A DNA stretch of 42,794 nt. Source: Candidatus Nealsonbacteria bacterium (lineage in GTDB: Bacteria; Patescibacteriota; Minisyncoccia; Minisyncoccales; MHMH01). The notes under the pieces are model-generated. The model had not been told where the DNA came from and ran no database searches. It saw only the letters and a program-made list of their open reading frames with translations. A program made the position numbers and the translations under genes. Positions within the stretch are counted from its first letter, which is position 1. Each line of letters starts with the position of its first letter. The stretch covers positions 1 through 42,794 of the forward strand of contig JACOYG010000001.1 in NCBI GenBank assembly GCA_016181985.1, in the 5' to 3' direction. Of this stretch, positions 1 through 42,794 are shown one piece after another.

Positions 1-705
1 CAAAACCCGGAAATTAAAATTATCACCATCGAGGACCCCATTGAATACCACCTTGAGGGCGTTTCTCAAACTCAAGTTCAGCCGCAGAAAGGATATGACT
101 TCGCCAGCGGCTTAAAATCTATCGTCCGACAAGACCCGGACGTAATTTTAGTCGGAGAAATAAGAGACACGGAGACCGTTAATATCGCCCTGCAAGCAGC
201 CCTAACGGGGCATTTGGTTTTCACGACTCTGCATACCAATGATGCCGCGGGCACAATAGCCAGACTGACAAGCCTGGGGGCAACCCCGTCGAACATCGGC
301 CCTGCCGTAAATTTAACAATCGCTCAAAGACTGGTCAGAAAAGTATGTGAAAAATGCGTAAAGTTTGTGAAAATTTCGACCGGAGATTTAGAGAGATTAA
401 CCGTGGAATTAAAAGGATTGCCAAGGGCCATTAAGATTCCTAAGCTGGCGGAAAATTTAAAAATCCCCGAGGTTAAAGGGTGCAAGCATTGCAACTTCAC
501 CGGCTACAAAGGGAGATTAGGAGTTTACGAAGGTTTTTTGATAGATGATGAAATCGAGAGGTTTATAATCAAGGAGCCTTCGATCGCCGCACTGAAAGAA
601 TTTGCGATAAAAAAGGGCATGGTCACCATAAAACAAGACGGTTTTATTAAGGTATTGCAAAATCTCACCACAATCGAAGAGGTGGTGAGAGTAACCGGAG
701 AATAG
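1..705 (+). CDS. GspE/PilB-family secretion / type IV pilus assembly ATPase, C-terminal part (5' end outside window)
   Basis: Frame 1 is open from nt 1 (QNPEIKIITIEDPIEYHL...). It carries VGEIRDTET and LTGHLVFTTLHTNDA boxes and a C-terminal CEKC...CKHC tetracysteine cluster typical of GspE/PilB rather than PilT. Confidence 0.85.
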   Translation, partial: QNPEIKIITIEDPIEYHLEGVSQTQVQPQKGYDFASGLKSIVRQDPDVILVGEIRDTETVNIALQAALTGHLVFTTLHTNDAAGTIARLTSLGATPSNIGPAVNLTIAQRLVRKVCEKCVKFVKISTGDLERLTVELKGLPRAIKIPKLAENLKIPEVKGCKHCNFTGYKGRLGVYEGFLIDDEIERFIIKEPSIAALKEFAIKKGMVTIKQDGFIKVLQNLTTIEEVVRVTGE

Positions 706-823
706 TGCTGGAGCTGGGGGCAACACTCTAGCTTGGGAACTTAAAGTTTAGAATATCTCTGAGGAATAGCTCAGCATGACCTGGGCTATCCGGCCAAAAG
801 ATATTCCTACCCCCAGCTCCAGC
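706..823. repeat. Long nested imperfect hairpin / palindromic element between the pilB-like gene and ruvB
   Basis: TGCTGGAGCTGGGGG (706-720) is the exact reverse complement of CCCCCAGCTCCAGCA (809-823). Inner arms GAATATCT / AGATATTC and a GGAATAGCTCAG...CTGGGCTATCC core nest inside it. Confidence 0.6.
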
Positions 824-854
824 ATTACTCACTGACCCCTTATTATAATCCATT

Positions 855-1859
855 ATGAAAAATTTGTCAATACCGCCGCCGGCCGATCAAGGGTTGGACC
901 AGACCCTAAGACCCAAGACATGGCAGGAATATATCGGCCAGGAAAAAATAAAAAGAAACCTTAGGGTTATTATTGATGCGTCTAAAAAAAGAGGCGAACC
1001 TTTGGAGCATCTGCTTTTTTACGGTAATTCCGGCCTGGGAAAAACCACGCTCTCCCATATTATCGCCCAAGAAATGGGCGCGAGCATTAAAATGACTTCG
1101 GGACCGGCCATCGAAAGAGCCGGAGATTTGGCGGCTATTTTAACTAATCTTTCCGACGGCGATATTCTTTTTATAGACGAATGCCACCGATTGAATAAAA
1201 TAATCGAAGAATATCTTTACCCGGCCATGGAAGATTTTAAATTGAATATTATTATCGGCAAGGGACCCATGGCCAGCACCATGGAGTTGCCCTTGCCCCA
1301 CTTTACCTTAATCGGCGCCACTACCAGGGTCGCCATGATATCTTCTCCTTTAAGAAACAGGTTCGGAGCAACTTTCCAACTTAGTTTTTACGGATCGGAG
1401 GATATTGAAAAAATAATTCAAAGATCCGCCAAAATTTTAAACGTTGAGATAGAGTCGGACGCCGTAAAATTAATCAGCCAGAGATCGCGCTTTACGCCCA
1501 GGGTGGCAAATAGACTCTTAAAGAGGGCCAGAGATTTTGCCCAGGTTGAAGGCCAGGGATTAATTACCGAAAATATGGCCAAAAAGGCCCTGGAACTTTT
1601 AGAAATTGACGAAGCTGGGCTTGAGTATGGCGACAGAAGGATATTGGAGACTTTAATCACTAAGTTTGAAGGCGGCCCCGTAGGATTGCAAACATTGGCC
1701 GCGGCCACTTCGGAGGAACAAGACGCTCTTTTAGACGTTTATGAGCCTTATTTGATGCAACTCGGCTTTATGGAAAGAACCCCCAAGGGTCGCATGGCCA
1801 CCAAGCTCGCCTATGCGCACCTAGGCATAAAATACAAAGGCAATCAAAACCTGCTTTAA
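855..1859 (+). CDS. ruvB: Holliday junction branch migration helicase RuvB
   Basis: 334 aa. Walker [10 protein letters not shown], Walker [11 protein letters not shown] and a full-length RuvB-like sequence ([16 protein letters not shown] ... FMERTPKGR). Confidence 0.95.
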
Positions 1860-2374
1860 TGAGACTTTTAATTTTCCTAGTCGTTTTTTCTTTTTTGACG
1901 GCTAACGGACTCTATGCCGCCGATACTTCGGGTTGTATAAACATTAATACCGCGCCGAAAGAAGAATTGGTAAAAATTACGCAAATTGGCGAAGCTCGCG
2001 CGGCACAAATTTTGAGCCTGCGGGAGGAAAAATTATTCTCTTCCGTGAATGATCTAGATCGCGTGGCCGGTATCGGACCCGCCAGAATCGCCAGCATTAA
2101 AGAGCAGGGCCTAGCTTGTGTTGCGGAGAACGGGTCTCCGCAAATTCCATCGACAATCAGCTCGACAGTTGATGAACCGACTAAGTCTGCTGAAGAAAAA
2201 ATGAAACCGCCCGCTGTAACTATTGGGCAGGAACCTCCGCAAGTTGAGATAGCTGCTATCAGCGGCGAGCTTCCTAATGATTCCGACACCTCCATCTTGC
2301 TGCCGGTTGCTATCTTTACTTCTTTTTCCGGCGGGGTTATGATACTATTGCTTAAAAGATATGTCAGGACATAG
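1859..2374 (+). CDS. ComEA-like helix-hairpin-helix DNA-binding protein with signal peptide and C-terminal TM segment
   Basis: N-terminal hydrophobic leader. NINTAPKEELVKITQIGEARAAQIL...VAGIGPARIASI is a tandem HhH motif as in ComEA. Start overlaps the ruvB stop (TAATG). Confidence 0.75.
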   Translation: MRLLIFLVVFSFLTANGLYAADTSGCININTAPKEELVKITQIGEARAAQILSLREEKLFSSVNDLDRVAGIGPARIASIKEQGLACVAENGSPQIPSTISSTVDEPTKSAEEKMKPPAVTIGQEPPQVEIAAISGELPNDSDTSILLPVAIFTSFSGGVMILLLKRYVRT

Positions 2375-3098
2375 TCATGCAAAAACAATCAAACATCAGA
2401 AAGGTTTAGCCGACGCCAAGAGAAGCGCGGCGTTTTCCAAGGCCGCAAAAGAGCTTGAAATAGCCGCCAAAGAAGGCGGAGATCCGGTATTCAACTCTAA
2501 ATTGAGGATGGCCATTGAAAAAGCCAAAGAGGTTAATATGCCCGCCGATAACATTGAGCGAGCGGTAAAACGCGGCACGGGAGAATTGGAGGGAGGAAAA
2601 TTGGAGGAGGTTTCTTTTGAGGCCTATGGCCCGGGCAACGTGGCCATTATTATCGACGGCATTACCGATAATAAAAACCGGACGCTGGGAGAAATCAAGC
2701 AAATTTTAAACCAAAATAACGGAAAGTTAGTCGGTGAAGGCGCAATAAGGTGGATGTTCGACAGAAAAGGCACCTTGGTTATAAGCATGGGATTGCAGAA
2801 TGAAAATTTCCGAAATAAAGAAAATATGGAACTGGCGGCCATAGAAGCTGGGGCTGAAGATATTTACTGGCATGCCGATGGAAGCATGCTGGATATCTAC
2901 ACCAAACCCGAGGATCTGGAAAAGGTAAGAAAAAGCTTGGAAGAAAAGGGAATCAAAGCCGACTCAACTTCTTTGGGTTGGGTGCCGAAAGAAAATATTA
3001 AAGTTGGCGACAAAGATAAAGAGGCCTGTCAAAAGCTGTTCGAAGCGTTAGACGAAAGCGACGCGGCGCAAGAAGTGTACTCAAATATCGAAGACTAG
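2361..3098 (+). CDS. yebC: YebC/PmpR family DNA-binding transcriptional regulator
   Basis: 245 aa. The N-terminus MSGHSHAKTIKHQKGLADAKRS matches the YebC signature, and it has the classical position next to ruvC. Confidence 0.9.
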   Translation: MSGHSHAKTIKHQKGLADAKRSAAFSKAAKELEIAAKEGGDPVFNSKLRMAIEKAKEVNMPADNIERAVKRGTGELEGGKLEEVSFEAYGPGNVAIIIDGITDNKNRTLGEIKQILNQNNGKLVGEGAIRWMFDRKGTLVISMGLQNENFRNKENMELAAIEAGAEDIYWHADGSMLDIYTKPEDLEKVRKSLEEKGIKADSTSLGWVPKENIKVGDKDKEACQKLFEALDESDAAQEVYSNIED

Positions 3099-3105
3099 TT
3101 TAAAT

Positions 3106-3591
3106 ATGATAATTTTAGGCATCGACCCCGGAACGGCAACTACCGGATACGGAGTGATTGATAAATCAAAAACATTAAAATGTTTGGATTATGGCATAAT
3201 CCAAACAAGCCCCTCTTTTACCGATGCGGAACGCTTGAATACTCTAAGCGGCGAACTGGATAAAATAATAAAAAAACACAATCCTGAAATTCTGGCCGTA
3301 GAAAGCATTTATTTTTTTAAAAATCTAAAGACTGCCCTGCCCGTGAGCCAAGCAAGGGGGGTTATCCTGCTGGCTGCCGGAAAGAAAAAAATTCCGGTGA
3401 AAGAAATCACCCCTCTCCAGGTAAAGATGGGGGTCGCAGGTTACGGCAGAGCGGAAAAAAAACAAGTCCAAAAAATGATTCAGTATTTGCTTAATTTGGC
3501 GGAAATGCCTAAGCCCGACGATGCGGCGGATGCTCTTGCGGTGGCGGTTTGCTGCGCAAAAGGCCTGCGAGGCATTGACAGGTCCCTTTGA
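3106..3591 (+). CDS. ruvC: Crossover junction endodeoxyribonuclease RuvC
   Basis: 161 aa. ILGIDPGTATTGYGVI catalytic N-terminus and C-terminal DAADALAVA motif. Confidence 0.92.
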   Translation: MIILGIDPGTATTGYGVIDKSKTLKCLDYGIIQTSPSFTDAERLNTLSGELDKIIKKHNPEILAVESIYFFKNLKTALPVSQARGVILLAAGKKKIPVKEITPLQVKMGVAGYGRAEKKQVQKMIQYLLNLAEMPKPDDAADALAVAVCCAKGLRGIDRSL

Positions 3592-3660
3592 GCCCTTATA
3601 ATATCCTTGTAGAATCAATCCAAGGTCGATTATATCTAATAGAAACTAATTAATGCGAAT

Positions 3661-3804
3661 ATGTCTTACGACGAAATCTTAAATTCTTTCGTCATGGAAG
3701 ATGTCCCGGAAGAAGATGAGGAAGACGAGGACGGAGAAGAAGCCGAAGTTCCAGACGACGGAGAGGCCGCGAGCGATTACGATGGCCAGCTCGAAGAAAT
3801 ATAA
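3661..3804 (+). CDS. Small, extremely acidic hypothetical protein (47 aa)
   Basis: ATG..TAA ORF found by hand (too short for the ORF track): MSYDEILNSFVMEDVPEEDEEDEDGEEAEVPDDGEAASDYDGQLEEI. It ends just before a clean terminator. No family recognised. Confidence 0.3.
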   Translation: MSYDEILNSFVMEDVPEEDEEDEDGEEAEVPDDGEAASDYDGQLEEI

Positions 3805-3805
3805 A

Positions 3806-3841
3806 ACAAAAAACCCTCCAGCTATCGGAGGGTTTTTTGTT
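3806..3841. terminator. Bidirectional Rho-independent terminator between the small acidic ORF and tyrS
   Basis: A-run, stem CCCTCC (3814-3819) / GGAGGG (3827-3832), then T-run. Flanked by convergent stop codons. Confidence 0.75.
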
Positions 3842-5017
3842 TTACGCAATCTTAACAAATTTTCTCTTGCCCGCCCGGATAATTTGCCCTCGCTTAATTT
3901 CTATTTGCTCTCTCCAATCTTTTTTAATTTCTTCGTTAATTTCAACGCCGCCCTGCTCGACTAGGCGCTGGGCTTCTGATTTGGACGAGCATAAATTTGC
4001 TTTCACCAGCAAATCAAGAATATTAAGTGTTTTTTCTTGAATTTCCACTTCCGGAATATCAGACGGGGCTTGTTTCTCTTTAAAAACACGGTTGAATTCG
4101 GCGCCCGCGCTTTCCTCCGCCTTTTCCCCGTGATAAATTTTAACAATCTCTTTTGCTAATTTGGCTTTGGCGTCTCTCGGCGAAAGGCTTTCTATTTCGG
4201 TTAAGGGAATCCTAGTGCAAAGCTCCAGATAGTCTAGAATAAGATCATCCCTTAAGGACATTACCTTGCCGAATTGTTCATTTGGGGAATCATTGATATT
4301 GATAACATTTCCCCAGCTGGTAGACATTTTCCGCCCATCTAATCCGGAAAGCATTTTCAATGTCATAATATCTTGCGGTTCCTGATTAAATATCTTTTGA
4401 ATGTCGCGTCCGGTATTTAGATTAAACAGCTGGTCGAAGCCGCCCAATTCAATGTCTGCTTTGACTTTCACCGAGTCAAGCCCCTGCAAAAGCGGGTAAT
4501 TCAGCTCGTGCAGACCGATGGGTTTCCCCCCCTCCCATCTTTCTTTAAAATTTCTCCTTTGTATCATTTGCTGCGCCGTAAATTTAACGGACAGGTCGAG
4601 CAGTTCTCCGGCGGTGAGCTTTTTCAACCACTCGCTATTATAGTGAAGCTCAATTTTTTCTACATTCAAAATCTTGCTTATTTGTTTGAGATAGCTGCTC
4701 ATGTTCGTTTTAATATCTTTTTCTGTTAATGGCCGCCTCATCGCCTGCTTGTCTGAGGCGTCGCCAATTTGAGCAGTAAAATCGCCTATTATTAAAACAA
4801 TCTTATGCCCCAACTCCTGGAAGTCTTTCAATTTAAGAAATTGGGCGGCTCGGCCGATATGAATATTCGGCCCGGTTGGATCAATGCCGTGTTTCACCCT
4901 TAAAACTTCTCCTAACAGGAGTTTTTTTCTTAGATGGTCCCTATTGATAATCTGCTCCACCCCTCTGCTTAAAAGCTCTTCAATTTTTTTAGAATCAATG
5001 TTCTTCATTATTCTCAA
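3842..5017 (-). CDS. tyrS: Tyrosine--tRNA ligase
   Basis: HIGH-type motif (PNIHIGRA), KMSKS-type motif (KMSTS) and a C-terminal S4-like domain (SKSEAQRLVEQGGVEINEE). Confidence 0.88.
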   Translation of the reverse strand: MRIMKNIDSKKIEELLSRGVEQIINRDHLRKKLLLGEVLRVKHGIDPTGPNIHIGRAAQFLKLKDFQELGHKIVLIIGDFTAQIGDASDKQAMRRPLTEKDIKTNMSSYLKQISKILNVEKIELHYNSEWLKKLTAGELLDLSVKFTAQQMIQRRNFKERWEGGKPIGLHELNYPLLQGLDSVKVKADIELGGFDQLFNLNTGRDIQKIFNQEPQDIMTLKMLSGLDGRKMSTSWGNVININDSPNEQFGKVMSLRDDLILDYLELCTRIPLTEIESLSPRDAKAKLAKEIVKIYHGEKAEESAGAEFNRVFKEKQAPSDIPEVEIQEKTLNILDLLVKANLCSSKSEAQRLVEQGGVEINEEIKKDWREQIEIKRGQIIRAGKRKFVKIA

Positions 5018-5067
5018 TTTATCATGGTTTCAAAAAAAATAAAAGAATGGTATATTAAAAATTAGAC

Positions 5068-7179
5068 ATGGTTAAGCGAAAACTTCGTCGGAAAATCTAC
5101 AAAAAACATCCCCGTCTATTCTTAGCCCTCAAAATCGTTTTGGGCGGTTTTTTATTGTCATTACTCTTTATTTCCGCTTTATTCCTATATTTCGCCAAAG
5201 ATCTGCCAAGGCCCGAGGTTTTTACCGAAAAGCCGTTTGTTCTACCGACCGAAATATATGACAGGGAGGGTAGGGTTCTTCTGTACCAAATATATGACGA
5301 AGAAAAAAGAACTGTTGTTCCCTTAAGCCAAGTTCCCGAAAGCTTAAAGAGCGCGGTGATCACAGCCGAAGACTCTAATTTCTATCACCACTTCGGATTA
5401 GACATTAACGGCATTCTTCGATCGGTTTTAAAAAATTTAAGCATGAGAAACCTGGTTTACGGCGGTTCAACCATTTCCCAGCAGTTAATCAGGTCCAGCT
5501 TTCTTTCAACCGAAAAAACCGCTCGAAGAAAGATTAAAGAGATTATTCTGACTCTCGAATTGGAAAGGCGTTATTCTAAAGATAAAATTTTGGAATTCTA
5601 TTTAAATCAAATTCCTTTCGGCGCAAACGCTTATGGCGTTGAGGCGGCCGCCCAGGTTTATTTTAGCAAGCCGGTTTCAGAAATATCCTTGTCTCAAGCC
5701 GCCGCCTTGGCCGCGCTGATAAGAGCGCCCAGCCGCCTTTCTCTTGCCGAAAACAGAGAAGAGCTGATCTCAATCAGAAATTATATCTTACGGAGAATGG
5801 CGCAAAATAGCTACATCAGCGAAGACGAGTCCCAAAAAAGTCAAAACGAAATTTTACAATTCGCCGAAATTCGCCATCCCATCAAGGCCCCCCATTTTGT
5901 GCTTTACGTTAAAAATTATCTTGAAGAAAATTATCCTGATTATTTTCTTAAAACCGGCGGTCTAAAAGTCTTTACCACATTAGATTGGCAGCTCCAGCAA
6001 TTGGCAGAAGAAATAGTAAAAAATGGCGTAAAAATCAACGAAGCTTATAACGCGCACAACGCCTCTTTAGTTGCGATTGATCCTAATAAAGGAGAAATTT
6101 TGGCTATGGTTGGATCTGCTGATTATTTCGGAGAATCATACCCTAAAGGCTGCGTCTCGGGCAGTTTGGACCAACCCTGTCTTTTTGACCCCAAGGTTAA
6201 TGCGGCCGTTTATGGCAGGGGCAGACAGCCTGGTTCATCATTTAAACCTTTTGTTTACTATTTGGCTCTTAAAAATGGCATTACCCCGGAAACTGTTTTA
6301 TGGGATGTCAAAACTGAATTTAATCCTGACTGCGACCCCTCGGCCGATCAGGAAAAAGATAAATTTGGCATGGATTGCTACCATCCCAATAATTACGATG
6401 AAAAATTCAGAGGCCCCATAACTTTAAAAAATGCTTTAGCCCAATCGATTAACCTTCCCGCCGTAGAAATGCTTTATCTGGTCGGGCAACAAAACACATT
6501 AGATTTGGCTCATTCCTTGGGTATCACAACTCTTCAAGAACCGGCATCTTACTATGGACTTTCTTTGGTTTTAGGCGGTGGTGAAGTTAAATTATTAGAT
6601 ATAACGTCGGCATATGGAACCTTTGCCTCTCGGGGACTAAAAACTCCCCCTGTTTCAATTATTAAAATATCCGATACTAAAGGAAACATCATCGAAGAAA
6701 ATAAAAAAACTCCGAAAAGAGTTTTAGATCCTAAAATTGTTGATAAAGTAAGCAATATTTTATCCGACGATGAAGCAAGAGCGCCCATATTCGGCTACAG
6801 AGGGTCGTTGTATATCCCTGGACATCAGGTTGCTGTTAAAACTGGTACTACCCAAGAATACAAAGACGCTTGGACTATCGGCTATACTAATTCTTTGGTA
6901 GTCGGCGTTTGGGCCGGAAATAACGATTCCACCCCTATAGAAAGAAAATCCGGGGTAGCCATAGCCAGTCCTATTTGGAATAAATTTATAAAAAAAGCTC
7001 TGGAATTATACCCCTCCAAAAATTTTATTGAACCCGAACCAACTCTGGCAATAAACTCCGCCACTTCAACTCACTCTATTTTATATTATTTAAAAGATAA
7101 ACCCGAAATCGATCCCCAATACCAAAATTGGGAAATCGCTATCCAAAACTGGATAGCGAGCTCAACCACATTCCATTAA
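5068..7179 (+). CDS. Bifunctional class A penicillin-binding protein (glycosyltransferase + transpeptidase)
   Basis: N-terminal TM. GT51 motifs EDSNFYHHFGLD and GGSTISQQL. Transpeptidase SSFKP active-site motif and KTGTT box. Confidence 0.9.
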   Translation: MVKRKLRRKIYKKHPRLFLALKIVLGGFLLSLLFISALFLYFAKDLPRPEVFTEKPFVLPTEIYDREGRVLLYQIYDEEKRTVVPLSQVPESLKSAVITAEDSNFYHHFGLDINGILRSVLKNLSMRNLVYGGSTISQQLIRSSFLSTEKTARRKIKEIILTLELERRYSKDKILEFYLNQIPFGANAYGVEAAAQVYFSKPVSEISLSQAAALAALIRAPSRLSLAENREELISIRNYILRRMAQNSYISEDESQKSQNEILQFAEIRHPIKAPHFVLYVKNYLEENYPDYFLKTGGLKVFTTLDWQLQQLAEEIVKNGVKINEAYNAHNASLVAIDPNKGEILAMVGSADYFGESYPKGCVSGSLDQPCLFDPKVNAAVYGRGRQPGSSFKPFVYYLALKNGITPETVLWDVKTEFNPDCDPSADQEKDKFGMDCYHPNNYDEKFRGPITLKNALAQSINLPAVEMLYLVGQQNTLDLAHSLGITTLQEPASYYGLSLVLGGGEVKLLDITSAYGTFASRGLKTPPVSIIKISDTKGNIIEENKKTPKRVLDPKIVDKVSNILSDDEARAPIFGYRGSLYIPGHQVAVKTGTTQEYKDAWTIGYTNSLVVGVWAGNNDSTPIERKSGVAIASPIWNKFIKKALELYPSKNFIEPEPTLAINSATSTHSILYYLKDKPEIDPQYQNWEIAIQNWIASSTTFH

Positions 7180-8312
7180 ATAGATTTAATCGGCATTACT
7201 ATATAGATGTAGCTGGTGTCGGTTTTTGGTTTTAAGGCGGCGGGGCCGTCCTCTCCATTAAGCTCAAAAATAACCTCCGGTTCTTTTATATTTAAAAGAC
7301 CGTCTATTATAAATCTGTAATTAAAAGAAACCTCCATTTCTTTGGGAGAAGAATTATATTTTATTTGTCCCTGCAAAAAACTTTGATTTTCCCCTGATTC
7401 CGAATTTTGAGAGAATATTTCTATCCCCTCTTTTTGGGGAGTTAATTTAATTTTTACTTCATTAGTTTTTCCGCTGAAAATACCGGCGGTTTTAATGTGA
7501 TTTAAAAGTTTTTCTTTTGATAATACCGCCTGAACTTCATACTTTTTTGGAATTATACCCTGATAATCGGGATATTCTCCCTCAATAACCCGCGAAATTA
7601 TCTGCACTTGGGGATGCGGCGTTTCTGTCATTAAATATTCAAACAAAACTTGGTTTTGTGAAAAATAAAATCTTAATTTTCCTTCTTTTTCCGAAAAAAT
7701 ATTAATTATTTCTCTTACTGATTTTTGAGGAAGAATAAAAGAAAAATCTTGGTTTATTTTTTCTTCAAAAGATAAAACTTTTTCCGCCAACCTAAAACTG
7801 TCTGTAGTGGCCAGTGTCAGATTATTTTTTTTAAAATTAAAATAAACACCGGATAATTCAGGCCTATTTTGGTTCAAAACTACAAAATCAACCACCTGAG
7901 ATAACCCATTACAAAAATTATTGCAATTTAACTCTATAAAATTACTGCCTTCTATTTTAGGAATAATAGGAAATTCTTCGGCTGATAATCCTTTAATTTT
8001 AGTTTGATAATCCTGACAGTTGATATTAATTATCTGATTTTTTAATTCTAAATTAATTTTATCTTCGGGTAATAAATTAATAAAACTAGATAAAATTTTA
8101 GCCGGGACGGTTATTTTTCCTTCTTTTTCGGTTTTTATTAAAGACCAATATTTAATTCCTAATTCTAAATCAGTGGCGGATAAATTTAAAAAGTTTTTTT
8201 CGACGGAAATTAAAATATTATTTAAAATAGGCAGCGTTAAATTTTTACCAGCAACCCTGTTTATAAAATTTAACCCCTGATTTAAATTTTCTTTTAAAAC
8301 TGTAAATTTCAT
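7176..8312 (-). CDS. dnaN: DNA polymerase III beta sliding clamp
   Basis: 378 aa immediately downstream of dnaA. Clamp-like three-domain length and the typical N-terminus MKFTVLKENL..L..V. Confidence 0.88.
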   Translation of the reverse strand: MKFTVLKENLNQGLNFINRVAGKNLTLPILNNILISVEKNFLNLSATDLELGIKYWSLIKTEKEGKITVPAKILSSFINLLPEDKINLELKNQIININCQDYQTKIKGLSAEEFPIIPKIEGSNFIELNCNNFCNGLSQVVDFVVLNQNRPELSGVYFNFKKNNLTLATTDSFRLAEKVLSFEEKINQDFSFILPQKSVREIINIFSEKEGKLRFYFSQNQVLFEYLMTETPHPQVQIISRVIEGEYPDYQGIIPKKYEVQAVLSKEKLLNHIKTAGIFSGKTNEVKIKLTPQKEGIEIFSQNSESGENQSFLQGQIKYNSSPKEMEVSFNYRFIIDGLLNIKEPEVIFELNGEDGPAALKPKTDTSYIYIVMPIKSI

Positions 8313-8474
8313 ATTTAGTATATTATTAATTTATTATTGTTATTATAGATGTTAATAAATAAATTTTTTATACTTAATTGAATATAAATTTATCCTGTGA
8401 AAATATATTATTTAATTAAATTAATAAACTGTTAATTAAAAATTAAAAATTAAAAATTAAAAATTATCCACAAT
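8313..8474. other. Candidate oriC segment (AT-rich dnaA-dnaN spacer with DnaA box and tandem heptamers)
   Basis: Perfect consensus DnaA box TTATCCACA at 8464-8472, directly preceded by four tandem TTAAAAA heptamers (8436-8463). The whole spacer is almost pure A/T. Confidence 0.6.
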
Positions 8475-9839
8475 CTATAAACTATATATTTGGTCCTTAA
8501 TTAAGTTTATTTCCTCAGCTAAATTTTCATCTTTTTCTAATTCTTTAGATATTTTATTATAAGCATGAATGGCGGTGGTGTGATCTTTTCCTCCAAATTT
8601 TCTGCCGATAAATGGGAAAGAACTCTTTAATTCATCCCTTAAAATAAACATAGCCACTTGGCGAGGTTTCACAATTTCTTTTCTCCTAGAGACATCAAGA
8701 ATATCACCTTCTTTTAAATCGTAAAAAGAAGCCACGGATTTAATAATATTGTCCGGGTTAATCGCCTTTTTAGGAGAAAATATGACGTTTTTTAAGAGAG
8801 TTTTAGCTGTTTCCACGTCGGGAGTTTTATTATTCAACGCCTGATAAGCGGCCAGCCTATTCAGGGCCCCTTCCAATTCTCTTATGTTTCTTTGAATGTT
8901 TTCAGCGACATATTCGATAACTTCGTTAGAAAAATTAAGTTTTTTTTCTTGAGATTTTGTCTTCAAAATAGCTATTCTGGTTTCCGTATCGGGAAGGCTT
9001 ATATCGGCGATCATCCCTCCCTCAAAGCGCGATTTTAATCTTCCTTCCAAGGAAGAAATGGCTTTTGGCGGGCGATCGGAAGAAAGGATTATTTGTTTAT
9101 TTTTTTCATATAAATTATTGAAAATATGAAAAAACTCTTCCTGGGTTTTTTCTTTGCCGGCTATAAATTGGATATCATCAACTATTAAAACATCGATATC
9201 CTTATAAAGCAGTTTTAGTTTGTCTATGCTGCGATTTTGTATGGAACTCACTATGCCGGAGGCAAGTTTTTCCGAAGATAAATACTTTATTTTCTTTTCC
9301 GGGAACTTTTTTGAAATTTCATTTCCTATAGCCTGCATTAAATGTGTTTTGCCGAGGCCGGTTCCTCCGTAGATGAATAAGGGATTATAAGATGTGCCGG
9401 GACTGCGCACTACCGCCAAGGCAGCGGCTTGGGGCAATTCATTAAAGGGGCCCACCACGAAATTATTAAAAGTATATCGCGGGTTAAGATTGGTTTCTTT
9501 ATCCACTTTTAATTCAACGAACTCCAGTTGAGGAGAGTTGTTGTAAGAGTTGTCTATTAATTGGCTGGCGGAGATGTCCTTCGGCTTAGTTTCGGCATGG
9601 ACAACATTATATTTTATCTCTTTTATTTCCTCATCCAAGCTGTGGAGTATTTTAAATATCAATTTATTGTATTTATTTTCCAGCCATTCTTTGGAAAAAT
9701 TATTAGGGACGGAAACCACAACCCCCCCATTGTCTTTGGAAACAATATTTGTGTTTCTGAACCATGTTGCGAAGTTGGCCTTGGAAATATTAAATTGGAT
9801 TTGAGCAAGCAGGGCTTGCCATAATTCCTCTTTATCCAT
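8475..9839 (-). CDS. dnaA: Chromosomal replication initiator DnaA
   Basis: 454 aa. AAA+ Walker A GGTGLGKTHL, Walker B VLIVDDIQF and a C-terminal DNA-binding domain (GGKDHTTAIHAY). Confidence 0.95.
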   Translation of the reverse strand: MDKEELWQALLAQIQFNISKANFATWFRNTNIVSKDNGGVVVSVPNNFSKEWLENKYNKLIFKILHSLDEEIKEIKYNVVHAETKPKDISASQLIDNSYNNSPQLEFVELKVDKETNLNPRYTFNNFVVGPFNELPQAAALAVVRSPGTSYNPLFIYGGTGLGKTHLMQAIGNEISKKFPEKKIKYLSSEKLASGIVSSIQNRSIDKLKLLYKDIDVLIVDDIQFIAGKEKTQEEFFHIFNNLYEKNKQIILSSDRPPKAISSLEGRLKSRFEGGMIADISLPDTETRIAILKTKSQEKKLNFSNEVIEYVAENIQRNIRELEGALNRLAAYQALNNKTPDVETAKTLLKNVIFSPKKAINPDNIIKSVASFYDLKEGDILDVSRRKEIVKPRQVAMFILRDELKSSFPFIGRKFGGKDHTTAIHAYNKISKELEKDENLAEEINLIKDQIYSL

Positions 9840-9952
9840 ATAATTTTATTATCGGATTCATTGTACCACATGTCAAACAAGAACAAAATGAATTTAAAAG
9901 TCGGCTTATTGTTGATAAATTGGGTAAAAACTGTTAACATTTAATTAATTAT

Positions 9953-10087
9953 ATGTCATTCACTTATCAGCCAAAAAAGAAAAAAAGGAAAAGAGTCCAC
10001 GGCTTTATGACCAGACAAAGAACGAAGAATGGCAGAAGGACGATATCCAGGAGTAGAGATAAAAAGAGACGGCGGCTAGCGGTTTAA
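9953..10087 (+). CDS. rpmH: 50S ribosomal protein L34
   Basis: 44 aa ORF found by hand: MSFTYQPKKKKRKRVHGFMTRQRTKNGRRTISRSRDKKRRRLAV. Canonical position upstream of rnpA. Confidence 0.9.
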   Translation: MSFTYQPKKKKRKRVHGFMTRQRTKNGRRTISRSRDKKRRRLAV

Positions 10088-10091
10088 TTTT

Positions 10092-10165
10092 TAGGCGCTA
10101 GGGATTAGGGTTTAGCGTCTAGTGAGTTAAGACTAGACGCTAATTAACTAGACGCTAGACGCTAA
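10092..10165. repeat. TAGCGTCTAG-family repeat block A (rpmH-rnpA spacer)
   Basis: TTAGCGTCTAG (10112-10122) and CTAGACGCTAA (10133-10143) form a perfect 11 bp hairpin. Further CTAGACGCTA copies follow. Same motif set as blocks at 13419, 14618 and 15022. Confidence 0.8.
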
Positions 10166-10171
10166 TATTTT

Positions 10172-10516
10172 ATGCTGTCTAAGGAAAATCGTCTTAAAAA
10201 TACGAAAGAAATAGAATTGGTTTTTAAGAAAGGGAAAGGATTTAAGGCGGGATTTTTATTCCTTAAATTAGTCAGAAACGATTTAAAGACTAGCAGGTTT
10301 GCCTTTGTTGTGAGCAAAAAAGCCGTCCCGAAGGCCACGGATAGGAATAGAATAAAAAGACGGCTGAGGGATATAGTAAGAAGAAACGCGGCCCGCATAA
10401 AGGCGGGATTTGATTTAGTTATAATCGTCCAAAAAGGGATAGAGAGAGTAAAATTTCAGAAAATTAAAGAAGACGCGGAAGAGATTTTTAAGAAAGCCAA
10501 TTTATGGGATTTTTAG
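10172..10516 (+). CDS. rnpA: Ribonuclease P protein component
   Basis: 114 aa basic protein with the RNR motif region KAVPKATDRNRIKRRLRDIV. Conserved rpmH-rnpA-yidC order. Confidence 0.9.
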   Translation: MLSKENRLKNTKEIELVFKKGKGFKAGFLFLKLVRNDLKTSRFAFVVSKKAVPKATDRNRIKRRLRDIVRRNAARIKAGFDLVIIVQKGIERVKFQKIKEDAEEIFKKANLWDF

Positions 10517-11187
10517 GAGATATTTTTAATTTAATATTTTATCAGCCGCTATTAAAAGCGCTGATTCTGATATATAACTACCTCCCCGGCCATGACTTTG
10601 GCATCGCTGTAATTGTTTTGACTCTTTTAATAAAACTCGTTCTTTACCCCTTGGGAGCCAAGGGAATAAAATCTCAAAAAGCTCTTCAGGATCTCCAGCC
10701 AAAAATCAAAGAGCTCCAAGAGAAATTTAAAGACGATAAAAACAGGCAGGCCAAAGAAGTGATGGATCTTTATAGGAGGGAAAAGATAAATCCTTTTTCG
10801 GGATTTTTGCTTTTATTGATACAACTGCCGTTTTTGTTCGCTCTTTTCAAGGTTTTTGGAAATGGAGTTAAAGGAATGAGCGGAATCGATATGACTTTTT
10901 TAGGAACGATAAACCTGGCGCAAGCGTCGGTTGTTTTGGTCATACTCACAGGGCTGGCCCAGTTTTGGCAAGCAAGAATGATGAAACAGCCGCCTTCTTC
11001 AAAGAAGCAATCGGATTTTTCGAACATTATGCAAAAACAAACGATCTACTTTTTTCCTCTTTTTACCGTGTTTATCCTTTGGAAAATGCCTTCCGCTATC
11101 GCTCTTTATTGGCTGACGACAACGCTCTTTACAATTTTTCAGCAATATATTACACTTAGAAAGAATAAAAGCGATGTCGCAAACTAA
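10504..11187 (+). CDS. yidC: YidC/Oxa1-family membrane protein insertase (short form)
   Basis: 227 aa polytopic protein. Contains the KSQKALQDLQPKIKELQEKFKDD amphipathic loop typical of short YidC/SpoIIIJ, with conserved synteny. Confidence 0.85.
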   Translation: MGFLGDIFNLIFYQPLLKALILIYNYLPGHDFGIAVIVLTLLIKLVLYPLGAKGIKSQKALQDLQPKIKELQEKFKDDKNRQAKEVMDLYRREKINPFSGFLLLLIQLPFLFALFKVFGNGVKGMSGIDMTFLGTINLAQASVVLVILTGLAQFWQARMMKQPPSSKKQSDFSNIMQKQTIYFFPLFTVFILWKMPSAIALYWLTTTLFTIFQQYITLRKNKSDVAN

Positions 11188-11644
11188 CACAGAGAAAATT
11201 CAAGACATCATTAAGGAGTTTTTCAGTAAAACCGGAATTGCTCTTGAAGGGATAGAAATAAAAACTCCGCTCGATTCAACTATCCCCATTAATTTAAAAA
11301 TGGAGGAGCCTCAGACTTTAATCGGCGAAGGAGGGCAGACCCTCATGGAAGTGCAGCGTCTCTTGAAGATGGTTTTGCAGAGGAAAATTGCCTCGGACGC
11401 CCATTTTTATATCGACCTGGACATTAACGATTATAAGAAGAAAAAGACCAATTATTTGAAGGAAATGGCCAGATCGACCGCCGACGAGGTGTCTTTGGTT
11501 AAAAAAGAAAAATATCTGCCGGCAATGTCAGCTTACGACAGGAGGGTCGTTCATGTGGAGTTGGCCTCCAGGCAGGATATTGTGACCGAAAGCGTGGGCT
11601 ATGATCCGGAAAGAAAGGTGGTTATCAGGCCGCGGCTTCTTTAG
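11174..11644 (+). CDS. jag: Jag/KhpB-type RNA-binding protein (KH + R3H domains)
   Basis: 156 aa. R3H region LPAMSAYDRRVVHVEL. Follows yidC as in many bacteria. Confidence 0.8.
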   Translation: MSQTNTEKIQDIIKEFFSKTGIALEGIEIKTPLDSTIPINLKMEEPQTLIGEGGQTLMEVQRLLKMVLQRKIASDAHFYIDLDINDYKKKKTNYLKEMARSTADEVSLVKKEKYLPAMSAYDRRVVHVELASRQDIVTESVGYDPERKVVIRPRLL

Positions 11645-13418
11645 CCGCTTTTTTTATTTCTCTTAATTCTTTAACTTCTTCGGGGGCCGTGGTAATGAAT
11701 TTATTCTCGGCATCGGAAGCCACCACTTTTAAGGCGACATGTTTTTGTCCGGCGAAGAAAAGCCCCTCCCCCACCTGCGCGCCGGTGAGTAATTCTTTTT
11801 CCCAATCCGTCAGGTTGAATGTTTTTTGAACAACGCCGGCGGTTGAAGGGCTCTGTTTCATTAAAAATTGCAGAGAAGAGTTTGAAATTATCGGCTGGCC
11901 GTATTCCGATCTCATGAAATCGCTGACGTCCTGGGTGATTGTGGTCACTCCCAGCCAGTATTTTCTGGCCCTTTTGACTAATCCGAAAAGGAAAGACGCT
12001 CCGTCTTCGGAATGCATCAGCCACCAGGCCTCGTCAACCACCATAATCCTCTTTTTCAATTCGGAGCGTATTTTGTTCCAAATATAACGGGTGATGATAT
12101 ACATCGCCATGGGGCGCAACCCCTCTTCCATGTCTCTGATGCCAAAAGCCACGAAAGTATTATCCATTTTAACGGTAGACGGCTTATTAAAGAAATTAGC
12201 GTAAGTTCCTTTGGTGTATTTTCTGACGCGCCTTACCAAAGACTCGGTTCCTTCCATGGTGTTTAATACTGCTTCCATGTCGGACATTAAAGGCGGCTCG
12301 GCTTGAGAGAAATCTGAGGCAGGCGTGATATCTTTAGCCGCGTAAGTTTCGGTAATCGCCCGATCCATAATGGCATCTTCTTCGGGGGTGAGCCCGCCGA
12401 GCATTAAACGCATCAATCCTACCAAGTTGATAATATTTGACCTTAGTATGTCTTCGGGTTTTTCGTCTTCTCGCGGGATGGGCAAATCAAAGGGATTGAT
12501 ATGATGAGGGCTGGCCAGAGACATTTTAAAATAAGAGCCGCCGACCGCGTCTGATAATGATTCGTACTCGTTTTCGGGGTCGACAACAATAACATCCGTG
12601 CCCAGCATTAAAGAACGAAGAATTTCCACTTTAACGAAATAGCTCTTTCCGGAACCGGACTGGGCAAAAATCACCATATTGGCATTGGGCATGGAAAATC
12701 TGTCGAATAAAACCAAAGAGTTGTTGTGTTGGTTTATGCCGTAAAGAATGCCTTCGTTCGAGCTTAAGTCAAAAGAGACAAAAGGAAAAATACTGGATAA
12801 GGGGCCGGTGTTCATCGGCACATTGACGTCTAGCTGGTCCAAACCATAAGGAGAAGTTGAAACAAATCCCTCTTTTTGCTGGTAAAGAGAGGGCTTAATG
12901 TATATTAATTTTGATTCCAACATTGATCTAAGAGTGGTTTCAATGCTGTCCAATTCCTGCTCTTGGTCGGCGTAGACGGTCAAATAGAGCCCCAGCCTAA
13001 ACATTCTCTCTTGGGCAGTTTGAAGGCGGTCTCTTAGCTCTTCAATGTCCCTGTAGGCGGTTTCCAGGGCAGGATCCCTGACCAGGCCCTTGGATTCTCT
13101 TTCCATCAGCTCGGCCTGGATCTCCGTTACTCTTTTTCGCAGTTGTTTTAGAATCAAGCCGGCTTCAATGGGATGGATGAAAAAAGAGATATCCATCGGC
13201 ATATCTAAATTAATAATAGGAGAGAACCAGCCGGCCGTAAGATACCGAGGATAAGAGAAGATAAAATAAGAGCGGGCGAATCTCTCGCTTAATTTCAAGC
13301 TGGACTGATTTACTTCAATCGAAGCGGGCGCCACAATGTCCACCGCTCTGATCGCCTCGGTTTCAAAAATCTCTTCTTCCGGTATTTCTGTTTTTTTCTT
13401 TTTATTGAATAATTTCAT
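11625..13418 (-). CDS. VirB4/TraC/PrgJ-type T4SS ATPase, central + C-terminal (ATPase) part of a split gene
   Basis: 597 aa. Walker A AQSGSGKSY and Walker B RIMVVDEAWWLM. The N-terminal segment (APASIEV..YFIFSYPRYLTAGWF..DISFFIHP) matches the mid-region of Gram-positive VirB4 homologues. Confidence 0.85.
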   Translation of the reverse strand: MKLFNKKKKTEIPEEEIFETEAIRAVDIVAPASIEVNQSSLKLSERFARSYFIFSYPRYLTAGWFSPIINLDMPMDISFFIHPIEAGLILKQLRKRVTEIQAELMERESKGLVRDPALETAYRDIEELRDRLQTAQERMFRLGLYLTVYADQEQELDSIETTLRSMLESKLIYIKPSLYQQKEGFVSTSPYGLDQLDVNVPMNTGPLSSIFPFVSFDLSSNEGILYGINQHNNSLVLFDRFSMPNANMVIFAQSGSGKSYFVKVEILRSLMLGTDVIVVDPENEYESLSDAVGGSYFKMSLASPHHINPFDLPIPREDEKPEDILRSNIINLVGLMRLMLGGLTPEEDAIMDRAITETYAAKDITPASDFSQAEPPLMSDMEAVLNTMEGTESLVRRVRKYTKGTYANFFNKPSTVKMDNTFVAFGIRDMEEGLRPMAMYIITRYIWNKIRSELKKRIMVVDEAWWLMHSEDGASFLFGLVKRARKYWLGVTTITQDVSDFMRSEYGQPIISNSSLQFLMKQSPSTAGVVQKTFNLTDWEKELLTGAQVGEGLFFAGQKHVALKVVASDAENKFITTAPEEVKELREIKKAAKEAAA

Positions 13419-13499
13419 GTTTAGTGCTTAGTGAATTAGCGTCTAGCGTTTAGTGAATTAGCGTTTAATTCTAACTCACTAGACGCTAGACCCTAGCCG
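13419..13499. repeat. TAGCGTCTAG-family repeat block B, exactly filling the gap between the two VirB4 ORFs
   Basis: TTAGTGAATTAGCGT occurs twice in tandem, followed by the inverse unit AACTCACTAGACGCTAGA. TAG/TGA/TAA stops occur in every frame. Confidence 0.8.
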
Positions 13500-14159
13500 C
13501 TACTTTGCCAGTTCCGGAGGAATTTCAGGGTAATAGCCGACTTCGGCTTGCTTCGGGTGGTGCAAGCTCCAAAAAAGCTCAACAATCTCAGGCGTAGTCA
13601 AGGGCATGGCCTGAAGTCCGCATCTTCTTAACCCCAAGGCCACGAATTCCATTCTCTGCCATAATTGCTGTTTGGCCATCTGAAACTTTTCTTCGGTCAA
13701 AATGGGCAGCTGTGGCGTTCTTAAGAGCTTACCAGCATCGGCTCCTTTAGTTTCCAATAAAGTAAAAGGCACCACCACAAAAAAGTTTTTTGACATGATT
13801 TCTCCATATCTCCCGACCGGCGGAGCGCCCGAAACCACATCTTCGATAAATTTTCGGTACGCCGTAGTCTGGATTTTAAGAAGTTCGTTGGTTTGTTTCG
13901 CTTCCAGCGCCTTAATGCCGTCTATATAGCCGGTTATATTAAGCCGGCGCGATTGGATGATAATTTGCAAATCAAAATCCAGAGAATTTAAAAATTCCTG
14001 GAACTGATAAATAATGGAAGATTGCTCTTCGTCCGACTTTAAAGCGAAATTCAAAGAAGAAACCATCATAATGGCTCTCAATGCCTTGTTTTTCAGAATG
14101 GCTACGCCTTCTCTTATCTGTTCTATTTCCAAGAAATCTTGTGTGGATGAAACTTGCAT
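13500..14159 (-). CDS. VirB4 N-terminal domain protein (separate ORF)
   Basis: 219 aa. STQDFLEIEQIREGVAILKN..LNFALKSDEEQSSIIYQFQEFLNSLDFDLQIIIQSRRLNI follows the pattern of the first ~200 aa of Tn916-Orf16/PrgJ/TcpF-type VirB4 proteins. 219 + 597 aa equals a normal full-length VirB4. Confidence 0.65.
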   Translation of the reverse strand: MQVSSTQDFLEIEQIREGVAILKNKALRAIMMVSSLNFALKSDEEQSSIIYQFQEFLNSLDFDLQIIIQSRRLNITGYIDGIKALEAKQTNELLKIQTTAYRKFIEDVVSGAPPVGRYGEIMSKNFFVVVPFTLLETKGADAGKLLRTPQLPILTEEKFQMAKQQLWQRMEFVALGLRRCGLQAMPLTTPEIVELFWSLHHPKQAEVGYYPEIPPELAK

Positions 14160-14209
14160 AATGTTGAAATTGTTCGATTTGAAATTGTTCGATTTCGTAA
14201 ATCGAACAA

Positions 14210-14614
14210 TTAGTGTCCGACCTGGTCGGAAAGGTCTTTTAGCTTGCTCTTCCCCACCGCCGTGGGCACCGGGCTTTCTCTAATTCCCGCAGCTTCCGGT
14301 TTTTTAGCCTGGATTAATTTTAAAGGTGGCCCCACTTTTTTCTTCCAGAGATATATTTTGGGCCGCATGCGGTAAATAAAAATATTTTTAATGACTACGG
14401 GCAGGGGCCTGCCGTTGGATTTTCCAAAAGCCAATATGGCGGCGAAAGAAAAAATGACAAGCGACGCCATGATAAAGAAAAAAAAGTGTATGGTGAAATA
14501 AAGAACAAAGCAAATTGCCCCGGCTGTTCCGACATAAATAAACTGTTGAAAAGTCATGGGGCCTATCACCTTGGCCTTCTCCTCAATAAATTGTGGCACG
14601 GTAAATTGATCCAT
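14210..14614 (-). CDS. PrgI-family / VirB3-like small membrane protein
   Basis: 134 aa. N-terminal VPQFIEEKAKVIGPMTFQQF, then two TM helices, then NGRPLPVVIKNIFIYRMRPKIYLW. This is the layout and motifs of PrgI-like proteins encoded next to VirB4. Confidence 0.65.
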   Translation of the reverse strand: MDQFTVPQFIEEKAKVIGPMTFQQFIYVGTAGAICFVLYFTIHFFFFIMASLVIFSFAAILAFGKSNGRPLPVVIKNIFIYRMRPKIYLWKKKVGPPLKLIQAKKPEAAGIRESPVPTAVGKSKLKDLSDQVGH

Positions 14615-14617
14615 TAT

Positions 14618-14657
14618 TTTAGTGAGTTAGCGTCTAGCGTTTAGTGAGTTAGTGAAC
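14618..14657. repeat. TAGCGTCTAG-family repeat block C (left inverted arm of the four-helix-bundle cassette)
   Basis: TTTAGTGAGTTAGCGTCTAGCGTTTAGTGAGTTAGTGAAC. Its reverse complement resembles block D on the other side of the 14649-15017 gene, and it overlaps that gene's last codons and stop. Confidence 0.8.
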
Positions 14658-15017
14658 GGGCGGTTTATTTTCTAATTTATTAATTAAAACATTCAACATT
14701 TTTTGTATTTCTTCCAACAGCGCGTTAGCGGCTTGGGATTTAATATTCGGATATAATTCTTCGCCGATTATCAATTGCGTTTCCAGTTCGGCAGAAGAAC
14801 CATAGCTGATTCTCAAAAATTGCAAAAATTCTTTCCGATTTTTTCTTAAATAACCTTCGGCAATGTTCGAAGGGATGGATACTGCCGCCCGTCGCATTTG
14901 GTTTGATAGCCCGTAGGTTTCATCCTTAGGAAAGCCGCTCGTTAATTCGTATACTTTCTTAACTAAGCCAATAGATTTTTGCCATACCGTTAAATCCTTG
15001 TAAGATTTTAAATACAT
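14649..15017 (-). CDS. Four-helix-bundle protein (23S rRNA intervening-sequence protein family; Avd-like fold)
   Basis: YKDLTVWQKSIGLVKKVYELTSGFPKDETYGLSNQMRRAAVSIPSNIAEGY...SYGSSAELETQL is the family signature. ATG at 15017 preferred over the GTG at 15026 used by the ORF track. Confidence 0.9.
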   Translation of the reverse strand: MYLKSYKDLTVWQKSIGLVKKVYELTSGFPKDETYGLSNQMRRAAVSIPSNIAEGYLRKNRKEFLQFLRISYGSSAELETQLIIGEELYPNIKSQAANALLEEIQKMLNVLINKLENKPPVH

Positions 15018-15021
15018 AACA

Positions 15022-15085
15022 GTCACTAAACGCTAATTCACTAAACACCGGTTCACTAGACGCTGACTCACTAGACGCTAACTTA
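15022..15085. repeat. TAGCGTCTAG-family repeat block D (right inverted arm of the cassette)
   Basis: GTCACTAAACGCTAATTCACTAAACACCGGTTCACTAGACGCTGACTCACTAGACGCTAAC. Opposite orientation to blocks B and C. Confidence 0.8.
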
Positions 15086-15550
15086 CTACACAATGGGTTC
15101 ATGATAAACGTCTTTGCCCCGCGGCCTTGGCGGCTCCTCCCTTATTGGTTCTTCCTTGGCGGGAAGTGTCGTTGTTTTTTCTATTTCTGTTGGCTTGGCC
15201 TTATCGATTATTTGATTTTTAAGATCGTCCGCCATTTTTTGCGCTTCTTTTTTTGAGATGTTCAAACTTTTCCCTAATAATTCCGGCAAATCTTTAAATG
15301 AAATTTTACCTTCCACGCAATTCATGACTAATCCCGATATTTTAGTCCCGGGCAGATTTTCAAAGATTCTGCTTCTTTCGCTCGGGGCATTAAGACCGGT
15401 TGATTCAATAAATTTTTTAATACCCTCGTCTTGATCTTTTTGTAGTCCATATTCTTCCAGTAATTTGGTGATTATTAAACTGCTTTCTTCCGGAATGTCA
15501 AAATCTCTCGTTTTTTCTAAGATTTCATTATCGCTATTTTTGTTTATCAT
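15086..15550 (-). CDS. Hypothetical soluble acidic protein in the T4SS-like operon
   Basis: 154 aa ORF packed tightly between the VirB6-like gene and repeat block D. No TM segment and no recognisable motif. Confidence 0.55.
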   Translation of the reverse strand: MINKNSDNEILEKTRDFDIPEESSLIITKLLEEYGLQKDQDEGIKKFIESTGLNAPSERSRIFENLPGTKISGLVMNCVEGKISFKDLPELLGKSLNISKKEAQKMADDLKNQIIDKAKPTEIEKTTTLPAKEEPIREEPPRPRGKDVYHEPIV

Positions 15551-15559
15551 AACTTTATA

Positions 15560-17401
15560 TTAAACTTTCCACTTCGGGTTTGTCGACATTTTTTTGATTT
15601 GCTTTCCAAGGCCAATAGGAAGACTCGTGGCGTTGTTTAACGTTTTAAGAATCTCCTTTTTAATCTCGGGTTTTGCGTGCCGTGTTATATCCTCAAATTT
15701 TGCGTCATCTTCCAATATATGGACGACCACTTCGCTGTTTTGATATGCTTCTTTCTGTGTCTTTTCCAAAAGATCCTTAGTGGTCATTTTATCTAACGCC
15801 TCGATAATTGTTTTGCCTATTTTCGGAGCCAGGTCCGGTCTCCTTTCCATAATTTTATCCGGACTGACTCCCTTTCTGACCGCTTCCGCGATAAATTTTT
15901 CTTCATTTGCGCCGATTTTCCCTTCCTTGGTTATAATATCTATAATAGCCGCTATCTTACCGGAGCTGCGAGCTATTTTTTTAGAGTCTTCTTTTAACAA
16001 TTCGGCCTGCAAATAATTTCTTCTATCTTCAGTATCTTTTGGAGCCCTCTTAAGTATTCTTGCTTTATCTTCCGCAAGAGTAGCTTCTTCTATTGATCGG
16101 ATCTTGGCTTGGGCGATTTCGCGTCTCCTGGTCCATGCCCCCAGCTGGGATTGTTCTCTCGGCGTAATGGTGCCGGCTGCTTCCTTCGCCTTTAATGGCG
16201 TAATTATTCTCTCCGCCGCCTTAGCTCTTTCGCCTTCTTGCCATGTCCTACCTCTTAGCGTGGCTTGTTTCGCTTTTCCGGCTAAGTAGCCGGTGCCTCC
16301 AGATATTGCCATGCCCCCTAATTTCCAAAAGTCGTCCATTGCGGCCGGGCTCATTTTTTTAGCGATAGTTAAAGTAAAGACTAAATAAACAATCAAAAAA
16401 ATGAACTTCGAATAATCGGCAGCAAGATTAGTGCCCCTTATATTAAAAGCCGTTGCCGGAGCCACGGCAGCAAAAAATTTTAATCCCAAACCCATTACGA
16501 AAAAAACCACAACTCCCAAAAATGTCCACTGGAATAAGGCTCCGAGCCATTGGCGAAAATATTTTTGGGTTTGAGGCAGTATATAGGCCGCAAAAGCCAA
16601 GGGGGCCGAAACGGCTAATAACCAAATAATGGCTATTCTTAATAAAAACAACAAAGCATAGACCAAGAAAACGAGCCCGCCGACAATACTGAATGCCCCT
16701 AAAATAAATGTTTCGCTGAATGTTCCGAATAGGCCCTCTCCTAAAACTGCTGTGCCAAAAAATATCAAGCGCGCTACGTTGGCGAATGGGATTAAGGCGA
16801 CGATATAGTATGGCGCAAAAAACCAAGCGGCATACTCACCCACGGCTTTTGCTGCGGCTCCGGCCATTTGGCTGGCAATCGGTACCGCCATTCCGGCGGT
16901 TCCAAAAAAAGATTGCTTGAATGCATTTTGGACAACCCACCCCATATCAGCCACCATTTTGACCAAGAGTAAGCTAAAATTAACCAAGAGGGCTATGACG
17001 ATTAATCTGGGCAGGGCTTTTTTCATCCCAACATTTTCAGCTTTGAAGATGTAGGAGATGGCAATAAAAATAAAAATTAAAATAAAAGACATGTTTACCA
17101 GTCCGCTTGTAAAATGCCAACCGGCATTTACCAGGTCATTATTTAACCCTACGGGCAAGGATGACGCCCAATCCAAGAAGGCGGCTGAAAAAGAAATAAA
17201 GAATCCCCCCGCCAAGGCAAACATTAATAGATAAAAAAGCCAGGCTACGATCCGATCCAGAAAGTCTAGAGCGTCTAATTGCATTGAAGCCAGCGACGGG
17301 ATAACGTCAAAAAAAGCGTTGGCTTGCTGTAAACAAAAGAAAAGTCCAAAAAAGATAAGAAAAAAAACCGGAATTTTATTAAATCTAAAGATTTTCCTCA
17401 T
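15560..17401 (-). CDS. Polytopic membrane protein, VirB6/TrbL-like, with long charged C-terminal domain
   Basis: 613 aa. Signal-like N-terminus, about 8 or more hydrophobic helices over the first ~370 aa, then a Lys/Glu-rich soluble tail. The assignment rests on topology and position next to VirB3/VirB4-like genes. Confidence 0.55.
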   Translation of the reverse strand: MRKIFRFNKIPVFFLIFFGLFFCLQQANAFFDVIPSLASMQLDALDFLDRIVAWLFYLLMFALAGGFFISFSAAFLDWASSLPVGLNNDLVNAGWHFTSGLVNMSFILIFIFIAISYIFKAENVGMKKALPRLIVIALLVNFSLLLVKMVADMGWVVQNAFKQSFFGTAGMAVPIASQMAGAAAKAVGEYAAWFFAPYYIVALIPFANVARLIFFGTAVLGEGLFGTFSETFILGAFSIVGGLVFLVYALLFLLRIAIIWLLAVSAPLAFAAYILPQTQKYFRQWLGALFQWTFLGVVVFFVMGLGLKFFAAVAPATAFNIRGTNLAADYSKFIFLIVYLVFTLTIAKKMSPAAMDDFWKLGGMAISGGTGYLAGKAKQATLRGRTWQEGERAKAAERIITPLKAKEAAGTITPREQSQLGAWTRRREIAQAKIRSIEEATLAEDKARILKRAPKDTEDRRNYLQAELLKEDSKKIARSSGKIAAIIDIITKEGKIGANEEKFIAEAVRKGVSPDKIMERRPDLAPKIGKTIIEALDKMTTKDLLEKTQKEAYQNSEVVVHILEDDAKFEDITRHAKPEIKKEILKTLNNATSLPIGLGKQIKKMSTNPKWKV

Positions 17402-18819
17402 TAATATTGAAGATTAATCATTTTAACCGATCTAAAAAATGTTTCTCCGAAAGCTGACATGTCCCTAACCTCTTTAGAAACAACCACGGGCGGGTTGTCG
17501 GAATTCGCTCGGTAATTATCCAAAGAGTATAAAATCAATTGACAACTCCCTTCGGATTGTACCGACTTGACAGTTTCATTCAGGATTGGCACTCCGTTTT
17601 CCGGACCCTTAAGCGTCATAATTGGATTGGTATATTTAATGTCTCTATAAAGAGTCGATTCTTTACAATCGCCGCCTTGCTCTTCCTTCGGAAGGCTAAA
17701 CCCGATTTTCCATTCTTCTTGGTTGCCGGGCAGTTCCGGCATTTTTAATTTAGTTAATTGCGGATTAATAGTGTTGAGAATAAGGACTGAACCCAAAAGT
17801 AAAACCAAGCCCAAACCGGCGGACCTAATTCTGTCCATGGCTTCCTTCATCTTCCCGGCGTTACCGGCCGAAGTAAGATATTGGACTCCGGCTATAACTA
17901 AAGCAATAAAAGCAGCAAATCCGCCCAAAGAAATTCCCCAGTCATATATATATTTAATTAATCCGGGGATGTCGGTTTTTTCATTTAGTTTTGATCTGAG
18001 GGGTGAGTCAGGCCATGCAATTTCTAGCTTTCCGGTAGTTGATCCTGCGCCCGTGCCAGTCCCAGCCCCAGAAGTTCCCGGAGGCGGAGGACCAGCTATT
18101 TCGAAGGAATATGATTTATCACCAAATTTGCCCTTACTGTCTGTCGCCGTTATTGTGACTTGGTAGGTACCACCGAATGCGGGCGCTCCTTCTAATATTC
18201 CCTCGGAATTAAATTTTTCACCGGATTTTCCAAAAGATAGCCCGGGAGGGAGAGTGCCCTGGCCGCCCCACTTATAAGGAGGAGCGCCGTCAGTGGCCTG
18301 AAATTTTATTGTAAGATATTGATTTGCGGTTCCAGTGATGGGAGATGCTGGAGAAATAATATTTGGCGGCTTAGCCGATGCCGTGCCAGGAGCCGGCGCA
18401 GTGGCGGGAGCGATATTAATTGAGAAAGGTATTGTTCCAAAATTTCCTTGCGAATCTTCCAAAAATAACCTGAAAGCAAAACTCCCATCAAGATCGGGCG
18501 TTCCTTCGAGCAAGCCCGACAATTTGTTTACAGATAATCCACGAGGTAATGTTGTTTGATAACCCGATGGAATAGAGCCGGTGGGAGCTTGGACAACCGC
18601 GTTTTTATAAGGCAATAAAACGGAAGGGAAATATTTTTGTAAATTTTCTGAATAAGGGATGAATATTTTACCGTCATGCAGGGCGGTATAGCCAGACACA
18701 GGGCTCACTTGGCTAAAAACATTATTAATGCCGAAAAAAGCCGTGCCGATAATTATAAAAAATAAAATATAAAAAGATTTTTTCATACCCCTGCTTATAT
18801 TATTGCCGCTTCGCGGCAT
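17401..18819 (-). CDS. Secreted Ig-like repeat protein fused to a VirB2/TrbC-like pilin hairpin plus a C-terminal extra domain
   Basis: Start moved to the ATG at 18819 (AGGAG 6 nt upstream; extended -10 TGGTATAAT at 18839-18847; an upstream terminator lies inside the longer ORF). Putative-Ig motifs LPRGLSV..LEGTP and LPPGLSFG..GILEGAP. Pilin-like hairpin ISLGGFAAFIALVIAGVQYLTSAGNAGKMKEAMDRIRSAGLGLVLLLGSVLIL. Confidence 0.7.
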   Translation of the reverse strand: MPRSGNNISRGMKKSFYILFFIIIGTAFFGINNVFSQVSPVSGYTALHDGKIFIPYSENLQKYFPSVLLPYKNAVVQAPTGSIPSGYQTTLPRGLSVNKLSGLLEGTPDLDGSFAFRLFLEDSQGNFGTIPFSINIAPATAPAPGTASAKPPNIISPASPITGTANQYLTIKFQATDGAPPYKWGGQGTLPPGLSFGKSGEKFNSEGILEGAPAFGGTYQVTITATDSKGKFGDKSYSFEIAGPPPPGTSGAGTGTGAGSTTGKLEIAWPDSPLRSKLNEKTDIPGLIKYIYDWGISLGGFAAFIALVIAGVQYLTSAGNAGKMKEAMDRIRSAGLGLVLLLGSVLILNTINPQLTKLKMPELPGNQEEWKIGFSLPKEEQGGDCKESTLYRDIKYTNPIMTLKGPENGVPILNETVKSVQSEGSCQLILYSLDNYRANSDNPPVVVSKEVRDMSAFGETFFRSVKMINLQY

Positions 18820-18873
18820 AATTTTCTCCTTATTTATAATTATACCACTTTTATTGTTGTAAATGAACTGTGG

Positions 18874-18910
18874 AAAACAAAAGAGACCTAATTTAGTTAG
18901 GTCTCTTTTC
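18874..18910 (-). terminator. Rho-independent terminator after the 18919-19545 gene
   Basis: Minus-strand AAGAGACCTA / TAGGTCTCTT 10 bp stem followed by TTTGTTTT. Confidence 0.75.
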
Positions 18911-18918
18911 TTAATCAT

Positions 18919-19545
18919 TTAGCTTACCTTCCTGGCGTGATACAGCACGATGCCGGTTTGCTTTTTGCCGTATACGTCAGGCAGGACGATCGATCCTGCA
19001 TATTCCCCGCGCATTATAATCATATCGCCTTTTTGCAGTCTGCCGCCGGTGAACGGTAGTATGTCGGAGCTAGATCTTTCGATCTTTGCCATCAGTACTG
19101 TGCCGTTAACCTTTGGCCCGAAGAAAAAATAGAAGTAGAGGGGGTCTCCGTTGAACAAATCCCCTTCGTAGATTGCGGAAACATTAACAACGTCTCCGTT
19201 TTTGTATTTGCCGGCCTGAGCGTTAGCAATGAATTCCTCTGCGGTCATAATGCCATTTGGTGCCACAGTCGGCATGGGAGTCGGTGTCAGCGGCGTTTTA
19301 GTTGGGTTCGGCGTCGGGGCGTTTGCTGGCATGGCCGTCGGCGCAGTCGTTGGTGTGGCTGGCGTTGGCTTCACCGTCGGCGTCGTCGTAGGCGCAGCGG
19401 TCGGTACCACGGTCGGCGCTGGCGTCGCAGTCGGCGTTGGCTCGGGTTTCCCCTCGAAAAAGCCAGCGCTTAAAGCGGTGTAGGCGAATACTGACGCCGC
19501 GATTATGACGGCGACAATGATCCATATCAACTTTTTCTTGTTCAC
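18919..19545 (-). CDS. Membrane-anchored protein with Pro/Thr-rich linker and OB-fold-like (tRNA_anti-like) C-terminal domain; GC-rich
   Basis: GTG start with GGAGG 6 nt upstream. N-terminal TM, an ~65 aa PT-rich linker, then MTAEEFIANAQAGKYKNGDVVNVSAIYEG... resembling OB-fold tRNA_anti-like proteins. Base composition is clearly GC-richer than its neighbours. Confidence 0.6.
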   Translation of the reverse strand: MNKKKLIWIIVAVIIAASVFAYTALSAGFFEGKPEPTPTATPAPTVVPTAAPTTTPTVKPTPATPTTAPTAMPANAPTPNPTKTPLTPTPMPTVAPNGIMTAEEFIANAQAGKYKNGDVVNVSAIYEGDLFNGDPLYFYFFFGPKVNGTVLMAKIERSSSDILPFTGGRLQKGDMIIMRGEYAGSIVLPDVYGKKQTGIVLYHARKVS

Positions 19546-19577
19546 AAAGAACCTCCTCTCGGTTTAATTCTACATAT

Positions 19578-19606
19578 ATTATATCTCTTTATGTGCCCCC
19601 TGTCAA
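19578..19606 (-). promoter_or_regulatory. Consensus sigma70-type promoter for the 18919-19545 gene
   Basis: Minus strand reads TTGACA - 17 nt - TATAAT (plus-strand TGTCAA 19601-19606, ATTATA 19578-19583). Confidence 0.7.
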
Positions 19607-19622
19607 TAGCGAGAAAACCTAT

Positions 19623-20141
19623 TTAATCTTTCTTGATTACGGTATCTCCCCAGAAATCTTTTGTGATGGTTCCTTTCTTTTCCCCGTCTTTATCAGCTAT
19701 GACTCTGTCTCCCCAAAAATCATTTTTTATTTCTCCTTCTTTTTCCCCATCAGCACCCTTGATAATCTGTTTATTAAAACCACAAGAGTCATGGGTACCT
19801 TGCTCTATCCTGCCCACTTCTTTCCCGTCCTTATTTTTAATTATCTGGTCACCCGAGGATGCTTCTTTCTTGAGTCTTCCAACTTCTTCGCCGGAACTAT
19901 TCCTAAGTATTTTATCGTCGGATAAATCATCCTTGTCTAATTTTTCTGCGCTAAAAATAGGGTTTGCCTTGGACCCGGAGTCGCTGCAGGCGCTACCCAA
20001 CAGGCCCACAAGACCAGCTATTATTACTATTACGATAAATGCAATATAGGCAAGTATCACTATCGCGGCGATAATAGCAGCTACGATAATAACGACAAGA
20101 ATAACATCTAAAATCGTCATCCATATTGATCCTTTTTTCAA
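19623..20141 (-). CDS. Membrane-anchored protein with short DG-x3-G-x-I repeats
   Basis: TTG start with GGAGG 6 nt upstream. Long hydrophobic N-terminus, then repeats KDGKEVGRIE / ADGEKEGEIKNDFWGDRVI / KDGEKKGTITKDFWGDTVI. Confidence 0.55.
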   Translation of the reverse strand: MKKGSIWMTILDVILVVIIVAAIIAAIVILAYIAFIVIVIIAGLVGLLGSACSDSGSKANPIFSAEKLDKDDLSDDKILRNSSGEEVGRLKKEASSGDQIIKNKDGKEVGRIEQGTHDSCGFNKQIIKGADGEKEGEIKNDFWGDRVIADKDGEKKGTITKDFWGDTVIKKD

Positions 20142-20152
20142 TTTGCACCTCC

Positions 20153-20675
20153 CTATTCTTTAACTGTGACGCTATTTACGATTTTGTCAATATCCCCTGC
20201 CAGTCCTTGCCAGTATTTTTCTGGCGCAAAAAGAGATATTAAATAACCATCCCTACCGTCGAGTAGTATTTTTTCTTTAGAGAGAACAAAAGAACCGGCG
20301 GGATTTTTATATTTTAAATCAAGAATCCCTTCGTTTATTTCGATCTTTGACTCCAAGATCTCTACCGTCCAGCCGTTATTTTTGTTTACCTCCTCCATTT
20401 TTTTTAAAATCTCTACAATGGGAATTTCCAAGGAGTTCTTCCTGGTTTGTGGTCACCCAATCGCCAGGATATTCTATTTGGAATTTTCCATCGGGGCTTA
20501 TAAATTTTTTGGGCTCGCTTGTTTTCATCGTCGGAAATGTTTCTCGGAATTCTTTTGGCAAGACGTCTTGGAGCGACTTGGAAGCGGGTAAATTAGGCGC
20601 TCGCCAAATCGTCACCGCCATCAGCGCTGAAATTAGGAATAAAAAACCAAGGGATATAAGGATTGTTTTTTTCAT
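20153..20675 (-). pseudogene. Frameshifted gene for a membrane-anchored PsbP/DUF1795-like protein
   Basis: Track ORFs 20376-20693 and 20153-20431 overlap in different frames and read as one protein: ...FQIEYPGDWVTTNQEELL | EIPIVEILKKMEEVNKNNGW.... The second ORF only starts at an internal TTG, and the total length of 523 nt is not a multiple of 3. Likely true start is ATG 20675 (MKKTILISLG). Confidence 0.6.
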
Positions 20676-20677
20676 GT

Positions 20678-23122
20678 TTATATCGAGTACCAATTACCGA
20701 AAATTCCAACTTGATAACCGATTAATTTCAGGAATATGTTCACGAGCGTCCAAGCAATGGCAATAATAGCCATGCCAATTCCGGCTGATTTCCAAAGAGA
20801 TATTACTCCGGCCAAGGTGGCCGCCTTTCCTAAAGAAAAATAAAACATAAGGCCGGAGTATATTGTGAGCAACACTAAAATGACTGGCACCATCCTCAGC
20901 AAGAGAAAGTCAAAAATAATTTTAACCATTAAAAATACGTGTTTTACCTGGCAAGGCTCTCTTTCGTTCCAAGGCGTCTTGGGGTTATCCGTGTTTTTCC
21001 CGCAAGGTATCAGCCCCCCTTTGCTGGCCCCCGTCGGTTCGGTCAAATTAAAATTCCAAGAGCCAGACCAATTACTGGCCTCAACGCAGTTTTCGTCTAA
21101 ACAAGAACGCACCTGCCATTGATAATTTCCCAAGCAGTCTAACTTGATAAAAGCCGAATTTGTGTGAATAATTTGTGGCGATACTATTTCCTGCCCCGCC
21201 AATAATTTGCAGGATTCATTTACTTCGTCAGAAGACAGGGTTAGATATCGTATTTTATATTGGTATGTTTTAACTCCGGAGTTTTCGTTCCAAGAAACAT
21301 AATTTTGATCGGTTTGGAGTTGGCCGCCGTTTTCCGGCGATGGATCGGATGGTATGGGCAAGCGGAAGGTTGTAAATGTTTGAGCGGGACCATACTGGCC
21401 GCAGGCCCAGCCATCATGGGCGCAGGTTTTAACTTGCCAGTTATAATCTGCTTCTTGGCGCACATTGTATTCCGGATAAGCAATAGAAAACTCCGGCTTA
21501 TCGACGGTTTTTTCCAAATTCAAACCATCTCCGGAAATTTTTAAAATATATGACTTAGCCCCCGAGACTTCCTGCCATTTAAGATTTATTGGAATGGGAA
21601 CGCTGCTTGATCCCGGTGCGGGATTTTCTAAAATCGGCGGCTGGCCGGTAGTTTTGAAAGACCATTCTTGGCTAAAATTTTCGCATTTTGAGCCCACAAA
21701 ATCAGAGCAAGCCCTTACCTTCCATTTATAAATAGTATTTAATTTAAGAATATCTACGTCTAAAATATCTGATTGCGTCCCCTGGACTATAGTGGGAGCC
21801 CAATTATTTATCTGGTATACGAAAGAATTCATTCCTGGCGGCGAAGACCAACTTAGAGCAAAGGGGAATCCAATCGGGTTTTTTCCTTCCGGGTCATTTT
21901 GCGGAGAAACAAGAGAAATATCTTTGAAACTTTTTTGCTCGCTGGTAAAACTCCAGCGCTGGCTATAATCCTTGCACTCTCCCCCCGAGAGTCCGCCATC
22001 TTCATCGAGACAAATTTTTACTTCCCAGTCGTAGATCGTGTCTTTAGTGAAAAAATTAAGACCACTATCGGTAAAATCGGAATAAAGCAATTTTTCTATC
22101 TGATTGGGATCCCTGCGTTCTTTTCTTATTACCCAAGAATCGCACTGTTCTCCTTGCGATGCGTTGAATAAAACAGGCGAGCAGATTCTTTTTCCCCCTT
22201 CCTCTAAAAATACCCTGAACCGGTAAGATTTAGCTTCCTTAATGTCGCACCAGTCAATTTTTAAAGGTGAGTCGGGAGTTATTACCGCCGCGCCGCCTTT
22301 GGGGCCGGCCCAGTCGGGATCTTCCGGGGAAACGAGTTCCGGCGCCATGCCTGTCTTAAAGCTCCAAGCGCTGGCGGGGCCGCAGTTTTTTCCGTCAACC
22401 GAACAGCAGGCCTGGGCCTGCCAGGAATAATCAGTATTGGATTTTAAAAAACAAGCGCCTTTTTCTTCCCTCAAACCGCTATACTCGGATTTGGTCAGAA
22501 TTTCAGGAACAGCGCCGCCTTCGGTATTAAGCTGAAACAAGTATGACTTTGGACCATCGGGCGCTTTTAGCCAACCGACAACATCATTCCAATCAAACTT
22601 TACCGGCAGGAGGACGCTGGCGCTTCCCATGTCTTTATCTGCTTGGTCGGAATAATCGGGACTGTCGTAATAACGGGGATCTTTCGGCGCCTCCAAGCAT
22701 TGGCCGGCAGAGCACGAGCATGAAGGCAAGGTATCGTTATAATTCTTGGGGCCATAAGCCGATTTTCTGCTGATTCCTCCGGGTCCACAGGCTTGCCATG
22801 GCTGGCAAGACGAGCTTTTACTCCAATCTCCCTCTCGTATATTGTATTTGCAAGAATAAGAAGGACAATCTACTCCCGACGCGGACTCTAAGGTATACCA
22901 TTCAAATACGCGCCTTGTTTTAATATCGGCGCCCGTATCATTTGAGATCCCGCAAATACTAGAGCAAGTATATTCGTCCCAAACATTTGAATCCGGGCAA
23001 GTTGGCGGCGGAGGACAGACAACGCCTCCCCCACCTCCTTCTTCGGCATTGATTTTTCCGGGTAAAATAAAACCGGCTAAGCTTATTAAAAAAAATAACA
23101 AAAGAATATATGGCTTTTTCAT
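20678..23122 (-). CDS. Large secreted Cys-rich repeat protein (five Fn3/Ig-like modules) ending in a VirB2/TrbC-like pilin hairpin
   Basis: 814 aa. Signal peptide and a Cys-rich N-terminal region. Five modules each start l-W-x-v-x-gaKsY and end Y-x-W-x-V-x-x-C...C...W-x-F-x-T. The C-terminus LIPCG...PC-QVKHVFLMV...two TM helices parallels the free pilin at 31253-31681. Confidence 0.75.
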   Translation of the reverse strand: MKKPYILLLFFLISLAGFILPGKINAEEGGGGGVVCPPPPTCPDSNVWDEYTCSSICGISNDTGADIKTRRVFEWYTLESASGVDCPSYSCKYNIREGDWSKSSSCQPWQACGPGGISRKSAYGPKNYNDTLPSCSCSAGQCLEAPKDPRYYDSPDYSDQADKDMGSASVLLPVKFDWNDVVGWLKAPDGPKSYLFQLNTEGGAVPEILTKSEYSGLREEKGACFLKSNTDYSWQAQACCSVDGKNCGPASAWSFKTGMAPELVSPEDPDWAGPKGGAAVITPDSPLKIDWCDIKEAKSYRFRVFLEEGGKRICSPVLFNASQGEQCDSWVIRKERRDPNQIEKLLYSDFTDSGLNFFTKDTIYDWEVKICLDEDGGLSGGECKDYSQRWSFTSEQKSFKDISLVSPQNDPEGKNPIGFPFALSWSSPPGMNSFVYQINNWAPTIVQGTQSDILDVDILKLNTIYKWKVRACSDFVGSKCENFSQEWSFKTTGQPPILENPAPGSSSVPIPINLKWQEVSGAKSYILKISGDGLNLEKTVDKPEFSIAYPEYNVRQEADYNWQVKTCAHDGWACGQYGPAQTFTTFRLPIPSDPSPENGGQLQTDQNYVSWNENSGVKTYQYKIRYLTLSSDEVNESCKLLAGQEIVSPQIIHTNSAFIKLDCLGNYQWQVRSCLDENCVEASNWSGSWNFNLTEPTGASKGGLIPCGKNTDNPKTPWNEREPCQVKHVFLMVKIIFDFLLLRMVPVILVLLTIYSGLMFYFSLGKAATLAGVISLWKSAGIGMAIIAIAWTLVNIFLKLIGYQVGIFGNWYSI

Positions 23123-24084
23123 TATTTTATTCTAAAACTTTTTGTCAGATTGCGCCAATCGTCAATACTTAAAGTTTCGGCTCTTTGAGTCGGCTGGATA
23201 TTATTTTCCATAAGCCACTCCCCTATTTTTTCTTTCCCTGCGTCCAATCCTCGCGATAAATTATTTATTAATTGTTTTCTCGGCTGGGAAAATCCCGCCT
23301 TCACGATTTTAAAAAATTTACGGACGTCGGGCCTCTGTAAGTCTTGTGGTTTTGAGATGATTTTTAAGATGGCTGCATCTACCTCGGGTGACGGCCAGAA
23401 AGAGTTTCTAGAGATATAAGAGATAATTTTCGGCTCCGCATAGAATTGGACGGAAACAGCCAAGAGATTTAAGTCTGGCGGTTTGGCGCAAATTCTTTGC
23501 GCTACTTCTTTTTGCACCACCAGCGTCATATCCGTAGGTTTTGCCTCAACGTTCTCAAGGAGCTGACGAATCAGGTGGGCGGTGAGGTAAAAGGGAAGGT
23601 TGCCGACGACTTTAAAAGCACTAAATTCTAAATTCGAAATTCTAAACAAATCCAAAATCCCAAATTTCAAATCCAAACCACGTTTCGAATTTTGGAAATT
23701 GGAATTTAGATATTGTTTCGGATTTAGTGCTTCGGATTTCGAATTTCCCGGGACTAACTTCAAGATATCTCCGTAGATAATCTCCACATTTTTAAAGTCC
23801 TTCAGAGTTTCTTTCAGGATTTCCACCATATTCCGGTCTTTTTCTACGGCAATGACTTTTTTGGTTCTTTTTGCCAGCTCTTGGGTTAAAACGCCCAGCC
23901 CCGGCCCTATTTCTAGCACTACATCATCCGGCTGGAGGTCAGCTGCTTCAACAATCTTCCGAATAGCTGCCTTATCTGTTAAAAAGTTCTGGCCGAGCCC
24001 TCGCGACGGCTTGGCCTGGCGCGACTCTAACAGATTTTTGATATTTTTTACTGAAGTAAGCTCCATATTAGGATATTGTAGCAC
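23122..24084 (-). CDS. rsmA: 16S rRNA (adenine1518/1519-N6)-dimethyltransferase RsmA/KsgA carrying a ~45 aa insertion
   Basis: SAM motif VLEIGPGLGVLT and VVGNLPFYLT motif. 320 aa is long for the family. The stop overlaps the start of the downstream adhesin-pilin gene (TAATG). Confidence 0.9.
   Translation of the reverse strand: MLQYPNMELTSVKNIKNLLESRQAKPSRGLGQNFLTDKAAIRKIVEAADLQPDDVVLEIGPGLGVLTQELAKRTKKVIAVEKDRNMVEILKETLKDFKNVEIIYGDILKLVPGNSKSEALNPKQYLNSNFQNSKRGLDLKFGILDLFRISNLEFSAFKVVGNLPFYLTAHLIRQLLENVEAKPTDMTLVVQKEVAQRICAKPPDLNLLAVSVQFYAEPKIISYISRNSFWPSPEVDAAILKIISKPQDLQRPDVRKFFKIVKAGFSQPRKQLINNLSRGLDAGKEKIGEWLMENNIQPTQRAETLSIDDWRNLTKSFRIK
23614..23748. repeat. AT-rich palindromic repeat element inserted in frame inside rsmA
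   Basis: Terminal arms AAGCACTAAAT (23616-23626) / ATTTAGTGCTT (23722-23732). The reverse complement begins GAAATCCGAAGCACTAAATCCGAAACAA, matching the elements at 41028 and 42398. Translated as NSKSEALNPKQYLNSNFQNSKRGLDLKFGILDLFRISNLEFSAF. Confidence 0.8.
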
Positions 24085-24142
24085 AGAAAGGCATGTCTAA
24101 CTTCTTGGGGATAAGTGCCTTGACTGGCTTCCTGGGTCTGAT

Positions 24143-25252
24143 ATGCTGAAACTAGATATGGATATACTGGATTGGTTGAAAAATAAGGCAAAAAACATCA
24201 AAATAGGGGGTTTAATGGCAAAACATAGGGGATCTCTTAAGGACCCCTTCCTTTATTTAGGCATATCCGCCGTTGTTTTGTATGGCATATTTACCCTTCT
24301 TATTCCGTCAAACGAGGCCATTTCCCCGTTTTTTACCGAAACACAGAGTACATCCGGAGGCACTTTCATTACCTCCACGGAAAAAGTTAAAGAATCTCCG
24401 GACTTAAGCATAATTCAAAAAAACAGCTTAGCTGCTATTTCCCCTCCTATTATGGTTACGCCGCAAGTTTTGGGAGCCCTAGCCGGAGGAGAGACTTACG
24501 AATCGCAGAATAAAGAGGTGGTAGAATATATTGTTCAGCCGGGAGATACTATTGGGTCAATCGCGGATAAATTCAATATTTCAGTGGAAACCGTCCTTTC
24601 GGCGAACAACCTTAGCAAGAATTCACTTATTCAGATTGGCCAGAAATTGGTCATTTTGCCGGTATCGGGCGTAATTCATTACGTTAAAAAAGGCGATACT
24701 ATTTCAGAAATCGCCCAGACATACAAGGCGAAAATAGATGAAATCATAGCCTTTAACGATCTGTCGGGCGAGGGCGACATAGCAATCGGAGACATTTTAA
24801 TTATACCCAATGGCGTGATGCCTCCGCCGGTAGTTTATGCTCCAAAAGCTATCCCTATAGCCAACAGTTATTTCATTTGTCCCATCGGACAGCCGTGTCG
24901 GATCACTCAGGGGCTGCATTGGTATAACGCCATTGATTTTAGCCACGGCAAATGCGGGGAACCGATATATGCCGCGGCAGCAGGAGAAGTTTTGAAGGTA
25001 AAACTTACTAGTTCTACTTCTAAATTGGCTTTCAGCGGAGCAGGAAATCATATGACTATATTGCATCCGAATGGAGCGGTTACCTTTTATGGTCACTTGC
25101 AGGCAGCATTGGTAAATCCGGGCGATTATGTTTCACAGGGGCGAATGATCGCCACGGTGGGTGGACAACCTGGCACTCCCGGAGCCGGCAAATCAACGGG
25201 TTGCCACCTACACTTTGAAGTAATCGGCGCCAGGAATCCGTTTAGTAAATAA
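24143..25252 (+). CDS. LysM-domain M23 family peptidoglycan metalloendopeptidase
   Basis: TM anchor, two LysM repeats (YIVQPGDTIGSIADKF..., HYVKKGDTISEIAQTY...) and an M23 catalytic region ending HLHFEV. True start may be an internal ATG (a -10-like TATGCT overlaps 24143). Confidence 0.85.
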   Translation: MLKLDMDILDWLKNKAKNIKIGGLMAKHRGSLKDPFLYLGISAVVLYGIFTLLIPSNEAISPFFTETQSTSGGTFITSTEKVKESPDLSIIQKNSLAAISPPIMVTPQVLGALAGGETYESQNKEVVEYIVQPGDTIGSIADKFNISVETVLSANNLSKNSLIQIGQKLVILPVSGVIHYVKKGDTISEIAQTYKAKIDEIIAFNDLSGEGDIAIGDILIIPNGVMPPPVVYAPKAIPIANSYFICPIGQPCRITQGLHWYNAIDFSHGKCGEPIYAAAAGEVLKVKLTSSTSKLAFSGAGNHMTILHPNGAVTFYGHLQAALVNPGDYVSQGRMIATVGGQPGTPGAGKSTGCHLHFEVIGARNPFSK

Positions 25253-25328
25253 AAATCAACGAATAGCGAATCGGTTACGAATATACGAATTCGTATATTC
25301 GCGATAAATTCGTTATTCGTTGATTTTT
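25253..25328. terminator. Long compound palindrome / bidirectional terminator between convergent genes
   Basis: Outer arms AAAATCAACGAATA.CGAAT / ATTCGTTATTCGTTGATTTT. Perfect central 24 bp palindrome CGAATATACGAATTCGTATATTCG (25278-25301). Confidence 0.7.
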
Positions 25329-25695
25329 ATTTCTGGCACTTCATACAGAGACGGGCTGCCGGGTTCACCATAAGGCGTTTTTCGTCGATATCCTTGCCGC
25401 AATCCTCGCATTTTCCGTAATCTTTGGTACCGATCTTTTCTAGGGCAATATTAATATCTCTTAATTTCAGCTCCATGCTGTGCTCTACGGGCAGGCGCGT
25501 GCCATACTCTTCTACCTCGTCGGCCGCGCTTTCTAGGGCAGCTCCCCCGAATTCACCGTTGAATTTCGGGAACTTAGAATCCCAGTCCCCTTTCAGGTTG
25601 GGATCTTTATCGGCAAATGTTTTTAACTGTCCCTCCAGGGCAGCTTTTTCTTTTTCTAATTTATCCTTTAATTCTTCTAAGGTTTGTTTATTCAT
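25327..25695 (-). CDS. DksA/TraR-family C4 zinc-finger protein
   Basis: C-terminal CEDCGKDI...CMKCQ four-cysteine finger after a coiled-coil N-terminus. ATG at 25695 (MNKQTLEEL) preferred over the upstream GTG at 25737. Confidence 0.8.
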   Translation of the reverse strand: MNKQTLEELKDKLEKEKAALEGQLKTFADKDPNLKGDWDSKFPKFNGEFGGAALESAADEVEEYGTRLPVEHSMELKLRDINIALEKIGTKDYGKCEDCGKDIDEKRLMVNPAARLCMKCQK

Positions 25696-25852
25696 ATTAT
25701 TTATTTTATCAAACAAAAAAGGAGCTGGCAAGTCCACAATAAATTGATAAAGGAACTCAGCTCCTCTCTTTGATTCTTCGCGTTAGCTCAGAACCTTATC
25801 TTAGCCGAGTCTCGGCCGAGACCTAAGACTCCGCTGGGAATGTGCTACTTCT

Positions 25853-25881
25853 ATTATCTCAAAAACAGAAAGTCGTGTCAA
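25853..25881 (-). promoter_or_regulatory. Sigma70-type promoter ahead of a ~150 nt structured leader of the DksA-like gene
   Basis: Minus strand TTGACA - 17 nt - GATAAT. The leader contains the palindrome GTCTCGGCCGAGAC and a hairpin AGGAGCTG...CAGCTCC followed by TTTTTTGTTT (25710-25765). Confidence 0.55.
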
Positions 25882-25912
25882 CATGGCTTTTCCACAACTT
25901 ATCCCCACCGCC

Positions 25913-28285
25913 CTAATTGTTAAAGTAATTTTGTTTTAACCTAATAATCCTTAGTGTTGCTCTGTCAATTAATTCCTCGGATATTTTACCCGTACGGATT
26001 GATTCCTTAAGAATAGAAGCCGCATCAGCCCCCGATCTTAAATCGGAAAAAAGCAGTATATCAACCCCTGATTTAATCGGCATAGTCACGGCCTCTTTTA
26101 CGGAAAAATTAACAGAGAAAGCTTTTTGCGCTAAATCATCGGTGATTATAAGAGGGTTTTCTCCCAGCTTTTCTTTTAAAAAAGCGATGCCCTTTGATGA
26201 AAAGGCAACTGGCAAAGCAGAATCAATGGCTGGATAGATGACGCTAGCCAGCATAACAAGCTCCGGATTACTCTCCATGGCTTTTTGAAAATGAGCGATC
26301 GGCGGGATGCCGCTTAGAGTAGCCAGTTTCTCCTCGGGATTAAAAGAAATTCCGCTGTAACCCGGAAAGTGTTTTATCGCAGTTAAAATACCCGCTGTTT
26401 TTTGGCCGGAAATCAATGCTTTTGCTAAGACACCGGTTTTCTCCGAATCTTTTTGAAAAGATCGTCCATACAGAAAGTCTCCGGGATACGCTAAATCCAA
26501 AAGCGGCGATAAATTAAGATTAATTCCTAGCTTTTTTAATTCCCCGCCTCTTTCAAGCCCGACCTCGTAGGCCTGACTAGTGCTTTCTAATTCATATTGG
26601 CCGGTCTTTTCCTCGGTAAAGTCCATTCGCGATACCATTCCCCCCTCTTGGTCAATGGCTATGAAAAGCGGGAGGCCCGTTTCTGACAAAGAAATTTTTT
26701 GCACGCCCTGCAGCAATCTTTTGATTTGATCCGGGCTTTCAATATTTTTTTTGAATAAAATTATTCCTCCGGGCCGCGTTGTTTTGATAAAATTTTCAAT
26801 TTCCGGAGTTAAGGCTGTTCCGTTAATTCCGATTATGAGTAATTGTCCGATTTTTTGATCCAAAGTTAGCTGCCTTAAAATAAACTCAGCCCCGTCGTTG
26901 TGGCTGGGAACCGCTAAAGAGATTAATAGTTTGAACTTATCCCAGTCAAAATTCCACGGAGTGGTTTTACTTGGGGCAATATCCTTATACCCGAGAATAT
27001 TTTCTGCCGAGATGCCATATTTTTCTTTAAGAACTTTAACGAGCCAACTCAATGATTCGTATTGAGCGTCATTTGGGCTTTCCGATGCTTTATAAACGAG
27101 GCTTATGCCGATAGAAAAATTATTTACATTGCTCCTGCCATCGGGCATTCGGCCGGCTCCGGCATGATAAGCAATCGCGCTATCGGGGGCTAATTGGTAG
27201 ATGGCGCCATCACGGCCTATCAAGTAATGCGTGGCGACCTTAGCTGCTTGGTATAACTCTATAATGTTTTCTATGTTATAAGGGTCGCCATTTTCGTTAT
27301 TGCCGGAGTGGATGATGATTGCGTCAATACTTTTTAGCGTATCGGGCAGATAATAACCCACACTAAGAAGCCGTTGGACAATCACCGGTTGCTTTTTTAC
27401 TGTTTCTTGAGCAGCCGGCGGAGTTGCGGGGAGCGCTTCTCTGATTACGCTGGTGTCAGGCCTAATTACTAAATACCAGTACCAAAATGTGCCGACTGCG
27501 GCTAAAATTGCCAAAATAAAGAGAGAGGCAATTATCCTAACCCAAATTTTTTCGAAAATAGAAGATTTGCCGGGAAAATAACCGGTAATTTTCGGTACAG
27601 GAATGGCAGGTAATTTAACCTTGGGCAAGGAGATGGACGGCAGAGGAAATTTAAATGGTTTTTTGGCTTCCTCCTTCGCCCCGCTAAGCGGGGCTTCGGC
27701 GGGCAAGTCGGCTGGCCTTAGCGAGATCGGCGGTATCGGCACAATCGGCGGTTGGGGTATTTCAATCTTCGCCTGCGGGGCTTCAGTAGGCGGCATTACC
27801 GGTTGCGGCGCTGGCCTTTGATAGACTGGAGGAGGCGCTATTGGAGGCGTGTATGGTTTTTCCTCCACTGCCCGCCCCTCTGCTTTTGCTGAAACATTTT
27901 CCAAGAATTTTCTCCTGGTTTCCTCCTCTTTTGTTTGAGCTTCTTTTAATTGCGCTCTTAACGATTCCTTTTTTTCTTCTTCTATCTTGGCCGCCATAGA
28001 CGAGTCTGAGGCGGCAGAAGCGGCTCTGTCCATCCTCGCCCTTGCCAGCTCTTCCTCTTTTCTTTTTGCTTTCGCTTCCAGCTCCTCTCTTTCTTGCGCC
28101 GCTTGTTTGGACTCTTCCAGTCTTTCAGCTTCTTTGGCCGCCTCTTCCCCTGTTTTCAATTGGGCTACTTTTTCTCTTACTGTTTCTGATTCTTGCTCTC
28201 GAAGACGGGCTATGTCTTTTTCCATAGTCCTAATTTCGTCTCTTTTGAGATATTGTGATTTTTGATTAGTTGTTTCCTCTGGCAT
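25913..28285 (-). CDS. Membrane-anchored fusion: coiled-coil/Pro-rich N-terminus, TM, N-acetylmuramoyl-L-alanine amidase (Amidase_2/AmpD-like) and GH3 beta-N-acetylhexosaminidase (NagZ-like)
   Basis: 790 aa. Amidase region IIIHSGNN...THYLIGRDGAIYQL...AYHAG...NNFSIGISLV. GH3 region LTLDQKIGQLLIIG...AIDQEGGMVSRM...KHFPGYSG. Single TM at about aa 240-265. Confidence 0.8.
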   Translation of the reverse strand: MPEETTNQKSQYLKRDEIRTMEKDIARLREQESETVREKVAQLKTGEEAAKEAERLEESKQAAQEREELEAKAKRKEEELARARMDRAASAASDSSMAAKIEEEKKESLRAQLKEAQTKEEETRRKFLENVSAKAEGRAVEEKPYTPPIAPPPVYQRPAPQPVMPPTEAPQAKIEIPQPPIVPIPPISLRPADLPAEAPLSGAKEEAKKPFKFPLPSISLPKVKLPAIPVPKITGYFPGKSSIFEKIWVRIIASLFILAILAAVGTFWYWYLVIRPDTSVIREALPATPPAAQETVKKQPVIVQRLLSVGYYLPDTLKSIDAIIIHSGNNENGDPYNIENIIELYQAAKVATHYLIGRDGAIYQLAPDSAIAYHAGAGRMPDGRSNVNNFSIGISLVYKASESPNDAQYESLSWLVKVLKEKYGISAENILGYKDIAPSKTTPWNFDWDKFKLLISLAVPSHNDGAEFILRQLTLDQKIGQLLIIGINGTALTPEIENFIKTTRPGGIILFKKNIESPDQIKRLLQGVQKISLSETGLPLFIAIDQEGGMVSRMDFTEEKTGQYELESTSQAYEVGLERGGELKKLGINLNLSPLLDLAYPGDFLYGRSFQKDSEKTGVLAKALISGQKTAGILTAIKHFPGYSGISFNPEEKLATLSGIPPIAHFQKAMESNPELVMLASVIYPAIDSALPVAFSSKGIAFLKEKLGENPLIITDDLAQKAFSVNFSVKEAVTMPIKSGVDILLFSDLRSGADAASILKESIRTGKISEELIDRATLRIIRLKQNYFNN

Positions 28286-30356
28286 TGACCTCTTTCATTG
28301 ATAAATTGATCCTGCCCTGGTCGTCAATTTCAATAACTTTTACCGGAACAATGTCCCCTATTTTTACTATGTCTTCAACTTTCTCAACGCGATAAGGCGC
28401 CAATTGAGAAATATGGACCAGGCCCTCTTGCCCGGGAAGAATTTCCACGAAAGCTCCAAAATTCATAATTCTTTTAACTTTTCCTTGAAAGGTTTCGCCC
28501 ACCTTAACTTCCCTGGTGATATCGCTGATCCATTCCAGGGCTTTTTTAGCGGCCTCCTCCTTTTCCGCAGTGATGAATATTTTGCCCGAGTCCTCAATGT
28601 CGATGGCAACCTCGCATTTATCGATTATTTCATTGATAATTTTGCCGCCAGGCCCTATTACTTCTCTGATTTTTTCGGGTTTAATTTGTATGGTGTAGAT
28701 TCTGGGAGCCCATGGCGATAATTCCGGTCTGGGTTTAGGCAAAACTTTATCTATTTTTTCCAAAATTTGCAGTCTTACTTTTTTAGCCAAATTTAAGGCA
28801 TCTTTCATGATGCTTTCGTTTATTCCCTCTATCTTAACGTCCATCTGAATAGCGGTAATGCCGTTTTTTGTGCCGGCTATTTTAAAATCCATGTCTCCGT
28901 GATGATCCTCGGGGCCCTGGATATCGGCTAATACTTTGTATTTGCCGGATTCATCGGTCATCAAACCCATGGCGATTCCGGCTGCTGCCGACTTGATCGG
29001 CACTCCGGCATCCATCAAGGCCAAAGAAGCGGCTGAAACCGAGGCCATGGATGAAGAGCCGTTTGAAGATAAAATTTCAGTTACCGTTCTCATGGTGTAC
29101 GGGAAATCATCAAAATTGGGCACTAAAGAAAAAAGAGCTTTTTCTGCCAGCATGCCATGGCCGATTTCCCGGCGTCCGGGCCCCCTCATCGGCTTAACTT
29201 CGCCGGAAGAATAAGGTGGAAAATTATAGTGATGCATGAATCTCTTTTTTCCCCTTATTTCCATGCCGTCTAAAAGCCTTACATCGGAAGGCGCTCCCAA
29301 GGTTAGGATAGAAAGGGCCTTGGTCTGTCCCCTCATAAAAAGGCCGGAGCCGTGCGTTCTCGGCAAAAGGCCGACCTCAACCTCAATCGGTCTTATTTCG
29401 TCGAGTTTTCTGCCGTCGGGCCTCTTGTCTTTTTTCAAAATATTTTCGTGAATTAACCTGTTTATTTCCTCATCGAAGATTTTTTTAACCGAAGATTGCT
29501 TTCCGGGGTATTTTTCTTCAATATGCAAAAGCAATTCTTCTTTCAGCGAATCAACTTTCTCTATTTGATTTTTATCCGGGTAAAGAGCTTTTTCTAGCCT
29601 GTCGCCGATAAATTTCATTGCTTCGTTTTCCAATTCTTTGTCTTCCGGCGCTTCTTTAATGGCGATTTTTTCTTTGCCGGTTTTTTTAATGATTTCTTTT
29701 TGAAAATCAAGAAGTTTTTTGGAATATTGTTTGGCGAACTGCCAGGCCTCGAGCATGGTTTCTTCGCCTTTTTCCGCCCCCTCCATTTCAATCATGTTTA
29801 TAATATCGGGATCCGTGCCGGCAAAAAGTAAATCAAACTGGCCGTTGCCTCTTTCTTCGTAAGTCGGATTTAGTATAAATTTATTGTCGATTTGGCCGAT
29901 TCTTAAAACACTTAAGGGGCCCTGCCAAGGAATGTCGGAGATGGAAAGAGCGATTGATGCGGCCAGCAAACCTATTGCGTCGGGGTCGTTTTGCCCGTCC
30001 CACGAAAGGCAGGTGATAACTACCTGTATTTCTTTGCGCAGATTTTTGGGAAACCTCGGCCTGATGGCCCTGTCAATTGCTCTGGCGGTGAGTACGGCCT
30101 CATCCGAGGGCCGGCCTTCCCTTCTCATGAAGCGCGAGCCGAGAATTTTTCCAGCGGCATAGTATCTTTCTTCGTATTCCACCGTTAAAGGGAAAAAATC
30201 CTGTTCCATTTTCTTGTCAGCCATGACGGCCGTGGCTAAAACCACCGTATCGCCGTACCTGACAAAAACCGAACCGTTGGCTTTTTCGGCCAAGTTATTT
30301 ACATCAACAATAATATCCCTGCCGCCAAGTTCTAGTTTAAAAGTTTCTTTAGGCAT
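28266..30356 (-). CDS. pnp: Polyribonucleotide nucleotidyltransferase (PNPase)
   Basis: 696 aa. Two RNase PH-like domains, KH and C-terminal S1 (GKVKRIMNFGAFVEILPGQEGLVHISQL). Confidence 0.95.
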   Translation of the reverse strand: MPKETFKLELGGRDIIVDVNNLAEKANGSVFVRYGDTVVLATAVMADKKMEQDFFPLTVEYEERYYAAGKILGSRFMRREGRPSDEAVLTARAIDRAIRPRFPKNLRKEIQVVITCLSWDGQNDPDAIGLLAASIALSISDIPWQGPLSVLRIGQIDNKFILNPTYEERGNGQFDLLFAGTDPDIINMIEMEGAEKGEETMLEAWQFAKQYSKKLLDFQKEIIKKTGKEKIAIKEAPEDKELENEAMKFIGDRLEKALYPDKNQIEKVDSLKEELLLHIEEKYPGKQSSVKKIFDEEINRLIHENILKKDKRPDGRKLDEIRPIEVEVGLLPRTHGSGLFMRGQTKALSILTLGAPSDVRLLDGMEIRGKKRFMHHYNFPPYSSGEVKPMRGPGRREIGHGMLAEKALFSLVPNFDDFPYTMRTVTEILSSNGSSSMASVSAASLALMDAGVPIKSAAAGIAMGLMTDESGKYKVLADIQGPEDHHGDMDFKIAGTKNGITAIQMDVKIEGINESIMKDALNLAKKVRLQILEKIDKVLPKPRPELSPWAPRIYTIQIKPEKIREVIGPGGKIINEIIDKCEVAIDIEDSGKIFITAEKEEAAKKALEWISDITREVKVGETFQGKVKRIMNFGAFVEILPGQEGLVHISQLAPYRVEKVEDIVKIGDIVPVKVIEIDDQGRINLSMKEVNARGNN

Positions 30357-30856
30357 TATTTTTTTAATAAATAAATTTCAGGGGATTCTCCCAAGTCAAT
30401 AAACTCATCGGCTACCTCTCTTAATTTACTGGAGGCCGATTTGCCAAAGGCCATTACCTCGACCCTGATCCCCTGATTTTTTAAGTATTCAACCAGCTGA
30501 ATAAAGTCGCCATCTCCCGAAACCAAAACAATAACATCCGCCTTATTGGCGCATTTGATGGCGTCAACGGAAATTCCCACATCCCAATCGGCTTTCTTCA
30601 TGCCGCCGTAAAACTCCTGCAGATCCCTAACTCTAGTTTCCATGCCCAGCTTAATCAAGGCGTCAAAAAACGGCTTTTCTTCGCCGGTTTTAGTTCTAAC
30701 TACATAGGCAAAAGCTCTGATTAACCGCCTTTCCGAAACCGCTGATTTTAAAATTTCAGCGAAGTTAGCCTTCGCCCGATAGAGATTTTTGGCGGAATGA
30801 TACATATTCTGCACGTCGATCAGAACCACCACTCTTTGTTCTTTAGGTTTGAGCAT
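30356..30856 (-). CDS. NYN/LabA-like (DUF88) domain protein
   Basis: 166 aa. VVVLIDVQNMYHSAK... and VLVSGDGDFIQLVEYLKNQGIRVEVMAFG are typical of NYN/LabA PIN-like nucleases. Start and stop overlap rpsO and pnp. Confidence 0.8.
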   Translation of the reverse strand: MLKPKEQRVVVLIDVQNMYHSAKNLYRAKANFAEILKSAVSERRLIRAFAYVVRTKTGEEKPFFDALIKLGMETRVRDLQEFYGGMKKADWDVGISVDAIKCANKADVIVLVSGDGDFIQLVEYLKNQGIRVEVMAFGKSASSKLREVADEFIDLGESPEIYLLKK

Positions 30857-31122
30857 TACTTTTTTACGCCGATTTTTTTAATAGTGCTGTTGTATTTTCT
30901 GGTATCCGCTTCTTTTAAATAGTTCAGCAATTTTTTTCTTTTAGACACCATTTTTAAAAGCCCGCGCCTGGAATGGACGTCCTTTTTGTGTTTTTTTAAA
31001 TGAGAAAGCAGCCTTTTGATTTCTTCGGTCAATAAAGCGATTTGCACTTCTTCAGATCCGGTATCCTTTTCGTGCCTCTTAAAATCCTCTATAACTTTTG
31101 TTTTTTCTTTTGTTGTGAGCAT
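30856..31122 (-). CDS. rpsO: 30S ribosomal protein S15
   Basis: 88 aa. [48 protein letters not shown]. Confidence 0.95.
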
Positions 31123-31174
31123 ATATATTAATATCTTAGCACATAAATTTTATTATTGCAAAATTTATGATTTG

Positions 31175-31247
31175 TGCCCCCAGCAGGGCTCGAACCTGCA
31201 ACCTTCTCGTTAAGAGCGAGCTGCTCTACCAGTTGAGCTATGGAGGC
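31175..31247 (-). tRNA. tRNA-Lys (anticodon CUU)
   Basis: Hand-folded cloverleaf: acceptor GCCTCCA/TGGGGGC, D arm GCTC-AACTGGTA-GAGC, anticodon loop CTCTTAA, T arm GCAGG-TTCGAGC-CCTGC, discriminator A. No encoded CCA. Confidence 0.85.
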
Positions 31248-31252
31248 CCTTC

Positions 31253-31681
31253 TTACGGAGTTTTGCACTGAATATTATACCATTTCCAGCCATTCCCCAA
31301 TTCAACAACCCCGATTTTATCAAACACGGTGTTAACAATAACCCAAGCGGCAAAAATAATCAAGAGGCCGACAACAGCCGCAGTGATTACCCCCTTAGCT
31401 TTGTTAAAAGCATCGGCTTTTGCTCCGGCAAAAAGCAGCAACACCCCGCCGATTATAAACATCAGAGACGCCACGGTCGGAACCACCCAAGTGAATATCC
31501 ACTCAAGGAGATTGCTACCCATCACAAAAATATCGCAGAACTCGCAAGGCACATAACCTAATGTTGCATCTATGCGGTTAGCCGGTTCAACAATCCCCGG
31601 TCCGCAGGTCACTAAGGCTGCTTGGACTTGGCTAATTCCCAAAAATAAAAACAAAAAAATTACTAAAAATATTTTTTTCAT
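31253..31681 (-). CDS. VirB2/TrbC-like T4SS pilin (free-standing)
   Basis: 142 aa. Signal peptide, LVTCGPG...PCEFCD motif, then two TM helices separated by the basic loop AGAKADAFNKAKG. Same architecture as the C-termini of 20678-23122 and 17401-18819. Confidence 0.75.
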   Translation of the reverse strand: MKKIFLVIFLFLFLGISQVQAALVTCGPGIVEPANRIDATLGYVPCEFCDIFVMGSNLLEWIFTWVVPTVASLMFIIGGVLLLFAGAKADAFNKAKGVITAAVVGLLIIFAAWVIVNTVFDKIGVVELGNGWKWYNIQCKTP

Positions 31682-31816
31682 TATTTTATTATACCATGTT
31701 TAATTTTTTGCTTGTTTTTGAATATTTTCCAAAATTCAATGGCTCTTTTCAGCCAAAGCATTCTTTGATAAGGGGTAGTATTTTCAAAAATATAAATTAA
31801 ATTTTCGTCCACGTAT

Positions 31817-32329
31817 TTATCGCTTTTTTTCATTTTGTTTAATTTTTTTAAGATTTTCTACATCAATAATGTCTTTGGGCCTGGCTAATGCCGCCTTCAT
31901 TTTTATCAGGTCATTCATGAAAATCAGAGGTATTTTCAAGCGCCCGGCTTTAATAAACTTTTTTCTTTTTAAGATCTGCGAGACATTGGGCAAGTTTACG
32001 CCGACGTCCACGGTTTTGAAGGCATCTTTCGGATCATAAAAAGACATTACTTTCATGTTTTTTTCCTTCGCCAGCCTTGCCAATGTTTCTTTTCGAATAA
32101 ATTCGTTTTTTTTGATGGGAACCCTCGTTTTGTATCCTAATTTTAGCAGGACATCGTAAAGTTTTTCTAGGTTTTTCTCATCTAAAGATACTATTAAATC
32201 TAAATCAATAGTTAATCTTGCGAAACCAAACATAACTACCGCCGATCCCCCGCAGACGACATAATCAACCCTCGCTTTATTCAAAGCCCTGTAAACCTCT
32301 TCGTAAGGAATTTCTTCCCGACTTCTCAT
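31817..32329 (-). CDS. Minimal nucleotidyltransferase-fold protein (MNT/AbiEii-like)
   Basis: 170 aa. VVCGGSAVVMFGFARLTIDLDLIV fits the G-[GS]-x(9-13)-D-x-D polymerase-beta NTase motif. Confidence 0.55.
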   Translation of the reverse strand: MRSREEIPYEEVYRALNKARVDYVVCGGSAVVMFGFARLTIDLDLIVSLDEKNLEKLYDVLLKLGYKTRVPIKKNEFIRKETLARLAKEKNMKVMSFYDPKDAFKTVDVGVNLPNVSQILKRKKFIKAGRLKIPLIFMNDLIKMKAALARPKDIIDVENLKKIKQNEKKR

Positions 32330-32407
32330 GGTTATATCTTAACAGATTTATCGGCATTCTGCTAGGTTTCGCGCCCGAATAAAGGAGAACTGTTCTCCTT
32401 CGCTGTA

Positions 32408-33331
32408 TTACGCGCGTTCCAAGATTTTAAATCCGTCCATTATGGCATCGCAGAGAAAATCCTCCAGCTGACTGTGGTCGTTCTTGGTTTGCGCTTTGTA
32501 AAGATAAGTGTAATAAAGCTGTTTTTGTTCTTGGCGGATAATAGCCGGGGCAAAATTGGCCTTTAATAACATAGCTTGCGTCAGCAGGCGTCCGATGCGG
32601 CCGTTGCCGTCAGAGAATGGATGAATTTGTTCAAATTGACTATGGATTTTAGCGGTCAAGGCGATAACATCTTTAGTTATTTGAGCGGCTTCTTTGGCAA
32701 GCGCCGGCATAAAATCGGGGATTTTTAGATAATTAACCGTCGGCAAATTGCTGCCGGTAATTCGTACAGCGTGGCGGCGATATTGGCCGGCATCGCCGAG
32801 AATACCGTTCATTAGAATAGCGTGGAGTTTTAAAATTAAATTTTCGTCTATTGCGCCATTTTTGAGAATATAGTCAAAAAGATAATTAAGCGCGGCTTGG
32901 TGGTTTTTTGCTTCCAGCTGTTCCGTCAAAGTTTTATCTGGCAGGGCGGCATTGTCAAAAAGAATGGCGGCCGTATCCGGTTCGGTGAGAGTGTTCCCCT
33001 CTATGCGGTTGGTGTGGTAAGTAAGCTTTAGAATGAATTGGTCGCGAATATCCGGATTATCTAAAATCTCGGCAACAACGCTTTTGTGTTCAGATGATTT
33101 TTGGCGCAGTATCCGTTTTTTTGCGTTAAGCTGTTCTGACGAGATAATTTTTTGGCCAGTAACCTCTAAAAATAGTTGCTCAATGGCGGCTTGCATCTTT
33201 GGGCGAGGCGTTGATTTGCCGGTCCACCAGCTGTTAAATGCAGCAAAAGATACGCCGAATCGTTCGGCTAATTTAGTTTGCGTGAGCCCCAGTAATTTTT
33301 GGATGATTTCCAATTTTTGACGGACGGTCAT
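32408..33331 (-). CDS. Fic-domain protein with N-terminal XRE-type helix-turn-helix
   Basis: HTH LGLTQTKLAERFGVSFAAFNSWW at the N-terminus. Canonical Fic motif HPFSDGNGRIGR. Confidence 0.88.
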   Translation of the reverse strand: MTVRQKLEIIQKLLGLTQTKLAERFGVSFAAFNSWWTGKSTPRPKMQAAIEQLFLEVTGQKIISSEQLNAKKRILRQKSSEHKSVVAEILDNPDIRDQFILKLTYHTNRIEGNTLTEPDTAAILFDNAALPDKTLTEQLEAKNHQAALNYLFDYILKNGAIDENLILKLHAILMNGILGDAGQYRRHAVRITGSNLPTVNYLKIPDFMPALAKEAAQITKDVIALTAKIHSQFEQIHPFSDGNGRIGRLLTQAMLLKANFAPAIIRQEQKQLYYTYLYKAQTKNDHSQLEDFLCDAIMDGFKILERA

Positions 33332-33337
33332 AAAACT

Positions 33338-33390
33338 ATTGTAGCAAACTTTATAAAGTTAGTCAAAAAGAAGCAAACTTTATAAAGTTA
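33338..33390 (-). promoter_or_regulatory. Promoter of the HTH-Fic gene with two copies of a palindromic operator
   Basis: GCAAACTTTATAAAGTTA occurs at 33344-33361 and 33373-33390; its core AACTTTATAAAGTT is a perfect palindrome. Minus strand reads TTGACT - 17 nt (the proximal palindrome) - TACAAT, ending 6 nt before the ATG, which suggests a near-leaderless mRNA. Confidence 0.6.
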
Positions 33391-33687
33391 TGGGGAGCCA
33401 AAAAATAAAGTCAGAAGAATCTTGCGGACAACGGGTGTCCGCAGGCGGGTGTCCCTCTGCGAAAATTCGAAAAGGCGGCGGAGCCGCACCTCTGACAACC
33501 TGCCCGCAATGCTACATGCTACGCCAGCCCGCATGACTCGCATCAGCGTGTCTGGCGGGCATAAGCGTTGCAGGCGGGTTTCAAGTTTTTCTATGAGTTA
33601 ATAATAACTCATTTCAGTAAATTTTTCAAGAAAAATGAGCTTGAAAAATTTACTGCTTTGGCGGCAAATTCTTGTTCCTTAGAATTC

Positions 33688-33729
33688 ATAAAAAGAAAAG
33701 CCCGCCAGAGGTCCAAAGGACATGGCGGG
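33688..33729 (-). terminator. Rho-independent terminator of the GC-rich orphan gene
   Basis: Minus strand GCCCGCCA-loop-TGGCGGGC followed by TTTTCTTTTT, 10 nt after the stop. Confidence 0.75.
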
Positions 33730-33738
33730 CAACGTGCG

Positions 33739-34170
33739 TTAAGCAGATGCCGGGCTGTACTGAATCCGGCGTTTGTCTGCTTCGGCCCAAGCAGCAGCGG
33801 CTTCTGCTTCGGGATCATCGCTCATCGTCCAGTCCTCGAAGCGAAAAGCTTGATTGCTTCCTGGACCTGTTCGACCGGCCGAGATGATTCTCAGGCGTTC
33901 GGGGCTCCACTGTTCTCCGGGAATCTGAGCGCGTCCGTCTCCCCGCAGAAGAACCCATGCCTGAATTGATCCGAAGAGTCGCCCCGGTCCCTTCCGGAAG
34001 TGAAGGGTGATGAAGCAGTCTCTCCGGCTGGGAGCGAAGGGGTCTGGCGCGTAAACGTCGACCCTGATCACGGTGAGGTCGGCTGTGTAGTTGAACAGGT
34101 GTTCGAGCGCTCGTTCCGTAGCCGTGATCGCGATCCAGACCGAATTGGTGATAGACATCCTGGTTGCCAT
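33739..34170 (-). CDS. GC-rich orphan hypothetical protein (143 aa)
   Basis: ATG preceded by GAGGAGG. Has its own consensus promoter and terminator. Composition and codon usage are clearly GC-richer than surrounding genes. No family recognised. The overlapping ORF 33815-34198 is judged spurious. Confidence 0.6.
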   Translation of the reverse strand: MATRMSITNSVWIAITATERALEHLFNYTADLTVIRVDVYAPDPFAPSRRDCFITLHFRKGPGRLFGSIQAWVLLRGDGRAQIPGEQWSPERLRIISAGRTGPGSNQAFRFEDWTMSDDPEAEAAAAWAEADKRRIQYSPASA

Positions 34171-34308
34171 TGCTTGCCTCCTCTGTCTTAGAGTGCATCC
34201 AAAGAATTATTCTTGGATGGCCGCTGTCTCAGCAGCACCAAATACTCAAGGGTTATTAAATACTTGGTGCTACTGAGACAAATTTCAAATAGCGATTTTA
34301 CTGTTTGT

Positions 34309-34337
34309 AGTATAGCAAATCTATGTCTATATGTCAA
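34309..34337 (-). promoter_or_regulatory. Consensus sigma70-type promoter for the GC-rich orphan gene
   Basis: Minus strand TTGACA - 17 nt - TATACT. The ~130 nt leader holds two hairpins (34225-34280 and 34198-34221). Confidence 0.65.
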
Positions 34338-34505
34338 TAGCAACAAAAAATCAGCATTTCTGCCGTTTCTTGTCTAAAATTATTATGAAAAATTCTCTTT
34401 TCGCAAAAACGGAATCGCCAACTGATTTTTCCGCCCAAAATTCAATACGAAATGACCGCCGAGCGAAGCGAGGCGGCTTCCTCCGGCTTGCCTTTTTCTA
34501 AAGTG

Positions 34506-34577
34506 TGCCCCTGGAAGGAATCGAACCCTCATCACTGGGTCCGAAGCCCAGCACTCTATCCATTAAGCTACAGGGGC
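34506..34577 (-). tRNA. tRNA-Arg (anticodon UCG)
   Basis: Acceptor GCCCCTG/CAGGGGC, anticodon stem CTGGG/CCCAG with loop CTTCGGA, T arm GAGGG-TTCGATT-CCTTC, discriminator A. Confidence 0.85.
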
Positions 34578-34583
34578 GAATTA

Positions 34584-34843
34584 TTATTTGTAAATTTCGT
34601 GAGTGCCGATATTTACGAAGATAATCTCACTATCATTAATTAAGAATTTAAACATTATGCGGTAGCTATAGTTTACCCAGAAAGCATAAAGTCTTTGTGA
34701 GTTTTAAGCGAGCGATGGAATGGATCCTTGAGAAAAAGACTTTCTCTTTTAAGAAAGTCACGTTCGACCTGGGCCGTAATTTTAGATAGTGATTCGAGAA
34801 AATGGGCAGAATAGTAAATCTTTTGAACGCCCCTATTTTGCAT
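34584..34843 (-). pseudogene. RelE/ParE-superfamily toxin gene interrupted by a single frameshift
   Basis: Hand translation. Frame A: MQNRGVQKIYYSAHFLESLSKITAQVERDFLKRESLFLKDPFHRSLKTHKDFMLSG*. The -1 frame continues ..RLYAFWVNYSYRIMFKFLINDSEIIFVNIGTHEIYK*. The 260 nt span is not a multiple of 3. Start overlaps the antitoxin stop. Confidence 0.65.
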
Positions 34844-35102
34844 GCTCCTTGGCTTTTTTTAATATTTCAGCAAAATTTCTAGCCAACTTTAATTTCCCAT
34901 TTTTTAATTCATTTTTAAAAATTCGGATCGCCTCGTCGGTATCCTTTTCCTCCCATTCTCTCCTCTTTTGCCACCTTAAAAATTCCTCAAATTTTTTTCG
35001 AGGCACGATAAGTAATTCCTCCCCGCGGGTCATTTCCTTGGGGATTGTTATAGTATTGTTGGTCATCAGATTCATTATCTTATTATTTTTGTGATTTGTC
35101 AA
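34833..35102 (-). CDS. Putative antitoxin of the RelE-type pair
   Basis: 89 aa (or shorter from an internal ATG, MNLMTNNTITIPKE). Small charged protein directly upstream of and overlapping the toxin remnant. Call is based on position. Confidence 0.5.
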   Translation of the reverse strand: MTNHKNNKIMNLMTNNTITIPKEMTRGEELLIVPRKKFEEFLRWQKRREWEEKDTDEAIRIFKNELKNGKLKLARNFAEILKKAKEHAK

Positions 35103-35131
35103 GAAGGAAATTTTAAGATAGAATTAATTCA

Positions 35132-36601
35132 ATGGAAATACCAAAAGAAGTAAAATCTGTTACGGAAAAGTTGAAAAAGGCCGGCTTTGAGGCATATATT
35201 GTCGGCGGTTGCGTCAGGGATTTTCTGCGGGGAGTGGAACCAAAAGATTGGGACGCCACCACCAACGCCAAACCGGAAGAAATTCGCAAGGTTTTTCCTA
35301 AAAGCTTTTACGAAAACAAGTTTTTAACGGTGACCGTCCAAACAGCCAGCAAAGACGAAAAGCTTAAAGAAGTAGAGGTTACCACCTATCGTTCCGAAGG
35401 CGGGTACACGGATAAAAGGCACCCCGACGAGGTGATGTTTGCCAAGACACTGGAGGAGGATTTAACTAGGAGGGATTTCACCATAAATGCGATGGCTTTG
35501 ACACCCGGTGTCAAGGCGTCGACACCGGGTGTCGTGGACCTTTTCGGCGGGCAGAAAGATTTGGCGGCAAAAATCATTCGGACTGTTGGCGTTCCCGAAG
35601 AAAGGTTTGGGGAGGACGCTCTAAGAATGATGAGGGCGGTCAGATTCGCCGCTACTCTGGGGGAAAAATGGAAAATCGAGTCAAAAACAGAAGAAGCGAT
35701 AAAAAAGAATGCTCCATGGCTTCAGGCAATTTCCAAAGAAAGAATTAGAGATGAGTTTATGAAAATTATCGCTTCAGAAAGAGCGGTCGATGGCATTGAT
35801 CTTTTACGGAAATTGGGCCTTCTGAAGCATATTATCCCAGAATTAGAGGAAGGATATGGTGTTCCTCAAAACAAGCACCATATTTACGATTGCTATAAGC
35901 ATTCCCTGCTTTCTATGGATTATGCCGCCAAGAAAGGGTTTAACGACCACGTGAAAATAGCCGCCCTGCTCCACGACATAGCCAAGCCCAAAGTGAAGCG
36001 CGGCGAAGGGCCAGATTCCACTTTTTATAACCACGAAGTAGTGGGAGCCAGAATGACTGTCGCAATCTTGAACCGGTTAAAATTTGCCAAAAAAGACATT
36101 GAAAAGATTGCCAAGCTGGTCAGATATCATCTTTTCTATTATAATGTTGATGAAGTGACGGAGTCCTCCGTGAGGAGATTGGTCAGGCAGGTGGGCCCCG
36201 AGAGCATGGAAGAGTTATTGCAGGTAAGAATGGCCGACAGGATCGGCTCCGGCGTTCCGAAAGCCGAGCCGTATAAATTGCGACATTTAAAATACGTCAT
36301 TGAAAAGGTTTCTAGGGATCCTATCTCCGCCAAGATGCTTAAAATCAATGGGGACGATATAATGCGACATTTGAACATAAGCCCTGGGCCGAAAATAGGA
36401 CAAATTTTGGACATTTTATTAGGACATGTCATAAATGATCCGGAAAAGAACCAAAAAGAATTATTAGCGAAGGAGGTTGACATGCTTGGCAGGTTAGACG
36501 AAAAAGAGCTTAAGGTTTTCTCGCAAAAAGCCCAAGAAGAGCGCGAAAACTTGGAAGTTAAAGAAGACAAAATGACGAAAAATAAATATTGGGTAACATA
36601 G
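35132..36601 (+). CDS. cca: CCA-adding tRNA nucleotidyltransferase / poly(A) polymerase family protein with HD domain
   Basis: GGCVRD, RRDFTINAMA and EDALRMMRAVRFA motifs, plus an HD region LLHDIAKP. Confidence 0.88.
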   Translation: MEIPKEVKSVTEKLKKAGFEAYIVGGCVRDFLRGVEPKDWDATTNAKPEEIRKVFPKSFYENKFLTVTVQTASKDEKLKEVEVTTYRSEGGYTDKRHPDEVMFAKTLEEDLTRRDFTINAMALTPGVKASTPGVVDLFGGQKDLAAKIIRTVGVPEERFGEDALRMMRAVRFAATLGEKWKIESKTEEAIKKNAPWLQAISKERIRDEFMKIIASERAVDGIDLLRKLGLLKHIIPELEEGYGVPQNKHHIYDCYKHSLLSMDYAAKKGFNDHVKIAALLHDIAKPKVKRGEGPDSTFYNHEVVGARMTVAILNRLKFAKKDIEKIAKLVRYHLFYYNVDEVTESSVRRLVRQVGPESMEELLQVRMADRIGSGVPKAEPYKLRHLKYVIEKVSRDPISAKMLKINGDDIMRHLNISPGPKIGQILDILLGHVINDPEKNQKELLAKEVDMLGRLDEKELKVFSQKAQEERENLEVKEDKMTKNKYWVT

Positions 36602-36614
36602 TTTTCACGTGAAA

Positions 36615-36685
36615 CGGGGTGTAGTATAACGGCAGTATACAGACTTCGGGAGTCTGCGGCCTGGGTCCAATTCCCAGCACCCCGA
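36615..36685 (+). tRNA. tRNA-Pro (anticodon CGG)
   Basis: Acceptor CGGGGTG/CACCCCG, anticodon stem CAGAC/GTCTG with loop TTCGGGA, T arm CTGGG-TCCAATT-CCCAG (unusual C at loop position 2). Confidence 0.8.
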
Positions 36686-36688
36686 CAT

Positions 36689-37210
36689 ATGTTTAATCAA
36701 AAAGGGCAGATTCATATCATTCTTTTGGTATTATTAGTACTCGGCTTTATCCTGTACGTTAATTTTTCGGACAAGTCGTTTTTGAAATTCATTTTACCGA
36801 CATCGTCTTCCTCCAAATCAACTCCGGCGCAAAAACAATTAACACCAGTTGTTTCTCCGTCAACACCTGGTGTTGTTGCCCCGGCTCCGGTTGTGCCGGT
36901 TGTTGTGCAAGACAGAACGCCGCCGGTGATCAGCAATATTTCCCATCAAGGCGATGTTTTTCTGCCGGGAACCAGGGAAGTGGTAATTAGCGTTTCCACT
37001 GACGAACCAGCTTCTTGCAGGTATACCGCAAATCCCGAATCATCGTCATGGAATGCAATGTCGTGGTACGATGAAACGAGGAGATTTCACGTAAAGACGA
37101 TTACCGGATTAAGAGACGGCATGTCGTATGATTTTTTTGTCCGCTGTCAGGATTTTAATGGGAATAGCAATACCGGAAACGTATTGATAAGTTTCAGCGT
37201 AAAGCCGTAA
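36689..37210 (+). CDS. Membrane-anchored hypothetical protein with Pro-rich linker and Ig/Fn3-like C-terminal domain
   Basis: 173 aa. N-terminal TM, a PSTPGVVAPAPVVPVV linker and a beta-rich C-terminus. Starts 3 nt after tRNA-Pro. Confidence 0.55.
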   Translation: MFNQKGQIHIILLVLLVLGFILYVNFSDKSFLKFILPTSSSSKSTPAQKQLTPVVSPSTPGVVAPAPVVPVVVQDRTPPVISNISHQGDVFLPGTREVVISVSTDEPASCRYTANPESSSWNAMSWYDETRRFHVKTITGLRDGMSYDFFVRCQDFNGNSNTGNVLISFSVKP

Positions 37211-37216
37211 TTTAAG

Positions 37217-37256
37217 ATTTACGAAATCCACTCAAATTTGAGAGGATTTCGTAAAT
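37217..37256 (+). terminator. Hairpin terminator after 36689-37210
   Basis: Perfect 13 bp stem ATTTACGAAATCC / GGATTTCGTAAAT. Only a weak T tract follows. Confidence 0.55.
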
Positions 37257-37269
37257 CAATTATTAGAAT

Positions 37270-37572
37270 ATGCGTATTACTTTAAAATTTTCTGGAAGTG
37301 TCTACAATTTAATGCGGCAACTGGGTTATCATCCCCATGAAACGGAAAGAGAAAGAGCCGGAGAGTCATCATTCGCGCGCCGCTTGGGCGCCGCAGATTA
37401 TCCCCGCTTTCACGCCTACGTTTCACGTGGAGCATCAGAGCAGGAAGTAATAATAAATATCCACCTAGACCAGAAAAAGCCGGTATATAAAGGCACAAGC
37501 GCTCACAGCGGAGAATACGATGGCGATCTGGTAGAAAGAGAAGCCGAGAGAATTAAACAGATGTCAACTTAA
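37270..37572 (+). CDS. Hypothetical protein (100 aa)
   Basis: Clean ORF between a terminator and tRNA-Ala. Motifs YPRFHAYV and HLDQKKPVYKGTSAHSGEYDG. No family named with confidence. Confidence 0.5.
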   Translation: MRITLKFSGSVYNLMRQLGYHPHETERERAGESSFARRLGAADYPRFHAYVSRGASEQEVIINIHLDQKKPVYKGTSAHSGEYDGDLVEREAERIKQMST

Positions 37573-37582
37573 TAATATAAAG

Positions 37583-37653
37583 GGGCCTGTAGTAAAACGG
37601 CATTACGCTACATTCGCATTGTAGAGGTCCGGGTCCAATTCCCGGCAGGTCCA
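37583..37653 (+). tRNA. tRNA-Ala (anticodon CGC)
   Basis: Acceptor GGGCCTG/CAGGTCC with the G3:U70 alanine identity pair, anticodon stem CTACA/TGTAG with loop TTCGCAT, T arm CCGGG-TCCAATT-CCCGG. Confidence 0.8.
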
Positions 37654-37814
37654 CAACTTCGCATTAAACGCTCAAAACAAAAAGCCCAAGAGCTTTGCGG
37701 CCCTCGGACTTTTCTTATTTTTACGACTCTATTTGTGTCTAAGATATGATTGACAAGGAAATATGGAGAGCTTAATATCAAAATGAGTTCCTTGATAAAT
37801 AAAGGAGGCGGAGC

Positions 37815-38723
37815 TTGAAATGCGATGGATTCGACGGACTCACCATCAATCCCGATCGAAGTCGAAGGATTGACCTTCATATGCATTCGTATTATTCCGA
37901 CGGCAGATTTTCTCCGACCGAACTATTAGGTAAATGCAAAGATAGCGGACTTGAGATTGTTTCCCTCACAGACCACGAGAATGTCGGCGGTATTGATGAG
38001 GCTCTAGAAGCTGGGGAGAAGCTGGGGATAAAGGTTATTCCTGGTATAGAATTCGCCACCGAGTTTCAAGGGCAAGAGCATCATATTATCGGTTATTTCA
38101 TTGATCGCAACAGTCAGAAATTAAAAGAATTTTTGGATAAATTAAAAGAAAGCAAAGCGGAGCAAATAAAAGAAATTATCAAGAATCTGCAGGCGTTTGG
38201 ATTTAGGGTATCCTTCGAGGAAGTGGCGAGTTTAGCCAAGGGCTCTCTTGACCGCTATCACATCGTTTTAACCATACTTCCCGACCATGAAAAAACGCTT
38301 AAAGGCAAGGAAGAACACAGGGATTTTTTTAAGAAATTTCTTATGGAAAAATCAGGCGGCGGGGAAGGATTGGCTTTTGTAGAGAGAAAAAAACCGGACA
38401 TTAGGTTGATAATCGATGCGATTCATGAATCCGGCGGGGTAGCTTTTTGGGCTCATCCTTTCTGGAGAATAAAAGACGGATCAATAATCCGAGAGTTGGC
38501 CGCAACCTTCAAAAAGATGAAGCTGAACGGCATTGAGGTTCTTTATCCTTACCACAGTAAAGATCAGAGCCTTTTACTCCACGAACTTGGCCGTGATTTG
38601 TTGCTTTATGAAAGCGCCGGTTCGGATTTTCATCGGGAAGATACCACCATCAGGCAATTGGCTAATTTTCAGGATTTCGGCATAAAAATTAATTTTCCAT
38701 TCTGCCTGAAAGAAACGAGGTAA
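37815..38723 (+). CDS. PHP-domain phosphoesterase (TrpH/YciV-like)
   Basis: TTG start with GGAGG 6 nt upstream. IDLHMHSYYSDG..SLTDHENVGG..IPGIEF..HHIIGYF resembles TrpH/YciV-type PHP proteins. Confidence 0.75.
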   Translation: MKCDGFDGLTINPDRSRRIDLHMHSYYSDGRFSPTELLGKCKDSGLEIVSLTDHENVGGIDEALEAGEKLGIKVIPGIEFATEFQGQEHHIIGYFIDRNSQKLKEFLDKLKESKAEQIKEIIKNLQAFGFRVSFEEVASLAKGSLDRYHIVLTILPDHEKTLKGKEEHRDFFKKFLMEKSGGGEGLAFVERKKPDIRLIIDAIHESGGVAFWAHPFWRIKDGSIIRELAATFKKMKLNGIEVLYPYHSKDQSLLLHELGRDLLLYESAGSDFHREDTTIRQLANFQDFGIKINFPFCLKETR

Positions 38724-38726
38724 TAC

Positions 38727-39662
38727 GTGAAACATATAGACCCTCATGTACATTGCCGCGATGGCGTGGAAGTCCGCAAAGCCAATATCAGAAAAGTTTC
38801 CGAATTGGCCCGAGAACAAGGCATTGTCCATATTTGCGACATACCAAGCATTAATTGTCCTATTTTGACAGAAAGCGATGTCGTTGAGAGATTGGACTTG
38901 GCTCGCAGGAGAAGGCCGGTAATAGGATATTCCGTCTTTATGACTTTAACCTCGAAGGAAGAGCAGATCAAGGAAGCGGTGAGGGTGGCTCAAAAATATC
39001 AGGAAGTAGCTGGATTAAAACTATATCCTCCGGATAACGAGAAAAGCGTGGTTTATAAAACACTGGCAAAGTTGGGATATTCCGGAGTTTTGGCAGTTCA
39101 CGCGGAAAAAGCGAGTTTATTTAAACCAAAGTTATTTGACTATAAAAGACCATGGACTCATAACTTGGCCCGACCGCCAGAGACAGAGATTGCATCAATT
39201 AAGGAGCAAATTCAGTTTGCGAAAGAAGCTGATTTTAAAGGCACTCTGTATATTTGCCACATAACTCTGCCGGAATCAGCAGCAATAATTTGGCAGGCGA
39301 AAAATTATCTTAATATATATTCAGAGGTTACTCCCCATCACTTGTTGCTTAGTGATTTACAGATGCGGGGAGAAAACGGTCTTTCGTTAAAGGTTAATCC
39401 TCCATTAAGAAGCCGTGAATCGGTAATGGGGCTATTAAAAGATGTAAGGTTCGGCTTAATTGATTGTATTGGTTCAGATTTTGCCCCTCACCTTACGACC
39501 GAAAAATTGCTCCCGCCGTATCTTTCAGGTATTGCTTCTTATCAGCTTTACGGCATGGCCTTGGATTACTTAAGAGACCAAGGTTTGTCGGAAAAAGACA
39601 TTGAGAAATTGACCTACTGGAACATCAAAAAAGTTTTCGGAGAAAAACTGAAAAATGCTTGA
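38727..39662 (+). CDS. pyrC: Dihydroorotase-like cyclic amidohydrolase (short form)
   Basis: GTG start. IDPHVHCRDG, GLKLY (carboxylated-Lys position), VHAE, ICHIT, VTPHHLLL, VNPPLRSRE and GSDFAPH all follow the DHOase motif order. Confidence 0.75.
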   Translation: MKHIDPHVHCRDGVEVRKANIRKVSELAREQGIVHICDIPSINCPILTESDVVERLDLARRRRPVIGYSVFMTLTSKEEQIKEAVRVAQKYQEVAGLKLYPPDNEKSVVYKTLAKLGYSGVLAVHAEKASLFKPKLFDYKRPWTHNLARPPETEIASIKEQIQFAKEADFKGTLYICHITLPESAAIIWQAKNYLNIYSEVTPHHLLLSDLQMRGENGLSLKVNPPLRSRESVMGLLKDVRFGLIDCIGSDFAPHLTTEKLLPPYLSGIASYQLYGMALDYLRDQGLSEKDIEKLTYWNIKKVFGEKLKNA

Positions 39663-40542
39663 TTTAAACGGCATTAAGGTTAAAAATCGGATTTGGCTGG
39701 CGGCAGGAGCTGGCGGTTATGGAGAAGGTTGGCCGCATCAAAAACCATTTATTAAACTAGGATTGATTGATTTCTCTGCTTTTGGCGCAATAATCACCAG
39801 AACTTTGACTCCCGAATCAAGACAGGGTAATTATATTGACCCATTTGAATTTGAAAATGCGACATTGGTGTCGCATTTATGTCGCATTTTTTCTGAAGAA
39901 AGAAAGAGAGTTTTAAGAAAAGTGCTGGGCGGCTGGATTAACAATGTGGGCTGGTGGAATGTGGGAATTAATTATTGGATAGAAAAGATTTATCCCTGGC
40001 TCCACGATGTCGCAATTATTCCCAATATCGGCGGATTTACAATTTACCACTACGTAGATTCTATCAGGAAACTTAATCATCTGGATATCGTCGGTATTGA
40101 AATTAATATCTCCTGTCCTAATATTGAGCATCCCTTATCTAAAGATCCGGCAGAACTTATGAAGTTATTTACCTTTTGCCGTGAGTCATCGGATTATCCT
40201 TTTATTGTAAAATTAGGCATAGATTCTGACTATGTTCAGATAGCCAGACTCGCCGAATATTGCGGCTTTAACGCTGTCTCGGCGATCAATGCAATCCCAG
40301 CGTTAGGCGGCGGGTATTCGGGCTCTGCCATCAAGCCAATTGCCTTAAAAGTGGTAGCGGATTTGAAGAAAGCCGTGAAAATACCGGTAATCGGCGGCGG
40401 AGGAATTGCCTCCCTGAAAGATTGCCAAGAATTTTTTGAAGTTGGCGCCGATGCCGTTGCGTTAGGCTCCGGATTTTTATTGAAGCCCTGGGAGCCGACC
40501 AGAATTGCTAAAAAATATGAAAAAGTAAAGGACCAGAAATGA
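39655..40542 (+). CDS. pyrD: Dihydroorotate dehydrogenase family 1-like flavoenzyme
   Basis: TRTLTPESRQGN, NNVGWWNVG, EINISCPN, GGYSGSAIKPIAL, IGGGGI and GADAVALGS match the class 1 DHOD / dihydropyrimidine dehydrogenase PreA-like fold motifs. Confidence 0.7.
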   Translation: MLDLNGIKVKNRIWLAAGAGGYGEGWPHQKPFIKLGLIDFSAFGAIITRTLTPESRQGNYIDPFEFENATLVSHLCRIFSEERKRVLRKVLGGWINNVGWWNVGINYWIEKIYPWLHDVAIIPNIGGFTIYHYVDSIRKLNHLDIVGIEINISCPNIEHPLSKDPAELMKLFTFCRESSDYPFIVKLGIDSDYVQIARLAEYCGFNAVSAINAIPALGGGYSGSAIKPIALKVVADLKKAVKIPVIGGGGIASLKDCQEFFEVGADAVALGSGFLLKPWEPTRIAKKYEKVKDQK

Positions 40543-40559
40543 ATCTGGTCCTTTTGTTT
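40528..40559. terminator. Bidirectional Rho-independent terminator (pyrD-like gene and the minus-strand RNA)
   Basis: AAGGACCAGA / TCTGGTCCTT 10 bp stem spanning the pyrD-like stop codon. TTTTGTTT on the plus strand and a T-rich tract on the minus strand. Confidence 0.75.
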
Positions 40560-40892
40560 CGTGTCTTGTAATAGACCGAGGGTGGGAGGGGGCAGCACCG
40601 ACTTATCAGCCGCGAGCAAAGGCCAGCGGCTACACAGTGAGGTGCTTAACGGCCCCCTCCCTACCGTTTTTCTGGCGAAGCGGCACATATCCGCTATCGC
40701 CGACCTGCCGGTACCTAATGACTTGGCGCTACCGGCTTGCGCCAGTAAACACTGGTAGATTCCCTTCGCGACGGGTAACCTCCAGCAAGAAAGGAGTCTT
40801 TTAGACACGAGGTTTTGAGGCCGGGGCCGTCAAAACTCCCTTCTTGCCGGAGGCAACGCCTCACAGCTCCCAAGCTAAGATCTATCCTCTAA
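40545..40892 (-). ncRNA. Candidate ~350 nt highly structured stand-alone RNA of unknown class
   Basis: GC-rich island with no credible ORF. Consensus promoter immediately upstream and terminator downstream. Multiple long helices whose only non-Watson-Crick positions are G:U on the minus strand (C:A on the plus strand), for example CCUCCGGCAAGAAGGGA / UCCUUUCUUGCUGGAGG. Confidence 0.6.
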
Positions 40893-40898
40893 CAAAAC

Positions 40899-40959
40899 AG
40901 TATAGCATGCCATTAAAAATTTGTCAAGACCTTGACAGGTTTTTATATTTTGATAGAAT
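40899..40959. promoter_or_regulatory. Back-to-back divergent sigma70-type promoters (minus: structured RNA; plus: nusA leader)
   Basis: Minus strand TTGACA (40922-40927) - 17 nt - TATACT (40899-40904). Plus strand TTGACA (40932-40937) - 16 nt - TAGAAT (40954-40959). Confidence 0.65.
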
Positions 40960-40988
40960 AAAATTAGATTAGAAAGATAAGAATTTTT

Positions 40989-41016
40989 TATCCGTTGGAA
41001 GACGGATACTTTTTTT
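40989..41016 (+). terminator. Leader terminator/attenuator hairpin upstream of nusA
   Basis: TATCCGT-TGGAAG-ACGGATA followed by CTTTTTTT, about 30-50 nt downstream of the plus-strand promoter and about 110 nt before the nusA ATG. Confidence 0.55.
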
Positions 41017-41027
41017 GAAAATCCCAA

Positions 41028-41123
41028 GCACGAAATCCTAAATCCGAAACGTATTTTGAATTTTGAAATTTAGAATTTAAATATTATTTCGAATTTCGAT
41101 ATTCGAATTTAGAATTTAATTTT
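41028..41123 (+). repeat. AT-rich palindromic repeat element copy N1 (immediately upstream of the nusA ATG)
   Basis: AAATCCCAAGCACGAAATCCTAAATCCGAAAC...AATTTAAATATTATTTCGAATTTCGATATT. The 30 nt right-hand core is identical to copy N2. Confidence 0.8.
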
Positions 41124-42470
41124 ATGTTTGATATCAAAAATTTTACTGCGGCGATCGCTCAAATTGCGGAAGAAAAGGGCATCTCCAAAGAGAAGGTTTT
41201 CGAAACAATCGAGATGGCTCTCGCCGCCGCCTACAAAAAAGATTACGGCGAAAAGGGCCAGATTATAAAAGCCAAACTCGACACGGTGTCGGGTTCGGTT
41301 AAGTTTTGGCAGGTAAAGCAGGTCTTAACCGAAGACATGATTTACACCGAGGAGGAGTTGGAAGCTATGAAAGATGAGAAAAATGAGGGGCCCGCCTCCG
41401 CTGAAGCTACGGCGGGCGAAGGAAAGGTCCGTTTTAATACGGAAAAGCACATAATGCTTAATGAAGCTAAAAAAATAAATCCCAAAATTAAGGCCGGAGA
41501 AGATCTGGAAACCATTTTGGAGACCCGCGAAGATTACGGCAGAATCGCCGCCCAAACCGCAAAACAGGTTATTTTGCAAAGAATAAAAGAAGCGGAAAGG
41601 GAATTTATTTTTTCCGAGTTTAAGTCAAAAGAAGGGGAGATACTTTCCGGCATCGTCCAGAGGGTGGAAGGCGGTTTGGTTTTTATGGATATTGGCAAAA
41701 CCCTGGGTTTATTGCCAAGGGAAGAGCAGGTCCCCGGAGAATTTTATCGTCCCGGCCAACGGCTTAAGGTTTATCTTTTAAGCGTGGAAGAAACGCCGAA
41801 AGGCCCGGCTATTCTTTTATCGCGGGCTTACCCAAAACTTATTTCCAAGCTTTTTGAATTGGAGGTTCCTGAGGTTTCCGCCGGCACGGTGGTCGTTAAA
41901 TCCGTGGCTAGGGAAGCCGGATCACGCTCCAAAATAGCGGTTGTTTCTTTGGCTGAAGGCGTAGACCCCATAGGCTCAATGGTTGGCCAAAGAGGCACGA
42001 GAGTTTCAGCGGTAATCAATGAGCTGGGAGGAGAAAAGATTGATATCATCGAATGGAAAGAAGCTCCGGAAGAATACATCGCCAACGCGCTGTCTCCGGC
42101 TAAAGTTGTCGAAGTTAGAATTTTACCGAAAAATAAAGCGTTAGCTGTCGTCCCGAACGATCAGCTTTCTTTGGCTATTGGCAAGGAGGGCCAAAACGTC
42201 AGACTGGCCGCGAAGCTTACCGGCTGGAAAATAGACGTAAGAAGCCCGGAACAAGCAGGGATCACGGTGACGGAAGAAACAGAAGAAAAAACAGAGGAAC
42301 CCTTCGACGCGGCTCAGGGCAAGGAGAAAAAGGAGGAGCTGGCCCAAGGCCAGTCCGCCTCGGGCGGAAAGCCAAAAAAGAAAAGAGCAACCAAAAAGAA
42401 ATCCGAAGCACGAAGCACGAAATCCGAAACAAATTCAAATGACGAAAATTCAAAATCCAAAACGGTTTAG
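41124..42470 (+). CDS. nusA: Transcription termination/antitermination factor NusA with repeat-derived C-terminal tail
   Basis: N-terminal domain, S1 (GEILSGIVQRVEGGLVFMDIG) and two KH domains (GQRGTRVSAVINELGGEKIDI; GKEGQNVRLAAKLTGWKIDV). The last ~24 codons and the stop lie inside repeat copy N2. Confidence 0.92.
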   Translation: MFDIKNFTAAIAQIAEEKGISKEKVFETIEMALAAAYKKDYGEKGQIIKAKLDTVSGSVKFWQVKQVLTEDMIYTEEELEAMKDEKNEGPASAEATAGEGKVRFNTEKHIMLNEAKKINPKIKAGEDLETILETREDYGRIAAQTAKQVILQRIKEAEREFIFSEFKSKEGEILSGIVQRVEGGLVFMDIGKTLGLLPREEQVPGEFYRPGQRLKVYLLSVEETPKGPAILLSRAYPKLISKLFELEVPEVSAGTVVVKSVAREAGSRSKIAVVSLAEGVDPIGSMVGQRGTRVSAVINELGGEKIDIIEWKEAPEEYIANALSPAKVVEVRILPKNKALAVVPNDQLSLAIGKEGQNVRLAAKLTGWKIDVRSPEQAGITVTEETEEKTEEPFDAAQGKEKKEELAQGQSASGGKPKKKRATKKKSEARSTKSETNSNDENSKSKTV

Positions 42471-42530
42471 AAGATTATAATTTAAATATTATTTCGAATT
42501 TCGATATTAGAATTTCGAATTTTAATTATT
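42398..42530 (+). repeat. AT-rich palindromic repeat element copy N2 (spans the nusA 3' end and downstream spacer)
   Basis: GAAATCCGAAGCACGAAGCACGAAATCCGAAACAAATTCAAATG...AATTTAAATATTATTTCGAATTTCGATATT, followed by ATGTTTTATATC, which echoes the nusA start ATGTTTGATATC after copy N1. Confidence 0.8.
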
Positions 42531-42544
42531 ATGTTTTATATCCC

Positions 42545-42794
42545 TATTATCGCGCCCTGCAGAATGATGACACTTCTGTCGTGAGCTCTCTGTTTTCACT
42601 TGGAAAAGTGTTTATTCCGGTTTTGGCTTACCTGGCAGTAAAGGAGGTTTTGTCACCAATGCAATATTTCGGATTTCTTATGGTGGTATTCGCCAGCGCG
42701 GCAGTTACCATGCAGAAAGGCAAAATTCTGCGTTTTCGCAAGTCGCTCTGGTATATGGCGCTGAGCGCGTTTATGCTCGCGATTGAAGCGACAA
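42545..42794 (+). pseudogene. 5'-truncated EamA/DMT-family transporter fragment (runs off the window end)
   Basis: Frame 2 reads YYRALQNDDTSVVSSLFSLGKVFIPVLAYLAVKEVLSPMQYFGFLMVVFASAAV..., which is the TM4-TM5 region of an EamA domain. There is no in-frame start upstream and the frame dissolves into the repeat. GC-richer codon usage than the rest. Confidence 0.45.

Follow-up and report, generated by a model that had tools for sequence, protein, structure and literature searches.

Chromosomal type IV secretion systems (T4SSs) have already been described in the Patescibacteria. In Southlakia epibionticum the genes for the T4SS, those of the pilin array among them, were found by Tn-seq to be essential for epibiotic growth, and the locus concerned (SEML1_0006-0019), which serves as the functional prototype, is without recognisable coupling or relaxase proteins (Wang et al., 2023; PMC10633639). 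A phylum-wide survey found TrsD, PrgI, VirB6 and VirB2-like genes near virB4, with few relaxases, and reported that the T4SS of the Paceibacteria lies close to dnaA, dnaN, rnpA and KsgA (Quiñonero-Coronel et al., 2025; PMC12102498). The locus described here is an intact copy of this origin-proximal chromosomal T4SS carried by ultra-small Patescibacteria (CPR bacteria). It shares with the systems of both studies a VirB4 of MPF-FATA type with a TrsD-like protein encoded beside it, PrgI/VirB3, a probable VirB6 and VirB2-like pilins, the lack of a nearby relaxase or coupling protein (T4CP), and a chromosomal site by dnaA, dnaN, rnpA, ksgA and rpmH as in the Paceibacteria. Since a chromosomal, non-conjugative, pilin-bearing epibiont T4SS is what these studies describe, the locus was correctly recognised but is not new, and the published view agrees with our interpretation (PMC10633639; PMC12102498; PMC12857230).

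The window, by which we mean the whole 42.8-kb stretch that was analysed, carries the T4SS block at 11625-23122, and all features of the block discussed below, together with rsmA and a separate pilin gene, are on the minus strand. The ORF calls and coordinates of the initial annotation were confirmed; the block encodes a VirB4 ATPase, a TrsD-like protein corresponding to the VirB4 N-terminal domain, PrgI/VirB3, a VirB6-like polytopic protein and pilin-domain proteins, and is bounded by rsmA on one side and by jag, yidC, rnpA, rpmH, dnaA and dnaN on the other. The presence of all six of these latter genes bears out the proposed proximity to the replication origin; the GC content falls to 12 % in a 200-nt window over the dnaA-dnaN spacer, which contains a perfect DnaA box (8464-8472). 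The GC content of the block is close to that of its flanks, with no compositional shift. The host had been guessed to be of CPR type, and it is indeed a Nealsonbacteria-like member of the Paceibacteria, its VirB4 being 51-93 % identical to those of 80 Patescibacteria genomes. The suggestion that the block is chromosomal and fixed in the lineage was likewise sustained by a synteny check, which placed it at the same position among core genes by the origin in 80 species-level genomes, with the recurrent order rsmA, variable pilin/adhesin genes, VirB6, acidic protein, PrgI, TrsD, VirB4, jag/yidC/rnpA and dnaA/dnaN.

Profile-HMM scans against Pfam and NCBIfam, with curated cut-offs passed (325 bits for conju_CD1110, 27 for PrgI and 26.6 for T4SS_pilin), uphold the VirB4, PrgI and pilin assignments and a T4SS core of VirB2-like pilins, VirB3, VirB4 and VirB6, for the last of which the support is mostly at the level of the family. 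The ORF at 11625-13418 is the catalytic C-terminal two-thirds of VirB4; it matches conju_CD1110 (4.6e-107, 359 bits) over profile positions 166-734, as well as Pfam P-loop_TraG (1.7e-24) and CagE_TrbE_VirB (9e-4), and retains intact Walker A (AQSGSGKS) and Walker B (VVDEAW) motifs. By identity and profile score it belongs to the MPF-FATA lineage, nearest to the VirB4 proteins of other Patescibacteria. The ORF at 13500-14159 is the VirB4 N-terminal domain as a gene of its own, according to its profile matches to the VirB4_plasma N-terminus (9.8e-8), to positions 3-78 of the CD1110 profile and to TrsD (2.8e-3); among its orthologues, the VirB4_plasma N-terminus is matched by 37/37 and TrsD by 33/37 (best 3.9e-10). 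VirB4 had been described as lying in two pieces, and there are two ORFs, but they do not reflect damage: the N- and C-terminal genes are separate in all 78 relatives compared, and in each of these loci (78/78) the TrsD-like ORF immediately precedes virB4. A two-gene VirB4 is thus the rule in Paceibacteria loci.

The 81-nt spacer between these two genes has multiple stop codons as well as a stable hairpin (13421-13502; RNA fold -35 kcal/mol, z = -6.55), which shares a repeat family with the arms (14607-14652 and 15026-15101) that bracket an inserted cassette at 14607-15101. The cassette carries a four-helix-bundle ORF (14649-15026) with strong matches to 23S_rRNA_IVP (7.5e-36) and TIGR02436 (1.4e-35), and this ORF occurs in just 9 of the 80 loci, at varying spacers. 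In other genomes the spacer between TrsD and VirB4 is either 1-20 nt long or contains an IVP or GxxExxY ORF. The inverted repeats of the window are an intervening-sequence-like cassette family. They share with intervening sequences the trait of an IVP or GxxExxY ORF within a long inverted-repeat stem, but differ from those of 23S rRNA in their sites, which are spacers between protein-coding genes, the operon included; there is no rRNA gene in the window. The earlier statement that the window contains no oriT-like repeat overlooked pronounced inverted repeats (10097-10166, 13421-13502 and approximately 14649-15026); none of these is tied to a relaxase.

The gene immediately preceding that of the VirB4 N-domain protein encodes the small membrane protein PrgI/VirB3 (14210-14614; Pfam PrgI 1.6e-8, 35.4 bits), which has a transmembrane hairpin at residues 24-66 and is found in this position in 73-74 of the 80 loci. 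The VirB6/TrbL-like polytopic protein (15560-17401, 613 aa), found in 42-46 of 80 loci, has multiple transmembrane segments within residues 4-351 and a long hydrophilic C-terminal domain, and can be described as an 'extended VirB6'. The match of the window protein to TrbL is weak on its own (1.1e-3, under the cut-off), TrbL is matched by 9 of 34 orthologues (best 1.8e-8), and in a comparison of the family profile with the PDB the sole membrane protein matched, weakly, was R388 TrwI/VirB6 (E 0.046). The product of 15086-15550 (154 aa), described earlier simply as a small acidic protein, is acidic, soluble and helical, and turns out to be more than that, being a member of a large conserved family (8362 representatives at E<=1e-3) encoded just upstream of PrgI in 58/80 loci; the members listed are placed between VirB6 and PrgI. 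The family has a conserved C-terminal tail, K-D-x-Y-R-E-P-I-E (DxYREPIE), which reads DVYHEPIV in the window copy. Profile and structure searches of Pfam, NCBIfam, the PDB and known folds gave no match, the AF2 model is of low confidence (pLDDT 62), and the studies of Patescibacteria T4SSs that we consulted do not name the family; it is possibly, but not necessarily, one of their profile hits such as PrgF. This family, with its fixed C-terminal tail, is a fifth conserved core gene in these loci.

Two pilin fusions had been proposed, and both hold. The 505-aa protein (17401-18918) has a signal peptide, two He_PIG Ig domains (2e-15), a pilin domain at about residues 318-389 and a Cys-containing C-terminal domain; its T4SS_pilin match (4.3e-7, 30.4 bits) is above the cut-off, it also matches the NCBIfam Mbov_0395 pilin-like family (2.9e-6), and homologues are present in 44-51 of 80 loci. 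The 814-aa secreted protein (20678-23122), with orthologues in five related loci, has a signal peptide, 30 Cys residues, an Ig-like match to ChitinaseA_N and Cys-rich Ig/FN3-like repeats, at least five of which contain Cys and end in a WSF(K/T)-type motif. Its two C-terminal transmembrane helices form a VirB2-like pilin domain (about residues 734-799) that is matched by a local pilin HMM (3e-10) and is homologous (E 5e-11) to a stand-alone VirB2-like pilin of 142 aa, itself with a signal peptide and two transmembrane helices (T4SS_pilin 5.4e-7, 30.0 bits). The gene for the latter (31253-31681) is the third pilin gene of the window and falls outside the range 11625-23122 considered initially. 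Across 53 loci we counted 87 pilin-domain ORFs with a median length of 421 aa, 80 of which are 250 aa or longer, so that fusion of the pilin to large domains is the rule in these loci. This distinguishes the clade from the Saccharimonadia, in which the T4SS pilins are short and tandem; here they are mostly domains within large multi-domain proteins.

In the Paceibacteria it is the end of the operon nearest rsmA that evolves fast. Compared with the surveyed Patescibacteria T4SSs, this block adds an OB-fold anchor protein, an orphan membrane protein, a broken PsbP-like gene and the IVP cassette. The PsbP-like gene (20153-20693, two overlapping ORFs in different frames) encodes a membrane-anchored product and is truly disrupted, as had been noticed, with about 37 codons missing (residues ~90-126) and a change of frame relative to the intact orthologues of 211-218 aa in four relatives (L002, L005, L006 and L040); the similarity to PsbP is weak, the L002 orthologue matching DUF3805 at 3.3e-4 and PsbP_2 at 0.019. 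The orphan protein (19623-20141, 172 aa) is membrane-anchored, with an N-terminal hydrophobic segment (residues 1-56) and short internal repeats, and yielded no family match in profile scans and no homologue among the 80 related loci. The bitopic protein of 208 aa (18919-19545) has a transmembrane segment (residues 3-31), a Pro/Thr-rich linker and a C-terminal domain (residues 97-208) modelled by AF2 with a pLDDT of 90.9, for which Foldseek returned the OB anticodon-binding domains of LysRS and AspRS (E 1e-4). No VirB8-like (PrgL/TraM, NTF2-like fold) bitopic protein was found among the block ORFs by profile scan, and the 208-aa protein, the one bitopic candidate that was modelled, was rejected since its predicted fold is an OB fold.

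The rsmA gene itself (23122-24084; Pfam RrnaAD 6.7e-57) is the upstream neighbour of the block here and in 31 related loci. The proposed coupling of rsmA to the block is right in that the 1-nt stop/start overlap with the adhesin gene at 23122 is real, and is also present in L002, but co-transcription with rsmA is only one option for the distal genes, given a perfect promoter-like site at 19578-19606 (TTGACA-17-TATAAT, 12/12 to the sigma-70-type consensus). This site precedes the core genes and, as a pattern match, is a possible internal promoter. Divergent from rsmA is a plus-strand gene (24143-25252) for a peptidoglycan endopeptidase with LysM (7.8e-26) and Peptidase_M23 (2.3e-19) domains, which is kept beside rsmA in 21 related loci. 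The block itself yielded no VirB1-like homologue. In Patescibacteria, M23/LysM domains have been reported in VirB1-like proteins (PMC12102498), and the LysM-M23 enzyme is a candidate cell-wall remodelling partner that could take a VirB1-like role.

The absence from the window of a VirD4-type T4CP, a relaxase and VirB8, VirB9, VirB10 or VirB11, noted initially, was corroborated by Pfam and NCBIfam scans of nearly every window ORF of at least 100 aa outside another gene. The ORFs scanned across the 42.8 kb gave no relaxase family match, no integrase or att-like border was found, and a T2SSE fragment (214-705) is of the PilB type. In the 80 relatives, the P-loop ORFs lying up to 10 kb from VirB4 do not include a T4CP either, and these absences, with the fixed position of the block, sustain its non-conjugative reading. 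The locus has much in common with the Gram-positive MPF-FATA systems (pCF10 Prg/Pcf, pGO1 Trs and the C. difficile CTn-type CD1110 family), including a VirB4 above the CD1110 cut-off, TrsD, PrgI, a VirB6-type polytopic protein and a single-membrane architecture without VirB7, VirB9 and VirB10. It differs from them in that a T4CP (PcfC/VirD4), a relaxase, an oriT, a PrgL/VirB8-like protein, a PrgK-type hydrolase and a PrgB adhesin were not detected, in having VirB2-like pilins, which those systems lack, and in being chromosomally fixed among core genes. In being centred on VirB4, without an adjacent T4CP or relaxase, and in non-conjugative use it is like Bordetella Ptl, Brucella VirB, Helicobacter ComB and archaeal Ced; unlike this locus, the first three belong to diderms and have outer-membrane core components (VirB7-10), Ced comes from archaea, and the homology we found to any of these is limited to VirB4, VirB3, VirB6 and VirB2.

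We consider it rather likely that the origin-proximal Patescibacteria T4SS derives from monoderm MPF-FATA conjugation machinery and serves host contact and some transfer, not conjugation. Alternatively, the block might be an effector or protein export T4SS, delivering into a host bacterium with the aid of a VirD4-like coupling protein encoded elsewhere, the pilin fusions being accessory. A single 42.8-kb contig does not permit the conclusion that the whole genome lacks a coupling protein, and leaves room for a T4CP that may lie elsewhere; the survey counted 5,713 VirD4-like genes in 2,918 Patescibacteria genomes, most genomes having one and nearly all of the genes being far from virB4 (PMC12102498), and Saccharibacteria have been proposed to deliver effectors (PMC10633639; PMC11665869). 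However, the distal t4cp homologue of S. epibionticum is not essential whereas its T4SS genes are (PMC12102498), we identified no candidate effector or secretion signal in the window, and none of the 80 relatives has a T4CP within 10 kb of VirB4, such that export of this kind seems unlikely.

Somewhat less likely still is an uptake device like Helicobacter ComB or archaeal Ced, which would supply DNA, nucleotides or other material from the host that a cell with so reduced a genome is unable to make. Nucleotide acquisition via the T4SS has been suggested (PMC11665869), the T4SS of class ABY1 is co-located with comF, recG and radA (PMC12102498), and the window has a ComEA-like gene at 1859-2374. 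The predicted OB fold would make the surface-anchored 208-aa protein one of a nucleic-acid-binding type, but its family is confined to four close relatives and thus lies outside the conserved core; similarly, VirB4 does match CedB (3.2e-13), but far under the cut-off and as generic P-loop similarity. A decaying integrative conjugative element that has lost its relaxase and coupling protein is very improbable in spite of a VirB4 of the kind found in conjugative transposons of Firmicutes (CD1110 family), the disrupted PsbP-like gene and the small selfish-looking cassettes inserted in the block, being largely refuted by synteny (a position from rsmA to jag/yidC/rnpA/dnaA kept in 80 genomes at VirB4 identities of 51-93 %), and given that all core genes are intact, that integrase, att-like borders and compositional shift are absent from the window, and that a cultivated relative has homologues of these genes which are essential to it (PMC10633639).

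In the host-contact machine that we favour, VirB4 hexamers would dock onto VirB3 and VirB6 in the single membrane, and the pilin-domain proteins, as in other T4SSs, would be pulled from the membrane by VirB4 and built into a surface structure spanning the thin wall; the wall may be opened by the neighbouring LysM-M23 enzyme. A VirB2-type hairpin would have its two ends facing outward, and the fused Ig-like and Cys-rich domains would thus be displayed outside, touching the host cell, with some transfer across that contact and conjugation excluded from the role. The initial proposal that the pilin-fusion proteins display large adhesins is therefore topologically plausible. It is doubtful that subunits with globular domains of 300-700 aa pack into a VirB2-type helical filament, and these proteins may instead be membrane anchors or minor subunits. 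A more specific proposal for the Paceibacteria, to which we give little credence, is that, in place of a plain pilus, VirB4 assembles VirB2-type hairpins, each with a large Ig-like or Cys-rich domain, into an adhesin-decorated fibre or array, and that the widespread acidic protein with the DxYREPIE tail docks on VirB4 as a cytoplasmic adaptor replacing the coupling protein; if true, such a fibre or surface array would be a form not described for any T4SS.

In summary, this locus represents no new kind of system, but it sharpens the parts list of the Paceibacteria T4SS. Given that the T4SS proved essential in the only Patescibacteria species in which this was tested, well-annotated loci from other classes help to define both its conserved core and its variable, host-facing part.

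The T4SS block at 11625-23122 has a defined set of parts, is intact and is conserved in related genomes. The minus-strand ORFs that the initial annotation had listed from 23122 down to 11625 are present at those coordinates, and profile-HMM searches confirmed the key assignments among VirB4, PrgI and the pilins. The VirB4 ATPase (11625-13418, minus strand) reaches 359 bits with NCBIfam conju_CD1110, whose cut-off is 325, covering profile positions 166-734, matches Pfam P-loop_TraG at 1.7e-24 and has intact Walker A and Walker B motifs. The PrgI/VirB3 protein (14210-14614, minus strand) exceeds its Pfam cut-off, as does the T4SS_pilin domain of the 505-aa pilin-fusion protein (17401-18918, minus strand), which also carries two He_PIG Ig domains in Pfam. 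The VirB6/TrbL-like protein (15560-17401, minus strand) gives a weak TrbL match when taken alone (1.1e-3), and its assignment draws support from the family: TrbL is matched by 9 of 34 orthologs (best 1.8e-8), and R388 TrwI/VirB6 is the sole membrane protein among the matches of the family profile to PDB sequences. The Cys-rich 814-aa protein (20678-23122, minus strand) carries a signal peptide and contains 30 cysteines; its repeats number at least five, each closed by a WSF(K/T)-type motif, and a two-helix domain at its C-terminus shares homology with the 142-aa pilin encoded on its own at 31253-31681 (E 5e-11). A consensus promoter-like site at 19578-19606 is a 12/12 match, as a pattern match only.

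VirB4 had been described as lying in two pieces, and while there are indeed two ORFs, they do not reflect damage; the N part and the C part each have an ORF of their own in 78/78 loci, which makes the two-part form the normal state and rules out a pseudogene. Their relative frames vary among these 78 loci, with spacers from an overlap to about 490 nt. A split by way of an alternative code (UGA = Gly) is also ruled out, as several TAG/TAA stops lie within the spacer and five long ORFs end in TGA. All 37 members of the N-part family match the N-terminus of VirB4 models, and 33/37 match TrsD, which is reported as the most abundant VirB4 partner in Patescibacteria (PMC12102498); the profile of this TrsD-like family had zero matches to PDB sequences.

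A local HMM built from the window's three pilin domains found 87 pilin-domain ORFs in 53 loci, with a median length of 421 aa and a maximum of 2113 aa (at least 250 aa in 80/87). Their usual layout is a signal peptide followed at once by the pilin hairpin and then a long extension; of the window fusions, one has its pilin domain mid-protein and one at the C-terminus. Established pilus structures place the N- and C-termini of VirB2/TraA-type pilins on the outer face, and by analogy domains fused at either end would be extracellular. The window has a single short pilin, the 142-aa VirB2-like one, whose gene lies 8 kb past rsmA and directly upstream of tRNA-Lys (31174-31247); it is a candidate for the major subunit. 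At 31817-33331, between this pilin gene and tRNA-Arg, are a 307-aa Fic/DOC-domain protein with an N-terminal repressor-like region and, beside it, a DUF6036 nucleotidyltransferase-like protein, which together resemble a toxin-antitoxin pair or a mobile pair of the 'mystery protein B' type.

The small acidic protein (15086-15550) is more than filler in the block. Its family, uncharacterised and very large, was found in 58 of the 80 loci with an iterated local profile, flanked by VirB6 and, immediately downstream, PrgI in the members listed; searching 1.84 billion representatives with a profile gave 8362 of them at E<=1e-3. In most members the C-terminus is the tail K-D-x-Y-R-E-P-I-E, which comes after a disordered linker, and 40 of the 41 C-terminal occurrences of this motif in these loci belong to the family. 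In one related locus, L027, the ORF at the PrgI position, next to the acidic gene, likewise terminates in DTYREES. Profile searches gave no Pfam, NCBIfam or PDB-sequence match for the acidic protein, and Foldseek returned nothing under E = 3, the query being a poor, low-confidence AF2 model (pLDDT 62).

The reported frameshift in the PsbP-like gene is a genuine disruption, in which about 37 codons are missing from the window copy and the frame shifts; the protein is intact at 211-218 aa in four relatives, and its PsbP/DUF3805 similarity is under cut-offs. Of two small proteins annotated as membrane-anchored, the 172-aa one (19623-20141) is an orphan, and the 208-aa bitopic one (18919-19545), present in only four close relatives, has a C-terminal domain modelled with confidence as an OB fold (AF2 pLDDT 90.9) resembling LysRS/AspRS anticodon-binding domains. 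The predicted OB fold rules out the 208-aa protein as the missing VirB8.

The flanks of the block are core genes. On the dnaA side are jag, yidC, rnpA, rpmH and dnaA, and then dnaN, a class A PBP gene, tyrS, ruvC, yebC, a comEA-like gene, ruvB and a PilB fragment; on the other are rsmA, a LysM-M23 peptidase, a DksA-type zinc-finger protein, an amidase-GH3 fusion, PNPase and a NYN-domain protein. The block has the same GC content as its flanks. A replication origin beside the block, as had been proposed, is plausible because the dnaA-dnaN spacer (8313-8474) falls to 12% GC, measured over the 200 nt around it, and contains a perfect DnaA box (8464-8472), and this spacer is likely oriC. At odds with that position, cumulative GC skew across the window reaches its minimum near 31-32 kb.

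One genome per species was scanned for relatives, and the best 80 of 114 related stretches were kept; all 80 are from Patescibacteria MAGs (Nealsonbacteria, Wolfebacteria, Nomurabacteria, Gribaldobacteria, Wildermuthbacteria, Doudnabacteria and unnamed Paceibacterota), with VirB4 identities of 51% to 93%. By tblastn with the window proteins, the recurring order is rsmA, variable pilin/adhesin genes, VirB6, the acidic protein, PrgI, the VirB4 N-domain protein and VirB4, often followed by extra pilin-fusion genes and then jag-yidC-rnpA and dnaA-dnaN. This synteny bears out the earlier reading of the block and argues strongly for a lineage-fixed chromosomal system rather than a mobile element; a decaying ICE is largely excluded, as the conserved synteny counts against it.

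Several neighbours also recur. The LysM-M23 endopeptidase (24143-25252) adjoins rsmA in 21 related loci, and an unusual fusion of amidase_2 (AmpD-like) and GH3 (NagZ-like) near it (25913-28285) recurs in seven; both are enzymes of peptidoglycan remodelling or recycling, and their role could lie with the T4SS or in salvage of the cell wall. Nine of the related loci (L013, L014, L016, L020, L021, L037, L048, L072 and L075, at about 0.7-4.3 kb) have a ComM/YifB-type Mg-chelatase-like AAA+ protein of ~515 aa, absent from the window, at 6-9 kb upstream of VirB4, between dksA and the M23 peptidase gene wherever both were detected. A 302-aa PHP-domain protein (37815-38723) has a marginal match to the Pfam ISL3 transposase family (23.3 bits, cut-off 23).

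Among the scanned window ORFs, which comprise nearly all those of at least 100 aa outside another gene, Pfam and NCBIfam gave no coupling protein, relaxase, integrase or VirB8/9/10/11; the phrase 'without coupling protein' of the initial annotation holds for the 42.8-kb contig alone, the one part of the genome in view. The T2SSE fragment at 214-705 is PilB-type, which rules it out as VirB11. No type IV coupling protein (T4CP) was found among the P-loop ORFs of the 80 loci, apart from a few left unassigned or unscanned; those found were ComM-like Mg-chelatase, AAA_14/DUF4143, RuvB, PilB, RadA, TyrS and Mur ligase.

The observation is confirmed, and its interpretation as a non-conjugative chromosomal VirB4-centred T4SS is supported and agrees with published work (PMC10633639; PMC12102498). 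In Southlakia epibionticum, Tn-seq showed that epibiotic growth requires the T4SS genes SEML1_0006-0019, a set of pilin genes among them, and recognisable coupling and relaxase proteins are lacking (Wang et al. 2023, PMC10633639). Surveying 3,035 Patescibacteria genomes, Quiñonero-Coronel et al. (2025, PMC12102498) found that VirB4 forms a monophyletic clade within MPF-FATA, that TrsD, PrgI/VirB3, VirB6 and VirB2-like genes lie near virB4, that relaxases are very few, and that in Paceibacteria and Microgenomatia the T4SS is near dnaA, dnaN, rnpA, KsgA and rpmH; a 2025 review restates these points (PMC12857230). We infer that VirB4 would dock on VirB3/VirB6 and pull pilin-domain proteins from the membrane, and that these may build a surface structure showing Ig-like or Cys-rich domains to the host. 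The LysM-M23 peptidase encoded nearby may open the wall. One rival is effector export with a distal T4CP; VirD4-like genes in Patescibacteria are mostly distant from virB4 (PMC12102498), and the P-loop ORFs assigned in the 80 loci included no T4CP. Another is an uptake channel; a 2024 perspective that regards the role of the T4SS as unknown lists both effector delivery and nucleotide uptake as suggestions (PMC11665869).

The block also houses what looks like a mobile stem-plus-ORF cassette using transcribed spacers. The four-helix-bundle ORF (14649-15026) belongs to the 23S_rRNA_IVP (IVP) family (7.5e-36) and is rejected as Avd of a diversity-generating retroelement (6e-5, far under the Avd cut-off); no reverse transcriptase was found among the scanned window ORFs. 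It is bracketed by inverted repeats (14607-14652 and 15026-15101) made of a short unit. Two 'empty' hairpins, one between rpmH and rnpA (10097-10166) and one between the TrsD-like gene and VirB4 (13421-13502), consist of this unit too, each with an RNA fold z of about -6.5. There are 12 IVP ORFs in nine loci, the window included, at varying spacer positions, and six GxxExxY (PD-(D/E)XK-like) ORFs in six loci, again in varied spacers; spacers of the T4SS operon hold the majority, and the 18 ORFs are without exception encoded on the operon strand. Inverted repeats of 23-41 nt flank most of them; these repeats differ in sequence between genomes and outscore those near control genes. Besides the window sites (14607-15101, 13421-13502 and 10097-10166), cassettes lie in the related loci L001 (572-1018), L028 (9490-9978), L061 (1396-1861), L063 (9479-9950), L065 (9527-9939) and L067 (8108-8548). 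Both the IVP bundle and GxxExxY are families that characteristically occur in 23S rRNA intervening sequences (IVSs), with which the cassettes share the stem-plus-ORF architecture, although the cassettes are placed between protein-coding genes; the literature searched offered no relevant description of them as mobile elements.

In summary, a T4SS locus of this type is already known for this class, in kind and in detail; leads that remain are the pilin fusions, the tail of the acidic family and the IVS-like cassettes.

Follow-up and report, generated by a model that had tools for sequence, protein, structure and literature searches.

The function of the very large S23p/four-helix-bundle (4HB) protein family and the origin of the rRNA intervening sequences (IVSs) have been open questions since the 1990s, and the intergenic heptamer repeats of several phyla are equally unexplained. 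In a 42,794-nt stretch of DNA from Candidatus Nealsonbacteria (contig JACOYG010000001.1, called the window when its full length is meant), a gene of this family lies between two repeat arrays inside a T4SS operon, which raises the question of what kind of unit this is and how it could settle between protein-coding genes. The unit and its immediate surroundings comprise the following features.

14649..15017, (-) strand: cargo gene, encoding a 122-aa 4HB protein (PF05635 / TIGR02436, '23S rRNA intervening-sequence protein')
15018..15088, (-) strand: 5' arm (block D), tandem TAG-containing 7/8-nt units forming inverted pairs with 14618-14652
14618..14657, (-) strand: 3' arm (block C), inverted complement of the 5' arm
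15086..15550, (-) strand: upstream operon gene, 154 aa, no Pfam match, C-terminus ...RPRGKDVYHEPIV, left side of the junction
14210..14614, (-) strand: downstream operon gene, PrgI/VirB3-like, 134 aa, PF12666 E 1.6e-8, right side of the junction
19578..19606, (-) strand: consensus sigma-70-like promoter, 12/12 match, upstream of the T4SS operon

Regarding its anatomy, the cassette is an arm-gene-arm unit on the minus strand, enclosed by inverted arms of TAG-containing units of about 7 nt, and it measures 471 nt from stop to start. The sequence-only reading had placed it between a PrgI-like gene and a 154-aa ORF, both of which were found at the positions given above, and had described the arms as inverted, with block C supplying the end of the cargo gene, two sense codons and the stop; the sequence (GTT CAC TAA, encoding V H and stop) and the inverted pairs agree with this description. 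The upstream 154-aa ORF uses the first TAG of the 5' arm (15086-15088) as its stop codon and the arm ends 4 nt ahead of the ATG of the 4HB gene, while the 3' arm ends 3 nt ahead of the ATG of the PrgI-like gene. The tandem array of block D (15023-15088) has a period of 15 (7+8) and 4.4 copies of the consensus TCACTAGACGCTAAC (TRF). Pairs between the arms extend over 18-20 nt with 89-94% complementarity, in addition to one perfect pair of 13 nt, and the arm core 18-mer occurs in six copies in the window against 0.01 expected by chance.

The promoter at 19578..19606 is likely the source of the transcript that carries the cassette, and a promoter scan detected no comparable promoter within the 5' arm. 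A terminator scan, in which a T-run after a GC-rich stem was sought, detected no terminator-like sites at 10092-10166, 13421-13502, 14618-14657 or 15018-15088. At the Rfam gathering threshold no known RNA family was detected at the arms, the matches in the window being four tRNAs and no rRNA.

The cargo ORF (14649..15026, minus strand) opens with GTG; the most likely start is the ATG at 15017, which gives the protein of 122 aa. This protein matches PF05635 (23S_rRNA_IVP) with an E-value of 6.9e-36 and 123.1 bits (cutoff 33.8), residues 7-109 aligning to profile positions 1-105 of 106, as well as TIGR02436 (121.9 bits, cutoff 24) and NF008911 (142.4 bits, cutoff 137). Its best match among solved structures, by sequence homology, is XCC0516 (2GSC, E 2e-20), which we take to be a homopentamer of four-helix-bundle fold; the likeness of the cargo protein to it rests on homology to 2GSC. 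Comparison with homologues gave dN of 0.13-0.28, saturated dS and omega of about 0.06-0.13, and purifying selection keeps the cargo protein. T4SS operons were also the context of seven of the eight closest homologues whose context was looked up, and the divergence of the closest homologues (65-81%) resembles that of VirB4, which together indicate a long vertical residence and leave room for a host-beneficial role.

The family assignment and a kinship with Avd, the DGR accessory protein, had both been proposed beforehand. The former is borne out by scores above the cutoffs, while the latter is a distant homology within the same four-helix-bundle family, with weak matches to PF22296 (E 1e-5) and NF033474 (E 5.6e-5, 23.4 bits against an equivalog cutoff of 80). 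A DGR/Avd reading of the locus was rejected because the score lies below this cutoff and no RT domain is present among the window ORFs scanned; neither a reverse transcriptase nor a template/variable repeat pair was seen in the window.

The arms had further been suggested to pair into a long stem, and in silico they do so: in the predicted fold of 14600-15110 (minus strand), a long outer stem closes the cassette, with an MFE of -131.6 kcal/mol and z = -4.0, and none of 100 shuffles of this region was as stable. The mismatches within the stems do not demonstrate selection at the RNA level, because there is no excess of G·U on the sense strand: G·U-type and A·C-type mismatches stand at 20:20, so that the asymmetry test gave no signal, and the sense duplexes are, on average, marginally weaker than the antisense ones. 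The stem data are as compatible with arms that work in DNA as with arms that work in the sense RNA.

Units of the same type as those of the cassette arms also occur in the window as solo hairpins.

13421..13502, no strand assigned: solo hairpin of the TAG-unit family with no gene in the loop, fold z -6.4 and -5.9
10092..10166, no strand assigned: solo hairpin of the TAG-unit family, fold z -6.2 and -5.6

The hairpin at 13421..13502 fills the junction between a TraC-like gene (13500-14159) and a VirB4-like gene (11625-13418) and is kept in the related locus L013 at 2160-2233 (labels of this form denote compared loci from related genomes), and the hairpin at 10092..10166 fills the junction between rpmH (9953-10087, plus strand) and rnpA (10172-10516, plus strand). 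Solo hairpins of this family were found at no fewer than three sites in this organism's samples. Sequencing runs sought for the window, L010 and L105 proved to be groundwater DNA runs, with no RNA runs among them. Comparison of the contigs of four DNA runs with the cassette region showed extra depth at the arms and a further solo hairpin elsewhere, and no empty-site allele was found in these samples. Cargo-free heptamer arrays are common in the window (23621-23745, 25247-25332, 41019-41122 and 42399-42527), and a heptamer hairpin lies in frame inside ksgA. The AAATCC/GAATTT arrays by nusA were considered as hairpins and rejected, as their folds are not significantly better than those of shuffles.

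Regarding mobility, the same junction can be recognised in close relatives: the RPRGKDVYHEPIV C-terminus of the 154-aa protein recurs in L013, L099, L100 and L105, and orthologues of the PrgI-like gene are present in L013 and L099-L106. Empty and occupied sites in relatives had been proposed for comparison, and the junction, occupied in the window, is empty in L099, holds a solo hairpin in L100 and L106, and is differently occupied in L013 and L105, which have another 4HB gene, distantly related to the window cargo, with GTAT-type arms. Over about 80 loci, junctions are tight, filled by a solo hairpin or occupied by a cassette, and roughly 65 of 74 and 77 of 82 related T4SS operon junctions are without any cassette. 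Locus L059 has two 100% identical copies of 487 bp at two junctions, the identity beginning with the stop codon upstream and ending with the ATG downstream. In L050, a solo hairpin (2100-2245) is an internal-deletion derivative of a cassette (2926-3404), of which it retains the arms and, of the interior, the initial 22 nt and the final ~30 nt. No target-site duplication is evident at the boundaries of the L059 copies or at the window/L099 junction, the boundaries being stop and start codons, and no transposase or integrase was found for the cassette.

The cassette behaves as a discrete, exchangeable DNA unit that is gained, lost, duplicated to other junctions and replaced by other cassettes and that decays to gene-less solo hairpins. 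The orthologous junctions, the L059 copies and the L050 derivative all bear out the insertion module lacking a transposase that the sequence-only reading had described. Its picture of a small insertion module holds as regards the module, but the occurrence is not sporadic; with its homologues in T4SS operons and a protein kept by purifying selection, the cassette is both mobile and resident over the long term.

The generality of this arrangement was examined in a survey of about 85 related CPR (Candidate Phyla Radiation) T4SS loci with 28 distinct small cargo genes, which belong to two 4HB clades (HB1 and HB2) and to the GxxExxY nucleases, a family with a PD-(D/E)XK nuclease fold (PMC3424549). 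The flanks of other family members had been named as a check on the cassette, and repeat-built flanks, mostly inverted, were found at 28/28 distinct cargo genes; among other members of the families, both flanks in L096 carry direct arrays, and clear arms are missing from L094, L098 and L126. Scored by the best ungapped complementarity of their flanks, cargo genes reach a median of 14.5 and the 861 control ORFs one of 7 (Mann-Whitney p 3.6e-17), and a score of 14 or higher was reached by 16/28 cargo genes and 10/861 controls. This score was used in place of duplex energy, whose medians (-46 kcal/mol for a cassette's own arms against -29 for arms from different cassettes) are confounded by the GC content of the locus.

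Arm units vary from cassette to cassette yet are complementary within each, and the unit follows the cargo clade: TAG for HB1, AAATCC/CTAATTA for HB2 and CGAAT/GCGGAAT for GxxExxY. Spacing between successive TAGs is 7 nt in 38/58 intervals of the 12 core cassettes, and all CPR cargo genes are on the operon strand, always co-oriented with the host operon. The earlier description of the repeats as stop-rich held: stop density is about 1.5 times that of the control for HB1 and HB2 arms, but one frame of the window's own 5' arm is open because the period is 15. The idea of arms carrying stops in three frames is accordingly true only in part, and GTAT-type and GxxExxY arms are without stop-density enrichment. 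Outside the CPR loci, 4HB genes with inverted heptamer arms were found on cyanobacterial plasmids between nrdB and nrdA, between cas10 and cmr3 and in plasmid operons, one such plasmid 4HB gene adjoining a TrbI/VirB10 gene, and viral contigs also contain 4HB genes with repeat flanks.

Among known systems, the 23S rRNA IVSs of Coxiella burnetii, Leptospira and others, which encode S23p, share the PF05635/TIGR02436 cargo family with the cassette. The Coxiella IVS has a 28-bp terminal inverted-repeat stem within which RNase III cuts, an S23p ORF and three tandem heptameric repeats just 5' of this ORF (PMC4990558). Likewise, the terminal inverted repeats of the cassette pair as a stem whose loop contains the ORF, tandem units (15023-15088) adjoin the ORF, the size of 471 nt compares with 428-444 nt in Coxiella, and no transposase is present; mobility has long been suspected for the IVSs (PMC4990558), as it is for the cassette. 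The two differ in that the rRNA IVSs sit in helix 25 or 45, whereas the cassette sits at an intergenic junction of a protein-coding operon and has arms that consist wholly of tandem units. Whereas the Coxiella ORF is in decay and probably not translated (PMC4990558), the cassette cargo is under purifying selection. Excision by RNase III, shown for the rRNA IVSs, would extend to the cassette by analogy.

The arms themselves resemble the intergenic tandem arrays of 7-nt units known as TAACTGA (Beggiatoaceae, Cyanobacteria, Bacteroidetes), GGGAATC (Xanthomonas) and GGGGAYT/STRR (Nostoc, Calothrix), which often reach right up to a start codon or overlap with the stop upstream of them, and some units of which have stops in all three frames (PMC4679880, PMC4692102). 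Xanthomonas has 70-75 convergent, hairpin-capable pairs of heptamer arrays (PMC4679880, PMC4692102), and a regulatory network has been proposed for the TAACTGA arrays (PMC4679880). XCC0516 itself lies 6 nt past accB, with an array of four GGGAATC units on its start (supplement of PMC4692102). The published arrays have not been tied to 4HB or GxxExxY genes, whereas at the present locus they form both arms of a gene cassette; literature searches found no prior link of 4HB genes to flanking or heptamer repeats.

REPtrons consist of RAYT genes within inverted REP/BIME palindromes, are accompanied by many solo REPs, and have RAYT transposases that act on REPs. The cassette resembles them as one small gene between inverted hairpin-forming repeats that are also scattered as intergenic gene-less copies, and in a repeat type that tracks the gene lineage. 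It differs in its cargo, which is PF05635 rather than an IS200-like HUH/Y1 transposase (RAYT), and in arms built as arrays of 7-nt units in tandem, where a REPtron has one GC-rich palindrome. The solo hairpins, being short, gene-less, palindromic and present in multiple copies, recall MITEs and Rickettsia palindromic elements (RPE); as in MITEs, the L050 solo hairpin shares its ends with a full cassette and is without the internal gene, and as in RPEs, the heptamer hairpin inside ksgA is in frame. Unlike those elements, the solo hairpins have arms built as tandem arrays, and no target-site duplications or cognate transposase were identified for them.

The reading favoured here, with slightly better than even confidence, is that the locus holds an IVS-type mini-cassette, one of a widespread class, apparently mobile and set precisely between a stop and a start codon. 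Members of this class would consist of a promoterless small gene within two inverted arms of short, mostly 7-nt, tandem units, the cargo being a TIGR02436 4HB protein here and a protein of the second 4HB clade or a GxxExxY/PD-(D/E)XK protein elsewhere. The cassette would be transcribed within the T4SS operon mRNA, and its arms would pair as a duplex of about 40 bp, which would set the insert apart from the operon. RNase III would most likely cut this duplex, as in the homologous Coxiella 23S rRNA IVS, releasing the cargo RNA and splitting the operon transcript, with the flanking genes neither frameshifted nor fused. Because such a split would spare the flanking genes, an operon that is essential and tightly coupled would tolerate the insertion. 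Spread may, more speculatively, proceed by recombination or repair between similar arm arrays, perhaps aided by cargo proteins acting on their cognate arms.

The symmetry of the stem mismatches (20:20) would also suit a system that works on DNA, in which the arms are recognition or processing sites (hairpins or cruciforms in single-stranded or supercoiled DNA), the cargo, a GxxExxY nuclease or a nucleic-acid-binding 4HB pentamer, spreads or maintains arms and solo hairpins, and the RNA stem is incidental. Such a REPtron-like system, which is unlikely though by no means negligible, draws further support from the dispersal of the inverted flanking repeat as solo copies in the same genome, from the agreement of arm type with cargo clade (HB1, HB2, GxxExxY) and from the nuclease fold of one cargo family (PMC3424549). 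True RAYT genes with REP palindrome flanks, moreover, are present in CPR loci L048 and L086. Against it, we know of no catalytic motif in PF05635 proteins, the sites compared showed neither a target-site duplication nor a signature of cleavage, the strict co-orientation with the operon and exact stop-to-start placement point to expression-level constraints, and the homologous rRNA IVS is demonstrably a substrate of RNA processing (PMC4990558). Strong purifying selection on the cargo protein raises a different alternative, that of a domesticated rather than selfish module in which a 4HB regulator or chaperone binds heptamer-array hairpins in mRNA, both its own arms and solo copies, and tunes how highly expressed operons, the T4SS among them, are processed, stabilised or translationally coupled, to the benefit of the host. 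The T4SS context of seven of eight homologues with their VirB4-like divergence, the solo hairpins of the same unit at the rpmH/rnpA and TraC-like/VirB4 junctions of the same genome, and the network proposed for TAACTGA arrays (PMC4679880) all suit this alternative, but it is decidedly unlikely in view of the many related junctions without a cassette (~65/74 and 77/82), the empty L099 junction, the distantly related 4HB gene with different arms in another relative, the cyanobacterial homologues in unrelated operons (nrd, CRISPR-Cas) and the decay of the Coxiella ORF (PMC4990558).

That an ordinary small gene lies by chance between common heptamer repeats or hairpins, or that the arms are terminators or attenuators, is disfavoured as highly improbable. 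The cargo-free heptamer arrays of the window, and those known in other phyla, make chance proximity conceivable, but the flank complementarity (16/28 cargo genes against 10/861 controls, p 3.6e-17), the covariation of the arms within a cassette and the movement of arms and gene together as one unit argue against it, and the terminator version is countered by the lack of a terminator-like T-run site at any TAG-type arm.

Beyond the mini-cassette favoured for this locus, a wider proposal is offered tentatively, its likelihood being well short of even: heptamer arrays enclosing 4HB (TIGR02436) or GxxExxY (TIGR04256) genes may form a single unrecognised class of REPtron-like mobile elements that crosses phyla, of which the 23S IVSs would be copies that landed in rRNA genes. 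The intergenic heptamers (STRR/GGGGAYT of Cyanobacteria, GGGAATC of Xanthomonas, TAACTGA of Beggiatoaceae and those of the CPR) would be solo footprints of this class, and the cargo proteins would be factors that bind or process their cognate repeats.

The locus and its relatives tie together the 4HB family, the rRNA IVSs and the heptamer repeats, and the arm-gene-arm structure offers a concrete, testable unit of which empty, solo, occupied and replaced alleles exist in nature. Processing of the arms in RNA would give selfish DNA a harmless way of residing in minimal genomes, within operons that are essential and translationally coupled; action of the cargo proteins on the arms would make the two a new repeat-and-protein system. 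The same structure accounts for the frequent place of 4HB-type genes on very short metagenome contigs.

The repeat-bracketed gene in the minus-strand type IV secretion system (T4SS) operon is a real feature, and it generalises to an arm-gene-arm cassette of the intervening-sequence (IVS) type that lies at stop-to-start junctions of operons and has gene-less relatives, the solo hairpins. The features concerned are the following.

19606-19578, minus strand: consensus promoter-like site (12/12) upstream of the T4SS operon
15086-15550, minus strand: 154-aa ORF, upstream neighbour of the cargo gene and T4SS operon member
15018-15088, minus strand: 5' arm, tandem array of period 15 (7+8), 4.4 copies of TCACTAGACGCTAAC
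14649-15017, minus strand: four-helix-bundle (4HB) cargo gene, ATG start, 122 aa, with an alternative GTG start upstream at 15026
14618-14657, minus strand: 3' arm, inverted complement of the 5' arm
14210-14614, minus strand: PrgI/VirB3-like gene, downstream neighbour of the cargo gene and T4SS operon member
13421-13502: solo TAG-unit hairpin filling the junction between the TraC-like and VirB4-like genes
10092-10166: solo TAG-unit hairpin filling the junction between rpmH (9953-10087) and rnpA (10172)

The cargo is a member of the 4HB protein family: profile searches gave 123 bits against PF05635 "23S_rRNA_IVP" (E 6.9e-36, cutoff 33.8) and 121.9 bits against TIGR02436 (cutoff 24), and sequence comparison gave a single relative of solved structure, the crystallised 4HB protein XCC0516 of Xanthomonas (PDB 2GSC, E 2e-20). 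The sequence-only reading had the gene bracketed by inverted repeat blocks, and this was confirmed by the tandem array, the complementary arms (pairs of 18-20 nt, 89-94% complementarity) and the in silico RNA fold of 14600-15110 (minus strand), in which a long outer stem closes the cassette (-131.6 kcal/mol, z -4.0). The 154-aa ORF ends at a TAG that forms the opening unit of the 5' arm. As had been proposed, the cargo gene takes its final two codons and its stop from the 3' arm, and six occurrences of the arm core were counted in the window versus 0.01 expected. The description of the arms as stop-rich holds for the clade of the window gene (HB1) and a second 4HB clade (HB2), with stop codons at about 1.5 times controls, but the enrichment is not universal and the 5' arm of the window has one open frame.

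The closest cargo homologues (65-81% identity) were found in T4SS operons of other Candidate Phyla Radiation (CPR) bacteria in seven of the eight cases whose context was looked up, at the 154-aa-ORF/PrgI and PrgI/TraC-like junctions, after VirB4 and on both sides of PrgI, while the eighth has lnt on one side and another gene on the other; inverted arms are present in all eight. Scanning of species-representative genomes by VirB4 alignment yielded 80 T4SS loci (Nealsonbacteria, Staskawiczbacteria and other Parcubacteria), in which dedicated HMM and jackhmmer searches detected three small cargo kinds, HB1, HB2 and GxxExxY/PDDEXK_3 (TIGR04256). As expected if other family copies are similarly flanked, short-unit arrays were present on both sides of all 28 distinct CPR cargo genes. 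The units vary widely among cassettes (TAGCGTC, TAGGGTC, TAGGCAC, TTAGCTT, GTATCTT, TTAAGTG, the 9-mer GTTAGAGAC, AAATCC/GAATTT, CTAATTA, CGAAT, GCGGAAT) and arm type correlates with cargo clade, with arms mutually complementary in nearly all. The best ungapped flank complementarity had a median of 14.5 for the 28 cargo genes versus 7 for 861 control ORFs (Mann-Whitney p 3.6e-17), and a score of at least 14 was reached by 16/28 versus 10/861, several of these ten controls being cassette neighbours or RAYT genes with REP palindromes. Pairing between own arms had a median of -46 kcal/mol versus -29 kcal/mol between arms of different cassettes, and in 12 core HB1 cassettes a 7-nt spacing was found in 38/58 TAG-TAG and 28/42 CTA-CTA intervals.

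Regarding mobility, the cassette is a discrete, exchangeable unit. Close relatives with PrgI 86-93% identical and matching flanking protein ends show four states at the junction of the 154-aa ORF and PrgI: empty in L099 (TAA, 9 nt, ATG), a 50-nt solo hairpin in L100 and L106, the TAG-type cassette in the window, and a distantly related 4HB gene with GTAT-type arms in L105 and L013 (VirB4 93% identical). Across the 80-locus set, a cassette was present at 9/74 PrgI/TraC-like and 5/82 TraC-like/VirB4 junctions, each with about ten solo hairpins, the remainder being mostly tight (for PrgI/TraC-like, <=25 nt). One locus, L059, has a 487-bp cassette twice, at two junctions within a single operon; the copies are 100% identical, exactly from upstream stop codon to downstream ATG. 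In L050, a solo hairpin has arms identical to the HB2 cassette at the next junction and keeps 22 nt from the start of the HB2 ORF and ~30 nt from the end of the cassette interior, and thus represents an internal-deletion derivative of that cassette. Neither a transposase nor an integrase was observed, nor any target-site duplication; the proposed reading as a repeat-gene-repeat module lacking a transposase fits the junction states and copies described. Many cargo homologues lie on ~1-kb contigs, as expected if the arms break assemblies, and contigs from the source groundwater samples have 2-4x depth on the arms and contain at least one further solo hairpin. Both solo hairpins of the window are closed, with loops of 9-11 nt and fold z-scores of -5.6 to -6.4; a terminator scan found no terminator-like T-run in any of these TAG-unit hairpins.

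Sequence evidence suggests that the cassette is also a long-term, functional resident. HB1 gene pairs have dN of 0.13-0.28 with saturated dS (omega ~0.06-0.13 where computable), divergence between loci is similar for the 4HB protein (71-75%) and VirB4 (65-71%), and every CPR cargo gene is co-oriented with its operon, which fits a promoterless gene relying on read-through. The arms keep their complementarity and TAG-7 pattern despite saturated synonymous sites and are therefore constrained or homogenised. One locus sampled twice (L119 3515-3733, L120 3375-3734) has a second 4HB gene at its PrgI/TraC-like junction; the two gene calls differ, a complete gene of 119 aa versus a fragment of 72 aa, and the gene may have been caught decaying.

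Among known systems, the window cassette would by analogy work most like an IVS. The Coxiella 23S IVS has a 28-bp terminal inverted-repeat stem, within which RNase III cuts, and three tandem heptamers (GACAGAT) just 5' of the S23p ORF (PMC4990558); the terminal stem and the heptamers adjoining an S23p-family ORF are shared, whereas the window cassette lies in a protein-coding T4SS operon and, not being in rRNA, is no strict 23S IVS. The suggested relation of the cargo to Avd, the accessory protein of diversity-generating retroelements, extends to a weak similarity (NF033474, 23 bits), far under the cutoff of 80, and this identity was rejected. Nor is the cassette a REPtron (a RAYT gene flanked by REP palindromes), its cargo being a PF05635 4HB protein. 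On the Coxiella model the arms would form an RNA stem that is then processed, the ~40-bp stem being a plausible RNase III substrate. Mismatches of G·U and A·C type are at parity (20:20), giving no support for sense-RNA selection on the stems, and the average antisense arm duplex is slightly more stable than the sense one; a DNA-level role of the arms may thus apply.

Beyond CPR, 4HB genes lie on a Nostoc edaphicum plasmid between nrdB and nrdA (GTAGGGA/TCCCTAC arms, -90 kcal/mol), on a Picosynechococcus plasmid between cas10 and cmr3, and wedged in plasmid operons of Nostoc punctiforme and Trichormus, the latter adjoining a TrbI/VirB10 gene (TCAGGAG x5-7/TCCTGAC arms). Another cyanobacterial gene, between cas6 and cas4, has direct, not inverted, arrays, and clear arms were absent in three genes of the cyanobacterial set. 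Viral contigs have recognisable arrays on both sides in 5/7 4HB genes, and two viral genes (L133, L134) reach the complementarity score of at least 14. In Xanthomonas, a four-unit GGGAATC array lies 6 nt after accB and overlaps the start of XCC0516 (supplement, PMC4692102). Intergenic heptamer arrays, including convergent pairs, have been published with function not known (PMC4679880, PMC4692102); literature searches found no published link to 4HB or GxxExxY genes.

Other repeats were observed in the compared loci. In L092, 104-nt inverted arms (1484-1587 and 2034-2137, 88% complementary, units ATGAAGT/ATGGGAT) enclose the PrgI-like gene, so a core operon gene can become enclosed by two similar hairpin elements. 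IS200-like/RAYT-type genes, assigned by eye from motifs (…YHIFNRG…NHYHFL…), have GC-rich palindromes as flanks, for example TCCCGAAAGCCGGGCTTTCGGGA, in L048 (740-1472) and L086 (2364-3069); REPtron-like units thus co-exist with heptamer cassettes in CPR genomes. The 50-nt PrgI/TraC-like junction of the window (14160-14209) has a different small hairpin/tandem family (TTGAAATTGTTCGAT x2.1; ...GATTTACGAAATC...), and similar "TTACGAAAT" hairpins are at junctions in relatives (including TraC/VirB4 in L015 and L099).

Elsewhere in the window, a heptamer-unit hairpin (23621-23745, AAATCC/GAATTT type, fold z -2.3) lies in frame within rsmA/ksgA (23122-24084, minus strand; PF00398, E 6.7e-57), adding ~42 residues between "GDILKL" and "FKVVGNLPFY" with the ORF intact, and resembles Rickettsia palindromic elements, also located within genes. 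One array (41019-41122) reaches the ATG of nusA (41124-42470) and another (42399-42527) codes for its C-terminal tail (…KKKSEARSTKSETNSNDENSKSKTV, then stop) and extends beyond; both look like the HB2-type cassette arms of other genomes and fold no better than shuffles. An 86-nt near-perfect palindrome (25247-25332, -47.7 kcal/mol, z -9.6) of CGAAT-type units, resembling GxxExxY cassette arms, separates an M23 peptidase gene from a DksA/TraR-like gene convergent with it; the palindrome is bordered by A/T runs at either end and may be a bidirectional terminator.

Regarding gene order, the T4SS operon (11625-19606), which also has T4SS pilin, TrbL/VirB6-like, TraC-like and VirB4-like ATPase genes, directly follows dnaN, dnaA, rpmH, rnpA, yidC and a jag/R3H gene (7176-11644). 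The window seems to span the region around the replication origin, and its layout agrees with a published note of Patescibacteria T4SS loci near the origin (PMC12102498). Another small T4SS-pilin gene (PF18895, 31253-31681), the second of the window, is well removed from the main operon, and a cluster at 30356-33331 encodes an NYN-domain protein, a DUF6036 nucleotidyltransferase and a Fic/DOC protein.

Follow-up and report, generated by a model that had tools for sequence, protein, structure and literature searches.

The 42,794-nucleotide stretch of DNA analysed here (the window), from Candidatus Nealsonbacteria, an ultra-small member of the Patescibacteria, encodes an 814-aa protein that is best read as a modular VirB2-like pilin, probably an adhesin, of a monoderm T4SS of the Paceibacteria/Nealsonbacteria type, a reading to which we assign a probability of about 0.5. 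The wider statement, that this is a surface adhesin associated with the T4SS and that its C-terminal domain genuinely belongs to the pilin family, is likely and can be made with good confidence. Its incorporation into a filament is proposed tentatively, at slightly less than even odds, and a role of the C-terminal domain solely as a membrane anchor fits the data about as well as a fibre tip or minor pilin. What is new here is the fusion of a large ectodomain to a VirB2-like pilin; Patescibacterial monoderm T4SSs and their small pilins are already known.

The gene (20678..23122, minus strand) opens with an ATG that overlaps the stop codon of rsmA (TAATG, as read from the sequence), and the next gene begins 4 nt past its own stop. 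From the N to the C terminus, the product consists of a signal peptide, a Cys-rich head, five FN3-like modules and a 117-aa C-terminal domain. It contains 30 Cys in total (11 of them within residues 27-175), and its hydropathy profile displays hydrophobic segments at residues 1-26 (the signal peptide) and at about 728-803 (two helices). The signal peptide is of the Sec type (residues 1-26; 23045..23122, minus strand) and reads MKKPYILLLFFLISLAGFILPGKINA, with a predicted cleavage site directly before EE. The first-pass annotation had described a signal peptide, a Cys-dense N-terminal region and a series of module ends by their motifs, and all of these can be found in the translation, both in the N-terminal region (CPPPPTCPD, SCSCSAGQC) and at the ends of the modules (DYSWQAQAC..AWSFKT, YDWEVKIC..RWSFTS, YKWKVRAC..EWSFKT, YNWQVKTC..QTFTT and YQWQVRSC..SWNFNLT). 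The protein carries neither an LPxTG-like motif nor a class III pilin signal (G-F/M-T/S-L-x-E), the NCBIfam sorting-domain models identify no C-terminal sorting signal in it, and Pfam and NCBIfam return no match to LPxTG/PrgB-type or VirB5/TraC families.

The C-terminal domain starts with a Gly-rich linker and a conserved pre-helix loop (residues 698-726; 20945..21031, minus strand) of the form GGL(I/V)PCG..NPxTPWNEREPC, delimited by invariant alignment columns, in which C707 and C724 are invariant and mean identity is 0.55 across 19 homologues. A VirB2-like pilin hairpin (helices 727-762 and 767-800) and a conserved aromatic tail, GYQVGIFGNWYSI (801-814), follow at 20681..20944 on the minus strand, as assigned from AF2 and profile matches. 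An AF2 model of the domain alone places the helices at positions 30-66 and 70-103 with pLDDT up to 94, in agreement with hydropathy, and the predicted arrangement of two long hydrophobic helices separated by a short loop is the one by which the PF18895 and TrbC/VirB2 hairpins are recognised. The window also encodes a free T4SS_pilin of 142 aa, the candidate major pilin (31253..31681, minus strand; PF18895 E 5.4e-7, above the cut-off), which consists of a signal peptide followed by LVTCG...PCEFC, a hairpin and WYNIQC. Free pilins carry the same CG...PC motif directly after the signal peptide, and stand-alone pilins of the 'CG..PC..KH' subtype with a signal peptide of their own exist (e.g., P0090).

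The relationship between this free pilin and the C-terminal domain, which had been proposed from shared motifs, is borne out by profile searches. The C-terminal ~118 residues align with the 142-aa pilin from end to end by BLASTP (E 3e-11, 25% identity), an HMM of the family C-termini matches the free pilin over its full length (E 6.5e-16), and an HMM of free pilins matches the C-terminus of the 814-aa protein (E 2.8e-31). The C-terminal family profile retrieves 55 small proteins at E 1e-13 to 1e-34, most of which are precomputed as PF18895; among free relatives of the C-terminus, 36 of 37 match PF18895 and 23 of 37 match PF04956 (TrbC/VirB2; best E 4.5e-6). The Pfam model itself gives no match to the full-length protein, scores the C-terminus alone below its cut-off (E 0.21; 12.1 bits versus 26.6) and reaches E<=0.1 in 12 of 19 orthologues (best 1.4e-4). 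Since the match of the C-terminus alone is insufficient, membership in PF18895 was established via the family profiles; on these sequence comparisons, the domain belongs to the Patescibacterial T4SS_pilin (PF18895)/TrbC-VirB2 lineage. A search of PDB chains with the C-terminal profile matched no pilin and nothing else of relevance. The top PDB match of the C-terminal model in Foldseek is the Agrobacterium T-pilus VirB2 (8fai_A), a match that is not significant (E 4.2, probability 0.21) and that aligns 67 of 68 residues at 24% identity with a TM-score normalised to target length of 0.52. To our knowledge, a T4SS pilus is yet to be observed in Patescibacteria, so that the word 'pilin' itself derives from homology.

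Between the signal peptide and this domain, the ectodomain is divided into parts that differ strongly in conservation. The stalk (21032..22621, minus strand) is composed of five FN3-like beta-sandwich modules, M1 (residues 168-258), M2 (259-398, with a conserved insertion), M3 (399-492), M4 (493-586) and M5 (587-697), as defined with hhalign, Pfam, AF2 and Foldseek. The five modules had been recognised as related from the sequence alone, and all ten pairwise profile-profile comparisons agree (hhalign probability 96.7-99.5%, E 3e-10 to 1e-22). Pfam detects ChitinaseA_N in the stalk (E 5.5e-6, above the cut-off), Ig_Rha78A_N in 13 of the 19 homologues, and also fn3 and Pur_ac_phosph_N. AF2 predicts beta-sandwiches with pLDDT mostly 80-95, and tandem FN3 proteins match in Foldseek at E about 1e-13. 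By sequence and model, each module is a putative FN3/Ig-like domain, with a predicted seven-stranded sandwich of ~90-100 aa, a strand-B Trp and a Tyr corner, and each carries a conserved Cys pair directly after the YxWxVxxC strand. Conservation is position-specific, with modules at the same position 39-46% identical across orthologues versus 21-30% between positions. Stalk length varies little among complete family members (CV 0.11).

The head (residues 27-167, 11 Cys; 22622..23044, minus strand), delimited by Cys count, alignment and AF2, varies more within the family than any other part, with a mean pairwise identity of 0.30 and a length of 0-179 aa across the 19 homologues, and a length of 0-996 aa (CV 0.77) across 110 complete members. 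AF2 predicts beta strands in the head with pLDDT of about 60-88, and in a few relatives the same pilin module bears PKD or InlB-B repeats instead. Identity is 0.40-0.45 in the modules and highest (0.51-0.55) in the loop, hairpin and tail. The expectation of a hypervariable ectodomain on a conserved hairpin is thus correct for the head and wrong for the five-module stalk, which is conserved position by position. The combination of a variable head with a constant stalk and a constant C-terminal module is the usual pattern of adhesins and receptor-binding proteins. Binding by the head is a candidate function, of a kind that a sequence cannot demonstrate. A DGR acting on the head was considered because of a 23S-rRNA-IVP/bAvd-like gene in the cluster, and was rejected: the window contains neither a template/variable repeat pair nor a reverse transcriptase, and the 23S-rRNA-IVP/bAvd-like gene is absent from the related loci.

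The T4SS-like setting of the gene, suggested earlier from the sequence alone, is confirmed by the core genes that lie downstream of it on the same strand (11625..17401, minus strand; Pfam, NCBIfam and an order conserved in loci L002-L014). These encode a VirB6/TrbL-like protein (15560-17401; a weak Pfam match, E 1.1e-3), a PrgI/VirB3-like protein (14210-14614; Pfam PrgI, E 1.6e-8), a TrsD-like protein (13500-14159; NCBIfam) and a VirB4 ATPase (11625-13418; NCBIfam CD1110-family VirB4, 359 bits versus a cut-off of 325), and dnaA is nearby (8475-9839). No relaxase or T4CP domain was detected among the window ORFs scanned. The locus therefore has the features that define Patescibacterial MPF_FATA-like T4SSs, namely a CD1110/PrgJ-like VirB4, PrgI/VirB3, TrsD and VirB6 near dnaA without a relaxase. 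The system is of the monoderm (MPF_FATA-like) Patescibacterial type with VirB2-like pilins, as described in PMC10633639, PMC12102498 and PMC12857230, and the first-pass view that the architecture could not be assigned to a characterised system does not hold for the T4SS. A second modular pilin-domain protein of 505 aa (17401..18918, minus strand; Pfam) combines two He_PIG Ig domains with a Gly-rich linker, a T4SS_pilin hairpin and, at its C terminus, an extension of ~120 aa, and matches the NCBIfam Mbov_0395 pilin-like family. Because its PF18895 hairpin is internal (residues 317 to 381-386) and followed by a further domain, the idea of three comparable pilin-like C-termini in the window stands for the 814-aa and 142-aa proteins, which align, and fails for this one.

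The same arrangement recurs well beyond the window, much more often than chance would allow. There are 19 full-length homologues of the 814-aa protein (E down to 0), a locus search with 11 closer homologues found 16 related genomic loci, and the same C-terminal domain occurs on proteins of >=400 aa in at least 125 clusters (50% identity), with exactly five modules in 102 of 125 clusters of large relatives. In 14 Nealsonbacteria/Paceibacteria MAG loci, the orthologue lies between rsmA and the VirB6, PrgI/VirB3, TrsD and VirB4 genes, next to dnaA; a counterpart of the 505-aa protein sits between the orthologue and VirB6 in 13 of the 14, and the free pilin is present wherever the contig extends far enough (with a homologue at the equivalent position in loci L001, L002 and L006). 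Homologues of VirB3, VirB4 and VirB6 are encoded alongside the pilin domain in the window and in 12 related loci. The shared synteny also takes in unrelated housekeeping genes (PNPase, DksA, RsmA), so adjacency to the T4SS is on its own weak evidence of functional coupling.

In the preferred reading, the protein would be exported by Sec via its N-terminal signal peptide. Outside the cell the ectodomain would fold, as predicted, into five FN3 modules that form a fixed stalk, with the variable Cys-rich head on top, and the modules would be braced by disulfides that the conserved Cys pairs suggest. The C-terminal domain, whose homology to VirB2-like pilins is described above, would insert as a helical hairpin with N-out/C-out topology into the cytoplasmic membrane, in the manner of a VirB2 propilin. 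Because the free pilins encoded alongside consist of this very module, the machinery of VirB3, VirB4 and VirB6 probably recognises it and would incorporate a few copies, most plausibly ahead of the other subunits, so that the 814-aa protein would end up at the far tip of the pilin polymer or channel. The head would then be held about 20-25 nm out for contact with a host cell, in the role of a VirB5/PrgB-type adhesin. A load of ~700 aa would be hard to accommodate sterically in a helical pilus of the five-start type, an observation that speaks against this explanation, as does the fixed number and identity of the five modules, which would be no less expected of a strut across the envelope than of a tip adhesin.

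That last observation leads to a different reading, unlikely on balance, in which the protein is a static surface adhesin that never enters a filament, the pilin-derived hairpin acting as a sortase-independent membrane anchor and the five FN3 modules as a strut of fixed length through the wall and S-layer. Its strengths are the position-specific set of exactly five modules and the nearly constant stalk length given above, the need for some anchor in a protein that has neither LPxTG nor any other known sorting signal at its C terminus, and synteny that could simply be inherited; moreover, we know of no precedent for an N-terminal load of ~700 aa on a VirB2-type subunit. However, the hairpin region is the best conserved of all, and this conservation reaches into the Cys loop outside the membrane, the charged N-terminal portion of helix 1 and the aromatic tail. 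Its conserved charged residues lie outside the hydrophobic core, so that the conservation exceeds the needs of a passive anchor, for which it would be atypical. The domain is also common to the co-encoded free pilins and to the second extended pilin of the loci (13 of 14), and the gene, tightly packed with its neighbours, heads the same-strand run of T4SS genes. A giant propilin, whose ectodomain is cut off at the Gly-rich linker before GLVPCG to yield a small pilin and a shed soluble protein, would account for the mature N-terminus of free pilins beginning exactly at (G)LVPCG and for the flexible, low-confidence linker before the same motif in the fusion. This is very improbable, since all 19 homologues lack both an h-region of the signal-peptidase type and an AxA site ahead of the motif, the loci share no conserved protease gene, and a conserved, folded, disulfide-rich ectodomain of ~670 aa is not leader-like.

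The protein might instead be a part of the T4SS envelope conduit and not an adhesin, namely a stalk or sheath that would dock via its pilin-like domain and act as a scaffold for the channel where this crosses the wall. The conserved position beside VirB6, VirB3 and VirB4, the strong conservation of the stalk and the need of monoderm T4SSs, which have no outer-membrane core complex, for wall-spanning parts (PMC12857230) are all consistent with such a role; yet the highly variable head (0-996 aa) and the swapped ectodomains of relatives point to outward-facing, diversifying recognition and not to a conserved scaffold, which makes it improbable. A chimeric assembly or mis-called ORF, named at the outset as what would overturn the annotation, can practically be dismissed, because at least 14 independent MAG loci and >100 protein clusters, drawn from several sources, share this architecture, with alignments colinear through all junctions.

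It may further be, with more doubt than belief on our part, that the T4SS pilus of Paceibacteria is a heteropolymer in which modular VirB2-like minor pilins accompany a small VirB2-like major pilin, with the 814-aa protein at the tip and its head selecting the host (for Nealsonbacteria-like organisms, possibly a methanogenic archaeon). In that case these would be the first modular pilins among VirB2-type subunits, and in a monoderm T4SS they would take over the function of VirB5/PrgB. The pilin array and T4SS of Southlakia, the only representative open to genetic manipulation, are essential for epibiotic growth (PMC10633639), and in Paceibacteria-methanogen cultures genes with a T4SS_pilin domain rank near the top in expression among genes of unknown function (PMC10936435). 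A survey of 3,035 genomes found no PrgB-like adhesin in Patescibacterial T4SS loci (PMC12102498). The family is a candidate for this otherwise missing adhesin, being widespread, encoded in T4SS loci and possessed of a variable, host-facing head joined to the system's own pilin module. It also offers a defined target for antibodies, cryo-ET labelling, host-ligand pull-downs and the prediction of host range by head swaps.

Compared with the essential pilin array of Ca. Southlakia epibionticum and other Patescibacterial T4SS pilins (PMC10633639, PMC12102498, PMC12857230), the protein shares the homologous two-helix hairpin with its preceding CG..PC loop, a gene location with VirB3/PrgI, VirB4, VirB6 and TrsD near dnaA, and the presence of several divergent pilin-domain genes per locus. 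The pilins described are short, at about 130-200 aa, and their signal peptide is followed at once by the hairpin, whereas in the 814-aa protein a folded ectodomain of about 670 aa separates the two; a family of large-ectodomain pilin fusions is not described in those three papers. With the VirB2/TrbC/TraA pilins (PF04956; the T-pilus 8fai and the F-pilus) it has in common the helical hairpin and, as proposed above, membrane insertion before assembly, and in the canonical systems VirB3 and VirB6, together with VirB4, recruit VirB2 (PMC12624023). The differences are the huge N-terminal extension, the absence of any significant direct match, in sequence or in fold, to a solved pilin, and a monoderm host, which means no outer-membrane complex and no VirB5. 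The role proposed for the protein, target-cell contact by a product of the T4SS operon, is that of the diderm tip protein VirB5 and of PrgB/thioester-domain adhesins (PMC12624023, PMC8092201), but VirB5 forms a pentamer that is helical throughout, adhesins of the PrgB type are anchored to the cell wall by LPxTG, and neither is related to it in sequence. Like tandem FN3/Ig stalk adhesins (fibronectin-like strings, the GhpA grappling hook, MSCRAMM-type proteins), it would project a terminal binding domain on a string of beta-sandwiches, with another type of anchor and a conserved intradomain Cys pair in each module. The same kind of design is found in the modular type IV pilins PilB and PilC of S. 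sanguinis, which combine a pilin module with an adhesive or functional module and are minor subunits of a monoderm filament (PMC8179133, PMC9934059). Type IV pilins belong to an unrelated filament superfamily, with a class III signal peptide, an N-terminal alpha1 helix and the extra module at the C terminus, while the 814-aa protein has a Sec type I-like signal peptide, the extra module at the N terminus and a VirB2-type hairpin at the C terminus; it would carry the 'modular pilin' principle over from type IV pili to VirB2-type pilins.

The ORF at 20678..23122 (-) starts with an ATG and encodes an 814-aa product, with hydrophobic segments at residues 1-26 (a Sec-type signal peptide) and ~728-803. 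Of its 30 cysteines, 11 fall within residues 27-175, and all of the motifs quoted in the first-pass annotation are found in its translation. The Cys-rich head (residues 27-167), to which no family is assignable, is predicted by AlphaFold2 to form small beta structures with moderate confidence. The five-module description of the remaining ectodomain is upheld: when the alignment of the target's 19-member family of full-length homologues is cut at the previously proposed boundaries (M1 168-258, M2 259-398, M3 399-492, M4 493-586, M5 587-697), each of the ten module pairs shows significant similarity (hhalign probability 96.7-99.5%, E 3e-10 to 1e-22). Profile matches and structural models identify the modules as predicted FN3/Ig-like beta-sandwiches: Pfam ChitinaseA_N is above cut-off on the target, Ig_Rha78A_N matches 13 of the 19 homologues (with fn3 and Pur_ac_phosph_N matches besides), and the AlphaFold2 model (mean pLDDT 78, modules mostly 80-95) consists of strings of beta-sandwiches for which Foldseek returns tandem FN3 proteins (gp130, fibronectin, GhpA; E about 1e-13). 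A Cys pair just after the YxWxVxxC strand occupies invariant family alignment columns in each module. Across the family, modules at the same position share 39-46% identity, versus only 21-30% between positions, which argues for an old position-specific five-domain unit and leads us to reject a recently expanding repeat as the origin of the stalk.

In the AlphaFold2 model the C-terminus forms two long helices (727-762 and 767-800). A conserved loop with two invariant cysteines, GL(V/I)PCG..NPxTPWNEREPC, comes before them and an aromatic tail after them. The same hairpin was thought to occur in the free 142-aa pilin at 31253-31681 (-), and this is confirmed both by a full-length BLASTP alignment with the last 118 residues of the target (E 3e-11, 25% identity) and by an HMM of family C-termini, for which the free pilin is the sole other match among all window ORFs (E 6.5e-16). 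The earlier grouping of three pilin-like C-termini holds for these two proteins; in the third, a 505-aa extended pilin at 17401-18918 (-) comprising a signal/TM segment, two He_PIG Ig domains, a Gly-rich linker, a T4SS_pilin hairpin, and a C-terminal domain, the hairpin is internal (about residues 317-386), with the Cys-containing C-terminal domain of ~120 aa behind it. The free pilin passes Pfam T4SS_pilin (PF18895; E 5.4e-7). Since the target C-terminus alone falls short of the cut-off (E 0.21), its membership is established indirectly, in four ways. The profile of family C-termini retrieves 55 small proteins from a 5.8-billion-protein set, mostly with precomputed PF18895 assignments. Among 37 free relatives scanned singly, 36 match PF18895 and 23 match PF04956 TrbC/VirB2 (best E 4.5e-6). 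An HMM built from free pilins only finds the target C-terminus at E 2.8e-31. Finally, 12/19 orthologues match PF18895 at E<=0.1. A sequence search of solved structures with this domain gave no match, and the top Foldseek match of its model, Agrobacterium T-pilus VirB2 (8fai_A; 67/68 residues, 24% identity), is not significant (E 4.2). On the profile comparisons, the domain belongs genuinely to the Patescibacterial T4SS_pilin lineage, which is related to TrbC/VirB2; the absence of significant similarity that the first-pass annotation named as grounds for rejecting its reading is thus not what the data show.

Free pilins of the 31253-31681 lineage, aligned separately, have four conserved cysteines (CG..PCxFC...WYxIxC-end), a pattern that suggests a disulfide joining the N- and C-terminal ends; such a bond could be a non-covalent-cyclisation analogue of head-to-tail cyclised TrbC/VirB2. 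In the fusion family, K-H replaces F-C and the terminal Cys is absent; free pilins of the same 'CG..PC..KH' subtype as the target exist, each with its own signal peptide. The extended pilin hairpin is tied by NCBIfam to a Mycoplasma ICE Mbov_0395 pilin-like protein, and in the extended pilins of related loci the hairpin lies mostly near the N-terminus, followed by a ~160-aa domain.

An exhaustive HMMER search of 1.84 billion cluster representatives with the C-terminal profile yielded 8,966 matches at E<=1e-3 and 160 at E<=1e-30. Among the best 150, the pilin domain is always at the extreme C-terminus, 125 proteins are at least 400 aa long, and 102 of these 125 have exactly five modules. The first-pass annotation had proposed checking related genomes for a hypervariable ectodomain on a conserved hairpin. 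In 110 complete five-module members this applies to the head (0 to 996 aa; coefficient of variation 0.77) and not to the stalk (M1-M5; median 554 aa, 0.11), while the part after M5 (linker plus pilin domain) has an interquartile range of 118-121 aa and three outliers up to 378 aa (0.25). The loop, hairpin, and tail are the most conserved (mean pairwise identity 0.51-0.55), ahead of the modules (0.40-0.45) and the head (0.30). In a few relatives this pilin module bears PKD or InlB-B-repeat ectodomains instead; together with the free pilins, these mark the C-terminal domain as an independent evolutionary module that became fused to Ig-like ectodomains.

The T4SS-cluster genes and rsmA around the target are all minus-strand genes; the target ATG overlaps the stop codon of rsmA (TAATG), and a small gene starts 4 nt past the target stop codon. 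After the target come two small conserved genes, two unknown membrane or secreted proteins, the extended pilin, a TrbL/VirB6-like polytopic protein, PrgI/VirB3, a TrsD-like protein, and a VirB4 ATPase of the monoderm CD1110 family (359 bits versus a cut-off of 325). The adjoining jag, yidC, rnpA, dnaA, and dnaN (7176-13418 together with VirB4) place the cluster at the chromosomal replication origin, the same arrangement noted for MPF_FATA-like T4SS in some Patescibacteria (PMC12102498). Near-full-length target orthologues are present in 14 of 16 related loci recovered from species-representative genomes, mostly Candidatus Nealsonbacteria, Paceibacteria, or Parcubacteria MAGs. The shared order is free pilin, NYN, PNPase, DksA, LysM/M23, RsmA, target, (small genes), extended pilin, VirB6, PrgI, TrsD, and VirB4. 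Between the target orthologue and VirB6, 13/14 loci (L001-L011, L013, and L014; e.g., L002 12836-14575) encode a further pilin-domain protein that has an additional domain, and the free pilin is found wherever the contig extends far enough. Because unrelated housekeeping genes lie within the conserved block, synteny alone may reflect shared ancestry rather than functional coupling.

Other features of the window were also observed. The two small genes directly 3' of the target, 20376-20693 (-) (~99 aa, signal/TM segment, true ATG near 20673) and 20153-20431 (-) (92 aa, soluble), have no family assignment, are kept beside the orthologue in L001-L003 and L009, and could encode partners or chaperones of the fusion protein. 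VirB4 is apparently split: a 219-aa TrsD-like protein (13500-14159 (-)) is the equivalent of the N-terminal part of VirB4-family ATPases, and after it comes an ATPase of the CD1110 family with 597 aa (11625-13418 (-)). Related loci retain this pair. Between PrgI and VirB6 lie a 23S-rRNA-IVP/bAvd-like four-helix-bundle gene and a 154-aa gene (14649-15026 (-) and 15086-15550 (-)), with counterparts in 0/14 related loci. They are bracketed by copies of a repeat, TTAGTGAGTTAGCGTCTAGCG... (copies in the window at 10097-10166, 13406-13502, 14607-14652, and 15071-15101). This repeat also supplies inverted arms of 68 nt (85% complementary) on either side of the rnpA-yidC-jag-VirB4 block and could represent a small mobile or recombinogenic family. 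The rRNA dimethylase gene rsmA (23122-24084) contains an in-frame low-complexity insertion at 23615-23751 resembling the AT-rich repeats that flank nusA (41019-41122 and 42398-42537; matches of 62-67 nt with 65-87% identity). It looks as though a repeat element from between genes had entered the coding sequence and left it undisrupted. Between the Fic gene and tRNA-Arg, 33568-34200 has overlapping ORFs on both strands and no Rfam match; the sole ORF scanned there (33739-34170; 143 aa, Ala/Arg-rich) has no Pfam match.

The target, encoded in a T4SS locus, combines a signal peptide with an FN3 stalk and a hairpin of the pilin family; its head is variable, its stalk and pilin module constant. Its most likely role is that of a T4SS-associated adhesin or host-recognition subunit, i.e., a modular minor pilin. 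The protein would be exported by Sec, disulfides would form in the extracytoplasmic ectodomain, and the hairpin would insert N-out/C-out, like VirB2 propilins. The head would be displayed ~20-25 nm from the anchor point (estimated from five FN3 domains of ~4 nm each). VirB5 is absent in monoderms, and the target would take the place of VirB5 or PrgB-type adhesins. The latter were reported as not detected in Patescibacterial T4SS loci (PMC12102498). The pilin module may be recognised by the VirB3/VirB6/VirB4 machinery, which in canonical systems recruits and extracts VirB2 (PMC12624023).

We place at about 0.75 the probability that the target is a surface adhesin associated with the T4SS and has a genuine pilin-family domain; actual incorporation into a filament is a more tentative proposal, somewhat short of even odds. 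From the protein itself, the best case for a hairpin that does more than anchor lies in where conservation peaks, namely in the Cys loop outside the membrane, the charged beginning of helix 1 (K727, H728, K734, D738, and R743), and the aromatic tail, a pattern exceeding what an adhesin merely anchored by its hairpin would need. Such an anchor-only adhesin is the leading competitor, though less likely. The strongest counter-argument to a minor-pilin role is that a stalk kept so rigidly at five modules suits an envelope-spanning strut of fixed length. We also know of no T4SS pilus yet seen in these organisms, which counts against a filament. A structural component of the T4SS conduit seems improbable, and a giant propilin that is cleaved more improbable still. 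An assembly chimera, the objection raised by the first-pass annotation itself, is excluded with virtually no residual probability by the recurrence of the same architecture in 14 related loci and more than 100 protein clusters, and by the C-terminal domain being an evolutionary module in its own right.

The first-pass annotation considered this architecture unassignable to a characterised system, a view that does not hold for the T4SS itself, as Patescibacterial T4SS with VirB2-like pilin arrays have been described (PMC10633639, PMC12102498, PMC12857230). Genes with T4SS_pilin domains are among the most highly expressed genes of unknown function in Paceibacteria-methanogen cultures (PMC10936435). 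No description of the fusion family was found in the literature searched, but multi-domain PF18895 proteins do appear in annotation tables; what is new here is the fusion family, the component families all being known. The architecture is real, widespread, and previously uncharacterised, and provides a testable candidate for coupling host recognition to an essential T4SS in these epibionts. The closest conceptual analogue comes from S. sanguinis, whose modular type IV pilin (PMC8179133) belongs to an unrelated filament superfamily; the class III signal that defines such pilins is absent from the target.

What the first reader, a model, noticed from the sequence alone, without database searches (positions are those of the whole stretch)
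40545..40892. Stand-alone ~350 nt GC-rich structured RNA of unknown class
The 580 bp between the pyrD-like gene and nusA contains a GC-rich island with no credible ORF; the 190 aa track ORF overlaps pyrD antisense. On the minus strand it has a textbook promoter (TTGACA-17-TATACT) and ends at a strong terminator. At least six helices can be drawn by hand: a terminal AUAGAUC/GGUCUAU closing stem; a 17 bp helix CCUCCGGCAAGAAGGGA/UCCUUUCUUGCUGGAGG enclosing a GUUUUGA...UCAAAAC hairpin; CCAGU/ACUGG; GGCGC/GCGCC; GGCGA(U)AGCGG/CCGCUUCGCC; and GGGAGGGGGC/GCCCCCUCCC enclosing AGCACC/GGUGCU and AGCCGC/GCGGCU. In the 17 bp helix and the closing stem, the non-Watson-Crick positions are G:U on the minus strand but C:A on the plus strand, which fixes the transcribed strand. 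I could not find the RNase P P4 signature (GGAAAGUCC...ACAGAA), a tmRNA T-arm or CCA end, or the SRP GGAA-loop motif. An AAGGGAAUC ... AAGUCAUUAGGUACCGGC stretch vaguely recalls cobalamin-riboswitch elements, but there is no downstream gene to regulate.
Basis: partly seen in the sequence, partly recalled or inferred. Interest (0 to 1): 0.65.

Follow-up and report, generated by a model that had tools for sequence, protein, structure and literature searches.

The report
Unclassified structured RNA gene beside nusA
A roughly 335-base, heavily folded RNA gene with its own promoter and terminator sits next to nusA in a groundwater Nealsonbacteria-like (CPR) bacterium. It matches no described RNA family, has only a few fast-diverging relatives, and its function is unknown.

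Summary
Folding is far better than shuffles (z = -9.4) and better than on the plus strand.

Rfam 15 gives no credible hit at gathering score or at E<=10, and ARAGORN finds no tmRNA. The overlapping ORFs have no Pfam hit and are not conserved.

One full-length homologue exists (L001/L092), plus three partial variants in groundwater metagenomes. Related lineages carry a ~115-nt RNA at the same nusA-divergent position, with the same promoter type and 5' motif. Reciprocal covariance-model hits link this small RNA to the long-helix domain of the large one.

The RNA is absent from that spot in the closest relatives, so it is an accessory, fast-evolving gene, not RNase P, tmRNA or SRP RNA. Covariation is thin: one compensatory pair in the 22-bp helix. 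No transcript data exist.

Best reading: a real, stand-alone ncRNA of an undescribed CPR family built from GGGAG/CUCCC hairpin modules. The mechanism (Shine-Dalgarno (SD)/anti-SD-type pairing or protein binding) is inferred only. Interest is moderate.

The parts
40899..40927 (-). Sigma-70-type promoter of the RNA: TTGACA-17 nt-TATACT with an extended -10 TG. It lies back-to-back with the nusA promoter (40932-40959, plus strand).
   Evidence: 11 of 12 matches. The same arrangement is seen in L008, with 12 of 12 on both strands, and in L001, L005 and L007.
40560..40893 (-). RNA body of about 335 nt. The start near G40893 is inferred from promoter spacing and from the shared GUUAG 5' end. It is a 57.5% GC island.
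   Evidence: No Rfam hit.
40867..40893 (-). 5' motif GUUAGAG-N-UAGCUUGGGAG, shared with the L001 large RNA and with the ~115-nt RNAs of L005-L014.
40879..40886 (-). 5' strand of the closing stem (GAUAGAUC). It pairs with 40570-40577.
   Evidence: (pair probability 0.94-0.97).
40570..40577 (-). 3' strand of the closing stem (GGUCUAUU). GUCUAUUA is identical in L001.
40778..40854 (-). Long-helix domain: an 18-22 bp helix (CCUCC...GGGAG / CUCC...GGAGG) capped by small hairpins. It is the most conserved part of the family and the part matched by the small-RNA covariance model.
   Evidence: (22 pairs: 18 invariant, 2 one-sided changes, 1 compensatory, 1 broken). Partial variants V3-V5.
40752..40778 (-). 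Conserved, mostly unpaired junction UUACCCGUCGCGAAGGGAAUCUACCAG. L001 has UUACUCGUCCGGAAGAGAAUCUACCAG and variant V3 has GAACCUGCCAG.
40674..40755 (-). Three middle hairpins (CCAGU/ACUGG; GCCGGUA/UACCGGC or GGCGC/GCGCC; GGCGA.AGCGG/CCGCU.UCGCC). They are absent from L001, so this is a lineage-specific insertion.
40584..40661 (-). 3' G-run/C-run hairpin: GGGAGGGGGC/GCCCCCUCCC enclosing AGCACC/GGUGCU and UAGCCGC/GCGGCUG. L001 has an analogous GGGGGAGCCA/UGGCUCCCCC hairpin.
   Evidence: repeat I13.
40527..40554 (-). Intrinsic terminator (11-bp stem plus U-rich tail). It is bidirectional and also closes the convergent pyrD-like gene.

Best explanation
This is a genuine, independently transcribed non-coding RNA gene of a family not yet described in Rfam. 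The family is restricted, as far as can be seen, to Nealsonbacteria-like CPR bacteria from groundwater.

Architecture and transcription (shown):
- The RNA is read from a near-consensus promoter placed back-to-back with the nusA promoter.
- It folds into a multi-helix structure of about 335 nt and ends at an intrinsic terminator.

Family relationship (probable):
- It belongs with a ~115-nt RNA found at the same nusA-divergent position in sister lineages.
- That small RNA is a long hairpin with a UUGGGAG/CUCCCAA stem. In its predicted fold it displays UUCCCUCCUUA, which resembles the 16S 3' anti-Shine-Dalgarno (anti-SD) tail.
- The large form looks like nested or duplicated copies of this GGGAG/CUCCC hairpin module plus lineage-specific insertions.
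- In the large form the CCUCC element is locked against GGAGG in the 18-22 bp helix. A purine-rich junction (GAAGGGAAUCUACCAG) is the conserved exposed segment.

Mechanism (inferred, not shown):
- It is a stable trans-acting RNA that works through its exposed conserved single strands.
- The options are pairing with complementary SD/anti-SD-type sequences of a few mRNAs, or binding and titrating an RNA-binding protein.
- It is an accessory gene, not part of the core translation or processing machinery.
For: Gene signals
- Promoter and terminator in the right order on the strand that folds best.
- A GC island in an AT-rich spacer.
- z = -9.4 against shuffles.

Not coding, not a known family, not mobile DNA
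- No Pfam hit for any overlapping ORF, and the ORFs are not conserved between homologues.
- No Rfam family at gathering score or at E<=10, for the window or for L001. No tmRNA.
- No phage or plasmid match.

Homologue L001/L092
- The promoter, 5' motif, long helix and junction are conserved, while large insertions and deletions (not multiples of three) lie between them.
- L001 itself folds at z = -7.5.
- In the long helix 97.7% of cells are paired, against 48-64% when one strand is slid. There is one compensatory and two one-sided changes.

Further variants
- Three partial variants keep the helix and CCUCC in other groundwater genomes.

Small RNA at the same locus
- It has a 12-of-12 promoter and a terminator and folds at z about -5.5.
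- It shows a compensatory U:A to C:G change and three one-sided changes in its stem.
- Model R1 (small RNA) hits the long-helix domain of L001 (30.8 bits, E about 6e-6) and of the window (25.3 bits, E = 2e-4).
- Model R2 (large-RNA helix domain) returns the small RNAs as top hits in 98 kb (E = 6e-5 and 0.012).
- The regex for the shared 5' motif hits only these RNA starts in the CPR loci.
Against: - No transcript evidence: no RNA run holds the sequence.
- Only two full-length sequences exist, so covariation is statistically empty. In the shuffle control 261 of 500 shuffles reach the observed score.
- The RNA is missing upstream of nusA in the closest relatives: NusA 79-91% identical in L004, L018, L019 and L093 (those nearer than L001 at 83% are L018 at 91%, L004 at 89% and L095 at 84%). 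It is also missing in L002, L003, L094 and L095.
- One exact-pattern scan of 185,579 species genomes found only chance hits.
- The link between the small and large forms rests on marginal covariance-model scores. Generic terminator hairpins score only 4-10 bits lower, and E-values from the shortened calibration are rough.
- By homology a UGGGAG/CUCCCA pairing would be expected, but in this sequence it is disfavoured by 9 kcal/mol.
- The closing stem is not the preferred fold in L001.
- The SD/anti-SD idea is weakened because this genome hardly uses SD sequences: 7 of 36 genes against a 13% background.
Confidence: 0.55

Rival explanations
1. It is a highly divergent copy of a universal housekeeping RNA (RNase P RNA, tmRNA, SRP RNA or 6S RNA) that the covariance models fail to recognise in CPR bacteria.
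For: The size (about 335 nt) and the paired 5' and 3' ends fit RNase P or tmRNA. CPR RNAs are often atypical. By hand, GA(A)GGG/CCCUC and UGGGAG/CUCCCA pairings can be drawn in a P2/P4-like crossing order (sequence inspection only).
Against: - No RNase P, tmRNA, SRP or 6S model appears even at E<=10 in a 701-nt search, nor in L001.
- ARAGORN is negative.
- No GGAAAGUCC/ACAGAA signature, T-arm with CCA end, or GGAA-loop motif is present (sequence).
- A universal RNA would not shrink to 115 nt in sister lineages.
- This variability of the locus in the nearest relatives adds little by itself, since the rest of their genomes could not be searched.
Confidence: 0.04
2. It is a cis-regulatory leader (an orphan riboswitch or attenuator) whose regulated gene has been lost or lies downstream.
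For: In L001 the RNA ends in a hairpin without a U-tract. It is followed by a strong SD and a 26-aa Trp-rich ORF, MRRNFWNNFWNQKWTLRPVAHCAEGS. The structure is complex and riboswitch-sized. The small RNA gives a sub-threshold Phe_leader hit of 29 bits against a 55-bit cut-off.
Against: - In the window, and in the small-RNA loci, the transcript runs into a strong terminator and then into a convergent gene, so there is nothing to regulate.
- No riboswitch family hits, cobalamin included.
- The Phe_leader alignment is carried by the terminator and generic stems.
Confidence: 0.07
3. It is a non-functional or selfish GC-rich palindromic insertion (a MITE-like or recombination remnant) in a hypervariable spot upstream of nusA. 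On this view it is transcribed only incidentally, if at all.
For: - The pyrD-nusA interval is highly variable. It holds the RNA here, two small ORFs in L004, nothing in L018/L019, and other genes in L001.
- The most conserved part is a long, nearly perfect inverted repeat that recurs with unrelated flanks in V3-V5.
- Distribution is narrow.
Against: - The RNA keeps a near-consensus promoter and a terminator in every full copy.
- It is single copy in the window and in L001.
- Variant contig depths fit separate genomes, not repeats.
- The unpaired junction is as conserved as the helix.
- G:U pairs make the structure strand-specific.
- No transposase or terminal repeats flank it.
Confidence: 0.12
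4. The region encodes one or more small proteins.
For: Open frames of 190, 52, 65 and 55 aa overlap it. A gene caller annotated an 87-aa 'gene' on the L001 copy.
Against: - No Pfam hits.
- The 190-aa frame is mostly antisense to the pyrD-like gene.
- Window and L001 ORFs share no similarity (E = 30).
- Insertions and deletions between the homologues are not multiples of three, and frames are broken by stops.
- No SD or start context is present.
Confidence: 0.03

Closest known systems
Lineage-restricted orphan structured ncRNAs found by comparative genomics (e.g. raiA, OLE, ROOL/GOLLD, Bacteroidales-1 and Chlorobi-1 type motifs)
   Same: It is a stand-alone gene with its own promoter and terminator. 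It is a GC-rich island in AT-rich DNA with many helices. No coding potential is detected and no function is known (family knowledge from memory; features).
   Different: None of those families matches (Rfam 15). This RNA is narrower in distribution, varies in size from about 115 to about 390 nt, and is dispensable among close relatives.
C-rich base-pairing sRNAs that target Shine-Dalgarno regions (RsaE/RoxS type)
   Same: In the predicted fold of the ~115-nt relatives, an invariant C/U-rich stretch (UUUCCCCCUAUUCCCUCCUUA) is largely unpaired, flanked by stems and followed by an intrinsic terminator. RsaE/RoxS properties are recalled from memory.
   Different: There is no sequence or covariance-model similarity. 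In the window RNA the CCUCC is buried in an 18-22 bp helix. The host genome uses few SD sequences. The RNA is three times larger than typical sRNAs.
Bacterial RNase P RNA (type A/B)
   Same: Similar length, paired termini and multi-domain architecture.
   Different: No hit to RF00010, RF00011 or any RNase P model at E<=10. The conserved P4/CR sequences are absent. The RNA is absent or miniaturised in close relatives.
   Same: Only a vague AAGGGAAUC-type resemblance.
   Different: No hit at E<=10, no B12 box, and no downstream gene.

Membership tests
RNase P RNA (Rfam RF00010, RF00011 and related) | Covariance-model score at or near the gathering threshold | tested here: not met
   No RNase P model is listed at gathering score or at E<=10 on 701 nt. 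The same holds for L001.
RNase P RNA | Conserved P4 sequences (GGAAAGUCC ... ACAGAA..GGCUUA) | tested here: not met
   Absent from the sequence read. Only loose GGUCUAUUA and GAAGGGAAUC look-alikes are present.
tmRNA | tRNA-like acceptor and T-arm, CCA end and tag reading frame | tested here: not met
   ARAGORN finds 4 tRNAs and no tmRNA in the window. No Rfam tmRNA hit.
SRP RNA (small or large bacterial) | Domain IV helix with GNRA loop and conserved symmetric and asymmetric loops, as detected by RF00169 or RF01854 | tested here: not met
   No hit at E<=10 for the window RNA, the small RNA or L001.
6S RNA | A single long irregular hairpin of about 180 nt with a large central bubble (RF00013) | tested here: not met
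   No Rfam hit. The predicted fold is multi-branched, not a bubble hairpin.
Cobalamin or other riboswitches | Aptamer covariance-model match and a downstream regulated gene | tested here: not met
   No riboswitch family at E<=10. A terminator and then a convergent gene follow.
Large ornate RNAs in Rfam (OLE, GOLLD, ROOL, HEARO, raiA) | Covariance-model match | tested here: not met
   Searches list none.
Proposed nusA-divergent RNA family of Nealsonbacteria (defined here) | Consensus promoter back-to-back with the nusA promoter, with the transcript starting GUUA(G) | tested here: met
   Window, L008, L005 and L007. In L001 the promoter and 5' motif are kept, but the gene lies 3 kb from nusA.
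Proposed nusA-divergent RNA family of Nealsonbacteria (defined here) | GGGAG/CUCCC long-hairpin module with a CCUCC element | tested here: inconclusive
   Reciprocal covariance-model hits link the small RNA and the long-helix domain. The scores are only modestly above those of generic hairpins, and only 2 to 3 sequences stand behind each model.
Proposed nusA-divergent RNA family of Nealsonbacteria (defined here) | Statistically supported covariation of the helices | tested here: inconclusive
   One compensatory pair in the large-RNA helix and one in the small-RNA stem. There are too few sequences for a test.
Proposed nusA-divergent RNA family of Nealsonbacteria (defined here) | A discrete transcript of the predicted size and ends | not testable with these tools
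   No RNA run holds the sequence. Only DNA metagenomes do.

The most novel reading that the evidence does not exclude
This would be a previously unrecognised, rapidly evolving family of CPR-specific RNAs built from repeated SD/anti-SD-like hairpin modules. The small form displays a copy of the 16S 3' tail (CCUCCUUA) and the large form carries it as an internal SD:anti-SD duplex. The host genome is largely leaderless and poor in SD sequences. This points to a dedicated translation-control or ribosome-associated RNA, in a bacterial group where the 16S anti-SD motif itself is often reported missing (PMC9297842).
Probability: 0.12. Interest if true: 0.8.

Novelty: new member of a known kind. Interest (0 to 1): 0.5.

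Why it matters
No paper on CPR ncRNAs turned up in the literature searches run here. CPR (Patescibacteria) bacteria have tiny genomes (background knowledge).

A strongly promoted, highly structured RNA that no Rfam model recognises is a concrete entry point into that unknown RNA biology. It also appears to grow from about 115 nt to 335-390 nt by adding modules at one locus.

If its CCUCC/GGAGG modules do act on translation in a genome that barely uses Shine-Dalgarno sequences, it would bear on how initiation is controlled in these organisms. If it is only a lineage-specific sRNA, it is still a clean candidate for a new Rfam family.

Tried and rejected
Known-family tests
- Rfam at gathering score and at E<=10 on the window, on L001 and on the small RNA gave nothing credible. 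Scanning 130 kb of related loci found only tRNAs, so I could not check whether canonical RNase P is detectable in this lineage.
- ARAGORN was negative for tmRNA.

Collection scans
- The exact-pattern scan of genome contigs with TTACN{6,8}GAAGRGAATCTACCAG returned three chance hits in coding DNA of unrelated phyla.
- The metagenome-contig scan returned only L092, which matches L001 over the RNA region shown.
- Three viral-contig scans returned chance hits or nothing.
- blastn against phage and plasmid records found no match.

Synteny walking
The large RNA turned up only in L001, and small RNAs in L005-L014.
- The interval is otherwise occupied by unrelated small ORFs or is absent.

Sequencing runs and read laying
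- No RNA runs were listed.
- Laying L001 on runs X1-X4 gave nothing.

Ideas dropped
- Forcing the homology-predicted UGGGAG/CUCCCA pairing costs 9 kcal/mol and has probability about 0.
- I drew an RNase P-like P2/P4 topology by hand but dropped it for lack of any model support.
- A target search for the junction's complement in the window found only the RNA itself.
- An 11-nt loop-to-3'-hairpin complementarity (repeat I14) is not conserved in L001 and was not pursued.
- Literature searches found no paper describing CPR ncRNAs of this kind.

Full report
**Setting.** NusA encoded at 41124-42470 is 83-91% identical to NusA proteins of metagenome-assembled 'Candidatus Nealsonbacteria' and Paceibacterota. 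The DNA occurs in groundwater metagenomes. The finding lies in the 580-bp gap between a DHO_dh-family (pyrD-like) gene ending at 40542 and nusA.

On the minus strand there is a TTGACA-17-TATACT promoter with an extended -10 TG at 40927..40899. An 11-bp terminator hairpin at 40527-40554 is followed by a U-rich tail.
- Between them lies a 57.5% GC body. The spacer to nusA is 24.8% GC.
- The minus strand folds to -183.6 kcal/mol, z = -9.4 against dinucleotide shuffles. The plus strand gives -161.3 kcal/mol, z = -7.2.
- The 8-bp closing stem has pair probability about 0.95.
- GGCGC/GCGCC competes with GCCGGUA/UACCGGC, which the MFE prefers.
- The terminator is bidirectional and overlaps the pyrD-like stop codon.

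**It is not coding and not a known RNA.**
- The overlapping ORFs (190, 52, 65 and 55 aa) have no Pfam match.
- The ORFs over the two homologous copies share no similarity.
- cmscan against all 4227 Rfam 15 families finds only four tRNAs elsewhere in the window.
- At E<=10 on the 701-nt interval, only noise appears. The homologue L001 gives the same result.
- ARAGORN finds no tmRNA.
- There is no similarity to phage or plasmid records.
- So RNase P, tmRNA, SRP, 6S, cobalamin and the large ornate RNAs were tested and not met.

**Relatives of the large RNA.** Walking NusA homologues' contigs gave one full-length homologue: L001, minus strand about 3290-2880 (nhmmer E = 1e-11). The same sequence is in L092.
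- Shared between the two: the promoter, GUUAGAG, UAGCUUGGGA, the long helix, and the junction UUACYCGUCNNGAAGRGAAUCUACCAG. The 3' GUCUAUUA and a G-run/C-run 3' hairpin are also shared.
- Between these blocks lie large insertions and deletions. The window has three extra hairpins, and L001 has a duplicated 5' unit and a bigger helix apex.
- L001 folds at z = -7.5.
- In the 22-bp helix, 18 pairs are invariant, 2 change on one side, 1 is compensatory (A:U to G:C) and 1 breaks. Pairing is 97.7%, against 48-64% for slid registers. With two sequences the shuffle control is uninformative.
- Read laying on groundwater runs revealed three more partial variants, V3-V5. They keep CCUCC plus the helix but have different flanks. 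In V3 the junction reads GAACCUGCCAG. This explains why exact-pattern scans failed.
- The scan of 185,579 species genomes gave only chance hits.

**A small RNA at the same locus.** In L005/L006 and L007-L014 (NusA 83% identical) the same position and orientation holds a ~115-nt RNA.
- It has 12-of-12 consensus promoters back-to-back with the nusA promoter, and a canonical terminator.
- It begins GUUAGCU..UAGCUGAUUGGGAG, like the window RNA (GUUAGAG..UAGCUUGGGAG).
- It folds (z about -5.5) into a 24-bp stem with an apical three-way junction. In that predicted fold an invariant C-rich loop contains CCUCCUUA, which is also the 3' end of E. coli 16S rRNA (from memory).
- Its stem shows one compensatory and three one-sided changes. 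It too has no Rfam match.
- A covariance model of the small RNA (R1) hits the long-helix domain of L001 (30.8 bits) and of the window (25.3 bits, E = 2e-4 in 93 kb).
- A model of the large RNA's helix domain (R2) returns the small RNAs as its best hits in 98 kb (E = 6e-5 and 0.012).
- Generic terminator hairpins score only somewhat lower, so I rate the relationship as probable, not proven.
- Taken together with the shared 5' motif, the large RNA looks like nested or duplicated GGGAG/CUCCC hairpin modules with added domains.

**Distribution.** The RNA is not at the nusA locus in L002, L003, L004, L018, L019, L093, L094 or L095.
- L004 (NusA 89% identical) has two small ORFs at exactly this spot.
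- L018 and L019 (91% and 81%) lack both the pyrD-like gene and the RNA.
- The gene is therefore accessory and sits in a hypervariable interval.

**Mechanism.** What is shown is the gene architecture, the strand, the strong predicted structure, partial conservation, and the exclusion of known families. What is inferred is that it is a stable trans-acting RNA.
- Its conserved exposed segments are the candidate working parts. These are the purine-rich junction in the large form and the C-rich anti-SD-like loop in the small form.
- They could act by pairing with SD/anti-SD-type sequences or by binding a protein.
- This genome uses few SD sequences: 7 of 36 genes, against a 13% background. Many genes look leaderless: 8 of 36 have a -10 box 4-10 nt before the start, against a 4.6% background.
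- This fits the report that the 16S anti-SD motif is undetected in about half of Parcubacteria (PMC9297842).
- It cuts both ways. Broad SD targeting becomes unlikely, but a CCUCC/GGAGG RNA in such a genome is curious.

**Rivals** are a divergent housekeeping RNA, an orphan cis-leader, a selfish palindromic insertion, and a coding region. The cis-leader idea gains something from L001, where an SD and a Trp-rich 26-aa ORF follow the RNA. All four rate low, for the reasons given in their sections.

**Verdict.** This is a real and well-described feature. I classify it as a new family within the known kind of stand-alone structured bacterial ncRNAs. Its distribution is narrow, it evolves fast, its function is unknown, and there is no expression evidence. 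Interest is moderate (0.5).

Noticed in passing
window 40932-41123 (+), hairpin 40989-41008; also L008 866-886, L002, L003, L005, L007, L094: nusA has its own near-consensus promoter (TTGACA-16-TAGAAT) and a ~160-nt leader. The leader contains a conserved terminator-like hairpin (..CCGUUGGAAxCGG..) plus a U-run, seen in every relative examined except L018/L019, where the hairpin sequence differs. It is probably a leader attenuator, possibly for NusA autoregulation as known from other bacteria (from memory).
   Followed up: partly
window 41052-41123: AT-rich tandem and palindromic units (TTCGAATTTAGAATTT type, period about 18/33) lie just upstream of the nusA start. Hundreds of other contigs in the same groundwater metagenomes match them at 80-90% identity. 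Word depth reaches 17,500 against about 40 for the flanks. All Logan contigs of this genome break here.
   Followed up: partly
whole window (36 ORFs of at least 120 aa): Only 7 of 36 genes have an SD-like motif upstream, against a 13% background. Eight of 36 have a 5-of-6 or better -10 box ending 4-10 nt before the start codon, against a 4.6% background. This suggests widespread leaderless mRNAs and fits PMC9297842 on missing anti-SD motifs in Parcubacteria.
   Followed up: partly
L001 2771-2851 (-), identical in L092: Directly after the L001 copy of the RNA comes a hairpin without a U-tract, then a strong SD (AAGGAGG). It precedes a 26-aa Trp-rich ORF, MRRNFWNNFWNQKWTLRPVAHCAEGS. A tryptophanase-family (Beta_elim_lyase) gene lies immediately upstream of the RNA.
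   Followed up: no
L002 6373-7024 (-) and L004 7704-8500 (-): Where other genomes carry the RNA, these carry pairs of small promoter-driven ORFs with strong SDs and no Pfam family. The two L002 ORFs look like paralogues. The interval upstream of nusA behaves as a cassette hotspot.
   Followed up: no
L001 10949-11564; L004 13187-14083 and 19524-19989: Toxin-antitoxin-like pairs (Gp49 with HTH; DUF6922 with AbiEii) and a Fic gene cluster around the nusA-PPase-ClpP block in relatives. This is further sign of an accessory-gene-rich neighbourhood.
   Followed up: no
window 40646-40656 and 40823-40833: An 11-nt complementarity links the apical loop of the long-helix domain (UUGACGGCCCC) and the 5' side of the 3' hairpin (GGGGCCGUUAA). 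It could be a long-range or alternative pairing, but it is not evident in L001.
   Followed up: partly
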